A stretch of 60,491 bases of DNA from an uncultured bacterium (GTDB lineage Bacteria > CSSED10-310 > CAZUFC01). Made by a program: the position numbers and the translations under genes. Positions 1-60,491 of the stretch are shown one piece after another. Positions within the stretch are counted from its first letter, which is position 1, and each line of letters starts with the position of its first letter. The stretch lies in contig CAZUFC010000043.1 in the NCBI GenBank assembly GCA_964619725.1, positions 1 through 60,491 on the forward strand. Reading direction: 5' to 3'. The notes under the pieces were generated by a model. It had not been told where the DNA came from. It searched no databases and worked only from the letters and a program-made list of their open reading frames with translations.

Positions 1-2
1 GG

Positions 3-193
3 GTTGATTTGATTTTATTTTTTTCCTATGCGCTTATTGAAAAAATCGGCCGGCGTTTGGGTATATTCTTTTTATTTTTGTTTACTTTTTTTTGCCGTTA
101 TGCGTCAGGGTCGGCAGAGAGCGGATCGGAAAGCGGCAGGATGCCGCTTCTACATTCCCTTCGTTCTTTGATTTTTATTTTCAGAATGAATTT
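3..193 (+). repeat. ~190-bp dispersed repeat, copy 1; contains a GTAG-type REP palindrome at 131-153 (minus strand GTAG-AAGCGGCA-TCC-TGCCGCTT)
   Basis: Colinear with 60276-60466, about 10 mismatches by eye; 8-bp stem preceded by GTAG. Confidence 0.9.
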
Positions 194-315
194 AAAACTG
201 CAGGACTTCTGCCGGTTATCCTGCAACCGGAATGGATTTTTTCAGCCATTGGCAGCGAAACATAACACATGTTTGATCAGTCCCGACTCTTGTGAAACCC
301 TGTAAGAAATAGGCT

Positions 316-1113
316 TTAGAGTTTAATTTCCCTGTAGAGTTTTTCGTATAAATTCGGCTGCATATCTTTCAGGAAGGGGAATTTTTTTCTGGTTTGTCGG
401 GGAAGATCGTCATCCAGTTGGGCGTACAGGACCTGTTCGGTTTCGTCCGCTTCTGCAATTATATTTCCGGCCGGATCGATCGCCAGCGACATTCCGGGAT
501 ATTGAATGCCGTCGCCTGTTCCCGTTCGATTGATACCGAGAACGTATGCCTGGCATTCGATTGCTCTTGCTATAAGCAATGCCCTCCAATGAGCGGCTCT
601 TGATTCAGGCCAGTTGGCGGGTATTATGAACAGCTCCGCTCCTTTTCCGGCAGCGTATCGAAATAATTCGGGGAATCTGAGGTCATAACATATAAAGAGG
701 GCTGTTTTAAAATTGTTTAGAGTGAAAAGAGCCGGTTTTTTTCCTTTGTCGTAATGATTGTGTTCATCCAGGAAGCTGAAGGGATGAATTTTATAATATT
801 CCGCCATGATTTCTCCTGAGGGATTAATCACTACGGAACAATTATAGCGTTTTGACGAAACGGATTTGATGCAGGTTCCCTGAACGAAGAGGGAAAAATC
901 TCTTGCCAGACGTTTTAGAAACGCGAACGTAGGTCCGTTAACCTTTTCACCGTATGGCCGGCTTTGCATGGTGAACCCCGTAGCGAACATTTCCGGCAGG
1001 CAGACCAGGTCGACATTTTTCATGTCCTTTTGATTCAGTAGGCTGAGGATTTTTTCAAAGTTTTTTTCTTTGTTTTGCCATACGGTGTCTAATTGTATTA
1101 AAGCGACTTTCAT
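316..1113 (-). CDS. Carbon-nitrogen hydrolase (nitrilase family, omega-amidase YafV/MtnU-like)
   Basis: Catalytic E-K-C motifs CLPEMF, YYKIHPF, ICYDLRFPE; also ARAIE and G.S.AIDP.G motifs. Confidence 0.9.
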   Translation of the reverse strand: MKVALIQLDTVWQNKEKNFEKILSLLNQKDMKNVDLVCLPEMFATGFTMQSRPYGEKVNGPTFAFLKRLARDFSLFVQGTCIKSVSSKRYNCSVVINPSGEIMAEYYKIHPFSFLDEHNHYDKGKKPALFTLNNFKTALFICYDLRFPELFRYAAGKGAELFIIPANWPESRAAHWRALLIARAIECQAYVLGINRTGTGDGIQYPGMSLAIDPAGNIIAEADETEQVLYAQLDDDLPRQTRKKFPFLKDMQPNLYEKLYREIKL

Positions 1114-1134
1114 GGGTATGCTGAGAATCCTTTT

Positions 1135-2175
1135 TTACAGAAGATTTTTCAGGGCGTTCAGGAAGAATTGATTTTCCTGCGGATCGCCGACGGTTACGCG
1201 AAGGTGCCGGATAAGGCCTTTAATCTGGGTGAGATTTCGAATACGGACTCCGGCGTTGACCAAACCATCGAAAATGTGATCCGGGTTGTCGATTTCAAAC
1301 ATGATGAAATTCGCTTCCGACGGATAAACTTTGAGGCCCATACCGGCGAGCTCGTCAGAGAGTTTTTTTCTTTCGCTGCGGATCGTTCGGACGACTTTAC
1401 GCACATGTTTGTTGATTTCCTGATAATTCCGGGCAAGGATAAGATGGAGAAGAGAAAGGTTATAAGGCGCGGTCAGCATGCGTTCCAGCTTGCCGATCAC
1501 TTCGGGATGTCCCAGGGCGTAACCAAGCCTCAATCCGGCCAGGAGTGATTTGGAGCATGATCTTCCGATCAGCAGGTTGGGATGATTTTTCAATTTTGAG
1601 ACGGCAGTTTTTCCTGAAAGGTCATAATAGGCTTCATCCAGGAAAACCAGGGCGGGATGCTCCAGGGCCGACTGGATGACCTCTTCCGAAGTTGTGCCTC
1701 CCGTAGGATTATTGGGCGAGGCGATAAAAATCAGGTCATAGCCTTCAAAATATTGAGGATCAATAATGTAATCAGGACCAAGAAACATCCTGTCTACTTT
1801 TGTTCCCGAGAGATATCTCGCATGAGCCATCATGGGATACGTCGGCTCAAACACCACCGCTTTTTTTCCGGCGCCTCCTGCGAGCCAGTGAGCGCCCTGT
1901 ATCGCCTGGTCGCACCCATGCGTTAAAATCAAGTTTTCCGGTTCGATGTTTAATGTTTCGCCCATGCATTTTTTCGCTTCTTCATATTCGGCGGGTTGAG
2001 GATACCTGTTCCAGTTTGAGCTTTGAAACTCATCCAGAATTCTTCTGCGTAATTCATCGGGTAAATCCCACGGCGTTTCATTCTGATCAAGTTTCGCTTT
2101 GCAGGGAGACTGCGATACCGTAAAAGAAGGCGCATCCGGCAAGTCTGCTCGAAGAAAATTTAAACTCAATTCCAT
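1135..2175 (-). CDS. hisC: Histidinol-phosphate aminotransferase family (PLP class I/II)
   Basis: LDQNETPW, NRYP, SPNNPTG, DEAYY, RSCSKS.LAGLRLGY, SEANFI, LRVTVG; AAGGAG RBS. Substrate not certain. Confidence 0.75.
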   Translation of the reverse strand: MELSLNFLRADLPDAPSFTVSQSPCKAKLDQNETPWDLPDELRRRILDEFQSSNWNRYPQPAEYEEAKKCMGETLNIEPENLILTHGCDQAIQGAHWLAGGAGKKAVVFEPTYPMMAHARYLSGTKVDRMFLGPDYIIDPQYFEGYDLIFIASPNNPTGGTTSEEVIQSALEHPALVFLDEAYYDLSGKTAVSKLKNHPNLLIGRSCSKSLLAGLRLGYALGHPEVIGKLERMLTAPYNLSLLHLILARNYQEINKHVRKVVRTIRSERKKLSDELAGMGLKVYPSEANFIMFEIDNPDHIFDGLVNAGVRIRNLTQIKGLIRHLRVTVGDPQENQFFLNALKNLL

Positions 2176-2292
2176 CGACTCCTTTCCGTTCCAGTATGAA
2201 TTGTGACGTTGCCTTTATTTATGCAATAAAGAGCGGGTCAGCATAAGTCCATATCACGATTCATCGGAAATATACAGTAAAAGTCGTTTGAA

Positions 2293-2740
2293 GGAATCGG
2301 GGTCGGTATCGAAACAAACGGTTTCTGATGAAAAAAAGCAGCGGTGAATTGTTCAAGCAGATAATTGTAGGCAAGGATCAGTAGTTTAATGGGGATTTCA
2401 AACAAGGGATTTATGAAAAAGTGCAGCCCCGGTATGAACAGTCCCAAAATTCCGTTTTTTCAGTGTGAAGGTTAATTTTCTGATGCGGGTTTTAATTAGA
2501 CAAATTATTTTATATTCCAAAAGTCCCTTCTGTCCAGGACCACAGGGCCGGAAAGGACGACAGGATTCATTTTATACGCTTCAAAAATTCCGGCGCTGAT
2601 CAGATATTCGTTTTTCGAGTTTACATTTTTTTGCAGACTTGAATAATGGTGAAGTTTTGAAAAGATAATAAAGACATAACAAAACTGCTTGCAATTATGT
2701 ATTGCGATTTCGATCCCGACCCCGACCCCGATCCTGACCT
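2293..2740. repeat. Inverted pair of hexamer-periodic tracts (GGAATCGGGGTCGGTATCGAAA ... TTTCGATCCCGACCCCGACCCC)
   Basis: The two tracts are near reverse complements about 400 bp apart; similar tracts at 8551-8570, 24934-24960 and 25410-25434. Confidence 0.6.
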
Positions 2741-2787
2741 CGGCGCCGGCCAATTCGGCGAGTGATATGACAATCAACCGGACTTCG

Positions 2788-5700
2788 TTAATAAGGAATC
2801 CAGGTAAAGGAGGTTTCGCTGATTTGACCTATTAGGTTTTGAGACGAAGAATCAGTGAGTCCTCCATAAACGTATATTTCATAGGGGACGCCGGAATAAT
2901 CGGGCCAGGGGAATTGCAGAATGACGTCCTGTAGCAGAATTTCAGGCAGGAATCCTTCGCTGCCGTGAGCGATTTCGTTCCATTCAGGCCAGAATAAGAT
3001 GGAATCCCGGATTTGAAAGGCGAGATAAAAAACGATATTCCGGGGGGCTCCGAAACGATTATCCAACGTGAAGTTCATCAGGAAAGGCTCACCGGGTTGG
3101 AACTGGTATTGATTCAAGTTGAGCTGAAGGATGGGGACGCGGGGGAAACTTAAAGAAAACAGGCCGTGTCCATGAATCCCCAGGTGAATGTGTCCCTGAT
3201 CGATTTCCGTCTGCAGGCTATCATCGGAATCGACCAGGCAGGTAAAGGCATCGGCATTTTCCAGGATGTTGCTCTGGAGGCCCTGGCTCATATCAGTCCA
3301 GGAGTCGCCGTCGTTGAAACTGTAGTAGATTCCGCCGTCTGCAGCGGCCCACAAATGATGCGGCAGCTCTGTGTCCCAGGTCAGAGAAAGAATATTGCCT
3401 TCAATTACCGGTCCGGTTTGCACTTTAGTCCATCGAGAATCTGAGACGTTTTTACGGAAGAGGCATGAGCCTGCTGCGGTCCAGAGGTTTTGACCGGCAG
3501 GCCGGTAATTTATGAACGGGCATGAGGGATCGGAGCCGAGACCATTGTTTAGGTTTTGCCAATGGCGTTCGGGAGGGAAATCAGGGTCTGGAGGATACTG
3601 AAAGATGCCGCCCGGCATCATTGACGCCAGGAGGGTTTGATCGGGGAGCGTAATCAAATCAGTCACGAGGCCGTCGACGGGCGGTGAGGCGACCTGTATC
3701 CAGTTTTCCCCGAAATCTTCGCTGATGTAGAAAACCGGTTCTTCAGCGGCTTCGCCGACCCAGATGACGCGCTTTCCGACGATATCTTCCTGGCATGCGA
3801 TGACGCCCAGGTTTCTGTCGTCTTCACCGATTCCGTTATTTTTCGATTCCCACCGGCCATAGTCCGCGCTTCTGTAAACTCCTTCCGAAGTAACGAGAAA
3901 AAGATACTGGATACCTTCAAAGTCAGGAACCCATTTGATGCCTCTAACCGCCGGATATGACCCATCCTCGTAGGGCAAACCCATATTAATCTGACCCCAG
4001 TCGACTCCGTAATCCTTGCTGATGTATACGCCGTAATCGGACGTTCCTGCAAGATAGCATCCGGTATCGACGGGATGCCTGTATTCCGTCAGAAGATAAG
4101 GAGAAATGCCCAGCGCCGTTGTGGTGGCGGTCCAGGATTCGCCGTCGTCGACGGATTTGAAAACGCCGGAATGGTGGGACCCCGCAAAAAGCAACTCGGA
4201 CCTTCGGGGAGAGCGCAGTAAAGAGGTGATTTGCCTGGCGCCTAATCCTTCAACGCATTTCGTCCATTCGATTCCTCCGTCCGTCGAATGATAAACGCCG
4301 AAATAAGTTCCTATGAAAAGGTCTTGTTCGTCCTGAGGATGGACGGCAATGGAACGTATTTCCTTGCGACAAATCGTTTGAGACATCTCTTGCCAATGCA
4401 GGCCGCAGTCGCTCGAACAGAAGAAGCTCTTTTCCGATCCGGCGTAAAATATGTTCTGATCGCCATGCGGTCCGGATAAACTGTAAATTACGACATCTTC
4501 GGCGCCTTCTGCCGCTTGCCAGTTTACACCGTCATCCAGGCTGTAATATATGCCTTTGCTTGTGCCTGCGAAAATCCTGGAGGGATTGGAGTCATCAAAC
4601 AAAATGGTATGACAATCTAAAAAGCCTATTTCATGAGCCAGTGAATTCCAATGCAATCCTGCGTCTGTCGATTTGAATAATCCTGAACCGCCGGCTCCTG
4701 CGTAAAAAACATCAGGATTTTCAGGATGAATCGCCACCGACATTATGTCCGAAGCCGGCAAATCCTGATTCAAACCGGTCCAATTCATGCCGTCGTCGTC
4801 CGAAAGGCAGACGCCCATGTCGCCGCCTATTAATACCCGGGACTCCGACAGATTGGACGCCTCGACTGATTTGACGTTCACCTGGCCTAAAACGCCTGTT
4901 ATGTTGGACCAGGAAAGTCCGCCGTCGCATGTGAGATAGAGTCCGTTCTGAGTGGCGGCATACAGTTGTTCGTCATTCTGATGCCTGAATTGAAGCTGGT
5001 GAGTCCTGGTGTGACCGAGGCCGTTTCCCTGCTGAAACCATAAGGAACCTCCGTCGGAAGTCCTGAAGACGCCTAAAGTCGTCCCCGCGAACATGAGATC
5101 GTGATTCAAAGGAGACAGCGCCAGGCAATTCGTTATGGTATTCTCAAGCCCTCTGTCAAAAAGTTCCCATTCGTCTGCGGAACCTTTCCAGATGCCTGAA
5201 GCAGATACGGCAAAAATAATCCCTGAATGTTCGGTCACAATAACCTGCTTCACCTCCTCATTCAGATAGTCCTCCGCTATTTGCTCAGCACAGCCCGTAT
5301 CGATGTTTATCGCATACAAACCGTCTTCGGTCGCGGCAAAAAGAGCGTCGGGCTCCGAAGGATCGAAGCAAATATCGTTGATCTTTTTGCCGGTAAGTCC
5401 CTGGGCAGCCGGAATCCATTCCGCCGATTCATATTGCAGCTTGAATATCCCCTCTGTCGTTCCTATGCAGAATTCAGATTCAGGCGAATTCCTGACGGCT
5501 GCTGACAGGATTTTCAGGTTTGAAAGGTTAAACGTTATGTCTTCCCATTCATCACCCATAACATCGTAAATGAAAACCTTGCCTTCTGCATCGCCGGGCA
5601 GTTCTTCCTCTCCTGATTCTTCGACTCCTACGATCAGTGAAGGAGAGCCATTCAGGAGGACACCGCAAATGTCGGAAACCTGTATTTTTTCCGGCGGAGA

Positions 5701-6093
5701 TTCAATCAAATGCCATGACACGCCGTCGTTGATCGAGTATAATACCGATCCTCCGTAAAGAGGCGCTTTGATTCCGGCGAAAAGGAATCCTGGAATAATT
5801 TCCGTTGAATGCAATACTGAAATGACCCCGTATTTTTGTCCGATATCCTGATTGGTCCACGAATAACCGCCGTCTTCAGAGCGGTAAATGCCGTTTTCGG
5901 TGCCTGCGATGACTATATCGGCGTCCGAAGGGCTGATCCATAACGAATGGATGTTTTCATGGAATAAACCATGAGTTCCCAGGCAGGTCCAATAAAGATT
6001 ACCTGAGAGAGCGGCGGGACATTCCGGAAACGTGGACAGAATGAAAATTCCGAGAGCGACGGCAGTCATTAAAAAGTATTTATTTCTTTTCAT
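2788..6093 (-). CDS. Secreted Asp-box/BNR (VPS10/YCF48-like) multi-beta-propeller protein with conserved C-terminal domain
   Basis: N-terminal signal peptide; many S/T.D.G..W Asp-box repeats; C-terminal ~115 aa aligns with the end of 14068-18900; GAGGTG RBS. Confidence 0.85.
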   Translation of the reverse strand: MKRNKYFLMTAVALGIFILSTFPECPAALSGNLYWTCLGTHGLFHENIHSLWISPSDADIVIAGTENGIYRSEDGGYSWTNQDIGQKYGVISVLHSTEIIPGFLFAGIKAPLYGGSVLYSINDGVSWHLIESPPEKIQVSDICGVLLNGSPSLIVGVEESGEEELPGDAEGKVFIYDVMGDEWEDITFNLSNLKILSAAVRNSPESEFCIGTTEGIFKLQYESAEWIPAAQGLTGKKINDICFDPSEPDALFAATEDGLYAINIDTGCAEQIAEDYLNEEVKQVIVTEHSGIIFAVSASGIWKGSADEWELFDRGLENTITNCLALSPLNHDLMFAGTTLGVFRTSDGGSLWFQQGNGLGHTRTHQLQFRHQNDEQLYAATQNGLYLTCDGGLSWSNITGVLGQVNVKSVEASNLSESRVLIGGDMGVCLSDDDGMNWTGLNQDLPASDIMSVAIHPENPDVFYAGAGGSGLFKSTDAGLHWNSLAHEIGFLDCHTILFDDSNPSRIFAGTSKGIYYSLDDGVNWQAAEGAEDVVIYSLSGPHGDQNIFYAGSEKSFFCSSDCGLHWQEMSQTICRKEIRSIAVHPQDEQDLFIGTYFGVYHSTDGGIEWTKCVEGLGARQITSLLRSPRRSELLFAGSHHSGVFKSVDDGESWTATTTALGISPYLLTEYRHPVDTGCYLAGTSDYGVYISKDYGVDWGQINMGLPYEDGSYPAVRGIKWVPDFEGIQYLFLVTSEGVYRSADYGRWESKNNGIGEDDRNLGVIACQEDIVGKRVIWVGEAAEEPVFYISEDFGENWIQVASPPVDGLVTDLITLPDQTLLASMMPGGIFQYPPDPDFPPERHWQNLNNGLGSDPSCPFINYRPAGQNLWTAAGSCLFRKNVSDSRWTKVQTGPVIEGNILSLTWDTELPHHLWAAADGGIYYSFNDGDSWTDMSQGLQSNILENADAFTCLVDSDDSLQTEIDQGHIHLGIHGHGLFSLSFPRVPILQLNLNQYQFQPGEPFLMNFTLDNRFGAPRNIVFYLAFQIRDSILFWPEWNEIAHGSEGFLPEILLQDVILQFPWPDYSGVPYEIYVYGGLTDSSSQNLIGQISETSFTWIPY

Positions 6094-6108
6094 TCAAGAT
6101 CACCTCGA

Positions 6109-8166
6109 TTATAAAAGTCCCCTGTTCGAGTCCAGGTGTTGGAAGACGCGCAAAAGATCAGAGCGGTATTTGTTGGGGACTCTTCTTAAAAGGCCTTTCC
6201 GAGATTTATCATCTTTTTTTTCAGATAATTCTTCTATTTTTTTCATAATCAGTCTTTCGACTTTTTCACGATTGCCGATTTTATCGCCGGCGAAAATATT
6301 CAGCAGATTCTCCCTGGTGTTTTCCGGTGGGAGGTTCATGAGGAAGCGTGCGAGGAGTCCGATGAAATGATAATTCAGGGTTCTTCCTGTAATGGTGGGA
6401 AGGTTTCCGCTGTTTTTCAATTCTGCTGCAGCGGCTTTGAAGCTGAAACCGTATTCGTTCAAAGCATCGATTTCCATTTTTTCGCGAACGTCCAGAGAAA
6501 CGGGGAGGTTCTGCCTGTCGATATTCGAGGCCGGTCTAACGGATGAGGGCGTAGGAATAAAAATCAGGTCGTCGGCCTTGATTTCCGTTTTATCCTGGTT
6601 CATTAAAAGGGTGTTTCGGATGCAACTCTGGAGCTCCCGCACATTGCCGGGCCAGTCGTGCATCTGAAGTCTTTCCACTGCATTTTCGGTAAAAACCGGC
6701 GGAGTGTAATCAGCGCCCATATCGGCCATGACGGTTGAGTTTTGGAGGAAATTTTCCAGCAGATCGGGAATATCGTCGAGTCTGTCCCGCAAGGGTGGTA
6801 TCAGAACCGGAAAACTGGCCAGCCGATAATATAAGTCCTCTCGAAATACTCCTCGTTTGACCTCCTCATGCAAAGGACGATTCGTGGCCGCGATAATTCT
6901 GACGTCCACGGGGATCAACGAAGACGCTCCTTCAGGCCAAACTTTCCTCTCCTGGAGAACCCGTAAAAACTGAGATTGATGTTCGAGAGGCAGAGAACTC
7001 ACTTCATCGATAAAAAGAGTTCCCCCATGAGCGAGCTGAAATTTTCCGGTCTGTTTTTTTACGCCGGTAAATCGCCGGTCTTCACAACCGAACAATGTAA
7101 CTCCCCAGGATTCGGGATGCACCGTTCCGCAGTCCACAACCACAAAAGGTTTATTTTTCCTTTTGCTTTCATAATGGATGGCTCGGGCCGCCAATTCTTT
7201 TCCGGAACCCGTCTCACCCGTCAATAAAACGGTTACTTCACTCTGACCCGCTATCTTCAACTGTTTAAAAAGTTTCTTCATAGGAGCGGAATTACCGGCG
7301 ATCTCTTCAAAGCTTTTGCGGCCCGATATCTGGCGAATCAGGCGCCTGTTTTTTTCCTTCAAATCCTTCAGAAGTTCCACATTCTGCAGGGCAACAGTCG
7401 CTGCTTCGCCGACCGCTTCCACCAGTTCCAGGTCGTATTCCGAAAAATTCATCCGTTTTTCAGGATGGTCGATGTATATGATGCCGGTTAATTTACCTTC
7501 CGACTCTATTTCAAAAGGTACGCAGATTACCGATCTCAGACGTTTCGCCTGTATGCTGTACATTCGCTTCGAATATTCGCTCGTTAACGCATCCTCAAGC
7601 AGCAAAGGCTTTTTCGCTTCAACCGTCTCCAATATGATGCTCCGCCCCACATGCTCCTGAGGACTGGTTAGTTCCTCTCTTTTCATATTTCGGGATACCT
7701 TGAAATCTATCGACCCGTCTTCATGGACCAAAGCCAATATCCCCCTGTGCGCATCCGTTACCGATATGACCGTATCCAGCACCCTCTCGAATAAATCGGA
7801 TACCTCCGATGAATAACTTCGAAACGTATGAATCACCTTGCGCAGCGCCTGCATGTATCGCCCCGAATCACCATCGCCGTCCCCGCTGCCGCTTAATCCT
7901 GTTTCCAAAGATTCTACGCTTCGACGGATATTCATTATCTCAGTAAATAGTTGCTCCTCCGCTTTATTTATTCTGCCGTAAAGATTCCTGCCAGATACCC
8001 CCTGTAAGCCCCTGTCCTTTTCTCCAGTCATGACCAGGCCTGAACCGACTTCCTCCTTTAACTCGCTTAACTCACGCTCCACCAATAAACCCAATTCCGT
8101 TAATCCTTTTATCGATTCTTTCAGCTTATTCAGCGTCTCATTTTTATTCTTATCGTTTTTTTTCAT
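6109..8166 (-). CDS. GAF-domain sigma-54 interaction (bEBP/NtrC-type AAA+) transcriptional regulator
   Basis: N-terminal coiled coil; GAF (RSVICVPF..GIIYID); Walker A GETGSGKE; Walker B LFIDEV; RIIAATNR, FREDLYYRL, WPGNVREL; GAFTGA loop reads RRFTGV. Confidence 0.92.
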   Translation of the reverse strand: MKKNDKNKNETLNKLKESIKGLTELGLLVERELSELKEEVGSGLVMTGEKDRGLQGVSGRNLYGRINKAEEQLFTEIMNIRRSVESLETGLSGSGDGDGDSGRYMQALRKVIHTFRSYSSEVSDLFERVLDTVISVTDAHRGILALVHEDGSIDFKVSRNMKREELTSPQEHVGRSIILETVEAKKPLLLEDALTSEYSKRMYSIQAKRLRSVICVPFEIESEGKLTGIIYIDHPEKRMNFSEYDLELVEAVGEAATVALQNVELLKDLKEKNRRLIRQISGRKSFEEIAGNSAPMKKLFKQLKIAGQSEVTVLLTGETGSGKELAARAIHYESKRKNKPFVVVDCGTVHPESWGVTLFGCEDRRFTGVKKQTGKFQLAHGGTLFIDEVSSLPLEHQSQFLRVLQERKVWPEGASSLIPVDVRIIAATNRPLHEEVKRGVFREDLYYRLASFPVLIPPLRDRLDDIPDLLENFLQNSTVMADMGADYTPPVFTENAVERLQMHDWPGNVRELQSCIRNTLLMNQDKTEIKADDLIFIPTPSSVRPASNIDRQNLPVSLDVREKMEIDALNEYGFSFKAAAAELKNSGNLPTITGRTLNYHFIGLLARFLMNLPPENTRENLLNIFAGDKIGNREKVERLIMKKIEELSEKKDDKSRKGLLRRVPNKYRSDLLRVFQHLDSNRGLL

Positions 8167-8589
8167 TGCTGCTTCCTATTGAATTCATCAGGTCTTCCCT
8201 TACAATAATAACCTGATTCTCCACCAAACTTCAAGGCAAAAAGCGTTCCAAAAAAAGAAGTTAAATTTCAAGGACCTTTTTTATTAATAATTTAACTCCA
8301 TTCATCAAGGCGCGGTTAATTATAGTTTTTTACTCCTGGCGGTTTCTCGTGCACACAAAAGCGCGTACCGTTGCGCCGGCGTGCACTGTGAGAGGCTCCT
8401 GCTTGGGAATACTTATTCGTATAAGCTTTACTTCATTACTTTTCAATATCTTAGCTGATGAATCGTCGCGGTTGTCGGAATACAGTACGAGATGCCGTTT
8501 AAATTCAATTTCGGCTGAATGGGCGTAAAGTTTAAATTCGACAACGCAAGGATCACGATCACGACAACGAATGCATTTTAACGTTTTTT

Positions 8590-8817
8590 GGACAATGATC
8601 AAAAATGCGTTTTTTAAGATTAAAATTCGACCGAATATCCGATCATTCTGGTTCGATTTAGATAGTGCCTGTCCATAAACTCGATTGTCGATTCAAAATT
8701 TAAACTCGATTGTCGATTCAAAATTTAATGCTGGACAGTCACTAGATAGCGACTTCGATAACCGAAACAAGCTGTCAAACTTTTAAAAAAAGTGTACCCG
8801 CGGTTTGATCAGTCACC
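8590..8817. mobile_element. MITE-like element (family A, ends ~TGATCAAA...TTTGATCA) carrying a nested insertion
   Basis: Aligns with 24875-25011 apart from an 84-bp insert; related right ends at 270-286, ~2410-2445 and 25549-25565. Confidence 0.6.
8665..8742. mobile_element. Mini inverted-repeat element (family B, GTGCCTGTCCA...TGGACAGTCAC) with internal 25-bp tandem duplication and TAGATA flanking duplication
   Basis: Terminal inverted repeats; TAAACTCGATTGTCGATTCAAAATT twice (8676-8725); TAGATA at 8659-8664 and 8743-8748. Confidence 0.7.
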
Positions 8818-8828
8818 TGCTTCATACG

Positions 8829-11800
8829 TCAGTCATCGAAGGAAGCTGAGGAATTTAAAAGGTCGATTTTTTCCTTGTCGTTGAGATATATTTCGGCGAG
8901 TTTTTCGTTTTTGAAGCCGTCTGATATTTTGAAAAGGGCATCTTCTGCTGCGCAACGCGACAGTTCGGCTTTTTGATTATCGCCGAGTTCCAGGAAGGCT
9001 TTGGACAAGGCGAAATGGAACCGCCATTCGTATTCAGGCAGCGAAAATTTTTTTAAGATTTCCAGGGCATCTTGGGATCGTTGGATGACGAAATGGGGAT
9101 CGTTGGGGTGCGATTTGATGAGAAGGAGACGTTTTTTCAGGAGGAGTTCGATTTTTTCGTCGGGTATTTGGATTTTTTTCAATATTCGACGTGAAAGTGT
9201 GAGTTTATGCTGCAGTATTAAAATCGCCGCGAGAGAGAGCATTAGAACAGGGTTTTGGGGGACGTTTCTGTATTTGTAATTCAGGGCAGCGGCTTTTCGC
9301 CAGGCATGAAGGGCTGCTTCGGGGCTGCCATTTTTGAGTTCAAGACGCGCTTTAATGAGGAAGGGATTAAGGAAATCGGAGATTTGTGTTGATAGAGATT
9401 TTGATTGATCCAAAGTTTCTTCGATCATTTTCCGGGATTTTTCAACCTGATTCATCAGAAGATAGAGTTCACTCAGGGCCGTTTTGGTCCAGATGAGGAG
9501 TTGTTCGTCAGAATCGGCTGCTGATGATTCCGCTTTTTGAAGAAGGTCGCAGGCGATTCCGTATTCGGCCAATTTCATATGATTCAGGCCGAGATAGAGT
9601 TTTTCGTTGGGCGTCGGAACACTCAGCTTTTCCAGTTGTTCGATCGCTGAATGATAAAGTTTTTTGGATTCTATATGACGGTTTTGGAGGAATCGGACTT
9701 CGGCAATATTGGAGAGAATGAAAGCTCTGCGTGTCGGGTCGGATGCATCCTTTGATTTATCCAGCGCTTTTTGGAATGCAGCCACAGCTTCCTCGTATCG
9801 ACCGAGTTCCGAGCGAATGAGGCCGTGAATATTCCAGAAAGCCGTCAACTCTTCGGCGTTCGACTGAATTTCGGGGGAATCGATCCATTGCATCAAATTT
9901 TGCAGCAAGTCTTCGGCTTCACTGTATCGTCGGCTGTAATATTGAATATTGGTTAAATTTAATGCTGTTCTGAGTATGCCCTGGTGATTAAGGGACTCTT
10001 CGTAATGCTTCAGGCTTTTTTCAAAATAGTACAGGGCTTCTGCGTAGTCATGATTGAGGCACCAGTGAGCGATGCCGAGATTCATGTTGATATGCCCCAG
10101 TCGGTTCGGGTCATTTTGATTTCGGGCGAGTTGGAGAGCCTTCGCGTAGATGCCTGCGGCTCCGGCATAATTCAGCAGTCTCCGGTAAAGAGCGCCCATA
10201 TTTATCATCAATTTGATCCCAAGCTCCCGCTCCGGTTCAGGCATCAGATCAGCTTCGCGGAACAGGGCGTATGCCCTCTCGTAGGCGTTCAAAGCGGTCC
10301 TGGGGGCCAGGCGAGAGGCGGCCAGTCCATATCGGTAATAATAATCGACGGCGATGCCTCTTTTTTCGGGTATGCCGTATTCAAAGTGCCGGCCTATTTG
10401 GAATGATTTGGTCCCCTTGATCTTTTCGCCCTCCTCGAACAGGGCGAAAGCCGTCTCAGTATGAAATTGTTTTCTGGCGTCAGGGTCCAGCGTTTCATAT
10501 AATTTCATGCGCAGAACTTCGCTGCTGAACAAATAGCCGTCACCCTCGCCTGAGTAACGAATGAAATTCCGCGCATTCAGTTCCCGGAGCGTTGAACTCA
10601 ATTCTTCATCCCTGAAACGGCATAATCTGCTGACCAGGCCGTAAGTGAATTCCCGGCCGATGACGGATGCCGTCCTCAACACTTTCAGGTCCCGGGCATT
10701 CAGCAGATTGAGCTTGGCATCCATCAGTTGAGATATTTTACCGGGGAGCGGTTGATCATCCGGAAGATTGAGTTCCCAGTCTCCTTCTTGCCTGGTAAGC
10801 AACCCCTTGTCATATAAATATTTAATGAATTCTATAAGATAAAAGGGAAGTCCTTCCGAAACTTCCTTTAATTTCATCATTATATTTTTACCCGGCGATA
10901 CGTTTAAACTGAGCATGGATTTTATCAGCTCCGTGATTTCCTGGTCCGTCAATCCTCCCAGCTCCAGAAAGCTTAGCGCATCAGGAGAGGTTTCTTCTTT
11001 CAGCCAGCTTTCGAATTCAGAAGCTTCCGGCAGCGCAAAAATGAAAACAACCGGCGAAGCCGCTCCTTTAATCAATTGCTCCTGTAGCTTTTGAAAAAAA
11101 CGTCGGGAATCTTCATCCATTTCATCAGCGCTATCGACTATATATATCAGGGATTTGTCGCGTTCCTCGAAATGCCTGCTCACGGCTTCCAGCAAGGTTG
11201 TAAGAGTCTCCCGGGACCCGCCTGCCGGCTGTTTATCCTGGTCCGTCCCCTTTTCGAATATATGGGGAAACAGGTAGTGCAAATCCTGGTATAAGGATTC
11301 GTAAGACCGGGAAATCTCCTGTCGCTCCCCGGACAAAGGAAGTATTTCCCTGAACAGTTCAAAAAATGCTGAATATGGCTTTGTTGCGTCGGCTTCAGCC
11401 AGGCGTATCGGAAAATCCAGAGCGCTTGAAATATATTCCTTGAACTTCCTCAAAAGAGAACTCTTGCCCGCTCCTGCAGCTCCGGCCAGAATGACGAAAT
11501 GTACCCCTGCTTCACCACTTTTTTCCAATACGATGTTGTATAATTCGGTAAATTCCTTCTTCCTGCCTATAAAATCAGGTTCCCGTAACTTCAGAGAACC
11601 CGTGGAGGTTTCCAGTTCTTCAAGCTCCTTCAATAACTCGCCTGCTCCCGAAAACCGCTTTTCAGGTTCTTTTTCCAGAAGCTTCATCAGGACTGAATCG
11701 ATTGAAAATCGATAGCGCTTGAAAATATTCTCGTTGACGGATGAAGGATAAGCTGTGTTGTCCGTTAACGCCGGTATATTCTGAAATGGACCGCATATCA

Positions 11801-12443
11801 GTTCATAAAAAACAACCCCCAGAGAATAAAGGTCAGACCTCCTGTCAACCCTCCTGCCGCTTATCTGCTCCGGACTCATGTATTTCCACGTGCCCAACGA
11901 CGTCCCCTCTTCCGTTACCGTCTTTTCCGCCTTGATGAGACCGAAATCTATTATTTTGCAGAATCCGCTCCCCCTTACCACCTTTATGTTGCTGGGCTTA
12001 ATGTCGCGGTGAATCATTCCTTTCTCATGTAAATACTGTAGAGCCGACGCTATCTGCTTCACGATCGATACGGCCTCTTCCAGCTCCTCTTTGTCAGCGG
12101 ACCGTCCCATATACGCTAAATGGCGGTCCAGATCGGCGCCCTCTATAAACTCCATTACAATCGTCGGCCTTGCAATGCCTGATGCATCGCCGATCGTCTC
12201 AAAACGCTTTACACTTACTATGTGGGGATGATTCAACGTTTTTAATATCCGGTATTCCCTCTTCAGTCGCAAAAGTTTCCAGGAATCGAATTCCCGTATA
12301 AGCATTTTTAAGGCCACATATTCACCTGTAGATATATCCTGAGCCTTATAAACAACCCCGGATGAACCTTCGCCGACGTACCTTACGACTCGATACTTCC
12401 TTCCCGCCGTACTGCTCGTCATAAATGTCCTGAAATTCTGCAA
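8829..12443 (-). CDS. Hanks-type Ser/Thr protein kinase fused to AAA/STAND-like ATPase and TPR repeats
   Basis: GEGSSGVVYKA, VALK, HRDIKPSN, DFG, GTWKYMSPEQ, DLYSLG; Walker A GAAGAGKS; GLPFYL and ASVIGREF motifs; C-terminal TPRs; GAGGAG RBS before TTG. Confidence 0.92.
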   Translation of the reverse strand: MQNFRTFMTSSTAGRKYRVVRYVGEGSSGVVYKAQDISTGEYVALKMLIREFDSWKLLRLKREYRILKTLNHPHIVSVKRFETIGDASGIARPTIVMEFIEGADLDRHLAYMGRSADKEELEEAVSIVKQIASALQYLHEKGMIHRDIKPSNIKVVRGSGFCKIIDFGLIKAEKTVTEEGTSLGTWKYMSPEQISGRRVDRRSDLYSLGVVFYELICGPFQNIPALTDNTAYPSSVNENIFKRYRFSIDSVLMKLLEKEPEKRFSGAGELLKELEELETSTGSLKLREPDFIGRKKEFTELYNIVLEKSGEAGVHFVILAGAAGAGKSSLLRKFKEYISSALDFPIRLAEADATKPYSAFFELFREILPLSGERQEISRSYESLYQDLHYLFPHIFEKGTDQDKQPAGGSRETLTTLLEAVSRHFEERDKSLIYIVDSADEMDEDSRRFFQKLQEQLIKGAASPVVFIFALPEASEFESWLKEETSPDALSFLELGGLTDQEITELIKSMLSLNVSPGKNIMMKLKEVSEGLPFYLIEFIKYLYDKGLLTRQEGDWELNLPDDQPLPGKISQLMDAKLNLLNARDLKVLRTASVIGREFTYGLVSRLCRFRDEELSSTLRELNARNFIRYSGEGDGYLFSSEVLRMKLYETLDPDARKQFHTETAFALFEEGEKIKGTKSFQIGRHFEYGIPEKRGIAVDYYYRYGLAASRLAPRTALNAYERAYALFREADLMPEPERELGIKLMINMGALYRRLLNYAGAAGIYAKALQLARNQNDPNRLGHINMNLGIAHWCLNHDYAEALYYFEKSLKHYEESLNHQGILRTALNLTNIQYYSRRYSEAEDLLQNLMQWIDSPEIQSNAEELTAFWNIHGLIRSELGRYEEAVAAFQKALDKSKDASDPTRRAFILSNIAEVRFLQNRHIESKKLYHSAIEQLEKLSVPTPNEKLYLGLNHMKLAEYGIACDLLQKAESSAADSDEQLLIWTKTALSELYLLMNQVEKSRKMIEETLDQSKSLSTQISDFLNPFLIKARLELKNGSPEAALHAWRKAAALNYKYRNVPQNPVLMLSLAAILILQHKLTLSRRILKKIQIPDEKIELLLKKRLLLIKSHPNDPHFVIQRSQDALEILKKFSLPEYEWRFHFALSKAFLELGDNQKAELSRCAAEDALFKISDGFKNEKLAEIYLNDKEKIDLLNSSASFDD

Positions 12444-12959
12444 ATCACTTCTCCTCGTTTCCTTATCCCCAACCGGCCGCTCTCAAAAAATTTTTCTCGT
12501 TCCGATAAACCTTCAAACAGTTGCATCCATGAATTAGATACAGCGACGACTTCATCTCCGCCCGCTCAATTCTCCATTCTATTACGATAATCTTGTTTCC
12601 ACAACCTGGCCTTCTTCGCCGCTGACTTAAAAACCTCCAGAAATTGATAATTTTGCAGCGCTTTTTCTCATAACGCGCTATTGACCGTGAATGATTACCA
12701 ACTAAAGCTCAATGAAAATTCCGTAGCCTTTCCGATCACTTATTCCGCCTGTAAAAATAAAAAAAATTCCTTTCTCTATCTATTTAATACAAATTAGTTC
12801 TAGACAAAAAGTTTCCGTTTTGGTAAATTTTACAAAGCGTAGGACGGGACGAATGAAATGTTCATTCTTGAAAACCGTTCGAGGGATTATTTTTTTAACC
12901 TCATTTGTTACCAAAGAAGCAAAACCATAATTCGACTCTCAGAATAGGAGGATTTGCAA

Positions 12960-13586
12960 ATGGATGATCTGGAACTGGCTTTAAGAGGGTTATCCCTCTA
13001 TCTCGCTGAATTCTTTCAAAAGTTTGTGGATAAAGGAAAAGAAGGAATAGGCGAAGAAAGTCAAACGAAAATAAAGCCAAAGGAAAAAAAGTCGGAAGAG
13101 GTCGAAGTGAAAGCGCGAAGCTATGATGAATTGACCGATCTCGACAAAAAAATCATTGAAAAACTTAGAGAATACCCCAGAGGCATCTCCATGCGTGACC
13201 TGGCTAAAGAGATCGGTGAAAACTGGCAAACTGTTCTCCGCCCCATGAAACTTCTGCTCTATGAAAAACATATCCTGAAATCCGACAGATATTACGGCGT
13301 TCCTGGCGTATTCGAATTACCCGTTACTTACGATCCGCCTAAAAAAATTCGCTACCCCATGCAGAGAAGACGTTCGCCGAAAATGACGAAAGAAGAAAAA
13401 GAACACATGAAAGAAGAACTGGTCGCTATGGTCAAAGAAACTCCAGGCGGACTCACCTTACCGGAAATGGGCGCCAAAGCAGGCAGAACATGGCAGAGCC
13501 TCAAGGACTTAGTCAGCATACTGCTCGAAAACGGAAAACTCATAAGATTAGAAAACAAAAAATATATTCCAGGGCCCAACGCATAA
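12960..13586 (+). CDS. Hypothetical protein with two tandem winged-HTH-like domains
   Basis: AGGAGG RBS spacing favours ATG 12960; internal repeat E.P.G.....A...G..WQ......LL.....K.....Y occurs twice. Confidence 0.75.
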   Translation: MDDLELALRGLSLYLAEFFQKFVDKGKEGIGEESQTKIKPKEKKSEEVEVKARSYDELTDLDKKIIEKLREYPRGISMRDLAKEIGENWQTVLRPMKLLLYEKHILKSDRYYGVPGVFELPVTYDPPKKIRYPMQRRRSPKMTKEEKEHMKEELVAMVKETPGGLTLPEMGAKAGRTWQSLKDLVSILLENGKLIRLENKKYIPGPNA

Positions 13587-13685
13587 ACCAGTTCATCGCA
13601 TTTTTCCAAATCGTCGCAACGACCCTGAACATACCGGTAAAAAAATGAAGACTTATCAGGGGCAGGCATTGGAAGCGGAGGCGAG

Positions 13686-13868
13686 ATGACGGCTTCGGTT
13701 TTCATTTGTAACGCTTCCGTCAGTCAACTCGAATCGAAAAAAGGCTACGGATTCGGTTTTGAACCTCGTTTGCATGAAATTGTCGACGGATGTGAGAGGG
13801 TTCTGTATTCCGTTTTTTTTGAGTATGGTAATCGAATAATTGTTGACAGGCCAAAGCCGGGCGAATAA
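13686..13868 (+). CDS. Small hypothetical protein (60 aa), uncertain
   Basis: GGAGG 4 nt before ATG; no recognisable domain. Confidence 0.25.
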   Translation: MTASVFICNASVSQLESKKGYGFGFEPRLHEIVDGCERVLYSVFFEYGNRIIVDRPKPGE

Positions 13869-14067
13869 AATGCGCAATTGTTGGTTTAGTGGGAATTATG
13901 GAAAGCAATGATTTTAAGCATTGAATCGACGTTAACTGGAGCAGGAGGAGGTGATAAGAGAGAATTAAAAGGAGGAGGATTCCGACCGGTAAGCGTAATA
14001 ACGGCGTTAAGGTCGGGAGGAGAGAAGGGACGCAATAGATTTTATCAAAAACTGAAAGGAGACGCGG

Positions 14068-17000
14068 ATGATTAAGAGGATGACTTTGGGGCTGATGATG
14101 TTATCGGCTGCAATGGCGTGGTCTGTTGCTTTCGGTGCAATTCAGGATCAGGGGATAAGCAGTGAATTGAACCTGGTTGAGAAGCCTGAAGTGATGAGTA
14201 TGACGGGCGATAGGATGATATTGCCTGAATTCAGGGATGCAGCATCGGGCGACCGTGACAATTGGACGCAGGAAGGAACGACGGGAACGGCGGTATTCTG
14301 GCAGGCCTATACGTCGTGCGACGACATGTTGTATTATTTCGGCGGATTAGGAGCCGGAGCGTCGCCTCCGGTAGTGGACATAGCTCAAGTATATGATCCG
14401 TCGACGGGAAGTTGGGACACGGGTCTGACGCCACCGCCGACTCCGGTATTCGGAGCGGTTGCGGGTAGCATAGACGGAATGATTTATCTTGCCGGCGGAT
14501 ATACGACGCCAGGCGGCGACTGGGGCGGAACGAACATATTGCAGATATACGATCCGATGGGAGATACGTGGTCGACGGGAGCGAGCATGCCGAGCGAGCG
14601 CGGCGGATTAGCCGGGGGAGTAATTGACGGGATGCTATATGCTGTAGGCGGAAGCGCGGACAACAGTTTTCCGACGGATTGTCCGACATATGCTTATGAT
14701 CCGATGTCTGACACTTGGACGACGTTAGCGGCATGTCCTCGGGGCGGCGACGGATTGATATTCGGTTCCGGGGGCAGCGTAGGCGGAAATTTGTATATCG
14801 GAGGCGACTATCAGGGATTCCACTCATTTTACGGTTATGATCCAGTAGGAGCGACGTGGGAGACATTAACGAACATACCGTCTGATTTGGGAGCGATGTC
14901 GAACTGCATGGTGGGAAATGAAGGCGACGGAAAGCTTTATGTCTTCGGCGGCAGTCCTGCTGGTTCCTGGGGCAATTATTCGGCCAAAACTTACACTTAC
15001 AGTCCTGGTTCTGATTCCTGGACTCAATTGGATTATGATTTAAACACGGCTCGTCTGGGACACGGCGGCGGTCTGGCGATAGACAGCATATATGCGTTCG
15101 GCGGAACGATCGGGGAAGGAGCGATATCTCCTGCGCCTCATGAATCATTGCTGGTAGTTTTCGAGGGATTGAACGTCATGCCGGCGTATCAGTCATCGGG
15201 AGCCTTTCCCGGAGACACGGTGGATTATACGATAACGATAGTGAACAATACGGGAGCGGACGACAGTTATGATTTGACGTATACGGGCAATGACTGGACG
15301 ACGACGGGGCCCGGCAACAGCGGGACGATACCGGACGGCGGAAGCGCCGACATCGACATATCGGTGACGATTCCTCCTGATGCGATACCGTTTGAGGATA
15401 ACGACATAGTAACGGTAACGGCGACGGGTGTGACCTTTCCAGGCAACACGGACAGCGCTGAGATAGAAACATTCGCTGTTCCATTGTGGGAAGTAAAGGC
15501 AGATATGCCTTCACCTGGCCGATATCGTTTAGGATCGACCGCCTGGGGAGATTACATGTATATCCTGGGCGGCCTTGATGAAACGCATACATCCGTAGCT
15601 GACGTAGACAGGTATGATTGGGTGACCGACACATGGGAAAGCGTAAGTTCTCTGCCTTCTGCCCGGTCGAACATCGATGCTGCGATGACGATGGATCAGG
15701 TTTGGACGGTCGGCGGTTACATCGGCGGCTCCTACATGAACAATTTTGACGTTTATGATGTCTGGGCGGACAGTTGGAGCACATCACCGGCCAATTATCC
15801 TATTTCAGCTTCCGGTATAGCCATGGGTGCTTACGGCAACAAGGTATATGCTGCGGGCGGTTCCACGGGTTCCGGTTATACGGCCAATTTTTATGAGTAT
15901 AATATAGACACGAACACGTGGCAGGCCTTGGCTGGATTGCCTGGAGGCGGACGAGCGTATGCTGCGGGCCTGGTAGTTAACGGCTGGTTTTTCGTAATAG
16001 GCGGTTGGGAAGCCATCACAACGGTTGAAGCATACGACATAATGAACGAGACCTGGGAAACGATGCCCGGCTTGAATTCAGGAAGGCAGGCGCCCGGATT
16101 CAGTTACAAGAATGACCTGTTGTTCGTATTCGGCGGCGGCAGCGGCTGGAGTCCTTTGGCATCAACTGAATATTACGATCCTATAGCCATGACGTGGACT
16201 TCGATTCCGCTTGCCGATCTGAATTCTGGAAGAATAGGTTTGAGCGACGGGCATGTGGGAGACGTCATAGTGGCGGCAGGCGGGACTGCGGGCGATGCGG
16301 GCGTAACCACCGTAGAAATGTTGCCGGTCGGTTTCAATTTTACGCCTACGCCGACAGCGACGCTGGAGCCCTGGATCACACCCACGGATACGCCTTCACC
16401 GACCGATACGCCGACGCCGACGCCGACGCGAACTCCTCCGCCGTTCACCGTGCTTCTGGTCGACGACGATGACAATTCACCAAACGTTCAGAGTTATTAT
16501 ACTGAGACGCTGGATTTCCTGGGCGTAGCCTATGATGTTTGGGACGTTACAAGTTCCGGCGATCCCTCAGCGGGAGACCTTTCTCCTTATGCTGTGGTAG
16601 CCTGGTTCACAGGAAACGAATATGAGGGACCGAGTTCAACGGCTGAAACGGCTTTGTCTGATTATCTTGATGCCGGCGGCAGTCTTTTCATGTGCAGCGA
16701 GGATTATCTGTATGGGTCCGGGTTGAATACGTTCATCTCGACTTACCTGCATGTCGCTGATTATGATGACGATGTAATAGAACTGGATGTAGTGGGAACT
16801 GACGGCGATCCCATAGGCGACGGATTGGGACCGTATTATCTTATCGCTCCGAGTGATTTCTTCACCATCTACGACGATTACGTATGGCCTGATGATGATC
16901 CCGGGACGGGAACGCCATTCTATTACGTAGGTTCGGGAATCAACAACTCCACCAGCTATTCAGGGGCATATAAGACAGTATTTTTCACCTGGCCGATTGA

Positions 17001-18900
17001 GGCGTTGTCGGAATTGTCCGACCGGGCTGAAGTTTTCGGAAATGTGCTCAACTTCCTGGCCACTGAAGTCGAACCTCAGGTTGTGCTTTCTCCCGAAGAA
17101 GTAGACGGACTGGGATGCATCGGCGACATTACGCAATTCCAGTTTAAAGTCACGAACCTGACCCAATCCACGGATACTTTTGACGTGTATTATACAGGGG
17201 ATTGGGGAATTTCCGGTCCGGCCACGGTAGGTCCTCTGGATCACACGGAATTCGAATACATCACTGTTGATGTTCTTATACCGGGTACAGCGAGCCCTGG
17301 AGACATGGAGGATTTGAACATCAATGTGATTTCACAGGATAATCCGACTATTACCGACTCTTCCGTAATTCACATGGAAGCGGCAGACGAACAATTCTGG
17401 ATGAACGCTCAAAGCATATCTTCGCCGAGGTTCGATCATGCGGTCGTAGGATACGACGGAGACATTTACGTAATGGGCGGATATGAAACTTCCACAGGAA
17501 ATATACTCACTTCTGAAGTATATGATCCGAACACGGATACGTGGACCATTCTGGCGAATATGCCTTCGCCCGGCCTGGGTTGGGGCGGCGATGCCGGCGT
17601 GATCAACGGAATTATCTACATGCCGGGAGATCAGGAATCTCATGACCTGTATGCCTATGACATTGGCGCAAACACCTGGTCAGTTTCGTCCATTACGGGA
17701 CCGACTATGGCCTGGGGTTACGATGTCGTGGTATTAAACGGTCAGTTATACCGTATCGGAGGAACTCCTGGTTCGGATTCAAGAGCGGCTTTAAGCGAAG
17801 TGACGGCGTATGATCCAATAGCGGATACGTGGACGACGAAAGGTTCGTTGAATACGGCCAGAAGACTTTTCATGTCCTGGGCGCATGATGGTATGATCTA
17901 TGTGGCCGGCGGGCTGGATAATGCAGATAATGTTCTTGCGTCGACTGAGTATTATGATCCTATGACCGATACGTGGACCAGCAATCCTGCTGAATTCGCC
18001 AATATGCCTGATCCCTGGTGGGGCGGAGCCGACGCGGTATATGACGGCGCTATGTGGCTTGCCGGAGGTCTTGTGAATGGTACCGCCATTGAAGATGTTA
18101 CCGATCAATCCCTCTATTATGATCCTGACATGAACACCTGGATGAACGGTCCGGCCTGTACGGCAGAAACTTTCCGCCACGAAATGGACGCCGCTGCCGG
18201 CAGCGTATTCGCAGTCGCAGGATGGGATGTGAACGGGGCCAGCTTCAGCGGCATAAATACCAATCAGAAAATGGTGATATGCGGCCCCGCAGTTACTCCT
18301 ACCGATACGCCCACCATGGGACCGACTTATACTCCTACGCAAACTCCTACCGGAACTTTACCGACCAACACGCCTACTCTTATTCCCACAAGCACGCCGA
18401 CCAGAACCCCCACTGACATTCCTACATGGACTCCGACTGAAATACCTACAGAAGCTCCCACCGACACGCCCACTGAAATACCGCCGACGCCGACAGAAGT
18501 TCCTACAGAAGTACCGCCGACGCCGACAGAAGTTCCTGTTCCTGATCTGGGAGTTGTGCTGCATCTGTCAGAAGAAACCTTCTATCCGAACGATCAATTC
18601 CTGCTTAAGGCATTCATCTCGAATCCGGGTCCCGAAACCTATACCGACATACCCTTCGTCGTGCTTATGGACGTCGTCGGGTTATTCTTCTGGCATCCCA
18701 CCTGGACTGAGGATTTCAACTACGAAAACGTTGATCTCACCATAGGCACACAGGAAAAAATCATACTCGATTTCACATGGCCCAACGAACAGAGCACATT
18801 CTCGGGAGTTCGATTCTACGGCGCTTTACTGACGCCTGCATTCGACAATATCTTCATGGATTCCGAATGGGATTTCGTTGATTTCGGGTGGGACTACTGA
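14068..18900 (+). CDS. Large secreted Kelch-repeat protein (three propellers, Ig-like domains, Pro/Thr-rich linkers, conserved C-terminal domain)
   Basis: Signal peptide; many Y..GG...YDP..DTW Kelch blades; PT repeats; AAAGGAG RBS; followed by a terminator. Confidence 0.92.
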   Translation: MIKRMTLGLMMLSAAMAWSVAFGAIQDQGISSELNLVEKPEVMSMTGDRMILPEFRDAASGDRDNWTQEGTTGTAVFWQAYTSCDDMLYYFGGLGAGASPPVVDIAQVYDPSTGSWDTGLTPPPTPVFGAVAGSIDGMIYLAGGYTTPGGDWGGTNILQIYDPMGDTWSTGASMPSERGGLAGGVIDGMLYAVGGSADNSFPTDCPTYAYDPMSDTWTTLAACPRGGDGLIFGSGGSVGGNLYIGGDYQGFHSFYGYDPVGATWETLTNIPSDLGAMSNCMVGNEGDGKLYVFGGSPAGSWGNYSAKTYTYSPGSDSWTQLDYDLNTARLGHGGGLAIDSIYAFGGTIGEGAISPAPHESLLVVFEGLNVMPAYQSSGAFPGDTVDYTITIVNNTGADDSYDLTYTGNDWTTTGPGNSGTIPDGGSADIDISVTIPPDAIPFEDNDIVTVTATGVTFPGNTDSAEIETFAVPLWEVKADMPSPGRYRLGSTAWGDYMYILGGLDETHTSVADVDRYDWVTDTWESVSSLPSARSNIDAAMTMDQVWTVGGYIGGSYMNNFDVYDVWADSWSTSPANYPISASGIAMGAYGNKVYAAGGSTGSGYTANFYEYNIDTNTWQALAGLPGGGRAYAAGLVVNGWFFVIGGWEAITTVEAYDIMNETWETMPGLNSGRQAPGFSYKNDLLFVFGGGSGWSPLASTEYYDPIAMTWTSIPLADLNSGRIGLSDGHVGDVIVAAGGTAGDAGVTTVEMLPVGFNFTPTPTATLEPWITPTDTPSPTDTPTPTPTRTPPPFTVLLVDDDDNSPNVQSYYTETLDFLGVAYDVWDVTSSGDPSAGDLSPYAVVAWFTGNEYEGPSSTAETALSDYLDAGGSLFMCSEDYLYGSGLNTFISTYLHVADYDDDVIELDVVGTDGDPIGDGLGPYYLIAPSDFFTIYDDYVWPDDDPGTGTPFYYVGSGINNSTSYSGAYKTVFFTWPIEALSELSDRAEVFGNVLNFLATEVEPQVVLSPEEVDGLGCIGDITQFQFKVTNLTQSTDTFDVYYTGDWGISGPATVGPLDHTEFEYITVDVLIPGTASPGDMEDLNINVISQDNPTITDSSVIHMEAADEQFWMNAQSISSPRFDHAVVGYDGDIYVMGGYETSTGNILTSEVYDPNTDTWTILANMPSPGLGWGGDAGVINGIIYMPGDQESHDLYAYDIGANTWSVSSITGPTMAWGYDVVVLNGQLYRIGGTPGSDSRAALSEVTAYDPIADTWTTKGSLNTARRLFMSWAHDGMIYVAGGLDNADNVLASTEYYDPMTDTWTSNPAEFANMPDPWWGGADAVYDGAMWLAGGLVNGTAIEDVTDQSLYYDPDMNTWMNGPACTAETFRHEMDAAAGSVFAVAGWDVNGASFSGINTNQKMVICGPAVTPTDTPTMGPTYTPTQTPTGTLPTNTPTLIPTSTPTRTPTDIPTWTPTEIPTEAPTDTPTEIPPTPTEVPTEVPPTPTEVPVPDLGVVLHLSEETFYPNDQFLLKAFISNPGPETYTDIPFVVLMDVVGLFFWHPTWTEDFNYENVDLTIGTQEKIILDFTWPNEQSTFSGVRFYGALLTPAFDNIFMDSEWDFVDFGWDY

Positions 18901-18924
18901 TCAGGATAGACAAATTGTAAGCTC

Positions 18925-18955
18925 AACGCGTCGGCTTCGGCCGACGCGTTTTTTT
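18925..18955 (+). terminator. Rho-independent terminator
   Basis: AACGCGTCGGC-TTCG-GCCGACGCGTT perfect 11-bp stem, UUCG loop, then T run. Confidence 0.92.
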
Positions 18956-19024
18956 ATCATTTGACTTTTCATCTAAGAACTTATTATATTTTATCCTCGT
19001 TTAAACTCGTACGGCGGCCCAATC

Positions 19025-20674
19025 ATGATGAAAACCGTTTTCTGTATAATCATTCTGTTTGTCATTATCAGCGTATGCCGTCACCCGGTTTCCGGGAAGA
19101 ACGGCGACGTCCTGTTTGACGATATTCATCTCCAGTCCGTCGGAAATGCTGATTGGACTGTTGAGGGCGCTTATTCTGACGCCGCCGATCTTCTTCGAAG
19201 GAACGGATATAACGTCTTTTCCGTTTCGCAATTGCAAACTGACCGCAGCAGCATTACATGCGAAATGCTCAAGCGATTTGATGTTTTCATTATTCCTGAA
19301 CCCAATCTAGTTTATGAAAAAAAAGAAATACAAGCCGTTTTGAAATACGTCGACCAAGGCGGCGGATTAATGATGATTGCGGATCACGGCGGATCAGACA
19401 GAAATTTCGACGGTTATGATTCCTGTTTAATTTTGAATGAAATAGCAGGGCATGCCGGATTCGTTTTCAACGGCGATACGCACTCGGCGGCTCCTGTAAA
19501 AGGATGCCGCGTTCCAGGGCATCCCCTTTTAAGGCATGTCGAAAGGGTCGGCGCCTGGGGAGCTGCCTCGATCTCCATTATTTGCCGCGACGGTTCGGTG
19601 CGTCCGGCCATGGGTTTCAGCATTGAAGAGGAGAATGCCTTTTACCTGATTTCCGCTTCTTACGGCCAGGGGAACATTACAGCTATCGGAGACAGTTCTC
19701 CTTTCGACGACGGTACAGGGAAGCCGTACAAGAATTTGCACGATTCTTTCAATTCAATGCTTTTCGATCATGGACAGCTTTTTTACAACATGGTCGCTGT
19801 GGCCCAGGGAGCGCAACGTCCCGTTGAAATCCCCGGAAAAAGCCTTCTCGATGCACAGCAGGCTGCCCCGGATTTTCGGGGAAAAAATGTTCTTGTTGAT
19901 GCGGCGCATGGAAATTCCGATGCCGATAAGTTGACCTCCTGGCAGAATGATCTTCGACAGAATGACTGGAAGGTTTTCTACCGGATGAAACAGCCGCTGA
20001 ACCGGCAATTATTGGATAATTTCAGCGTCCTCGTCGTAACATGTCCCGGACAATTCGTTTATCCCTCAGAAGTCAAGTCAGTCGAATCCTGGGTTCTTGA
20101 CGGCGGGAATCTGCTTATGGCAGGGTCGAGGGATTCCAATAAGTTATGCTGCCGGGATGCCTTAAACTCATTTCTGATTGCTCTGGAGACGCCTTTCCTT
20201 TTCAATTCCGATTCAGTGTGGGATGATCATTCCAATACTGGAAAGCCCTGGGGCGTGATAATTAAAAACCTCAAAGGAACTCACGATGAAGAGGGAATTC
20301 ATCGGATCATCAGTTGGGGCGGATGTTCGTTGATGAGCAGAACTCGTGAAAAACTGTTGCGGAAGCATGAGCATCTTATCCTTGAATTCGGAAACGAAGA
20401 AACATACAATATTGAAGGTGATCGTAATCAGGATGCCGTGATTTACGATTGCGGCTCATCTCTGCCTCTGGCCGCGATTGTCGATAAGGGAAAAGGAAGA
20501 GTTCTGGCTGTGGGAGCGACGCATTTTTCCGATTACCAGTATCCGGGCAGCGATGTATATCCTCATGTATATGAGAAGATCGATCATCAGACGCCTCAGT
20601 GGAATCTGAAACTGTTTGAAATTTTGACGGATCGAAAAATGAAAAGAACCGTCAGGGAGAAAGAAATTGAATAA
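19025..20674 (+). CDS. Secreted protein with duplicated class-I GATase-like/DUF4350-like domains
   Basis: Signal peptide; LFDD.H....ADW...GAYSD.A..L, FDVFIIPEPN, GGGLMMIADHGGSDRN, IGDSSPFDDGTG; second copy starts VLVDAAHGN. Confidence 0.7.
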   Translation: MMKTVFCIIILFVIISVCRHPVSGKNGDVLFDDIHLQSVGNADWTVEGAYSDAADLLRRNGYNVFSVSQLQTDRSSITCEMLKRFDVFIIPEPNLVYEKKEIQAVLKYVDQGGGLMMIADHGGSDRNFDGYDSCLILNEIAGHAGFVFNGDTHSAAPVKGCRVPGHPLLRHVERVGAWGAASISIICRDGSVRPAMGFSIEEENAFYLISASYGQGNITAIGDSSPFDDGTGKPYKNLHDSFNSMLFDHGQLFYNMVAVAQGAQRPVEIPGKSLLDAQQAAPDFRGKNVLVDAAHGNSDADKLTSWQNDLRQNDWKVFYRMKQPLNRQLLDNFSVLVVTCPGQFVYPSEVKSVESWVLDGGNLLMAGSRDSNKLCCRDALNSFLIALETPFLFNSDSVWDDHSNTGKPWGVIIKNLKGTHDEEGIHRIISWGGCSLMSRTREKLLRKHEHLILEFGNEETYNIEGDRNQDAVIYDCGSSLPLAAIVDKGKGRVLAVGATHFSDYQYPGSDVYPHVYEKIDHQTPQWNLKLFEILTDRKMKRTVREKEIE

Positions 20675-21581
20675 AAGAGGTTTGAAGTACAAAGCCGGAC
20701 TTTTACAGAGGAAATATGATTTTTATGCTTACCTGTTCCTGCTGCCGACTTTTCTCGTCTTGTTCACCTTCAGAATTTTTCCGATTTTTCTGGCTCTGAC
20801 GCTGAGTTTCTTCAAATGGGATTTAATCGGAGAGCCCTCTTTTACAGGAATAGCTCAATTTGCAAAGCTTCACAGTGATCCTCTCTACTGGAAATCGATC
20901 CGGAACACCATTTATTACGCGATCGGGACGGTGCCGTTGAACATTTTTTTCGCCTTATTCATAGCATTGCTTTTGAACAAGAGGATAAAAGGAATCGGGA
21001 CTTACCGGACTATATATTTCATCCCGGTGATAACGTCTGTGAATGCGGTTTCGATCGTCTGGAAGTGGATATACAACCAGGACCCTTCTTACGGGGTGCT
21101 GAACCAAATTCTCGGCATTGCGGGAGTGCCGCCTCAGAAGTGGTTACTGGACCCGGCGCTGGCTATGCCGTGCATCATCGTCATGAGCGTCTGGAAGGGT
21201 TTGGGCTACAATGTGATTATTTTTCTGACGGGTTTGAAAAATATCCCGCGGCATTTGTATGAAGCGGCAATCGTTGACGGCGCAAGCCGTTTTCAGCAAT
21301 TCAGAAAAATAACCTGGCCCCTGTTGACCCCTGTCACATTTTTCATTCTCATCATGTCGACCATAGGATCCTTCCAGGTTTTTTCGCAAATCTATATGAT
21401 GACGCCTATGGGCGGTCCTATGAACAGTACTTCGGTAATCGTGTTTTATCTGTACAAGGCGGCTTTCAGCGATTTCAAGTTCGGATATGCTTCGGCCATG
21501 GCTTTTGAGTTGTTTCTGATGATATTTACCTTGACGATTATTCAGAAGTTCGTCATAGAAAAACGAGTTCACTATCAGTAA
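20667..21581 (+). CDS. Carbohydrate (CUT1) ABC transporter permease 1 (UgpA/MalF-like)
   Basis: EAA loop LYEAAIVDGASRFQQFRKITWPLL; about six TM segments; start codon uncertain (TTG). Confidence 0.92.
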   Translation: MNKRGLKYKAGLLQRKYDFYAYLFLLPTFLVLFTFRIFPIFLALTLSFFKWDLIGEPSFTGIAQFAKLHSDPLYWKSIRNTIYYAIGTVPLNIFFALFIALLLNKRIKGIGTYRTIYFIPVITSVNAVSIVWKWIYNQDPSYGVLNQILGIAGVPPQKWLLDPALAMPCIIVMSVWKGLGYNVIIFLTGLKNIPRHLYEAAIVDGASRFQQFRKITWPLLTPVTFFILIMSTIGSFQVFSQIYMMTPMGGPMNSTSVIVFYLYKAAFSDFKFGYASAMAFELFLMIFTLTIIQKFVIEKRVHYQ

Positions 21582-21593
21582 TAAGGAAGTGAA

Positions 21594-22430
21594 ATGGAAG
21601 CAGTAAAACCTTCTTTGGATTTATCGAGAGCGTTAACGCATTTGCTTTTGGTAATCGGCGCTTTTATCATGCTTTTTCCGTTTATCTGGATGGTTTCTAC
21701 CTCGTTGAAGGGGCCGGCGGAAATTCTGTCGGGCAGTCTTAACATTGTTCCAAAGGAATGGCGATGGGAGAATTATCCGGAAGCCTGGCAGGCTCAACCG
21801 TTCGGACGTTATTTTCTGAATACCATTATAATAGCCGTATCCACGACTGTTTTACAGCTTACCATCTCGGCAATGGCTGCTTACGCGTTCGCTTTTTTCC
21901 GTTTTCCATTTAAAAACGCTATCTTTTTCACTTTACTGGGAACCATGATGATCCCTCAGCAGGCCTTGCTCATTCCTGATTACATTATACTAGCGAAGTT
22001 CAGGCTGATCGACACTTATGCAGCCTTGATCATACCCTGGTGTACAAGCGTTTATGCGATTTTTTTCATGCGGCAGTTTTTTCTGACTTTGCCCAAGGAC
22101 TTGTATGATGCGGCTGTTGTAGACGGCTGCGGTCGTTTCAGTTTCTTCTGGCGCATCTTAATACCTCTTTCCAAGCCGCCGCTGGTTACCCTCGGGATTT
22201 TTACCTTTTTGGGGAGCTGGAATTCTTTTATCTGGCCGCTGATCGTCACCAACTCAAAATCGCTGCGAGTCCTTCAGGTGGGACTGGCTTATTTTCTGCA
22301 AGAGTCCGGGACAGAATGGGGATTGTTGATGGCGGCTTCCACTTTCAGCATAGTTCCATTAATAATCGGATATTTTATCGCTCAAAAGAAATTCGTAGAA
22401 ACTTCGGCCACCACAGGCCTGAAATTCTAG
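21594..22430 (+). CDS. Carbohydrate (CUT1) ABC transporter permease 2 (UgpE/MalG-like)
   Basis: LYDAAVVDGCG...FWRILIPLSKP, FLGSWNSFIWPLIV, WGLLMAAS. Confidence 0.92.
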   Translation: MEAVKPSLDLSRALTHLLLVIGAFIMLFPFIWMVSTSLKGPAEILSGSLNIVPKEWRWENYPEAWQAQPFGRYFLNTIIIAVSTTVLQLTISAMAAYAFAFFRFPFKNAIFFTLLGTMMIPQQALLIPDYIILAKFRLIDTYAALIIPWCTSVYAIFFMRQFFLTLPKDLYDAAVVDGCGRFSFFWRILIPLSKPPLVTLGIFTFLGSWNSFIWPLIVTNSKSLRVLQVGLAYFLQESGTEWGLLMAASTFSIVPLIIGYFIAQKKFVETSATTGLKF

Positions 22431-22462
22431 CCGGCAAATTGCCGGCAAGGAGAGGGACTCCT

Positions 22463-23755
22463 ATGTTAATGAAGTATTTATTTTATGCCCTAGTTTTGTC
22501 TGTATCGTTTCACCTTTGCGGTTGCGGCGCCGGCGACGAAAATGATTCTGAATACGGAGACAGAACAAGAGTGGTTTTCTGGCACGCTATGGGCGGTCCT
22601 CTGGGAAAAGTCCTGGAATCCATGATCGACGACTTCAACAAAACTCATCCTCAGATTTACGTCAAAGGCGTCTCCATGGGGCAGTACGATACACTGGAAA
22701 AGAAAATACTGGCTTCCGTCGTCGCGCGGGAATCTCCTGATATTTCGCAGAATTTCGAGACTTTGACGTTAAGGCTGGCCAGGGCGAAAAAATTGGCCAG
22801 ATTGGATGATTTAATGGGCGATGAAGCTGAAGAAATCAAATCGGACATTATACCTATTCTTTTAGAGAACAATACATTCGACGGAAAATTATGGTCGTTC
22901 CCGTTTAATAAAAGCGTACCGGTTCTCTATTACAACAAGGAACTGTTCCGAAATGCCGGTCTCGATCCGGAAAGTCCTCCGGAAACCGTGTGGGAATTGC
23001 TGGATTATGCGCGTAAATTGACGGAAGACCATGATGGAGACGGCCGACCGGAAATCTGGGGGTATGCTTTTCAGCAGAGAAACGCATGGAATTTTGAATG
23101 CAGGCTTTTGCAATTCGGCGGAAGATTGATAGAAAAAAATAGAAATGCCGTATCCTACAACAGTGATTGGGGAGTAGAAACTTTGAACTTTTACCTCTCA
23201 TTCCTGAAGGAGAATCTGGGGTATACCGTTCCCGGATATGAACATCAGAATGATTTTATAGCTCAGAAAGTGGCTATGATTGAAAGTTCAATCGTTTCAC
23301 GAGTATACATGCTCAAAAATATTGACTTCGATTTCGGCGTCGCTCCGCTTCCTGCTGCTCATGAAAAAGCGGTCGTCATATCGGGAACCAACATCAACAT
23401 TTTCGACAATCATTCCGAAGAAAAGATCAAGGGAGCCTGGGAATTCGTCAGGTGGTTCACCGATACGGAGCAGCAGGTCAGGTGGAGTCTTGAAACGACC
23501 TATATTCCGGTAAGGCAATCAAGTCTGGAGCATCCCGGCATGATTGAAGCTTTTGACAAGGACCCCAGTTTGAAAGCGCCTTACGTTCAATTGGAATACG
23601 CTCAATTCGAACCGCGACTGACTTCATGGTACGACTGCAGAAACAGACTCAGCGCCGCTTTGGAACAATGTTACATCTCGGTATGCGAGCCAAAGGAAAC
23701 ATTAGACCGGGTCGTCGTTGAAATCAATGATATATTAGCTTCTTCAGAGGAATAA
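22463..23755 (+). CDS. ABC transporter substrate-binding lipoprotein (UgpB-like)
   Basis: Start moved to ATG 22463 after AGGAGAGG; lipobox-like LCGC; VFWHAMGG, PFNKS.PVLYYNKELF..AGLDP, GAWEFVRW. Confidence 0.9.
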   Translation: MLMKYLFYALVLSVSFHLCGCGAGDENDSEYGDRTRVVFWHAMGGPLGKVLESMIDDFNKTHPQIYVKGVSMGQYDTLEKKILASVVARESPDISQNFETLTLRLARAKKLARLDDLMGDEAEEIKSDIIPILLENNTFDGKLWSFPFNKSVPVLYYNKELFRNAGLDPESPPETVWELLDYARKLTEDHDGDGRPEIWGYAFQQRNAWNFECRLLQFGGRLIEKNRNAVSYNSDWGVETLNFYLSFLKENLGYTVPGYEHQNDFIAQKVAMIESSIVSRVYMLKNIDFDFGVAPLPAAHEKAVVISGTNINIFDNHSEEKIKGAWEFVRWFTDTEQQVRWSLETTYIPVRQSSLEHPGMIEAFDKDPSLKAPYVQLEYAQFEPRLTSWYDCRNRLSAALEQCYISVCEPKETLDRVVVEINDILASSEE

Positions 23756-23759
23756 ACCT

Positions 23760-24746
23760 ATGCATGATCTTGACAAAATAATTGATTTTCTTTCTTCCCA
23801 TGACAAGTTTATCGTTACGGCTCACGTTAGACCCGACGGCGATGCCGTGGGCAGCGTCGCAGGACTTTGTCGCTCTATGAGAAAAACAGGAAAAACCGTA
23901 CATGTCTGCATCAATTCAGACATCTCGGATACCTTTGCAAAATACCTTGATGACGAAACCATGCTCTCAGCGGAAGACCTCACCAAACCGCCCGTTCATT
24001 ATGACGGCATAATAGCGCTGGACAGCGGCGATTTCGATCGGACGGGCGTGGAAGATGAATTGAAAGCCATGGAACTTCCTGTCATTAATATCGATCACCA
24101 TCCCACCAATCCTCTCTATGGAAATATGAACCTGGTAAAAGTAACGGCTTCCTCAACATCTGAAATTATCACAATGATTCTGAAAAAAGGCGGCTTTCCA
24201 TTCGATTTGGAAGTCGCCGAACCTCTTTACCTGGGTATTCTTACAGATTCAGGCTTTTTCCAGAACGATTCGCTCAATCCGGAGACCTTCCGCGTTATCG
24301 CTGAACTCCTGGAAGCCGGCGTCGACCCCGCCCCCATTATCTCTGGAATAAGACAGAATAAATCTATCCAGGACATCCGGGCCCTCGGCCTGGGTCTGTC
24401 CAAGGCTCAATTTGCCCACGAAGGTAAAATTGTCTATACAGTCCTGAATTACCATGAGCTGGAAGCTCTGGGCGCCGTTCCTCAAAATTGCTGGAATGGA
24501 GGTCTTTTCAGGCAATTGAACGTCATCGGAAATGCCTACGTAGCCGTCACATTTATTGAAGACCAGGACGGGACGGTCTTTTGCGAGTTTCGCTCAAAAT
24601 ATAACACAGATGTCAAAAATATCGCCGTGCACTTCGGCGGAGGTGGACATCATTCCGCCTCAGGTTGCTCGCAAAAAAAGCCCGTTGACGAATTTAAAAA
24701 TGAAGTCCTGGATTTCGTCGCCATGAGTCTGGAACAAACTCATTAG
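23760..24746 (+). CDS. nrnA: DHH/DHHA1 bifunctional oligoribonuclease / pAp phosphatase
   Basis: H.RPDGDAVGS, LDSG, NIDHH, GILTDSG.F, GGGGH..ASG. Confidence 0.88.
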   Translation: MHDLDKIIDFLSSHDKFIVTAHVRPDGDAVGSVAGLCRSMRKTGKTVHVCINSDISDTFAKYLDDETMLSAEDLTKPPVHYDGIIALDSGDFDRTGVEDELKAMELPVINIDHHPTNPLYGNMNLVKVTASSTSEIITMILKKGGFPFDLEVAEPLYLGILTDSGFFQNDSLNPETFRVIAELLEAGVDPAPIISGIRQNKSIQDIRALGLGLSKAQFAHEGKIVYTVLNYHELEALGAVPQNCWNGGLFRQLNVIGNAYVAVTFIEDQDGTVFCEFRSKYNTDVKNIAVHFGGGGHHSASGCSQKKPVDEFKNEVLDFVAMSLEQTH

Positions 24747-24798
24747 CGCCTGTCCGTAAATTCACATCCCGATATAAATTTTAACGCTGGACAGCCGC
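24746..24798. mobile_element. 53-bp family B mini inverted-repeat element
   Basis: GCGCCTGTCC...GGACAGCCGC; aligns end to end with 8665-8742 once the 25-bp duplication is removed; overlaps the nrnA TAG stop. Confidence 0.65.
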
Positions 24799-24874
24799 TC
24801 ATTGAGATTTCGTACAGTCAGTTCCGGATGATTACGAAAAGCTTCTTTCTCCCATGCGTTTTTTTGAAATTCAG

Positions 24875-25011
24875 GCATTGATCAAAAATGCGTCTTTTGA
24901 GGTTAAAATTATTCCGAATATCTCATCATTAGGTTTCGATTGCGATACCGATATCGACCCCTTCTGAAACTAACTGTCGAACGCTTTGAAAAAATTTTAT
25001 CCCGGTTTGAC
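24875..25011. mobile_element. Family A MITE-like element without the nested insert
   Basis: TGATCAAAAATGCG...TTAAAATT...CCGAATATC..ATCATT...CTGTC...CGGTTTGA shared with 8590-8817. Confidence 0.6.
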
Positions 25012-25124
25012 ATTCGCAATAAATGTGCAGGGGACTGAAATTCCGCTGCCCCATGCTGAACGTAGAAGTGTACTGAATCAGAGGCGATCAGGATGTGGTT
25101 GAATTCTGGTCGGGCGTTAATGAT

Positions 25125-25182
25125 AAGGGACCAAGGGACCTAAGGGACCTAAGGGACTTAAGGGACTTAAGGGACCTAAGGG
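25125..25182 (+). repeat. 9-bp tandem repeat (AAGGGACYT), about 6.5 units
   Basis: Five full 9-mers with partial units at both ends. Confidence 0.95.
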
Positions 25183-25567
25183 CCGCCGGGAACATAAAAT
25201 TATTTGTATAAGCAAAACCGTCGACTGAAAATTAACCTTCTTAAGAAAGAAACGGAATTTTTGGACTGCTTGGACCGGGGTAGCAGTTTCTCATAAAACC
25301 TTTGACATATTGCAATGAAAAAAAGAACTGCGGTATCCATTAACATCTACAGCAGAACGCTTCAAAAATTTCGACACTCCATTATTTTTGATCCCGCACA
25401 GCCTCTGTCGGGAATCGGAGTCGGTATCGGCATCTCAATTGTAAATATAAAGAACGTGTCCAATTGAACTATGGCGTCAAGAGTGTGTAATAGTCAGTTT
25501 TCTAAGGAGGATTTAATGGCGTCAATGTTTTGAGGTAAATGTAACCTGTGTTTGATCAGTCCCGAAA

Positions 25568-25658
25568 TTCAAAAAATTTGAAATTAAGAATATAATAAAA
25601 ATAATAGGTTATGGAATGAGTTCAAAAAATTTGAATTTTTTTCAAATTTTTTGACCCT
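25568..25658. promoter_or_regulatory. Putative enhancer/operator cluster: three TTCAAA-N3-TTTGA(A/C) dyads
   Basis: Dyads at 25568, 25621 and 25641; 37 bp (25622-25658) identical to 49741-49777; about 200 bp upstream of a sigma-54 promoter. Confidence 0.7.
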
Positions 25659-25860
25659 CGGTGGCGTTTTGCAGGTATAGCTGAGATAAAAACCTGTTTT
25701 ATGCGAGTTTGAGGATTTAAACATAAGATTAATCCGGTCGCCTCACTATTTTGTCATACATTCATAAAATAATACCATATAATAACTTAGAAGAAATTTT
25801 TACAGATATAATTTTGATTTTCACAGGTTGAGACGAAATTTTCGTTTAAATTTTGCATTC

Positions 25861-25876
25861 TGGCACAGAGCTTGCT
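25861..25876 (+). promoter_or_regulatory. Sigma-54 (-24/-12) promoter of comEA-ssb
   Basis: TGGCAC-AGAGC-TTGCT matches TGGCAC-N5-TTGC; GG-N10-GC spacing. Confidence 0.85.
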
Positions 25877-25963
25877 CAGTAGAAGAACGAATTCTTGATC
25901 AAGCCGGCTGAAAGATCAAAGATCAATCAACATCAATTTAGACTCAATTTAGGAGGTAGTAGA

Positions 25964-26272
25964 ATGAGCAGAAGAATTTTAACAAGCGTAACGTTGGTAC
26001 TGATAATAGCGGGGATTCTGGTTCCTCAGTTGCATGGGGCTTCCAGTGCAGTTCCGGAAACGCCGGTAGACATCAACACGGCAGGATTGAATGAATTGTG
26101 CACATTGCCTTACATCGGACCGGCCAAAGCGCAGGCGATAATCGATTACCGCGAATCATCCGGCGCATTCGACTCGGTCGAGGGAATAATGAACGTGAAG
26201 GGTATAGGCGAGAAAACGTTCCTGAAGATCAAGGACCACATAACGGTCGGTGAGGTACAAAAAGCGGAATAA
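25964..26272 (+). CDS. comEA: ComEA-family helix-hairpin-helix DNA-binding/uptake protein
   Basis: AGGAGGT RBS before ATG 25964; signal/TM; VDINTA...L.TLPYIGPAKAQAIIDYR...GAF.SVE...VKGIGEKT..KIKD. Confidence 0.9.
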   Translation: MSRRILTSVTLVLIIAGILVPQLHGASSAVPETPVDINTAGLNELCTLPYIGPAKAQAIIDYRESSGAFDSVEGIMNVKGIGEKTFLKIKDHITVGEVQKAE

Positions 26273-26287
26273 ATCCGTAGCGAAACG

Positions 26288-26322
26288 GAACGGGGGAGCG
26301 AAAAGCGCTCCCTCGTTTCTTT
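26288..26322 (+). terminator. Hairpin / possible terminator or attenuator between comEA and ssb
   Basis: AACG.GGGAGCG-AAAAG-CGCTCCC.CGTT followed by TCTTT. Confidence 0.55.
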
Positions 26323-26372
26323 GAGATGATTTTGAATCAGATTCGAAGGAATAAAAAGCCTGGAGGATAAAA

Positions 26373-26705
26373 ATGATGATAAATACAGCGACTTTAGTCG
26401 GTTACCTGGCGGACGATCCTATGATCAGACCTCTAAGCGACGACAACAAGCTGGCGAAGTTTCGTCTGGGGTGCAACGAATATTGGACGAACAAAAACGG
26501 TGAGAAGGTTGAGCGGACGCACTGGATCAATTGCACAGCATTCGGGAAACTGGCTGAATTTTGTTCGGACAGACTTAAGAAGGGATTAAGGGTAGGGGTA
26601 ACCGGCAGGTTGAATTTCAACAGATGGGAGAAAGAGGGACAGGTACGAACGAATGTTGAAATAAAGGTTCAGGACCTGTTGATTCTAACGCCGTTGAAGA
26701 GCTGA
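26373..26705 (+). CDS. ssb: Single-stranded DNA-binding protein, short form without acidic C-terminal tail
   Basis: N.ATLVG.L..DP, ERTHWINC.AFGKLAE, LKKG..V.V.GRL...W; GGAGG RBS; ends LTPLKS. Confidence 0.92.
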   Translation: MMINTATLVGYLADDPMIRPLSDDNKLAKFRLGCNEYWTNKNGEKVERTHWINCTAFGKLAEFCSDRLKKGLRVGVTGRLNFNRWEKEGQVRTNVEIKVQDLLILTPLKS

Positions 26706-26747
26706 AGACCTGAACGAAAGCAGGAAGGCCCACGGCGGAGTTGCTTA

Positions 26748-27416
26748 TTACTTTTGAGATTTTTCAGCTTCAGTTTTAACGGATTCCAGAATTTCGACCA
26801 GGCTGGATTTGGTTAACCATTTCATGATGAAACCGGGTATCCAACGTCCAGCCTCAACTTTAGCTTGATAATAGACCCGGCATACATTTTCGCCTTCGGG
26901 AAGGACCAGCCAGCATCCCACCGTATCGGCATAGTCGTTTTTTTGGGATTTATCGAGCTCCCAGGTGAGAAAATAATCATCCTTATGAATATAATGACGA
27001 ACGTGATAACAGATATCGATGAAGATGAAACCAGCGTTGTATTTGACGGAAATGATCTTCAAATCGTTTTTTGTTTTGAGTTTCTCTTCGTAGACTTCCG
27101 CAGATTCAATTTTTTCCATGAATTCAGGATAGCGCGGATAATCGGTAATAATATTCCAGATTTTATCAGCGGGCGCGTGGACCTTGATCATTCCTATACC
27201 TTCGCCCCAGAGCGGTTTTTCATAAATGGCCGTTTTACAGATGACTTGTCCCTTCTCATACAATTCCATTTCCTGGTCAGACCAGTAATTCGTATCAGGT
27301 TTGTCCTGAATTCTTTCAAGCTTGAAAGAGTCCGGATGATAACCGCCTTCGCAAAGAACGGGGCATATTGCCGTGAATGCCGCAAGCAGAATAATCATGT
27401 TTTCGCTTTTTTGCAT
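26748..27416 (-). CDS. SRPBCC/START (polyketide cyclase-like) domain protein, exported
   Basis: Signal peptide; V.APADKIWNIITDY..YPEFM; G.W...P......V.Y...V.....IPGFI. Confidence 0.8.
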   Translation of the reverse strand: MQKSENMIILLAAFTAICPVLCEGGYHPDSFKLERIQDKPDTNYWSDQEMELYEKGQVICKTAIYEKPLWGEGIGMIKVHAPADKIWNIITDYPRYPEFMEKIESAEVYEEKLKTKNDLKIISVKYNAGFIFIDICYHVRHYIHKDDYFLTWELDKSQKNDYADTVGCWLVLPEGENVCRVYYQAKVEAGRWIPGFIMKWLTKSSLVEILESVKTEAEKSQK

Positions 27417-27702
27417 TTTGTGTCTCCTTTCAGGTTGCCTGCTGCATGTCAGCAGATGGGAAGAATCTCCATAATTTTACCATGAAGGAAAAATTAAACA
27501 ACAAGGGATTCGTTCTCTATTTGATGGAGAATTGGATTGCTTCCGGGGGGACAGGAAGGAGAAACCATAATGGTATTGGGGAGGGATAAAGGGAGCGAAA
27601 AAATAAATTTTACCGGAAAGGCCGGTATGTACTTTTCACAGAAGCTGCTGAAGAGTAACATTAAAACGGCTCAGCGCCCGGCGAATTTTTGGAGAATGAA
27701 AG

Positions 27703-29607
27703 ATGGAAATTGAAAACCTGGAAGAATTGCCTGAATATATTGAACTCATGAGCGGACGGGAGGTTCCTTTTTTCCGTAACGTAATACTGGAATTGACCTC
27801 AGCCTGCAATCTCAATTGCATTATGTGTCCCCGCAGTTTCGGGCGTTTCCGCACTACGCCGGGTAAGAGGATGTCGACGGAGGTAATGGATATTTTTCTG
27901 GAGGAGATACTGCCGCATGTATCCCGTGTAGATATCGTCGGGGACGGCGAAAGTTTCCTGGTTCCCGGTCTTTTTTTCAGGCTTATGAAAAAGACTGTCG
28001 AGCGGAATGTGCCTGTGACGGCCTGTTCCAACGGTCAATTAATCGACGCAGAGACAGCGGAAAAACTCATCCGTTATCGACTGCATGACCTTTCCATCTC
28101 AATTGATGCTGCAACGGAAGAGACTTATAAGAGGATAAGGAGAGCGGATTTTCAAAATTTAATGAAGAATATTCGCGGGTTAAAAGAATTAAAAGAAAAA
28201 ATGAATTCAGAGAGGCCGCGTCTTCATTTTACGATGGTCGCCATGAAAATGAATTTTTCCGAATTGCCCGAATTGATCCGTTTGGCGGAAAAATTAAAAG
28301 TCGAAGATGTGACGGTTCAGGCGCTGGGAGAAGAGGGGCCTGAAATTAAGGGAGAGTCGGTTTTCCATCATCACAAAGAGCTTTTCGACAGGATATATGC
28401 TGAGGCCGAGGAAACGGCTCAGAAAACGGGAGTTAAGTTGAAATTATGGCCCGAGACTTTTAATTTTTCGGGTAAGGCATTTGAGGAGAAGGGAGAGGGT
28501 AAAAGTGAATTATACAAGGATTGTTGTTTTCCGTGGGAAACGCCATACATAACGACGGAGGGCGATGTGCGGCCCTGTTGCGCTGATTTTCCTGCTTTCG
28601 GAAACGTATTGGAAGAGGATATTCGGGACATCTGGAGAGGGAGTGATTTTTCAAAATTACGGAGGGCATTATTGAAAAATCATCCTCCCAAAGTATGCAT
28701 AGAGTGCCCTGGAACGGGTTGGAGGAAGGCGGCGGCATTGAGGGCTGCATTGACGGCTGATATGGATGATGCTTATTTCAGTTTCGGTTTTCATGGGTTG
28801 GAGGGTGAAGTCAGGAGTTACAGATGGACGAATGAGAAGGCAGTATTATTTCTCCGCAGAGCAGAAAGCGCTGATGCCTTAATTATTGATCTGGCGAAGG
28901 GCGCTTTTGACGGCTCGCCGAGTGAGCTCCGAATTACTCTCGATGATGGTGAACCTTTCCATGTCATACTGTCGGATAATGTTTCTCAGTCATTCTTGTT
29001 GCCGCTTGAGGAGAGCACAAAAGAAATTGTCAGGGTAGAGATGGATGTGCCTGGAGTAAGGCGACCGATCGATGTTGTGAGAAACAGCACGGATTCGCGG
29101 TCGTTAGGAGTCATGTTTTACAGTATATATCCCTTTCAACGAAAATTTACAGCTATTTTCGACCAGAAGATCGAGCTGTTGGGCTGTGAATATCCCTCAG
29201 GGGCGGTTAACAAGGGAGAATCGTTTGTTTTTCGGGCGTTCTGGCGTTTTTTGAGTTATCCCGTGGACGAGGAACCCCGGGTTTTCCTACATTTTTACGG
29301 AGGGAATTACGGTAATCGTTTCATACCGCATCATTTAAAGAGGGCGAAGCGCCGGCGATTGTTTTTCCAGGGAGATCATGATATGAATCGGCCGGGCCGC
29401 GGTTCGGACTCACGGAACCCTCATGAGCTGATAATAGATGAGATCGAGACGGTTCCGCCGGACAGGATCGATGCGGGACCCTACATCATTGAAATGGGAC
29501 TCTATGAATCCTCAAGCGGCAGGAGAATGAGGGTAAATACCGAGGAGAAATTTTCCCGTTTAAGAAAATCAATCATTATCGGAGAAATTCAGATAGAAGA
29601 ATCTTAA
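27703..29607 (+). CDS. Radical SAM / SPASM-twitch protein with C-terminal beta-sandwich extensions (paralogue 1)
   Basis: CNLNCIMC; GDGES; SIDAA...Y..IR; CCFPW..YI..EG.V.PCC ... C..C; RWT and DSRSLGV motifs. Confidence 0.88.
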   Translation: MEIENLEELPEYIELMSGREVPFFRNVILELTSACNLNCIMCPRSFGRFRTTPGKRMSTEVMDIFLEEILPHVSRVDIVGDGESFLVPGLFFRLMKKTVERNVPVTACSNGQLIDAETAEKLIRYRLHDLSISIDAATEETYKRIRRADFQNLMKNIRGLKELKEKMNSERPRLHFTMVAMKMNFSELPELIRLAEKLKVEDVTVQALGEEGPEIKGESVFHHHKELFDRIYAEAEETAQKTGVKLKLWPETFNFSGKAFEEKGEGKSELYKDCCFPWETPYITTEGDVRPCCADFPAFGNVLEEDIRDIWRGSDFSKLRRALLKNHPPKVCIECPGTGWRKAAALRAALTADMDDAYFSFGFHGLEGEVRSYRWTNEKAVLFLRRAESADALIIDLAKGAFDGSPSELRITLDDGEPFHVILSDNVSQSFLLPLEESTKEIVRVEMDVPGVRRPIDVVRNSTDSRSLGVMFYSIYPFQRKFTAIFDQKIELLGCEYPSGAVNKGESFVFRAFWRFLSYPVDEEPRVFLHFYGGNYGNRFIPHHLKRAKRRRLFFQGDHDMNRPGRGSDSRNPHELIIDEIETVPPDRIDAGPYIIEMGLYESSSGRRMRVNTEEKFSRLRKSIIIGEIQIEES

Positions 29608-29608
29608 G

Positions 29609-31537
29609 ATGAAAAGGGAATATTTAGAAGACGACGAGCAGGTGATCAGGCATTTGACGGAAGAGGTTCCTTTGCCGACTGCGGTGAATCTGGAATTGAC
29701 GACGCGCTGCAATTTAAGATGCGTCATGTGCCCGAAGACTGCCGGAAGACCACGGACTCCGCCGGACAGAATGATGGACCCTGATATTTTTCAGAAGGTT
29801 TTGGAAGAAATAGCGCCGAATGTTTATCGGGTTGATCTGGTGGGAGACGGCGAGGTTCTTCTGGCCGGCAGGATGCTGGAGGAGTTGCTGGAAAGGACGA
29901 AAAAGCTCGGCGTAATGGTTAATCTGTGTACAAATGGCGTTTTGCTTGATGGAGCAATGTCGGAGCTGCTTATTAAAGGGGGGCTGCACGATATGAACGT
30001 ATCCCTGGATGCTGTTGATCCGGAGACATACCGTGCAATAAGAGGAGCGAATTTGAATAAGGTTTTGAATAATATCAGAGGGTTGAACAGACTGAAAAAA
30101 GAATTCGGAACAGATATCCCTCATCTTCATTTTTCCATGGTCGGGATGAAGCGAAATATCGGTCAATTGCCCGAACTGGTAAATTTAGCCTCGGAATTAG
30201 GCGCCGAGACTGTTACTTTGCAGGCTTTGGGCGAAGTCGAAGCGGTCAGGGAAGAATCGGTTTGGCTGCATGATGCCGGAGCCGCTAAACGGATTTACGA
30301 CCAGGCGCGTAAACAGGGAGAAAAAGTAAACGTTAAAACGTTTCTATGGCCGGAGGATCAACTTGACGACCGTGACGGGTCGAATTCTGACGGGAAAAAT
30401 GGGAAAAATATTGCAGAAGGCGTGAAGGCCGGTGAATACAGAAAAGATTGCGAATTCCCCTGGGACGTTCCTTATGTCTGCACGGACGGCAATATTTTAC
30501 CCTGCTGCGCCATGCCCAGTATGGGAAGCCTGAAAGAAAAATCTTTTCGAGAAATATGGCACAGCGCAGCGTATAAGGACCTTCGGAGACGAATATGGAG
30601 CACATCGCCGCCTGATATTTGCCTGCATGGTTGCCCCGGTCGGGGTTTCAGAAAACCTGCGCCGCCGTCGGCAGGGATCGAACCCGCCATGGATACCAAA
30701 ATCATAGGATTGGGATGGTTTGAAGCGGAAGCGGGAGGAGACGGGGCCGTCTACCGGTGGACCAGGAAAAAATCGGTTTTCTTCCTTTTGAATAATCCCG
30801 GGGCCGTTGTTTCCATGAAGTTGAGAAAGGAACAGGCTTCAGGAGCCTCAAACAGCGGAAGAATTTATATTAACGGCAAAATGGCGGGAAATTTTTTTTT
30901 GGATTCGCCGCATTGGCAGGATGTTCTGGTTCCGGCGCCTGTATTGAAAGATAAATTGCTGAAAGTTGAAATTGAGGTTGACCGGACCTGGCGCCCCAGA
31001 GAGGTCATAGAAGGATCGGAGGACCCCAGGGAGCTCGGCGTGCAATTCGGAGGAGGAAAACTGGAGGGGGAGCGTTCGCGATTCGTTTTCGATGAATCTC
31101 TGGAAATTCTGGGCTACAAAATATTACCTGAAAAAATAAAATCGGGTAATAAAATCAATATAACTTATTACTGGCGCTGCTTAGCCTCCGTGATCGAGGA
31201 TTATGCTGTTTTCGTCCATTTCGTTCACGAAAAGCACACTTCTCGCCTTTCCAGAAAAAAGGAAGCGCTCAAGAGACGATTCGGATTGGGTTCCAATGTA
31301 ATATTCCAGCAGGATCACCGCCCTTGTGAAGGTCGTTATCCTTTCAACGAATGGACAAAGGAGGAGGTTGTTGCGGAAACGTATGAGCTTCAGGTACCGG
31401 GTCATATCAGAAAGGGTCGCTATCTTATATTATTGGGTATCTGGAATCCCGAAACCGGGAAAAGACTGCCCATAAGTTGTTGTAAGGAATCCGTATCAAA
31501 AGATGTCGCTGCCCTGGGTTCCCTGCTGATTCAATGA
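29609..31537 (+). CDS. Radical SAM / SPASM-twitch protein with C-terminal beta-sandwich extensions (paralogue 2)
   Basis: CNLRCVMC; GDGE; CEFPW..YV..DG...PCC; GWF..E....YRWT, DPRELGV, VFVH...FQQDH; colinear with the upstream gene. Confidence 0.88.
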   Translation: MKREYLEDDEQVIRHLTEEVPLPTAVNLELTTRCNLRCVMCPKTAGRPRTPPDRMMDPDIFQKVLEEIAPNVYRVDLVGDGEVLLAGRMLEELLERTKKLGVMVNLCTNGVLLDGAMSELLIKGGLHDMNVSLDAVDPETYRAIRGANLNKVLNNIRGLNRLKKEFGTDIPHLHFSMVGMKRNIGQLPELVNLASELGAETVTLQALGEVEAVREESVWLHDAGAAKRIYDQARKQGEKVNVKTFLWPEDQLDDRDGSNSDGKNGKNIAEGVKAGEYRKDCEFPWDVPYVCTDGNILPCCAMPSMGSLKEKSFREIWHSAAYKDLRRRIWSTSPPDICLHGCPGRGFRKPAPPSAGIEPAMDTKIIGLGWFEAEAGGDGAVYRWTRKKSVFFLLNNPGAVVSMKLRKEQASGASNSGRIYINGKMAGNFFLDSPHWQDVLVPAPVLKDKLLKVEIEVDRTWRPREVIEGSEDPRELGVQFGGGKLEGERSRFVFDESLEILGYKILPEKIKSGNKINITYYWRCLASVIEDYAVFVHFVHEKHTSRLSRKKEALKRRFGLGSNVIFQQDHRPCEGRYPFNEWTKEEVVAETYELQVPGHIRKGRYLILLGIWNPETGKRLPISCCKESVSKDVAALGSLLIQ

Positions 31538-32742
31538 GCGCTGAATTTAAGACGAAGAAACCTCTGGCTTTCGTAATTCAAAGGTTCGGAGCGGATATCG
31601 ACGGGGGAGCTGAAAATCATTGCCTCCAGTTGACGGTCCGTCTTAAACGCATTATGCCTCTGGAAATAATCACAACCTGCGCTCAAGACTATATCACCTG
31701 GAAAAATGTATACAAGCCGGGAACTGATATGGTTGAAGGGGTGACTGTACATCGCTTTCCTAATTCAGAAACCAGGGATATGCGAGTTTTTAATGAATTT
31801 TCCAAAAAAATATTCGGCGCTTTATCCTCAAAAGAGGAGCAGTTGGAGTGGATTCGCAGGCAGGGTCCCTATTGTCCGGACCTGATAGAATTTATACGGC
31901 AAAATCGCCGCCGTTACAGCGGATTCATTTTTTACGTTTATCTCTACTACCCGACATATTACGGAGTCCAGATCGAACCGGAAAAGAGCATCCTTGTTCC
32001 GACTGCTCACGACGAACCTGCTATAAGACTCCCTGTATTTAAGGAGATGTTTAAAGCGCCGGCCGGATTTCTGTTTCTTACGGAAAAAGAAAAAGAGTTT
32101 GTTGAATCGATCTTTTCCATGGGAGACCGGCCGTATGACGTAATCGGCGCCGGGATTTCCAAACCACTCCGTACGGACCCGGCACGATTCAGAAAAAAAT
32201 ACGGTATTCAGAGTCCTTATTTGCTGGTTATGGGCAGGATAGAAGCCGGAAAGGGATGTTCCGAACTGGTCCGATATTTTCTGGAAATGAAAAGCCGTCG
32301 TCCTTCAAATTTGCAGCTCCTCTTCATCGGAAAACTTCACATGGAGCTTCCTGATCATCCGGATATTTCCTATATAGGTTTTTTGCCGGATGATGATAAA
32401 TTTGATGCCGTTTCCGGAGCAGAAGCCGTCGCCATACCCTCTCCATTTGAAAGTCTGTCGATAGCCGCCCTGGAAGCTATGTCCTGCGGCGTTCCCATCA
32501 TCGTCAACGAAAATTGCAGCGTGCTTGCCGATCATTGCATAAAAAGCAACGGAGGACTCTATTATAAAAATTCGGAAGAATTTATGGAGATAGTCGCTCT
32601 TCTTGGACAGAACTCCGAAATGCGGTCCAAAATGGGAAAAAACGGGCAAAAATACGTTCAGTCATTCTATTCATGGAACAGAGTCGTCCGTAAATTCTGT
32701 AAAAACGTCAGGGAGATGTTCGGTGATGACGCGGATTGTTGA
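31534..32742 (+). CDS. Glycosyltransferase family 4 (GT-B)
   Basis: GGAE, GRIE..KG, PS.FESLSIAALEAM..GVP; ATGA overlap with the upstream gene. Confidence 0.92.
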   Translation: MSAEFKTKKPLAFVIQRFGADIDGGAENHCLQLTVRLKRIMPLEIITTCAQDYITWKNVYKPGTDMVEGVTVHRFPNSETRDMRVFNEFSKKIFGALSSKEEQLEWIRRQGPYCPDLIEFIRQNRRRYSGFIFYVYLYYPTYYGVQIEPEKSILVPTAHDEPAIRLPVFKEMFKAPAGFLFLTEKEKEFVESIFSMGDRPYDVIGAGISKPLRTDPARFRKKYGIQSPYLLVMGRIEAGKGCSELVRYFLEMKSRRPSNLQLLFIGKLHMELPDHPDISYIGFLPDDDKFDAVSGAEAVAIPSPFESLSIAALEAMSCGVPIIVNENCSVLADHCIKSNGGLYYKNSEEFMEIVALLGQNSEMRSKMGKNGQKYVQSFYSWNRVVRKFCKNVREMFGDDADC

Positions 32743-32750
32743 GCGGCCTT

Positions 32751-32931
32751 AACCCGTATTTCTCATACAAAACCAATTACGAGCGTCCATGTCACGGTGC
32801 CTTCAAGCATTGTTCCCTGAGGACTTGGTTAACATAACGCTGCTATGCTTCCGCAGTCCTCCGGTCCGCCATGCTCGAATCTGCGGGAATCTGAACGCTC
32901 TCACTTCGATTTTGTATTAGAAATCCGGGTT
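32751..32931. mobile_element. 181-bp MITE with 22-bp terminal inverted repeats
   Basis: AACCCGTATTTCTCATACAAAA ... TTTTGTATTAGAAATCCGGGTT (20/22); nested internal stems GAGCGT/ACGCTC, GAGGACT/AGTCCTC, CATA/TATG; between convergent genes. Confidence 0.8.
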
Positions 32932-32991
32932 TGAACACTGAGAGATTTATTAAAATTCAGAATGCTCTTTTATACTTTTTGTCTCAGTTCA

Positions 32992-35862
32992 TCATCCCGA
33001 AACCAGGCTCATTCGTAATGCCCTGACCATGAGTTTCAATTGTTCGATATGGGTTTTTTCAACGATGGCGTCGGACAGGAGGGTTCCTGCCTCCCAGAGC
33101 TGGTGGTCTATATCCTGAGAAACGAAGCGTGACATTGAGAGCATTTCGCGGCTTTTTTCCGGCTGTTCGAGGAGGACATAGAGCAGTCTGAGGATCATGC
33201 AGGCGAAATAGTTATCAACGGTGACCGAGTTCCAGTATTTCATGCCTTTTTCAAACGCTGCGGCGGCAGCCTGGTCGTTGTCGCTTTTCAGGAATATCAA
33301 AATTCCGTATTCATTCCATATGACGCCTCGTTCGGGATGCGCCTGGAGCAATTCGGCAAGCATTTTTTCGAGAAAATCGAACTCTGATTGTCTCCTTAAA
33401 TAATCTATCTGTTGGATCAGAAAGGTGAGAAAGTGCTTGGAATGGATTTCGAAATCCGACGTATCCAACTGCGACAACCGATTGTAGTATTTTTTAAAGA
33501 AGCTTTGAGAAATCGCCGGTTCGTCCAGCATTCGTGCGCATTTGATCAATTGTTGATAATTCAGTATGCCTGTTTCCGGTTCGTCCAGAAGTTTTATATA
33601 AAATTCGCGTTCGATAATGATGAGAAATTCAGCGGGTTCAGGCGTTTGCCGATTCGTTTCGAGCATTTCGATGATTCTGTTGAACAGTTCCGGCGCGTAA
33701 ATTATGCATTGTTTAAAGTGATAGAGGGCTTCTTCAGGCTTTTCTGCTGCCAGGTCGAGCAAACCAAGTTCCAGGTATGGATTCGCCGCAAGGTGACTAT
33801 GATCTACAAAAAATGGGTTGAGTTCTGCTGCGGCAACCAGATGTTGTCTGGCCATATCGTAATCCTTGACTGATTTGTAGAATTTAGCGATCCTTATATG
33901 ATACAAAGGATTGTTGGGGTTGTAATGGAGCGCTTTTTTCAAAAAATATTCTTCCAGTTCAATCCTGTTCAGGTCATCACTGTAGTATTTGTACCATGCG
34001 CTCATCAGAAAATAGAGATGAGGATCGAAGCGATTGAAAGATAAGGCTTTGCTCAAGAGGTGTTTGGTTTCGGGCACTTTGTCCGGATGAACGGATTCGA
34101 CGGCCTGTTTTTTCAGCAGATCAGAAGCCTGGAGACTGAATTGCGAAAGCAGAACGGCAACGGCCACAGGAATGATAAGAAAAGTCTCGAATCTTTTCGC
34201 CCTGGAAAAGAGAGACTCTTTTCTTTTTTCTATTTTGGAATGTCTGGATGACCAGAGCGCCGCTGCGAAGGGCAACCACACAAGGAATCCGCCGTCCCGC
34301 TCGAAGAACCGGGAATCGTCCAAACCCTGGATAAGGAAACCGACTAACGCGGTGAAAGAAGCAATATGAAGGAAGGGGATTGGATAGCGTTTTTTTGCTT
34401 TCCAGAATTCATAGAGCGTTTTGGCGATCAGCACAAAAAAAGTTACGATTCCTAAAAGTCCTGAATAGACCAGTATATCCACATACATGTTTCCGGAGTT
34501 GTAGAGCGTGGCCGCTGCCGCACCGGAACTCAGCGTGTATTTTATTGATTTATAGGGGAATGCGAATTTCAATGTTGAAGGTCCTATTCCGATAAAAGGG
34601 GACGATTTTAAATTTGAAAGAGCGCCGGCCCAGAATGATGTCTTTTCTGCCGCTTCCTGTCTGAAAAATTGAAGAAAAGTTGTTAATTTATGAGCGGAGC
34701 TGATCTCCATTTCCGAAAAAAAGAGATTTATTCCCGGGAATTTGATGAAAAAGAATGAGATAAACAAGATAATAAAAGGCAGGGGATAGAGCAGGGGAAT
34801 TTTCCGCGATACGCGATTACTTCGGTTCAGTTTGCTTCTGATGAGGAGATAAAACAGCAGAAATTCCGACATGAGAGCCAGCCATGCGCCGACGGAAAAA
34901 GAAAAAAACACTGCAGCTCCCATTATCAGGACAGACAGATGAATTACGATGCGGATTTTTTTGTCGGTGTATTTAAATAAGGCGGCGCAGAGGAAGGGAA
35001 TGACCATAAGAATATGAAAACCGATGGAGTTGGGCGGAGTTTCGGACACCCACATTCGATGAAAAAGACCTTCTCTGATGCCCATCGCTTCAACTCTCAG
35101 AAATATTTTCCAGAACATGCTGACCGCCATCATAAGGCCATGAAATAAAGGGACGGCGAAGATACGAATCGCCTCGGCCGAGGAATGAATATAATTTCCG
35201 ACAATGATCATGAGCACAGCCATTTCACACAAGTAAAGAAATGTTGGAATGCTTTTAGCCGTAACTTTCGAAGTCGCTGTCGACAGCCCGATACTCAACA
35301 GGAAAATTAACACGGGCCAAAGATAATCGGTCAGAATGAACGCCTTTTCATTTCTTCTGGCGCTTTCAACCAGGTGATGAATGACCACTATTATAAAAAA
35401 TAGATGAATAGGGAGCAGGGGCGCTATTTTTTCAGTTTGATACGGCCCGGCTTGAAAAACGATCAGCAACCCCAGTCCGGCCTCGAACATGCGGCGTTTC
35501 GGAAAATAATACAATGATACAAGCAGAATTGAGGTAATGGATGTCATCCAGAAGAAGAGAACATCGTCGGAGTATTGGTTTAAAACATCCAGGGTGATGC
35601 GGATGACGAAGGAGATGTAGAGGATTCCCGATGCGAGATTAGTCGTTGTGCGGCTGTCGAATTGTGAAAGGAGAGAAGGTCGCACGAATTTTTTATAAAA
35701 TATTAACAGGGCGACGCAAAGGATCATTTGAAAATAAAAAACGGAGAGAATTTGGAAATTTGCGGCATCGACCTTGATATCCATGAATAAGAGAAAAGAA
35801 AGCCATAAACAGAAGGCTGAGAAGAGCAATGAAATTCCCGCTTGTTTCCAGTTTTTTTCCAT
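32992..35862 (-). CDS. O-antigen ligase (Wzy_C / O-OTase-like) polytopic membrane protein with C-terminal TPRs
   Basis: Many TM helices; PN..G, SFSVGAWLAL, W......PFIGIGP, N.Y.....SGLLG motifs; TPR region; GGAGG RBS. Confidence 0.75.
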   Translation of the reverse strand: MEKNWKQAGISLLFSAFCLWLSFLLFMDIKVDAANFQILSVFYFQMILCVALLIFYKKFVRPSLLSQFDSRTTTNLASGILYISFVIRITLDVLNQYSDDVLFFWMTSITSILLVSLYYFPKRRMFEAGLGLLIVFQAGPYQTEKIAPLLPIHLFFIIVVIHHLVESARRNEKAFILTDYLWPVLIFLLSIGLSTATSKVTAKSIPTFLYLCEMAVLMIIVGNYIHSSAEAIRIFAVPLFHGLMMAVSMFWKIFLRVEAMGIREGLFHRMWVSETPPNSIGFHILMVIPFLCAALFKYTDKKIRIVIHLSVLIMGAAVFFSFSVGAWLALMSEFLLFYLLIRSKLNRSNRVSRKIPLLYPLPFIILFISFFFIKFPGINLFFSEMEISSAHKLTTFLQFFRQEAAEKTSFWAGALSNLKSSPFIGIGPSTLKFAFPYKSIKYTLSSGAAAATLYNSGNMYVDILVYSGLLGIVTFFVLIAKTLYEFWKAKKRYPIPFLHIASFTALVGFLIQGLDDSRFFERDGGFLVWLPFAAALWSSRHSKIEKRKESLFSRAKRFETFLIIPVAVAVLLSQFSLQASDLLKKQAVESVHPDKVPETKHLLSKALSFNRFDPHLYFLMSAWYKYYSDDLNRIELEEYFLKKALHYNPNNPLYHIRIAKFYKSVKDYDMARQHLVAAAELNPFFVDHSHLAANPYLELGLLDLAAEKPEEALYHFKQCIIYAPELFNRIIEMLETNRQTPEPAEFLIIIEREFYIKLLDEPETGILNYQQLIKCARMLDEPAISQSFFKKYYNRLSQLDTSDFEIHSKHFLTFLIQQIDYLRRQSEFDFLEKMLAELLQAHPERGVIWNEYGILIFLKSDNDQAAAAAFEKGMKYWNSVTVDNYFACMILRLLYVLLEQPEKSREMLSMSRFVSQDIDHQLWEAGTLLSDAIVEKTHIEQLKLMVRALRMSLVSG

Positions 35863-35989
35863 GGTTCCTCCGAGACGGATTACATTTTATCAATTAAAAA
35901 TGAAATGCGCTAATGAAAAAACGATTTTGCCATCGTCGAAAGGAGGAAGTATAATCAAGAAGGAAACATTCGCAGGATGGGAGAAAAAA

Positions 35990-38900
35990 ATGTTTGGACA
36001 TCTAATAAAGAAAATGAAGATAAGAACGATTTTTTTCCTTTTTATGATTTTTGTGGTTTTTTCGGCAGGGGCGGCCGAACCGGAAGAATTGCAGCATGAT
36101 GAGCATACGTTATTTCTGAGTCATTTCAACGGAAGTTTAGAGAGTTCCGACGGCGCAGAGCCGTTGATATCGGAAGGACTGGAATTTGAGGGTGGTATAA
36201 TCGGCGAAGGAGTTGAGATTGATCGAGTGGACAAGCTTCAGTATGATGCGGGTGAATCCGGGGAGCGGATAAATACGGAACAGGGGACGATTGAATTTTG
36301 GTATAAGCCATACTGGAACGGTTTCGATCATTGGAAGATAAGCACTTCAAGGATATTTACGTACGGGAATCACCAAAATCGTATGTGGATACAGGTAGCT
36401 GGGACGAGCGTGCAATTGGGATTTTATAAATATGCGGATGATGTGGTTCAGAGTACTGCGGCGACGGCAGGTATAAGTTCCTGGGTAAAGGAGAACTGGT
36501 ATTTTGTAGCGGTTACCTGGGATATCGACAAAGAGCTGAAGATATACATAGACGGAGAATTGTCGTCCGTGCGTGATTTGCCCCGAGTTCATTTGGACCC
36601 TTATGATACTTTTGAAATAGGTTATTGGGATTTAGGTTGGTCGGAGCGAGCTTTAGGCGTGATAGACGAATTTCGGATCAGCGATATAGTGCGAGAGGAT
36701 GATGAAATTGCGCAGGACTATGTGAGTTCTGCCGGATTCGATCTGATAGGATTATCGCTTTCACCTGGATTTGCTGCAGTAGAAATCGATCATGAAGTTC
36801 CAATGACCGTTCACGGCATTTTTGACGAAGCGGAGAGGGGGCGAAGCGTAAGTTTGCCTTTCACGGGATATGTAGAATGGATTATTGATATGGACCCGCC
36901 CGGCTGCGGAGAATTCGATACAGAAAATTCATCCGTTACGGCGCTGGAACTGGGCGTCATAAACGTTACGGCGGAGAAGGACGGATTATTATCATATGAG
37001 AATGTGATAGAAGTTCAGGAGCCTGATCCTCAATTTGTACCTGAAAATTTAACGGCTGAAAGTTACAAAATTGCGGTCGATTTATCGTGGGATGCCGTAG
37101 GATATTCACAGTCAGCCTACAGGGATTCCGGCAGTGCGGGATATGTGCTTTACAGAAGAAATGCGAGCCAGGGCGATCCTTTTCCTGATGATCCGACGGA
37201 AATAATAGAAGATTATAATACGGATCAATTTCGAGACATACCCCCGGAAGGCGGCCAAACTTATGAATATAAGCTCGGCACATGCGATGAGTATGGGAAC
37301 ATTCGATCTTTATTTTCCGATCCGGTTTCGATTTACGTGGAATGTTTTACTGATCTGGATGTGACTTATATTGAGAGGAATCCCAAGTATCCGCGCAATT
37401 TGGGCGGGGATCGCAAAACCTGGCCGGATGTGGGAGAAACGGTTACATTTACGGCGCATGTCATTAACAAGGGAAATTGTTTATCTGATCCGGCTCCTTA
37501 CAGTTGGCGCATCGATGATGTGGCGATGGGGTCTGGAACGGTTCCGGCGTTATCGGCGGATGAGGAGTTTACGACGGAGTTGACGTGGGACTGGGTGGAC
37601 GAGAGCCTTCCCGTTCGTTTTTCCGTTGATGCGGGCGGAATGAACGAGGTTACGGGAGGCAATGATTCTCTGTTGAACAGGACGAAGGATAATCAGGCTG
37701 CTTTATGGGTTGAGGAGAGCGTATTTGAGTTTTTTGAGGAACGCGAGGGAGCGGTGGGGAGTTTTTCCTGGGAGGACTGGATCAATTACGAATACATTGC
37801 ATTCATTCACCAGACATTTGAAGAGGCGGTTTATCCATTGACGCCCGACGGCATACGTGAACGGGTGAGGATTGATACGCATGAAGTTATTCAGGACGGC
37901 ATCATCTATAACGCGGCTTATCCTCCTTTCAAACAATCTGAAAACATACTTTTCGATAATTTATGGGGATGGCCGATAGCCGTACTTGACGGGAATCCCC
38001 TGGACCATGGATTCATAGGATGGGCGACTCATGAATGGGGGCATCAATGGGGGCTGGTAGACCTTTACGCTTTAAACGTTGTCGGCGATGATATTTTCGT
38101 GGAGGATTTTACGGGCGAACTGGTCGCCGGCACGGAAGACCTTCCTTTGCTGTCCTTCGGAGTCGCTTATCTGACAGACCGGCTGCCCTATATGATGGGC
38201 GGCGATTATACGCGATGGAGCGATTTTTCTTCCTACCTGCTGGACTCTAAAACGCAGTTGCGCAGACCGGACCTGGTGGGCGAGCATCTGGATGATTTCT
38301 CACTGGAAAATAAAATTCGCATACTCAGCGCGGAAGGAGAGGCGCTTGAAGAGGCGCTGGTTTGGATTTACCACACGGAACAGGTATTCTGGGACTGGTA
38401 TAGAAAAGTAATCGATAACGTTCCTGATGTCGTCGACTGGACGGATCAATCAGGGCTTATTTCATTGGGCGATGAACCGTTCGGCGATTATGCCGATTTG
38501 CAGTTTGCCGAGGGAATAATACTTATCCGAACCCGTTACAATCAACAGGTGGATTATCAGTTCAAGGATCAGATTGATTTTAATATGAGTTACTGGGCGG
38601 GGAATCTCGAAGAAACTGTGATAGATATTCAGACGGACATTCTAAGTTCCGCTGTGCCCTCGGAAGAAAATTACGCTCTTTTCAAGGATGCGTCGGCGTC
38701 GAGCTTTATGCCGCGGTGCGGTCCTCAACTGGCGGTTAACGGCGACAAGACCGTTTATTCTTATCATTGGTCTCCTGTGACTACGGAAGCGGGCGAATGG
38801 TGGCAGGTCGATCTGGGAGAGCAGTACGACGTCTGTTCCGTTATCGTTTATCCTCAAGCGGAAAATAGAAAATACTGGTGGAATGTCTATCGAATCGACA

Positions 38901-41113
38901 TATCGCCTACGGGAGATTTCACGGGTGAAGAGACGACTGCCGCGGTAGAAGAAGACTGGCCTGATTTAGGTTCTGAAAAATACAATTTCGCTCCTGTCAC
39001 GGGGCGTTATGTGAGAATTACCGCGGAGGAGGATCAAATTCCGGGTTATCAGGTGGGATTGCAGGAAGTTGAAGTGTTCGTCGCTGTGGAATATACCGGC
39101 GATTCTGACGGCGACGGCCTTCCTGATGCCTGGGAAATGCAATATTTCGTCGACCTTTCCCTGGGATGCGAGGATGACCCGGATAATGACGGATTGGTCA
39201 ACTGCGATGAATTGAGTCTAGGCAGCGACCCTGTTCTGTTCGATTCGGATTTCGATGGCTGGTCAGATTCCTGGGAAGCCGGCATGGGGTTCGATCCCAC
39301 TCAAAACGATAAATACGCGGACAGCGATCTCGACGGTTTCGTCAATTACGAAGAATATCTTGCGGATACGGATGCCTTCGATCCAGAATCTTACCCCATA
39401 CTTTTTCATAATTTCCGTTTTTCAGGAGAAACGATAGGAGACGGCGCCGGAATGTCGAGTATTATAATTCCGGATGTGAATAATGACTCATTTCCTGATG
39501 TATTAATAGCCGCACCATTGAATTCAAGCGCTGTTACGGAATCTGGAAAAGTTTATATTATATACGGAAGGGATTTGTCTGAGTTCAGCAATATGACGCT
39601 GGGATTTGCTGATGCCGCCTTTTTCGGTCTAACCGCATATTCTCATTTGGGCGCTTCCATGGCCGGATTGGGAGACGTTAATCATGACGGTTCATCTGAT
39701 TTTATTCTGGGAGAACCTGATACGCCTGAAGCGGAAGGAGGGAAAGCCTACCTGTTTTTCGGAAATTCCGAAGGTTGGTGGGGCGACTTAAGCGCAGCGG
39801 CATCGGCTGACGTTGCCTTTTCCGGAGAATATGCCGGGGCAAGGATCGGCTCAGCTTTATCCTATGCCGGGGATTTAAACGGAGACGGGTGCAACGATCT
39901 TGTCATAAGCGCGCCTGAAGCGGATAACGTCGGGAAGGTTTATATTACATTCGGGAGCGCGGAATCCTGGCCGACGGAAATAAATATGAGCGATGCGGAT
40001 GTGATCATATCGGGAACAAGCCCCGGAGCGCTTTTCGGCTTTTCCCTGGCAGGGGTCAACGATTTTAACGGAGACGGGTATGATGATTTGCTGGTAGGGA
40101 TACCGGCCATGGACCAGTCGCCGCCTGCAGCGGGCAGCGCCTGCCTGTTTTACGGAAAAGCTGTTTGGGCTCAAACGATGTCTTCGGGGGATGCTGATAC
40201 GTTGTTGATCGGTGAAATGGAGGACGATGCAGCAGGATATTCCGTCGCCGGCATTGGTGACTGTGATGCTGACGGTTTTGCCGACCTGGCTGTCGCTGCG
40301 CCCGATTACGGCGCCGGCAAAGCATACATATTTTACGGACGGACTGAAATGCTGCCTGCGCTCGTATCGCTTGCCGACGCTGATATTATTATTGCCGGTG
40401 AAAATCCCGGCGATAAAGCCGGAGCTTCCCTGTGCTCAGCGGGAGATACCGACGGAGACGGCCTGGACGACCTGCTGATAGGCGCTCCGGGATATACCGA
40501 AAACCAGAATACCGGAGCGGTCTATCTTCTTCAGGATGGACCGCAAAATTGGCCCGCATCCCTTTCGGATGCAGAACTGGTCTGGACCGGTGAAAACTAT
40601 TTCAATTATGCCGGCTCGTCCTGCTCAGGAGGCTACGACATTGACGGCGACGGTTATCATGAATTCATCTCAGGCTCGCCGTCAAACCGTATCGGAGGGT
40701 CCGAAAGAGGAAAAAGTTATCTGAGGTTCCCTGATTGCATGCCGTGGCCTGATTCCGTCAATCAGATAGAACTATTCGAAGATTCTGCTTATTCTGTTCC
40801 GCTGACCGGTGCGGTTCAGCCGGGTAATGCCGTCTATGTTCAGGTCAACGGCGATGATCCCTACATGAGACCTAATATCGTTCTCGTCCAGGTGACCAGC
40901 GACACCGATCCGGACGGCATTATCGTGAGTTTGACGGAAACGGGAGATAATTCCAACGTTTTTCGGGGGCATGTCAAAATCGATTACGCCGCCTCTGATG
41001 CCCTTAATCATAGAATATCTGTTTCACCGGGCGATTATGCGACCTTTTGCTGTATACTTGATGATGATGTATTCACTCAAATCTCGATTTCTTCAAAGCT
41101 GATACTAAAATGA
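35990..41113 (+). CDS. Large secreted multidomain protein: LamG, FN3/Ig, CARDB, zinc metallopeptidase (HEWGH), F5/8 discoidin, TSP3-like and FG-GAP repeats
   Basis: Start ATG 35990 or 36014 before a signal peptide; GTIEFWYKP..DEFRISD; HEWGHQWGLVDLY; WWQVDLG..GRYVRI; DSDGDGLPDAWE; GD.NGDG..DL..GAP repeats. Confidence 0.85.
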   Translation: MFGHLIKKMKIRTIFFLFMIFVVFSAGAAEPEELQHDEHTLFLSHFNGSLESSDGAEPLISEGLEFEGGIIGEGVEIDRVDKLQYDAGESGERINTEQGTIEFWYKPYWNGFDHWKISTSRIFTYGNHQNRMWIQVAGTSVQLGFYKYADDVVQSTAATAGISSWVKENWYFVAVTWDIDKELKIYIDGELSSVRDLPRVHLDPYDTFEIGYWDLGWSERALGVIDEFRISDIVREDDEIAQDYVSSAGFDLIGLSLSPGFAAVEIDHEVPMTVHGIFDEAERGRSVSLPFTGYVEWIIDMDPPGCGEFDTENSSVTALELGVINVTAEKDGLLSYENVIEVQEPDPQFVPENLTAESYKIAVDLSWDAVGYSQSAYRDSGSAGYVLYRRNASQGDPFPDDPTEIIEDYNTDQFRDIPPEGGQTYEYKLGTCDEYGNIRSLFSDPVSIYVECFTDLDVTYIERNPKYPRNLGGDRKTWPDVGETVTFTAHVINKGNCLSDPAPYSWRIDDVAMGSGTVPALSADEEFTTELTWDWVDESLPVRFSVDAGGMNEVTGGNDSLLNRTKDNQAALWVEESVFEFFEEREGAVGSFSWEDWINYEYIAFIHQTFEEAVYPLTPDGIRERVRIDTHEVIQDGIIYNAAYPPFKQSENILFDNLWGWPIAVLDGNPLDHGFIGWATHEWGHQWGLVDLYALNVVGDDIFVEDFTGELVAGTEDLPLLSFGVAYLTDRLPYMMGGDYTRWSDFSSYLLDSKTQLRRPDLVGEHLDDFSLENKIRILSAEGEALEEALVWIYHTEQVFWDWYRKVIDNVPDVVDWTDQSGLISLGDEPFGDYADLQFAEGIILIRTRYNQQVDYQFKDQIDFNMSYWAGNLEETVIDIQTDILSSAVPSEENYALFKDASASSFMPRCGPQLAVNGDKTVYSYHWSPVTTEAGEWWQVDLGEQYDVCSVIVYPQAENRKYWWNVYRIDISPTGDFTGEETTAAVEEDWPDLGSEKYNFAPVTGRYVRITAEEDQIPGYQVGLQEVEVFVAVEYTGDSDGDGLPDAWEMQYFVDLSLGCEDDPDNDGLVNCDELSLGSDPVLFDSDFDGWSDSWEAGMGFDPTQNDKYADSDLDGFVNYEEYLADTDAFDPESYPILFHNFRFSGETIGDGAGMSSIIIPDVNNDSFPDVLIAAPLNSSAVTESGKVYIIYGRDLSEFSNMTLGFADAAFFGLTAYSHLGASMAGLGDVNHDGSSDFILGEPDTPEAEGGKAYLFFGNSEGWWGDLSAAASADVAFSGEYAGARIGSALSYAGDLNGDGCNDLVISAPEADNVGKVYITFGSAESWPTEINMSDADVIISGTSPGALFGFSLAGVNDFNGDGYDDLLVGIPAMDQSPPAAGSACLFYGKAVWAQTMSSGDADTLLIGEMEDDAAGYSVAGIGDCDADGFADLAVAAPDYGAGKAYIFYGRTEMLPALVSLADADIIIAGENPGDKAGASLCSAGDTDGDGLDDLLIGAPGYTENQNTGAVYLLQDGPQNWPASLSDAELVWTGENYFNYAGSSCSGGYDIDGDGYHEFISGSPSNRIGGSERGKSYLRFPDCMPWPDSVNQIELFEDSAYSVPLTGAVQPGNAVYVQVNGDDPYMRPNIVLVQVTSDTDPDGIIVSLTETGDNSNVFRGHVKIDYAASDALNHRISVSPGDYATFCCILDDDVFTQISISSKLILK

Positions 41114-41174
41114 AACCGGTCATCCGCAACACCGGGATGTGAAAGGGACGAAACGACAAAACGAACGGTAGTTT

Positions 41175-42767
41175 ATGAGGAAACTAAACAATCTTGATCG
41201 ATTAGCAGTAACCTGTATTTTCTTGGGTATGGTCTGTTGCTTCACGGCTTTCACCTCCGGGGCGCAACCGGTCCCGGATTTCGTTCGTTCCAATGAATTC
41301 GAGGGATACGCGGAATTACTTTTGACCATTACCCCGGACAATGCCGGACAGGCTATCATGGACGACATAGATGCTGCCAAAAGTGAGATTATGATCGCAG
41401 CTTACGGGTTATCAAGCGATACGGTGATGGAGCAACTCCTTAAAGCGTTGAACGAGAGAAACGTTGCAGTAACCGTACTGCTGGAAGGTACTCCTTTTCG
41501 TCCCATTATAGATCAACAGAAAATGGTGTGCAGAAAACTCTCGGATGCCGGCGCACGCATATACCATCAGTATTCGCCTTCTTATTACAGCTCTCACATG
41601 TTCTACAACTACATGCATGCCAAATACATGATCATTGACGACGAGCTCGTTTGGGTCGGGTCAGAAAATTTCACCAAAGTCGCGCTGTCCGTCGAAAAAG
41701 AGGGTTTCGATACTTTCGGAAACAGGGGAACCTTTTTGAGAACTGACATGCCGGAAACCGTCGAGTTTTTCAAAAAGCTGTTCTATTACGATCTCACTCC
41801 TTCTCCGCAGCATGACGTCATAATGTGGAAAGATACTTTGCCTGAAGCGCAACTGGACTGGGACCTCTTTGAAATTGATGATGATCCCGTCGGAACGGGT
41901 TACATCAAAATCTTTCCCGAACCCTGTTATATAACGGAAAAAATTTGCTGCCAGATACTGGTCGCTCCCTGGATTCCGCTACAGGCATCCCGGGGCGTTG
42001 AGAAACTGCTGGAAAACGCCGGCGAAGGCGATTCGATCTATATCCAACAGGCGTACGAACGTTTGAGCTGGTATGAAGATTACTTTGACTTCGATTATTA
42101 TTTGAATCCTCGGCTGGAACTTTCCCGATGCGCAGCCGAAAACGGCGCGGAAGTTAAGATCATACTGAGCAGTTATTACAGCAGGCCCGACGATGAAAGA
42201 GGCAATCACGCCGTTCTGCGGTGGGTTGAAAAGCAAAATATTGAAAATATGAAATTGAGATTGTCCAATCCAGCCGGCAGCGGCGTTCACAATAAAATGA
42301 TCCTGGTACGCAAAAATGGTCGATGCTGGATTCATATCGGTTCTCTGAACGGAAGCTCAAATTCTTTCTTTAACAACCGTGAAACGGTCCTGCAGATTGA
42401 TTCAGAAAGAGCCTTCCAATATTACAAAGATATGTTCCTGACGGATTGGCATAATGCCGGCGTGATGCCTTCCCGAAGCCCTGAAATCGTCAAGGCGGAA
42501 TTGGTTGACCTCCCTGAAAGAAAAAATCGACTGGGAGTCCTCATACACTGGAAACCCTATTACGATGCCGATCATCTCAGGCTCGAACGCAGAACTGATG
42601 ATTCACAAGAATATAAAGTCATCGACTATTACGTCAGCCTGAGAGAAACCAGCGCTCTCGACAGATTTATACCTCAAAAGTCCGTTCTGTATTATCGAAT
42701 CAGGCCTGTAAAATCAGGCTTCCCCGCTGAAATAGCATCTAATGTCGTAAAAATTGAGATTCCTTGA
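41175..42767 (+). CDS. Exported phospholipase D superfamily protein
   Basis: Signal peptide; HAKYMIID..GSENF and HNKMILV..GSLN..NRE motifs. Confidence 0.88.
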   Translation: MRKLNNLDRLAVTCIFLGMVCCFTAFTSGAQPVPDFVRSNEFEGYAELLLTITPDNAGQAIMDDIDAAKSEIMIAAYGLSSDTVMEQLLKALNERNVAVTVLLEGTPFRPIIDQQKMVCRKLSDAGARIYHQYSPSYYSSHMFYNYMHAKYMIIDDELVWVGSENFTKVALSVEKEGFDTFGNRGTFLRTDMPETVEFFKKLFYYDLTPSPQHDVIMWKDTLPEAQLDWDLFEIDDDPVGTGYIKIFPEPCYITEKICCQILVAPWIPLQASRGVEKLLENAGEGDSIYIQQAYERLSWYEDYFDFDYYLNPRLELSRCAAENGAEVKIILSSYYSRPDDERGNHAVLRWVEKQNIENMKLRLSNPAGSGVHNKMILVRKNGRCWIHIGSLNGSSNSFFNNRETVLQIDSERAFQYYKDMFLTDWHNAGVMPSRSPEIVKAELVDLPERKNRLGVLIHWKPYYDADHLRLERRTDDSQEYKVIDYYVSLRETSALDRFIPQKSVLYYRIRPVKSGFPAEIASNVVKIEIP

Positions 42768-42867
42768 AAAGAACAAGTATGGTTAACCGGGGGCGCAGCC
42801 GGCGCTGATATTTCCGCCCGGTTGCCTGATTCATTTAATATTCCGGTAAATATCGATGCGACATTCG

Positions 42868-44124
42868 TCATAGCCAGTTCCAGTCAGGTTTTCCCTGGTT
42901 AAGAAGCAAGGCCTTGACGAAGGGCATTGATTCGCCTTTCGGACCCGTATGATAAATTCCGGTCTGTTCGATTTCAGCCAGATCGATATTGTCCGCTTTG
43001 GGCCAGGCGAAAAGATTGATGCGAAAAATCCTTAGCTTTGAAGAGTGAAACATTCGATAAAATAGAAGCCTGAAACGCTGGGTCATGGAGCAGCCGGAAG
43101 GGGTATTCATTCTGTAAAGTTCCCTGATGCCGGGACGGAATCCGCCGGACGAGGCGCAGCGCGTTCTCCTGACGGCTGTGCGGATTGCATCGGTTTTTCT
43201 GCCGTTATCGTTCGTGCAAAAAGCGTCAAAATACATATGCGTCGTGCCGTGATACAAGTCGTCTTTTGCAACCCTTGCTAATAAATCATTTCTGTCAATT
43301 CCCAAAGCGCCGCACGTTAGATTGATTAAATCGCTCAGGAACAGAGCGCTCGTGTCTGTATGCCGTCCGATCGGCGCTTGCGCTCGTATGCGCCATCCAT
43401 AAAAAAGAGCTGGATTCTCCTCATAAAAATCGGCTAAATCTTTCAACTCCTTTTCATTTATTCCGGACGCCACGGTAGTGGAAAGAAGAGGTCTTATCCC
43501 GGAGTGTCTCAGGTTCTCCAGCGCCTTCATTTTCAGGTCATAGAGCGGCTGTCCTTCTATTTCCTGAAATACATCGTCGGAAAGACCGTTCATGGAGAAA
43601 AGGCAATTGTTCAATCCCGCTCCCGACAGTCGATCAACCAGGGACCGATCACTGAAAGACAATCCGTTCGTTACGACGCAAGTCCTTTTGCCCCGGCTGC
43701 GAGCATAGGCTACCAGTTCCGGGAGGTCCTTCCTCAACGTCGGTTCGCCTCCTGAAAATGCAACATTGCCCTCAAAACGATCAATAATCCTGAAAATTGC
43801 CTTCTGGGGCGGATCAGATACGCCGTCCTCCGGCAGAAAACACATCCGGCATCTCAAATTGCATCGGTGCGTCACAGGTATAACCAATGATCTCAACGGA
43901 CGTTTTTTAGAACCATCGTTCATCAGAGCCTTATAAACCGCTGCATCCTTTTCGACTAAAGATCGCAGCGAACCGTGCTCAGGGCACTCCTTTTCCATAA
44001 AAATACCTGCACTCTCCTCAATAATCCTTGCTTCTATTTCCCTGAAGCAAATCGGACAAAGACTTCTCGTTGAGTCCTTCAACATCCTCCGGCCTGAGAC
44101 ATATGTTTTTCGCTCTTTTTTCAC
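42868..44124 (-). CDS. Radical SAM protein, Tes/MJ0619-like N-terminus
   Basis: T.SLCP.C...I.A.I.E....M.K.CPEHG; CNLRCRMC; FSGGEPTL; TNGL; GINE. Confidence 0.85.
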   Translation of the reverse strand: MKKERKTYVSGRRMLKDSTRSLCPICFREIEARIIEESAGIFMEKECPEHGSLRSLVEKDAAVYKALMNDGSKKRPLRSLVIPVTHRCNLRCRMCFLPEDGVSDPPQKAIFRIIDRFEGNVAFSGGEPTLRKDLPELVAYARSRGKRTCVVTNGLSFSDRSLVDRLSGAGLNNCLFSMNGLSDDVFQEIEGQPLYDLKMKALENLRHSGIRPLLSTTVASGINEKELKDLADFYEENPALFYGWRIRAQAPIGRHTDTSALFLSDLINLTCGALGIDRNDLLARVAKDDLYHGTTHMYFDAFCTNDNGRKTDAIRTAVRRTRCASSGGFRPGIRELYRMNTPSGCSMTQRFRLLFYRMFHSSKLRIFRINLFAWPKADNIDLAEIEQTGIYHTGPKGESMPFVKALLLNQGKPDWNWL

Positions 44125-44428
44125 TAGTTTTCCTTACATTTTTCCAACTTTTCCGGCTGTTTTGTCCTTGACCCTGGCCTGAAGCCTGATAGGTTCTGAT
44201 CGCTCCATCGCCCGGCGGATATTTTATGCTCACACAGAAAAACGGATTCGTCAACAATCCCCAGATATTTGTCCCCATTTTCCTGGTTTTATGCAACACA
44301 GAATTCAATGTAATTGATCTCATAAAAAAAATATGCTATGGTGGTAAGGTCGTTTTCAATGTAAAACGATAAAAAACCCAGTCGGGTTTCATCCTTGAAA
44401 ATCATAAAAAGCAAATGATAGGCATGGA

Positions 44429-44965
44429 ATGGGTATGAGGGCGACTCAAAAAATAAAAACTTATTCGTCACATGTCAGGTATTTCATGATTCATAGGAAA
44501 CGTTTGCAAAGACACGCCATTCGTTTGGCGGATGGAGACGTACATTTTGCCGAAGATTTACTTCACCAGGCTTATATGATTTTCACGAGAAATACTCCGA
44601 ACAATTCTAAAACAGTGGATGAAAGACATGCCTTTCATCGGCTTTGCCTTATTCTTCTGGGACTTAAAAGAGACCATACCAACAAGAAAAAGGAATTTCC
44701 GCTTTACGACGGAAGTTACGATGCGTATGCCTGTTCATCGTTTCTTTCTCCATTGGATAAAGTGACTATGGATGAAGACATTTCGATGATCAGTAGAAAT
44801 TTTGAGCGTTTGGAGTCGAGTGAAAAAGAGTTGTTCCTTTACCGTTGGTATGACGAAAAAAAATGGGAAGAACTTTCAAGGTTATATGGAATCCCGATAA
44901 CGACTGTACGGTCCAGGTACGTCAAGATAATTGAAAAATTGGGTCAGGGTTTGCAAACAATTTAA
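44429..44965 (+). CDS. ECF-type RNA polymerase sigma-70 factor
   Basis: Region 2-like L.R.A.RL......AEDLLH; region 4 L...EKELF..R.......EELS...GIPITTVRSR; start uncertain. Confidence 0.8.
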   Translation: MGMRATQKIKTYSSHVRYFMIHRKRLQRHAIRLADGDVHFAEDLLHQAYMIFTRNTPNNSKTVDERHAFHRLCLILLGLKRDHTNKKKEFPLYDGSYDAYACSSFLSPLDKVTMDEDISMISRNFERLESSEKELFLYRWYDEKKWEELSRLYGIPITTVRSRYVKIIEKLGQGLQTI

Positions 44966-44984
44966 GATAAGAAAGAAAAAAATC

Positions 44985-45692
44985 ATGGCATGTTGCGGAG
45001 ATCAGTTTCGAAAAATAGAAAAATATCATCAGCTAAGCGACGATGATCAGCTTGAACTTCTTCAGCATATGGAGTCTTGCGAGCGATGCCGATCTATGTT
45101 TGCTCTGATGGACGTAATGTTCAGTTCGGAGCGCGTATTCGCCAGAAAACGAAGATGGTTGCGGATCAAAAGGAAATTTGAACAAATTTCAGAGTCAGCC
45201 ATACCTCCTTGTCTGCAGGTCATGAATGTACCTGTAAGGAATGCTTTGGAAGCCGGTTTCAGACCCGTGATATTCGAGATAAATCTAACTTCCTGTATGC
45301 AATTGTCCGATAAAGGTTTAAAAGGATTAGACCTGGACTCCGATCCTGATTCCGGCAAAACTATTTGGCGTCTGCACGGTTATCGTTCCGGGATGGAAAA
45401 TTTCCAGGCTTTCATGTTGACGACACCCTCAAAAATAATACGGGAAATAGCCGATACAAAGGGCGCTCTGACAACGCGCCTGGGAATAGAAATTGAGCAG
45501 CGATTACAGAGACTCCTTGAAAAGGCGGATATTTCCGATCCGATGATCAAGAAATTGTCTGATCATTCAGTATGTCTGCCTGGAGTATTTGAAAAGAAAA
45601 ATGGAGCAGTATCGCTTGTTTTTTCGATTCCATCCGAAATTATGTCCATCATCGTTCAGAGGTCAAACTGGCTGACTATTGCAGCAGGCTGA
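44985..45692 (+). CDS. Putative cytoplasmic zinc-binding anti-sigma factor (zf-HC2/ZAS)
   Basis: Start moved to ATG 44985; N-terminal C..HMESCERC (HxxxCxxC); directly downstream of the ECF sigma; no TM segment. Confidence 0.7.
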   Translation: MACCGDQFRKIEKYHQLSDDDQLELLQHMESCERCRSMFALMDVMFSSERVFARKRRWLRIKRKFEQISESAIPPCLQVMNVPVRNALEAGFRPVIFEINLTSCMQLSDKGLKGLDLDSDPDSGKTIWRLHGYRSGMENFQAFMLTTPSKIIREIADTKGALTTRLGIEIEQRLQRLLEKADISDPMIKKLSDHSVCLPGVFEKKNGAVSLVFSIPSEIMSIIVQRSNWLTIAAG

Positions 45693-45696
45693 TTTT

Positions 45697-48600
45697 ATGA
45701 AAAACGAGCTGCGGAATATCAGGTCAGTCGCAGAAATGAGGGAATTGATCGAGCGGCGATCCGGGATTCTTGAATTATTGGAACAGGAGTTGACCGATGC
45801 TTTGATGGATAACGAGGATGAGGAGACATCCGGTCAATTCAATCGAAATGAATCACAGGAATATGCCGGGTCAGGTTTTCAATACGATGACTTACATCGA
45901 TCCGAACTCTCATTTTTGAAAAGATGGGAAATTTTCCTGCAGAACGGGCCGATCTGTGAGGGTTACGGATGGAATGCCGCAGCTCTGGGAAGAATGTTGC
46001 CGGAGATGTATAATGCCGGGAAATTAAGAAGGATGATATTCGAGAGGGCAGACGAAGCGCTTCCCCCCGAAGGAAATGAATTACTTAAAGCCTTCATTCT
46101 CGCAGAAAAGGGATTGTCATACGCTTCTCTTTATGCGGAAAATGACCTGGCATACCTGAAAAGAGCGGCGGAATGCCTGGAAAAAGCCCTGAAAGTAATG
46201 AAAACGAAGAGTTATGATCTTGATTGGGCGGAGTACCGGATGAAGCTGGGCAAAATATATTACGAGTTCAATACGGATATACCGGAAAACAAAGAGAGAA
46301 GCATTCAATGTTTTTTGGATGCTGAAAAAATTTTTACTCGGGAAGCGCAGCCCGCGAACTGGGCCAAAAATCAATTGGAGCTGGGGAAATGTTACATAAA
46401 TCGTATCTATGGCGAAAGGTCCGAGAATCTGGAAAAAGCGATTCATAGTCTGAAAAACGCTGAGAAAATATTAAATCGTAAGGATTTTCCGCATGAATGG
46501 GCCAATATTCAGAATTTCCTGGGGAATGCTTATAAATATAGAATCGCCGGCGCTCGCGGCGATAATGTAGAAAAAGCCATAGGATATTTTCAGCGGGCTA
46601 TGAGTCTTAAATCACGACAGGCGGCTCCGAAAGGTTGGGCAACCATTAACATAAACCTGGCGGTAGCTTATCTGGAGAGAATCAAAGGCAGGTATCCTGA
46701 AAATCTCGAAAAGTCGATTGAGTGCTCCTTGAATGCAGCAGTAATTTATGATCGCAAAACACATCCATTGAGATGGGCTGCAATACAGAATAATCTGGGA
46801 ACGGCATACGGACGAAGGATTAAGGGGGATTGCAGCGAGAACAGAGAAAAAGCTGTCCGTTACCTGGAGAACGCTTTGAGCGTATATGGGCCCGACAGGC
46901 ACCCGTTGAATTGGGCCAGGCTGAGACAGAACCTGGCGTTGGCTTATCAGCAGCGTCTTATCGGCGACCCCCGCGAAAACACTCTCAAGGCCGTCAAACT
47001 CCTTGAAGATATCCTGGAGGTTATAGCCAGGGAATCTTATCCTGCACTGTGGGCGCATATTATGAATAACCTGGGTTGCTTCTATTCCGACGATATACTG
47101 GCTGATGACAGCGAATGCATTGAAAAAGCCATCGATTATTTTCAAAAAGCGCTGAAAATCAAATCCCTGCAAGCGGCGCCGATGGAATGGGCGCAAACGA
47201 TGAAAAATTTGGCCGAAGCCTATGTTAAACGACTGGAAGGCGATCCGGGCAAAAATATCGACAAGGCGATCGAAGCATACAGGGCCGCTGTGAAAATATG
47301 GAATCGTAAAGAATTTCCTCTCAGGTGGTCCATGATACAGCATGAAATGGGCGTGGCCTATTACAAACGGGTCACTGGAAAAAAATCGGATAATCTCGGA
47401 AAAGCTGCACTATGTATGAAAAGAGCGCTTACTGTTCGAACGCCCGAAGTTTTGCCCGAAGACTGCCGCCTGACCTCCGCATTCCTGGCCAAAACATACA
47501 TCCTTCTCGGCTCTTTTTCCAAAGCCCTGGAATATTTTAAACTCGCCGCAAATGCTGACGCCGCAGCCTACCGGCAGCATATGCTCCCGGAATCCAGGAT
47601 GCATGAAATCGAAGAAGGTTCGGCGCTTTATTTCAACGCAGCCTGGTGCCTGACCAATTTGGGGAGACTGGAAGAAGCTCTGGAATGGCTGGAACGTGGA
47701 AAAACTCGCATACTCTCTGAAACAATGACGCTTGATAAAGCACGATTAACGGAAATTCCTGAAGAAGATAAAAACCTCTACAGTCAATTGACGGACCAGT
47801 TGTTTATACTAAATCAGGAACATCAACTTGAAAGGCGCGAATTTTTCGATGTAGCCCGGGACATTAGAAAAACCTGGACCAAATTGAACAACCTCATTCA
47901 TAAAATTCAGTCTTATCAGCCTCATTTCGTTCGCCAGGGACTCAAATTCCAAAAATTAACTGAAACGTTGCCGGAGTGCGACACCGTTATACTTGAATTC
48001 AACATTACCGAATACGGCGCTTCAATTTTTCTTATTCGCAATCGACAAGGACAAACCGAAATCAAAGTCATAAATGAAGAAAACTTTAAACTGTCCGATT
48101 TATTTCGCTTTGCTGCAGATTGGAGTGAGCGCTGCCGTCAATTGAACAGGAAAATAAACGATCGGCAAGGAAAGATACGTTTGGGAGAAAAAGTTGCCGA
48201 AACGATTAATGACATTTCCAGAGATTTGTTCCAAAAAGCGGGAGCGGCCCTTGAATTATGGAGGCCCAAAGGTCTTATAATAATTCCGCACATGTCGCTT
48301 CATCTTTTTCCGCTACAATTGTTGAATTTCTCCAGAAACGGAGCTCGCGTAAGATTGTTCGACATCTGTGAAGAAATTTCGTTTGCTCCCTCCCTGACGG
48401 TTTTATATCAAAGCGCATTAAACAGGCGACCTTGCCCTCAAAAATTCGCGGGAATAGCCAACCCTACTCTTGATCTGGTCTGGGCTGAAGAAGAGCTCAG
48501 ACGAATCAAAAAACAATTCAGGAATAACGCTAGAATAATCTCCGGACCAGAAGCGCAAATAGATAACGTTCTGGAGGCAGTCAGGGAATCGGGATACGTT

Positions 48601-49098
48601 CATTTCGCCTGCCATGCTGAATTCAATCCGGATGAACCTTACAAATCCTATATCGCGCTCACCTACGACTCAATGCAGAAAGCTGCTGATACGCCGACTG
48701 AAAAGGTCGCCGGCGCCGTCAGATTCTATATGCCCCAAAAAAAATCTGTCCATCGCCTTTACCTTTCAGATATCTTCAGCAAAGTCAAATTTGACGCCAA
48801 CCGCCTGGTTACACTTTCCGCATGCGAATCAGGTATGGCGGCATCAGGTAACTTTGCCGACGAGTTTATCGGATTTCCCGCAGCCTTTCTTTACGCAGGC
48901 GCAGGCGCCGTCGCTTCAAGCCTCTGGGCTGTGGATGATGAAGCGGCATGCCTGCTCATGGAAAAATTCTACGAAAATATCATCGAAAAAAATATGTCCA
49001 TTCCCGCCGCTCTTCATCACGCACAAAATGATATTAGGAAAATGGAAGAATTCCAAAATCCCTTTTTCTGGGCTTCTTTCCAAATTACCGGTCGCTAG
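45697..49098 (+). CDS. TPR-CHAT (caspase-like cysteine protease) protein
   Basis: About nine ~46-aa TPR-like repeats (EN.EKAI....AL.......P..WA....NLG.AY..RI.G); CHAT motifs IIPH..LHLFP, catalytic HFACH and TLSACESG, SLWAVDD, PFFWASF. Confidence 0.92.
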   Translation: MKNELRNIRSVAEMRELIERRSGILELLEQELTDALMDNEDEETSGQFNRNESQEYAGSGFQYDDLHRSELSFLKRWEIFLQNGPICEGYGWNAAALGRMLPEMYNAGKLRRMIFERADEALPPEGNELLKAFILAEKGLSYASLYAENDLAYLKRAAECLEKALKVMKTKSYDLDWAEYRMKLGKIYYEFNTDIPENKERSIQCFLDAEKIFTREAQPANWAKNQLELGKCYINRIYGERSENLEKAIHSLKNAEKILNRKDFPHEWANIQNFLGNAYKYRIAGARGDNVEKAIGYFQRAMSLKSRQAAPKGWATININLAVAYLERIKGRYPENLEKSIECSLNAAVIYDRKTHPLRWAAIQNNLGTAYGRRIKGDCSENREKAVRYLENALSVYGPDRHPLNWARLRQNLALAYQQRLIGDPRENTLKAVKLLEDILEVIARESYPALWAHIMNNLGCFYSDDILADDSECIEKAIDYFQKALKIKSLQAAPMEWAQTMKNLAEAYVKRLEGDPGKNIDKAIEAYRAAVKIWNRKEFPLRWSMIQHEMGVAYYKRVTGKKSDNLGKAALCMKRALTVRTPEVLPEDCRLTSAFLAKTYILLGSFSKALEYFKLAANADAAAYRQHMLPESRMHEIEEGSALYFNAAWCLTNLGRLEEALEWLERGKTRILSETMTLDKARLTEIPEEDKNLYSQLTDQLFILNQEHQLERREFFDVARDIRKTWTKLNNLIHKIQSYQPHFVRQGLKFQKLTETLPECDTVILEFNITEYGASIFLIRNRQGQTEIKVINEENFKLSDLFRFAADWSERCRQLNRKINDRQGKIRLGEKVAETINDISRDLFQKAGAALELWRPKGLIIIPHMSLHLFPLQLLNFSRNGARVRLFDICEEISFAPSLTVLYQSALNRRPCPQKFAGIANPTLDLVWAEEELRRIKKQFRNNARIISGPEAQIDNVLEAVRESGYVHFACHAEFNPDEPYKSYIALTYDSMQKAADTPTEKVAGAVRFYMPQKKSVHRLYLSDIFSKVKFDANRLVTLSACESGMAASGNFADEFIGFPAAFLYAGAGAVASSLWAVDDEAACLLMEKFYENIIEKNMSIPAALHHAQNDIRKMEEFQNPFFWASFQITGR

Positions 49099-49441
49099 AA
49101 GAATACTCCTTTTATGGAATATTGATTTGTAAAGGGATTTTACTTGCGTTTAAAATATTTTTAATTTCTTTTCGTAATTCTCCGTTTTAAATCCATATTT
49201 CATTGTGAGGCGTTAATAGCGATCTTCACGTTATTAGCGATAAACTATAATAATGTTGTTTGGATTCGAATTGTGAATAGAACAGGAACGCAGGGTTTAA
49301 AAGGGGTTTTAAAGCGCCGGTTTCCGGTTCAATCAGTTCCAAACCCACAGACCTTGTATTATCGAAGGTCGTTTTTTCCCCAGTGACGTTATTCGGACCG
49401 CGTTGTCAGACGGAATTTTGACTGAAGGATCCAGGGGTTCT

Positions 49442-49663
49442 ATGAAAGCTTGGCTACACAACACAATGGAGAGAGTCAAATCGGGATATTCGTTGAAAAC
49501 GGAAAACTCCGGCAGCGATTTAACTGGTTTTCTTTCTCTTTTAAGGGATGACAGGCATGATCCGAAGGTGTTTCTCGTCGATAATGGTCAGAATACAAAG
49601 GTTCTACTGATATCGGAACCGGCGCCGGCGCGTATTTGTCCATTTCAGATTCAAAAATTTTGA
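49442..49663 (+). CDS. Small hypothetical protein, uncertain
   Basis: Open frame in an otherwise non-coding gap with a weak AGGGG RBS; 3' end overlaps the first enhancer-like dyad. Confidence 0.25.
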   Translation: MKAWLHNTMERVKSGYSLKTENSGSDLTGFLSLLRDDRHDPKVFLVDNGQNTKVLLISEPAPARICPFQIQKF

Positions 49664-49778
49664 ATTTCGCAAGAAAAGCTGGTTCAAAATTTTCGAAAAA
49701 AACAGCTAAATATATTTAAAATTAATAACATAAGCCAGGGTCAAAAAATTTGAATTTTTTTCAAATTTTTTGACCCTG
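49650..49778. promoter_or_regulatory. Putative enhancer/operator cluster: four TTCAAA-N3-TTTGAA-like dyads
   Basis: Dyads at 49650, 49683, 49740 and 49760; the last two form a perfect 19-bp inverted repeat; 37 bp identical to 25622-25658. Confidence 0.7.
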
Positions 49779-49936
49779 TATTTTATTAAGTGAGAAAAGA
49801 GAGAGAGTGAGCAATGAGTGCCCGACAGAGGAGCTATGTGCCAAAAAGTTATAAAAACAATAAGTTATATTACTTTAATGTTAGTTGCGTTAATTCCGTT
49901 GAATTTCACGCGGGGGAAAATTTTCGAGTAAAAAGC

Positions 49937-49952
49937 CGGCATCGAAATTGCT
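49937..49952 (+). promoter_or_regulatory. Sigma-54 (-24/-12) promoter of the EF-hand gene
   Basis: CGGCAT-CGAAA-TTGCT, GG-N10-GC; IHF-like AAACAATAAGTTA at 49855-49867. Confidence 0.7.
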
Positions 49953-50014
49953 TTCAAAAAGGACGTCTGGTTGGTTAAACGAGATAAACTAAAACTTTAA
50001 GGAAGGAGTTAATT

Positions 50015-50800
50015 ATGGACTCAAGGATAGACCAGTCTTCAGTGAACTGGAAGAAGACGCCGGATTTTTACGAACACAAGATCAATGATCCGATAAGGCA
50101 GAGGAATGTACGGGATGAGTTGCATTACGAAGGACTTCAGAATGTAGGGGATTCGTATGAAGCGGCCTCTGGAGCGGAGAAGGGCGCTGCGTCGTCGAGA
50201 GGATTTTTCGATCAGTTAAAAGAATTGCTGGATGTTAACGGGAATGGAGGATTCGACGGTCAGGATTTTGAGACCTTGGTGGATTGGGCGAGCAAAGCGA
50301 GGGAATTCATGAAAAAGGTATTCAATAAAGACGGGAAGAATTCTCAACCGAAACCGGTGGATTCTGATAAGGGGACTCGTGATGTTGAGAAGCAGAAGGG
50401 ATTTCAGGATAAAGAAGTGCAGAATGCAGATGGGAAGAACTGGTTTGAAAAGATGCTGCTGGATGCTGCTGACGGAAACGGCGACGGCAAGATGGGCGTG
50501 ATGGATGCATTCAGAATGTATGAACTTTTGAGTCACATGGATGCTAACAATGACGGGGCTTTAAACCAGGCGGATTTAAACGGGCTTTTAGGTGAGGGTA
50601 ATAAGGAGTTGAAGCAAGCGATTACGAATTTAATCGAGAAATTCGACAAGAACGGCGACGATCAGATTGACTGGCGCGATCCGGAAAGCATGATCAAAGA
50701 CGTAATTTATTACGACCAGATGGGCGGAGGTTCGACCGGATGGGATGATTATTACAAGATTTACCCCTGCTCTGTAGATGGAAGCCGGTCATACGCTTAA
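50015..50800 (+). CDS. EF-hand calcium-binding protein (four loops)
   Basis: DVNGNGGFDGQD, DGNGDGKMGVMD, DANNDGALNQAD, DKNGDDQIDWRD; AAGGAG RBS; own terminator. Confidence 0.82.
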   Translation: MDSRIDQSSVNWKKTPDFYEHKINDPIRQRNVRDELHYEGLQNVGDSYEAASGAEKGAASSRGFFDQLKELLDVNGNGGFDGQDFETLVDWASKAREFMKKVFNKDGKNSQPKPVDSDKGTRDVEKQKGFQDKEVQNADGKNWFEKMLLDAADGNGDGKMGVMDAFRMYELLSHMDANNDGALNQADLNGLLGEGNKELKQAITNLIEKFDKNGDDQIDWRDPESMIKDVIYYDQMGGGSTGWDDYYKIYPCSVDGSRSYA

Positions 50801-50848
50801 AAGGACCAGGAGAGGCGGGGAAAACAGAATCCCGCAGTGAAAAGAGCG

Positions 50849-50891
50849 ACCGGACCTGACGCGTTGACAATGCGGCAGGTCCGGTTTTTTT
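50849..50891 (+). terminator. Rho-independent terminator
   Basis: ACCGGACCTG.CGC.TT..AA.GCG.CAGGTCCGGT stem followed by T run. Confidence 0.85.
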
Positions 50892-51025
50892 GAAGTAAAA
50901 AAATAGGGCGAAGATAAAAATATCCCGCGTTTGTTCACGAAGATATTTTTACCTCGGCATACCGGTGCGAGCAGTCGCTGAACAGAAAATGCTGATTATG
51001 CCCCGTTGATTTTACCGGCGAGGAA

Positions 51026-51406
51026 TTACAGATTTCGTCTGATTAAAATTAGCAATTCATTGAATTGAAAAGGTTTCGTAATGTAATCGACAGCCCCCTC
51101 ATCCATCGCTGTTTCCACGTTTCTCATCATGCCTTTGGCCGTAAGCATAACGACGGGAATCTGTTTGGTTTTGGGATTCTTCTTGAGTTTTTTTAACACT
51201 TCAAGACCGTCCATTTCGGGCATCATCCAGTCAAGAAGCAGCAATGCGGGTTGATTTTTCCTGACACGTTTTATTCCTGATGGACCGTCGACGGCAAAAC
51301 AAACGTCATAACCGGCCAGGCTCAGCTTATGTTCGAGCAGCCTGCAGAGGTCTTCATCGTCGTCAATAATAAAGATCGATTCATTTTTATGGTTTTTAAA
51401 TTCCAT
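51026..51406 (-). CDS. Single-domain response regulator (receiver)
   Basis: IIDDD, LLDWMMPEMDG, IPVVMLTA, GAVDYITKPF. Confidence 0.93.
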   Translation of the reverse strand: MEFKNHKNESIFIIDDDEDLCRLLEHKLSLAGYDVCFAVDGPSGIKRVRKNQPALLLLDWMMPEMDGLEVLKKLKKNPKTKQIPVVMLTAKGMMRNVETAMDEGAVDYITKPFQFNELLILIRRNL

Positions 51407-51476
51407 TTTTAAGGGTGATCCTTAGAATCATTTTCAGCGTTTTCGGACGCCGGAAGGCATTATAGCAAAAATTCAA

Positions 51477-52139
51477 TCAATGTTCCTTAAGATGCAGTCG
51501 AATATCCATAAATATTTTTAAAAAGAGGAGGATGAACAGCAAGGGAAGCGGAGAGCCCAGGGCCATAATGGGAATACCTCCTGCCAGAATGGTGACGTGC
51601 ATCAGAACGATTCTTTTGTAGGGCAAACCCATCAGGGTTTTCATTGAAATTGTTCTGTATTCTCCCTTCATAATGTAATTTTGGAAAAAAGATATTCCGT
51701 GACTTATGAAAAGACCGGCCAGGAGCCAATCCATGCCTGGCGGCCGGGTTTGCCAGAACGCGCTTATAGTTGAAATAAGGAGTCCAATGAATATTAAGGG
51801 ACCAAAAGAGAAAAATGAGGTATCGAGCGGATCGGCGTCATTGCCTAATCCGAGAAATGTAAGCAGAAAGATACCATGCACGGCGCAGAAGCCTCCGAAA
51901 TGAATGCAGAAGAAGGGTATGACGAAAAGTTTACTGAGATGAGACGCTGCAGACTCCGCTTTAGCTGCGGCGATTTTGATTATATTGTAGAAACCTACAA
52001 CCAGGTTTTCCGCCCAATAAGCCAAAATGATCAGGGCGGCATCCCAGTCCAGCCAGATAACGCCGATCATGGGCACAAGATTGGCGCCGACAAGTGAAAT
52101 TAAGGGAACGCTCAGACCAGGCAGTTTGGATTTTTTCAT
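51477..52139 (-). CDS. Membrane protein (DUF6498-like)
   Basis: ANLVP..GV....WD.....YW.EN...G; FF..HFGGF..VHG; PYKRIVLMH..I..G. Confidence 0.75.
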   Translation of the reverse strand: MKKSKLPGLSVPLISLVGANLVPMIGVIWLDWDAALIILAYWAENLVVGFYNIIKIAAAKAESAASHLSKLFVIPFFCIHFGGFCAVHGIFLLTFLGLGNDADPLDTSFFSFGPLIFIGLLISTISAFWQTRPPGMDWLLAGLFISHGISFFQNYIMKGEYRTISMKTLMGLPYKRIVLMHVTILAGGIPIMALGSPLPLLFILLFLKIFMDIRLHLKEH

Positions 52140-52266
52140 TATTGCAAACCCGAAAGAGATTGATTCAGTTCGTTAAGGCGCGTTCGATTCAGTGACCGGC
52201 GCCGTCATTTAGATTCTAAAAGAAAGATTCTTAAGGAATCAAATAAAATTTAGTATTGAGCCTGAC

Positions 52267-52282
52267 TGGTATGAAATTTGCC
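52267..52282 (+). promoter_or_regulatory. Sigma-54 (-24/-12) promoter candidate upstream of the ERCC4 gene
   Basis: TGGTAT-GAAAT-TTGC, GG-N10-GC, about 47 bp before ATG. Confidence 0.6.
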
Positions 52283-52328
52283 CCGTTTGAGAAGGCAGAG
52301 TTTTTTTTAAACTGAGAAGGAGAGTAAG

Positions 52329-53018
52329 ATGGAAACGACGACGTACAGCGGTGCGCATTTAATTAAAACGCTTTTTTCAGAGGAGAAGCCGATAGAGGTC
52401 GTTATTGACGAACGTGAGAAGAGATCGGGTATTATAGAGATTTTATCATGTTCGGAAGATGTAGCTGTGGAAGTAAAAAGTCTGAAAACAGGAGATTACC
52501 TGGTCGACGGTCATTTGCTGATTGAAAGAAAAACAGTAAGGGACATGGCTATATCAATAATCGACGGGCGTTTGTTTAGACAGGCCGTACGCCTTTCGTC
52601 ATGTTCGGAATTCAGCGTTATAATAATCGAAGGCGACTGGGAGACTGACAGACCGGGCAATATGACTAGAGAATCTCTTTTGGGAGCCTTCGTGAGCATG
52701 ACGATTATCCTAGGAATTGCCGTCATATGGACCAGGGACGCCGAGGAGACTGCTAAAACGCTCCTATATGCGGCAAAGCAGATGCGGAGTTCGATAAATG
52801 ATGCTCTGCCCAGGCATGGAAGACGGCCGAAGGGCAAGGCGAAATTGCAGAATTTCATTCTCCAGGGGCTCCCCGGCATCGGACCGAAGAAGGCAAAGCA
52901 ATTGATAGAGAAATTTGGGAATGTTCAATCTGTGATAAATGCTGAAAAGGAGGAATTGATGAAAATTCCGGGTATCGGGGAAGAGACGGCGCGAATGATT
53001 CGCTGGGCAGTTCAATAA
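52329..53018 (+). CDS. ERCC4/XPF-family structure-specific nuclease with tandem HhH (short, helicase-less form)
   Basis: IDERE, L.TGDY, IERKT.RD, SIIDGRLFRQ, IIEG; HhH motifs LPGIGPKKA and IPGIGEETA; AAGGAG RBS. Confidence 0.92.
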   Translation: METTTYSGAHLIKTLFSEEKPIEVVIDEREKRSGIIEILSCSEDVAVEVKSLKTGDYLVDGHLLIERKTVRDMAISIIDGRLFRQAVRLSSCSEFSVIIIEGDWETDRPGNMTRESLLGAFVSMTIILGIAVIWTRDAEETAKTLLYAAKQMRSSINDALPRHGRRPKGKAKLQNFILQGLPGIGPKKAKQLIEKFGNVQSVINAEKEELMKIPGIGEETARMIRWAVQ

Positions 53019-53083
53019 TGTGGAGCGACAGGACAGCTTCCGTTGATTTCGCGACAAGAGAGGAGTATCGCAAAAAACTATCA

Positions 53084-53134
53084 GTGTCTGTACGCTCCGG
53101 CATGCCGGATGAAGATAAGTTTGTGGACAGGCGC
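53084..53134. mobile_element. Family B mini inverted-repeat element (third copy, opposite orientation)
   Basis: GTGTCTGTAC...GTGGACAGGCGC; the minus-strand start GCGCCTGTCC matches 24746. Confidence 0.5.
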
Positions 53135-53389
53135 TCACTTGTTCAATTAAAAGGTAATCATCTGAATTTCAGTTAAAAAAGGGCAGTCAGCGGACAGAAA
53201 ATGACTCGTTACCGGGAACATAGAATTTCGCGGTTGCATTCCTTTTTGATCAAGCCGTGAAATTCGTTATACTTGAGACTGTATTAATTTTGCGGAACTA
53301 AAAGGAGAGGCGCTGTTGAAACGGCTGCGATAAGAGTCGGAATTAAATTTTAATAAAAGAGGAACAAAACATTCAGGAGGGAATGAGAT

Positions 53390-54391
53390 ATGGAGAATAA
53401 AAAATTCAGGGCGCTGGTTGTAGAGGAGCTGGAAGACGGATCGATTATCCGTGGGATAAAGGCTCGAGAGGTCAGAGAATTGCCGGAGGGAGAGGTTATA
53501 ATAAGGGTGAAGTATTCGTCTTTGAATTATAAGGATGCTCTTTCTTCAACGGGTCATAAAGGTGTTACGAGGAAGTATCCTCACACGCCGGGAATAGATG
53601 CAGCCGGAGTTGTGGAGTGGAGCGCTGTGGAGCAATTTTCTCCGGGTGATGAAGCGCTGGTGACTGGTTACGATTTAGGTATGGATACGGACGGAGGATT
53701 CGGTCAGTATATTCGGGTACCGGCTTCGTGGGTTGTGCCGTTGCCTGAACCTTTGAAATTGCGGGAATCGATGATATACGGCACGGCGGGTTTCACGGCG
53801 GCGCTGTCGATTCATCGGCTTCTGGAGGGCGGCGTTCAACCGGAAGCGGGAGAAATTCTTGTTACGGGAGCGACGGGCGGCGTGGGCTGTATGAGCGTCG
53901 CTATGCTGCATAAGATTGGATTCAATGTAGCGGCGGTCAGCGGCAAGCCTGATGCCGCAGAATTCCTGAATTGCGGAGCATCATGCCGGATCATTTCCAG
54001 GGAAGATGCTGTCGATACGTCAGGAAGACCTTTGTTAAAAGGCCAATGGGCCGGTGTAGTCGATACGGTCGGGGGCGAAATACTGGAAACGGCTCTTAAG
54101 TCCACAAAACAGAAAGCCGTCGTAACGAATTGCGGACTGGTCTCTTCACCCAAATTTTCCAGCACAGTTTATCCTTTCATTCTGAGGGGAATAAGGCTTC
54201 AGGGGATTGATTCTGCTGAAACGCCCCGTGATCATCGCCTTTACATCTGGAAAAAAATTGCGCGGGAGTGGAGAATTCCCGATCCGGACCGTTTCGCCGG
54301 CGACATAGGATTGGACCAGCTTGAATCGTATATTCAAGCCATTCTAAAGGGAAAAATCAAGGGCCGGACCGTCGTAGACCTTGAAAAATGA
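53390..54391 (+). CDS. YhdH/AcuI-family NADPH quinone / acryloyl-CoA reductase
   Basis: YSSLNYKDAL, PGIDAAG, GTAGFTAAL, VTGATGGVG, PFILRG..L.GIDS, GRTVV. Confidence 0.93.
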   Translation: MENKKFRALVVEELEDGSIIRGIKAREVRELPEGEVIIRVKYSSLNYKDALSSTGHKGVTRKYPHTPGIDAAGVVEWSAVEQFSPGDEALVTGYDLGMDTDGGFGQYIRVPASWVVPLPEPLKLRESMIYGTAGFTAALSIHRLLEGGVQPEAGEILVTGATGGVGCMSVAMLHKIGFNVAAVSGKPDAAEFLNCGASCRIISREDAVDTSGRPLLKGQWAGVVDTVGGEILETALKSTKQKAVVTNCGLVSSPKFSSTVYPFILRGIRLQGIDSAETPRDHRLYIWKKIAREWRIPDPDRFAGDIGLDQLESYIQAILKGKIKGRTVVDLEK

Positions 54392-54421
54392 AACAATAGT
54401 TGCGGTTTAATTACGAATGAC

Positions 54422-55231
54422 ATGGAGAAAATAAATTACGACTATCGGTTGCATGGAAGGCCGGAATATAAAGTCGCCGTCGTTCACGGCGGTCCGGGCG
54501 CTGCAGGTGAAATGGCGCCGGTCGCCCGGAGACTCGCTGACCATTTCGGAGTTATCGAACCTTTTCAGACGGCAGGAACGCTCGAATCTCAAATCGAGGA
54601 ACTGGCATTCATCATTAAGGACTACTGCAGCATTCCCGTTATACTGATCGGTTTTTCCTGGGGCGCCTGGCTGGTTGCACTCACGGCGTCTCGATACCCT
54701 CATCTGACGAAAAAACTGGTTCTGATCGGGAGCGGACCCTTCGAAGAAAGGGATGCACACAAAGTAATGCAAAACAGACTGGAAAAACTGAACGAGTCAG
54801 AAAGAAAGGCGCTTAAAACCAATATTGAAAAACTCCAGTCTTCGGAAATAAAAGAAAAATCGATTTATTTGGAAAAAGTCGGGGCATTATGTGAAAAAAC
54901 AGACTCTTACGATCCTGTCGCCTCAACGGAAGCTTCACAGGATAATGGAATGCTCAGCGGCGACATCTTTCAAAACGTCTGGAAACAGGCCGCCGAATTA
55001 AGACGTTCCGGCGGATTGCTGCAAGTCGTCAGAAAAATAAAATGCCCAGTTACGGCTATTCACGGCGCTTACGACCCGCATCCTCCCGAAGGCGTTGAAA
55101 AACCTCTTTCAAGAGCGCTGAAACGCTTTCGGTTTATACTGTTGGACAGGTGCGGACATAAACCATGGATAGAGAAACATGCCAGGCAAGATTTTTACCG
55201 GGTACTGATCGACGAAACGCTGAGTTGCTGA
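54422..55231 (+). CDS. Alpha/beta hydrolase
   Basis: HGGPG, nucleophile GFSWG, IHGAYDPHP, CGHKPW. Confidence 0.92.
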   Translation: MEKINYDYRLHGRPEYKVAVVHGGPGAAGEMAPVARRLADHFGVIEPFQTAGTLESQIEELAFIIKDYCSIPVILIGFSWGAWLVALTASRYPHLTKKLVLIGSGPFEERDAHKVMQNRLEKLNESERKALKTNIEKLQSSEIKEKSIYLEKVGALCEKTDSYDPVASTEASQDNGMLSGDIFQNVWKQAAELRRSGGLLQVVRKIKCPVTAIHGAYDPHPPEGVEKPLSRALKRFRFILLDRCGHKPWIEKHARQDFYRVLIDETLSC

Positions 55232-55344
55232 TAATGGTTGATAAAAAATTGGGATAAGGAGACAATTCATTAGGTTCGAAGGAAAAAACATTAAAAATGT
55301 ATTCGTCGTCATGATCATGATCGTTTTTGCAGCAGGAAAGAAGG

Positions 55345-56358
55345 ATGGATCGGATGCATAGAGTATCGCAATGGATGAGGAAAAAACCGGCGTATGCTTT
55401 TTTCGCGTTGACTTATCTGATCAGTTGGCCATTACTGATCCCAGTCCTTTGGGTTTTTCGCGAGAGTATGGCGCTTCAGGGCACATTTGGTACATTGGCC
55501 GTCTTTGCTCCTGCATTCGCAGCCATGATCATTTCCCGCACAGAAGAATCTGAGCGGATCGAAAGGCGCCCCGTCAGCCTCGTCCTGACATTTTTATTAT
55601 CCTGGATAATAGCGTGGATGAGTTTGATTTTCTTCATTCTGAAAGTGCGAGGAGCGGCGTTTGAATTACCGTCGGTTATTTTCACGGGCATTCTGGCTTT
55701 CATGCCGGCATTTTTCTTTTCCAGAGCCTTTTCGACCGTTAAAGGCATTCGCAGACAATTCAGGTCACTGGTAGTCCCCAGGGGAAATATTATCTGGTAT
55801 TTCATCGCGCTTTTTACCTTCCCGGCCGTTCAGCTCGCGGGCCTGGTTCTTGCCGGGTTTCTCAACGGTCAAAACACAGTTCTGACTGAATGGAATATAC
55901 AAATCGATCCAGCGGTTGCGGTTTTGATGTTTCTTCAGGGATTCTTTTTCAGCGGAGGCATTAATGAGGAGGCAGGCTGGCGAGGTTTCGCACTGCCGAG
56001 ATTACAGAGAAAATTTTGTCCTCTGGCAGCCGCTTTGATCGTATGGTTCTTCTGAGCCCTATGGCATCTTCCTTATGATTTGAATTCCGGTGATCCGGCC
56101 GAATCCATTATGATAAATCGACTTTTTTTCAATGCAATGTGGTCTGTGCTTTTCATGTGGGTTTTCAATCGGACCAAAGGAAGCATATTGGCCCCGGCCC
56201 TGTTTCATCCGGCTATGAACACGTCCGGCGCGCTATTGCCCCGAACCGATGCCGCAACAGTCTTGTTCCTCATGCTCGTCGTATTTGCAATAGTGCATGA
56301 CAGGATGTGGAAACGATTGCCCGATGATCATCCGGCCCTCCTTATGACGCAGCATTAG
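55345..56358 (+). pseudogene. CPBP/Abi intramembrane glutamic endopeptidase interrupted by one in-frame TGA (56053-56055)
   Basis: EEAGWRGFALPRL motif; VWFF-TGA-ALWHLP continues in the same frame into N.TKGSIL...FH...N. Confidence 0.85.
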
Positions 56359-56753
56359 GGGAATTCGCCGTTTATTGACAAAAACTCGCTGCGCCCGTCA
56401 TGCACAATATTTTTGCCGTTAAACGTTTTTGAGGACAAGCGCCGGCCGGGAGGAACGACGAATTTCCAGAAACCGGCGGTAAGACAGAAAACAAGAGGGT
56501 CAAGAGCAGTTGAATACTTCTTTATGGCTACACTGAAGTTGAAAAAGGATAGATGATTATATCACAGGCGGACGCTGATGCTTTGTTCAACCCCATTCCA
56601 GTTTTAGACTTCAATCCGCTCTGCCGTACCTCCGTAAATTCCCTCCCAATGACCTCTCTTTCACCCTTCCAGGCGCTTACAAGCGCTATCTTCTTTCCAC
56701 TCATCCATTTTTCCATCCTTCCGCTCTTCAACTCAAGCCCCTTTCAGTAAAGT

Positions 56754-57875
56754 TTATCGGGTAGAGGCTATCACATCCAGGATGTGCCGGGCATGTTCTT
56801 TAACGGAGTCCTCTTCGCTGTTGAGGGCTGTCTGGAGGTAAGATACGGCCGGAGGACCGATTTTGATTAGGGCTTGAGAGGCATTTTGCAGCACGCCGGA
56901 ATCTGAGTCGTTCAGAAGAGCGATGAGGAATGGGGAGGCATCAGCGGCTGCGCTTTCCATCATACCCAGGGCCATGCATGCGCCGGCTTTTACATGAGGG
57001 CTTTCACTCTGCAGGGCCGTTATCAAACCTTCCAACGCGGGACGGCCGATTTTACCGAGGGCCGTTGCTGCTTCCCATCTGACCGTCAGTTTATCATTAT
57101 TAAGAAGTTCCAGCAGCGGCGAAACAGCGGGTTTTCCTATTTTAACGAGGGCCAGTCCGGCGCCGTTTCGAACTCTTGAATTATCACTTTTAACGGCTTC
57201 TGTCAGGTGGGGGACAACCTCTTCACCTATCTGGACAAGCCCGATCACAGCGCCGCCGCGCAATTGCGCGTCACTTGAATTCAACGCCTGGATAAGGCCC
57301 GGCGCAGCATCGGGACCTATTTTTATTAACGTTCTGAGGGCATCACCGCGGATTTCACCTTCATCGCCCTCAAGAAAGGATGTGATCCGGGGAACCAGTT
57401 TTTTCGCCGGAGTTCCGATATGGCGTAAGGCAACAAGAGCAGCCTTCTTGTATTGTGTTTTTTCGCTTTGCAGGCAAGCCGTCAAATCAGGCATAGCTGC
57501 AGTTCCAATTTTCCCTAATGAAACGGCGCAATTGTGCAATAATGTTTCATCAGCATTCTCGATCAGTTCAATCAACCTCGGTATCGCTTCCGCCGCTTCA
57601 GGACCTATATTACCCAGGGCGACGACAGCCGTATTTTGCACATTAAGGTCTTTCGTATCAAGGGCTTCAAGTATATAAGAAACGGCATCCCTTCCTATGG
57701 CTCCGACTGATTCAGCGGCTTTTGCACGAATATTTGGATTCTTTGAACTGAAATCAGCTATCCATTCAGAAATTTTTCTGTCGTCATATTCAGGTTCACA
57801 TCCGCAAATATTAAAAAAAAGCAAAATCGAAAGTATGAAAAAAACGGCAATACTTCTTGACGCTCCCGTTTTCAT
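56754..57875 (-). CDS. HEAT/PBS-lyase-repeat protein, probable lipoprotein
   Basis: Start moved to ATG 57875 (GGAGG RBS); lipobox-like ICGC; repeated R..AA.AL.KIG..AV..L...L units. Confidence 0.88.
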   Translation of the reverse strand: MKTGASRSIAVFFILSILLFFNICGCEPEYDDRKISEWIADFSSKNPNIRAKAAESVGAIGRDAVSYILEALDTKDLNVQNTAVVALGNIGPEAAEAIPRLIELIENADETLLHNCAVSLGKIGTAAMPDLTACLQSEKTQYKKAALVALRHIGTPAKKLVPRITSFLEGDEGEIRGDALRTLIKIGPDAAPGLIQALNSSDAQLRGGAVIGLVQIGEEVVPHLTEAVKSDNSRVRNGAGLALVKIGKPAVSPLLELLNNDKLTVRWEAATALGKIGRPALEGLITALQSESPHVKAGACMALGMMESAAADASPFLIALLNDSDSGVLQNASQALIKIGPPAVSYLQTALNSEEDSVKEHARHILDVIASTR

Positions 57876-58229
57876 AAGACCCTCCTTCAAAATAATAGCG
57901 CCTTCATAAGGCAACCTCAACTTGCCCCTTATTGAAAATTCTACGGGTGCATTTCTGGGATTTAACGGATTATCCGTGTCATACCGGAGGTCTCCGATCC
58001 TGTTTCGTGATCTGTCTTGCGATCCCTTTCCTCCTTATCCTGTTTGCCGGGTTTTGTTTCATCAGTTGCCGCGTTTATTCCGATATGATATTCTCAAAAG
58101 TGTAGTCGGGTGGAGCAAAGGTCAATTAAAGATCGAGATGTTCGATGCTTTTCTTGTAGCATTTTTCTGGTTTTCTTTTTACAAACCGGCATTGATCCGA
58201 TGAGAAGTCACTTTTTAAAGGAGCAAGTT

Positions 58230-60164
58230 ATGTTGAAAGAAAAAAAGATTTTATTGTTTTTGGTTTTGATCATCCTGGCATGGTGGAGTATGCAGGCCGA
58301 AGTTTATGCGGCGGAGAGCGAAACTGAGACAGCAGCGGCAGCAGAAGAAGATGCTGAGGCGAGTAAACCTGCTGCTGTCCCGGAGTCTGCGGATAAGGGA
58401 GAGGTAATGGATAAACCGGTGGAATTGTTGGCCGGTTTTGATGAGGTGATTGAGAGGGCCGTCAGTGAGTGGAATGTTCCCGGTCTGGCAATTGCCGTGG
58501 TTTACAAGGGAGAAAAGGTTTTCAGCAAAGGATTTGGATACAGGGACGTTGAGGAACAACTGCCGGTCACATCAAAAACTCTATTCGCAATCGGCTCATG
58601 CACGAAGGCATTTACGGCCTCTGCCCTCGGAATGCTGGTCGATCAGGGGCTGCTCGAATGGGACAAACCCGTCAGGAATTACTTGTGCCGTTTTGAACTG
58701 AAAGACCCTGCAGCTTCCAGAATCGCGAATACGGTGGACCTTTTGTGCCACCGAACGGGATTGCCCAGGCATGACTTGTTGTGGTACGGCAACCGGGAAC
58801 TGAGTCGAGAAGAGTTAATCGATAAGCTCAAGTATCTGGAGCCCAGCGCTTCTTTCAGGGAAGAATTCCAGTATAACAATCTGATGTACGGCGTATGCGG
58901 TTATTTGACGGAGAAATTATCCGGGAAAAAATGGGAAGCCTTTGTCCGAGAGAATATTTTCGATCCGTTGGGAATGGAGAGAAGCAATTTTTCCGTCGTT
59001 GAAAGTCAAAAAACAGATGATTTCGCCTATCCCTATAGAGAAGATGAAAACGATGAAATTCAAAAAATACCTTTCCGGAATATCGACGCCATGGGTCCCG
59101 CAGGTTCGATCAATTCGTGCATTGAAGATATCAGCCGATGGATCGAATTTAATCTCGATAACGGAAAATGGGAAGGAGAGCAGATTATTGAAGAAGCGAC
59201 AATGAATAAAATTCATTCTCCTCATCAAATTGCGAGTTCCGACCTGTCCGATCCGCGTTCCTTTCTGGGAACCTACGGACTGGGATGGGGCGTGAGCGCT
59301 TACCGGGGTCGTCTAAGCGTGCAGCATGGAGGAGGAATTGACGGATTCGTCAGTAATATTGTTTTGTTTCCGCATGACGATCTGGGCATCGTCGTCCTGA
59401 CCAACAGTGAAACGGGGTTGGCTTCCACCATCTGTAATCTTGCCGCAGATCGCATGCTGGAACTTGAATTCGTGGACTGGTATGAGGAAGCGTCTAAAAA
59501 CAGGGAAGAAGCAGAAGAATCCATGGCCAAGGGAGAGGAAGAGAAGGAAGAGCTGAGAGTGAAGGATGCTGGGTACGCCCACGAATTAAAAGATTATGCC
59601 GGTCTTTATGTCCATTCCGCTTACGGAGATGTACAGGTCTCGATCGAAGAAGACGAAGCTGATTCTTACCTGCGAATTCAATATCAGGGTTTCAATATAC
59701 CCTTCAAACACCATCATTACGAGGTTTTCACAGTCGACGACGACAAAATGGAAAAAGCCGACGAGATGATCAAGGGAACCAAGATAATGTTCCGTACGAA
59801 CTTCGATGGTGAAGTGCATGCTCTGGAAGCTCCACTCGATCCCAGAGTCGATCCAGTCGTTTTCGATAAACAGGCTTCCGATGAATTGAAGGACCCCCAA
59901 TACCTCAGACAGTTCACCGGAAAATATGAATTTATCGATCAAACAGCCGAAATTTTCCTTTCTGATAAAAACGTGCTAATGATAGACATACCCGGACAAA
60001 AAAGCTACGCACTGAAGCCGACAGCGAAATCAAAATTTACCTTTGAAGAAGAAAAGGCAGTATCCATTCGTTTTCTGTTCAATGAAAGCGCCGAAGTCGA
60101 AGAATTCCTGCTCGAGCAGGCCGGACGAGTTTTTTCCTTTGAGAAATTAAATGAAGAGGAGTAG
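58230..60164 (+). CDS. Exported serine hydrolase (beta-lactamase class C-like) with DUF3471-like C-terminal domains
   Basis: Start moved to ATG 58230 (AAGGAG RBS) with signal peptide; F.IGSCTKAF (SxxK), LLCHRTGLP, FQYNN, YGLGW, HGGGIDGF. Confidence 0.92.
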   Translation: MLKEKKILLFLVLIILAWWSMQAEVYAAESETETAAAAEEDAEASKPAAVPESADKGEVMDKPVELLAGFDEVIERAVSEWNVPGLAIAVVYKGEKVFSKGFGYRDVEEQLPVTSKTLFAIGSCTKAFTASALGMLVDQGLLEWDKPVRNYLCRFELKDPAASRIANTVDLLCHRTGLPRHDLLWYGNRELSREELIDKLKYLEPSASFREEFQYNNLMYGVCGYLTEKLSGKKWEAFVRENIFDPLGMERSNFSVVESQKTDDFAYPYREDENDEIQKIPFRNIDAMGPAGSINSCIEDISRWIEFNLDNGKWEGEQIIEEATMNKIHSPHQIASSDLSDPRSFLGTYGLGWGVSAYRGRLSVQHGGGIDGFVSNIVLFPHDDLGIVVLTNSETGLASTICNLAADRMLELEFVDWYEEASKNREEAEESMAKGEEEKEELRVKDAGYAHELKDYAGLYVHSAYGDVQVSIEEDEADSYLRIQYQGFNIPFKHHHYEVFTVDDDKMEKADEMIKGTKIMFRTNFDGEVHALEAPLDPRVDPVVFDKQASDELKDPQYLRQFTGKYEFIDQTAEIFLSDKNVLMIDIPGQKSYALKPTAKSKFTFEEEKAVSIRFLFNESAEVEEFLLEQAGRVFSFEKLNEEE

Positions 60165-60275
60165 TCAAAGGAGGGCGCGAAATCCTTTGTAAAGAAGCCA
60201 GCCGCAATAGTTAGAGTAGAATCAGCGGGGAGCGTATTGGTTTTTTATGGTTTGCGCAGGGCTCTGACCCCCCTT

Positions 60276-60466
60276 GTTGATTTTATTTTATTTTTTTCTT
60301 ATGCGCTAATTGAAAAAATCGGCCGGCGGTTGGTGATATTCTTTTTATTTTTGTTTACTTTGTTTTGCCGTTATCCGTCAGGGTCGGCAGAGAGCGCATC
60401 GGAAAGCGGCAGGATGCCGCTTCTACATTCCCTTCATTCTTTGATTTTTATTTTCAGAATGAATTT
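60276..60466 (+). repeat. ~190-bp dispersed repeat, copy 2; REP palindrome at 60404-60426
   Basis: Direct repeat of 3-193; the window ends in GTAGACGCG, possibly the start of another REP. Confidence 0.9.
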
Positions 60467-60491
60467 GTTTGTTTTTTCGAAAGTAGACGCG

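Follow-up and report, generated by a model that had tools for sequence, protein, structure and literature searches.

Three adjacent genes in the window, the 60,491-nucleotide contig of an uncultured bacterium analysed here, may form a self-contained, CRISPR-independent cytoplasmic switch in which a TPR-CHAT protease would probably control a sigma factor; we give this reading a probability of roughly 0.45. The module of sigma factor, middle protein (ORF2) and protease is itself real and probably functional. The three open reading frames are co-oriented and separated by gaps of 19 and 4 bp (Table 1), reproducing the coordinates and spacers of an earlier note on this DNA, and their order and tight spacing suggest a single transcript for all three genes in the window. 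For ORF2, the alignment of homologues favours the ATG at 44985 over an earlier TTG at 44931; the protease gene likewise opens with an ATG. The presumed promoter region lies in the divergent intergenic stretch upstream of the sigma gene (44125 to 44428), where no sigma-70-type site was found on the plus strand and a search with the generic ECF pattern GGAAC-N14-19-CGTC returned no promoter.

Table 1. Features of the three-gene locus (nucleotide positions in the window) and parts of the encoded protease (residues)
Feature	Position	Strand	Description
Divergent intergenic region	44125..44428	.	~300 bp, from the radical-SAM gene (minus strand) to the sigma gene; presumed operon promoter region
Divergent ECF-like sigma factor	44429..44965	+	178 aa; sigma-2-like N half and sigma-4 C half
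ORF2, soluble ZAS-like anti-sigma candidate	44985..45692	+	235 aa
Cytoplasmic TPR-CHAT cysteine protease	45697..49098	+	1133 aa
Protease, N-terminus	residues 1-71		disordered, acidic
Protease, TPR superhelix	residues ~73-740		~46-residue repeats
Protease, small beta module	residues 763-794
Protease, CHAT domain	residues 856-1133
Protease, insert	residues 993-1016		disordered

Pfam identifies a CHAT domain in the protease (E = 4.1e-44) together with TPR_2, TPR_12 and TPR-S matches above cutoff. The catalytic dyad His973/Cys1043 is intact, with the HFACH and SACESG motifs present as first noticed, and both residues are nearly invariant among 32 aligned homologues. A sequence search of the PDB returned no match at E ≤ 0.01. 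Foldseek comparison of the AF2 model (pLDDT 83) retrieved Csx29 as the best PDB match (8eey_B, 3.9e-15), followed by separase (9hn0_B, 1e-14) and DdvA (8rot_A, 8.8e-13), so that the predicted fold, a C-terminal CHAT domain with a His-Cys dyad after a TPR superhelix, supports assignment to the separase/Craspase/DdvA class. No 19-residue Kyte-Doolittle window reaches 1.6 in either the protease (maximum 1.42) or ORF2 (maximum 1.51), which is consistent with a cytoplasmic protease and a soluble ORF2, as proposed.

The sigma factor is more divergent. Sigma70_r4 matches residues 126-171 in Pfam (E = 1.7e-5, 24.7 bits against a cutoff of 24.1), placing in this protein the region 4 HTH (sigma-4 domain) of the ECF group 4 sigma-70 factors. 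The TIGR02937 sigma70-ECF model aligns residues 38-173 with profile positions 26-163 (E = 1.3e-8) at 34.6 bits, below its cutoff of 42.9, and Sigma70_r2 gave no Pfam match at E ≤ 1. The best PDB sequence match is SigW (5wuq_A, residues 22-171, a weak E = 0.11); the nearest Atlas clusters are sigma-70 families (score 0.98), and a word-index search returned zero homologues. The ECF label is thus favoured by context and by these sigma-70-like matches, but the profile scores are weak, lying just above or below their cutoffs.

ORF2 belongs to a very rare protein family: a search of 1.84 billion representatives at E ≤ 1e-3 yielded only four relatives, giving a family of five whose C-terminal domain has no recognisable fold relative. 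The sole relative with readable DNA, L001, comes from a CSSED10-310 MAG (GC 0.553 against 0.465 for the window). At this locus the ORF2 homologue shares 8 bp at its start with a sigma gene (Sigma70_r2, E = 5.6e-14), and a convergent CHAT gene overlaps the homologue's 3′ end, so the protease gene is still linked in this one relative beyond the window. The linkage of sigma, ORF2 and CHAT is therefore kept in both inspectable loci, a count that takes in neither the neighbourhoods of the three remaining ORF2 relatives nor those of CHAT-clade members P0004, P0005 and P0034. The N-terminal part of the L001 CHAT protein, where a TPR array would lie, runs off the contig. Its CHAT domain ranks third of 113 in a BLAST search against the window CHAT, and in a tree of 71 rows the two fall into the same five-member clade (support 99/95), apart from the remaining 66, largely cyanobacterial, domains. 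From this rank and shared clade, the protease and the ORF2-type middle protein appear to have been inherited together. The two sigma factors show no BLASTP similarity (E = 1.1), and the sigma partners may therefore not be orthologous.

As the L001 CHAT gene is convergent on the opposite strand, co-transcription is not a conserved feature of the module, and this bears on an alternative that reverses the direction of control. The sigma/anti-sigma pair could be the sensor, through an RsrA-like thiol/zinc switch in the ZAS or through the ORF2 C-domain, and the released sigma would then drive the TPR-CHAT protein as an effector, for instance a suicide or remodelling protease, rather than answer to it as a regulator. 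In the window the protease gene does occupy the usual position of an autoregulated target, 4 bp after ORF2 in what appears to be the operon of the ECF-like sigma; ORF2 has a redox-capable Cys/His/Cys/Cys set, and DdvS/DdvA is described as controlling the expression of effector loci (PMC11506125). However, the L001 protease gene cannot be co-transcribed with its sigma/ORF2 pair, a rare middle protein that keeps company with one CHAT clade is easier to explain by a physical partnership than by membership of a regulon, and in every characterised sigma-linked CHAT or Lon case in the reports cited here the protease acts upstream of the sigma. We consider protease-as-effector rather unlikely, and return to the protease as the probable controller of the sigma factor.

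On that reading ORF2 would be the inhibitor. Its N-terminal part carries the motif HMESCERC (H28-x3-C32-x2-C35), and all five family members have a further Cys 7-27 residues before the His (C3/C4 in the window protein, 24-25 residues ahead of H28), which together give the H-x3-C-x2-C arrangement with an upstream Cys/His ligand that characterises ZAS proteins. The motif, the upstream Cys and the adjacency to a sigma gene speak for the zinc anti-sigma label of the earlier note, but the zf-HC2 profile scores under its curated Pfam threshold (18.7 against 22.2 bits, E = 0.0019). The RsrA model matches weakly (E = 0.6), and the best PDB match of the family profile, RsiW (5wuq), is also weak (E = 0.12) and aligned exactly on HxxxCxxC. 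Because these scores fall below or just at curated cutoffs, the sigma and ZAS labels both draw on context in addition to weak profile scores. The AF2 model of ORF2 (pLDDT 76) comprises a helical N-terminus, a disordered low-confidence linker (~71-91) and an alpha/beta C-domain (~92-235, pLDDT 80-92); two folded parts joined by such a linker are the layout expected of a cleavable tether, as far as the model goes. The C-domain had been noted as a ~180-aa unknown. It has no recognised family or fold, with zero Foldseek matches at E ≤ 1e-3 in PDB and BFVD, but its extent needs revising, as the predicted folded domain is shorter and the region conserved across the family spans residues 48-234.

The same data allow a second alternative, in which ORF2 mainly regulates the protease in a securin-like way or is its pseudo-substrate, or in which the sigma itself is the target of the protease in an ECF54-like manner, with HxxxCxxC serving as a structural zinc site rather than a sigma-binding ZAS. 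The sub-threshold zf-HC2 score and the concentration of family conservation in the C-terminal region would suit a protease regulator, as would the control of separase by its inhibitor securin (PMC11506125), and direct action on the sigma has a parallel in ECF54, for which protease control without an anti-sigma has been proposed (PMC8999054). We nevertheless regard both forms as improbable, given that H28, C32 and C35 are invariant in all five aligned family members, that ORF2 directly follows the sigma gene in both readable loci, and that this order is the standard ECF/ZAS arrangement, as seen at the control locus L002, found by motif only, where a bona fide zf-HC2 anti-sigma adjoins an ECF sigma. 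Chance adjacency of a numerous, mobile TPR-CHAT gene to an ordinary sigma/anti-sigma pair, with no joint function, would agree with the absence of a sigma-like or DUF1822 neighbour from 7 of the 12 plasmid TPR-CHAT loci that were inspected (14 records matched) and with the differing CHAT orientation at the two ORF2 loci, but is very improbable for so small a family whose gene is touched in both readable loci by a CHAT gene of the same small clade.

Several characterised systems resemble this locus. Csx29 cleaves Csx30, the inhibitor of CASP-sigma (Strecker et al. 2022, PMC10028731). Both in that type III-E Craspase system, as described there, and in the window, a cytoplasmic TPR-CHAT protein is encoded next to an ECF-like sigma and a two-part protein, which inhibits the sigma and is cleaved in a flexible region; for ORF2 these two properties are predicted. 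The system itself was rejected as an identification: the window has no Cas7-11/gRAMP and no Csx30 homologue, Pfam found no Cas domains in the 34 ORFs scanned, and Tandem Repeats Finder no CRISPR-like array, in line with the earlier note. The activating signal cannot be crRNA-guided RNA binding. ORF2 has no PDB sequence match to Csx30 at E ≤ 10 and no Foldseek PDB match at E ≤ 1e-3, the protease has a much longer TPR array than Csx29, and no Csx31 equivalent was recognised in the window. Of the description "Craspase-like output module", the Csx29-like TPR-CHAT fold stands, but the likeness is one of analogy, and neither the sequence nor the fold searches, at their sensitivity, linked ORF2 to Csx30. 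PADLOC gave no match for the three proteins, and no neighbouring gene in the window is recognisable as a defence gene.

In DdvA of Myxococcus xanthus a ZAS domain is part of the same protein as a TPR-CHAT (PMC11506125), and its authors' search traced similar fusions to several Myxococcota species and a single Comamonas species. In DdvA-DdvS, and by prediction in the window, a zinc anti-sigma domain of CHCC type works together with a separase/Craspase-type TPR-CHAT and has an ECF sigma as its partner. Whereas DdvA is described as a single membrane-spanning chain whose TPR-CHAT is periplasmic, the window encodes separate soluble ZAS-like and TPR-CHAT proteins, and ORF2 has an extra alpha/beta domain; a DdvA-type single polypeptide (ZAS, TM helix, periplasmic TPR-CHAT) was rejected on the two ORFs, the stop codon and short gap between them and the lack of hydrophobic segments. 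CalpL cleaves CalpT to release CalpS (summarised in bioRxiv 10.1101/2023.06.23.546230), the same tripartite logic of protease, cleavable anti-sigma and ECF-like sigma, but CalpL is a Lon-type SAVED protease activated by cyclic oligoadenylate, and that summary describes no CHAT, TPR or ZAS motif. Neighbourhoods joining an ECF sigma to a caspase-fold or CHAT protease are already published, on bioinformatic grounds, as the earlier note had stated: ECF sigma with DUF1822 and caspase/CHAT, for which proteolytic signalling was proposed (Kaur et al. 2021 eLife, PMC8195603), and ECF54, whose context couples the sigma to a CHAT, carboxypeptidase or subtilase (PMC8999054 section 3.3). Picosynechococcus plasmids carry operons of a sigma-70 family member, DUF1822, DUF6717 and CHAT. 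Unlike ECF54, which is described there as lacking an anti-sigma, the window has ORF2, and unlike the DUF1822 neighbourhoods its middle protein bears a ZAS motif; ORF2 gave no DUF1822 match in Pfam, and hhalign paired the ORF2 family with a Nostoc DUF1822 protein at a probability of 0.12%. ORF2 is distinct both from DUF1822 and from Csx30.

By analogy with Csx29-Csx30-CASP-sigma, CalpL-CalpT-CalpS and DdvA-DdvS, we infer that the CHAT protease would cut the anti-sigma and free the sigma. In the resting state, the N-terminal helices of ORF2 would hold the sigma inactive. The TPR superhelix would recognise a stress- or phage-derived cytoplasmic protein cue, the ORF2 C-domain, or both, thereby activating the CHAT active site to cut ORF2; the disordered linker or its surroundings would be the most plausible site. 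Housekeeping proteases would degrade the ORF2 remnant, and the freed sigma would transcribe a regulon, probably including its own operon. A more far-reaching version, which we think doubtful, is that the ORF2 family represents a hitherto unreported class of soluble anti-sigma whose new-fold C-domain is the handle or bait for one cytoplasmic TPR-CHAT clade; with a fast-evolving sigma, it would make up a nucleic-acid-independent "Craspase without CRISPR", an immune or stress receptor for proteins that, on detecting one in the cytoplasm (from a phage, for example), directly switches on a transcriptional programme by cutting the anti-sigma.

Going by the reports cited above, the release of a sigma factor by a protease has lately come to light as an output of CRISPR type III systems (Csx29/Csx30/CASP-sigma and CalpL/T/S) and of the defence regulator DdvA/DdvS. 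The present locus offers a minimal, all-cytoplasmic three-protein version whose dyad is intact and whose candidate substrate is small and tractable; a heterologous host would allow tests of sigma sequestration, cleavage site and trigger. If the mechanism is true, TPR-CHAT and sigma would be linked in a modular way, with a middle protein that can be exchanged: Csx30, DUF1822, an ORF2-family member or a DdvA-style fusion.

The three co-oriented genes of the triad are a real feature of the window and very probably a functional module. The analysis shows their domain identities, conserved motifs, fold class and linkage; the reading with the best support, a protease-operated anti-sigma switch, adds a binding, a cleavage, a trigger and a regulon that we infer. 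Re-reading of the ORFs returned the co-orientation given in the earlier note, together with its gaps of 19 bp between the sigma gene and ORF2 and 4 bp between ORF2 and the CHAT gene, when both of these are read from an ATG. The motifs it had listed, HxxxCxxC (here HMESCERC, with H28, C32 and C35), HFACH and SACESG, were all found in the translated ORFs. For ORF2, the homologue alignment favours the ATG at 44985 over an upstream TTG.

Coordinates of the triad, the parts of ORF2, the related locus L001 (a contig of a CSSED10-310 MAG) and two plasmid gene rows
Feature	Position	Strand or orientation	Basis or remark
Sigma gene	44429-44965	+	ORF reading
ORF2	44985-45692	+	ORF reading, ATG start
CHAT gene	45697-49098	+	ORF reading, ATG start
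ORF2 helical N-terminal part	residues 1-71		AlphaFold model
ORF2 low-confidence linker	residues 71-91		AlphaFold model
ORF2 confident alpha/beta domain	residues about 92-235		AlphaFold model, pLDDT 80-92
L001 sigma gene	2872-3549		Sigma70_r2 E=5.6e-14
L001 ORF2 relative P0126	3542-4417		8-bp overlap with sigma gene
L001 CHAT-domain ORF	4370-5419	opposite strand	overlaps P0126 end, reaches contig edge
Picosynechococcus sp. PCC 7003 plasmid row	L005:517-6611	co-oriented	operon-like
Picosynechococcus PCC 7002 pAQ6 row	L013:1213-6886	co-oriented	operon-like

The first gene encodes a divergent sigma-70 family protein of ECF size (178 aa). Sigma70_r4 matches it barely above cutoff (E=1.7e-5), Sigma70_r2 was undetected, and the ECF superfamily model TIGR02937 spans the protein almost end to end with a score under its cutoff (E=1.3e-8). 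The best PDB sequence match is SigW (residues 22-171, E=0.11), a protein-language-model atlas places the protein among sigma-70 clusters at a score of 0.98, and a word-index homologue search returned the query itself and no relative.

ORF2, the candidate soluble anti-sigma of 235 aa, carries a single family signal, a sub-threshold match to zf-HC2 (E=0.0019), and no hydrophobic segment was found in it. Searches with ORF2 returned itself alone from the word index, no match by tblastn against plasmids, and four relatives (E=1e-13 to 4e-5) from an exhaustive HMMER search of 1.84 billion representatives. Across the resulting five-sequence family alignment H28, C32 and C35 are invariant, a cysteine lies 7-27 residues before the motif histidine in all five members, and several C-terminal positions do not vary either, among them W229 and an IFE(I/V)N block. 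The family profile aligned with the ZAS domain of RsiW exactly at HxxxCxxC, weakly (E=0.12), and the sole atlas lead is a cluster containing zf-HC2 (score 0.84), with nothing at 0.9. The AlphaFold model (pLDDT 76) has three parts. Foldseek with the whole two-domain model as query found nothing at E<=1e-3 in PDB or BFVD, and the top PDB matches, histidine kinases, were set aside as meaningless at a TM of about 0.19; a search with the isolated domain might return more. Kinship with DUF1822 was ruled out by hhalign (probability 0.12%).

The third gene encodes the 1133-aa protease, in which a strong CHAT domain (E=4e-44) follows a long TPR array, part of which matches TPR-S. The word index holds 352 homologues, the best only 31-35% identical, and the named CHAT homologues among the matches listed are largely cyanobacterial; across an alignment of 32 sequences the catalytic-dyad residues His973 and Cys1043 hardly vary. 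In the structural model (pLDDT 83), TPR helices (73-740) lead into a small beta module and then the CHAT domain, in which residues 993-1016 form a disordered insert. Residues 1-71 (45697-45909), which precede the TPR helices, are predicted to be disordered and strongly acidic (pLDDT <50), and might serve as an autoinhibitory or docking tail. Searching PDB by sequence alone gave nothing at E<=0.01, while the top fold matches of the model were Csx29 (8eey_B, 3.9e-15), human separase (1e-14) and DdvA (8rot_A, 8.8e-13). A complex prediction of CHAT residues 331-1133 with ORF2 residues 48-235 yielded an ipSAE of 0.00 in two runs without controls and counts neither way.

The linkage of the triad was examined in a profile search of genome contigs seeded with a four-sequence ORF2 family alignment, which returned two loci, the window itself not among them. 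One, L002 from Acidimicrobiales, was left out of the conservation count because it matched just the 19-residue ZAS motif and is a standard ECF/zf-HC2 pair that lacks a CHAT gene in its vicinity. The other, L001, is a 5.4-kb contig with a GC of 0.553 (0.465 in the window). The genomes of the window and L001 are clearly distant, with ORF2 proteins 24-25% identical; the gene orientation is rearranged, and the two sigmas share no BLASTP similarity (E=1.1). The CHAT domain of L001 is 35% identical to that of the window over residues 877-1132 (E=2e-49) and is the third-best BLAST match to it among 113 CHAT domains. A maximum-likelihood tree built from 71 CHAT domains unites the window, L001 and three further relatives (P0004, P0005 and P0034) in one clade with support of 99/95, a grouping to be read with some caution because of long branches in the clade. 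Gene content and tree together thus place a sigma gene, an ORF2 family member and a CHAT gene of one clade side by side in both readable loci, with the CHAT gene convergent in L001. This convergent arrangement speaks against the main rival reading, in which the sigma/ZAS pair would sense the signal (e.g., thiol stress) and the protease would be merely its regulated output, as does the fact that ORF2 is inherited together with a single CHAT clade, and we judge that reading less likely. In the protease-operated switch, ORF2 would hold the sigma through its ZAS helices and recognition of a cytoplasmic cue by the TPR array would activate the TPR-CHAT protease, which would then cut ORF2, with the region of the disordered linker as the most plausible site, and the cut would release the sigma.

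None of the genes flanking the triad stands out as a partner for it or as a defence gene. Upstream lie a divergent radical-SAM gene and, farther out, a PLD-family gene and a giant FG-GAP protein; downstream are an EF-hand protein, a response regulator, a DUF6498 protein and an ERCC4 nuclease. An 86-codon frame downstream of the CHAT gene (49403-49663) was left out of the module because it has no family match and lies ~300 bp away. About 640 bp past the stop codon of the CHAT gene, beyond this doubtful frame and a stretch that looks non-coding, a perfect palindromic hairpin with a 19-bp stem (49736-49778) is flanked by T-runs on both strands, resembling a bidirectional terminator. Scans for sigma-70 promoters and terminators gave signal at shuffle level, and a generic ECF promoter consensus (GGAAC-N14-19-CGTC) matched three times against 2.56 expected, never near the operon. 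As had been noted before, the window lacks CRISPR: no CRISPR-like array was found, nor any Cas domain among the 34 ORFs scanned, and no PADLOC model matches any of the three triad proteins.

Elsewhere in the window, the ERCC4 nuclease (52329-53018, +) is short, with 229 aa and a tandem helix-hairpin-helix tail, an architecture typical of archaeal short XPF/Hef-type nucleases. Two tandem paralogous radical-SAM/SPASM proteins of 634 and 642 aa (27703-31537, +) are followed by a group-1 glycosyltransferase (31534-32742), a possible cluster for the modification of peptides or sugars. A further large repeat-sensor signalling protein of 1204 aa (8829-12443, -) combines an N-terminal Ser/Thr kinase, a STAND-like AAA_16 ATPase and C-terminal TPR/MalT-like repeats. 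Two giant repeat proteins, one of 1610 aa with a Kelch beta-propeller (14068-18900, +) and one of 1779 aa with FG-GAP, Laminin_G_3, F5/8 type C and CARDB domains (35774-41113, +), point to an environmental bacterium with a large genome. At 25124-25182, apparently between genes, the 9-bp unit TAAGGGACC is repeated in tandem in 6.7 copies.

As a base-rate control, the CHAT protein was searched against plasmids by tblastn, giving 14 records, and 12 loci were inspected. Seven of these have no sigma-like or DUF1822 neighbour. Two, both from Picosynechococcus, carry a row of sigma-70 family, DUF1822, DUF6717 and CHAT genes, with sigmas as divergent as that of the window (TIGR02937 E=4.5e-5 and 1.3e-3, both under cutoff). 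The Nostocales loci of Nostoc UHCC 0926, Aulosira laxa and Nostoc carneum (3/12) pair DUF1822 and TPR-CHAT with a 231-aa hypothetical protein, for which two of the three proteins were scanned and gave no Pfam or NCBIfam match at E<=0.01. Sigma-coupled TPR-CHAT operons are therefore a recurrent theme with varied middle proteins, of which the window is a distinct, rare variant.

The published passages bearing on such couplings describe cleavage of Csx30 by Csx29, with full-length Csx30 inhibiting CASP-sigma (Strecker et al., PMC10028731), and conserved CHAT, carboxypeptidase and subtilase genes alongside ECF54 sigmas (review PMC8999054, section 3.3). They also describe neighbourhoods in which a caspase is found with an ECF sigma and DUF1822, and where peptidase-triggered signalling to the sigma was proposed (Kaur et al., PMC8195603). 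In DdvA, a membrane helix links a ZAS domain with a TPR-CHAT in the periplasm, and signal-induced autoproteolysis was proposed without demonstration (PMC11506125); both domains thus sit in one membrane-spanning protein, whereas the ZAS-like ORF2 of the window is separate and soluble. By membership tests, the triad lies outside the Craspase, DdvA and DUF1822 systems. Literature searches on a stand-alone cytoplasmic TPR-CHAT accompanied by an ECF sigma and a ZAS protein of separate coding returned just the CRISPR-linked, DdvA and ECF54 papers, and those on TPR-S plus "conflict systems" returned nothing; we found no account of a separate soluble ZAS protein with a cytoplasmic TPR-CHAT, and supplementary tables might list such loci. 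ORF2 is a novel and rare middle protein, the principle of a protease-controlled sigma/anti-sigma pair being already known.
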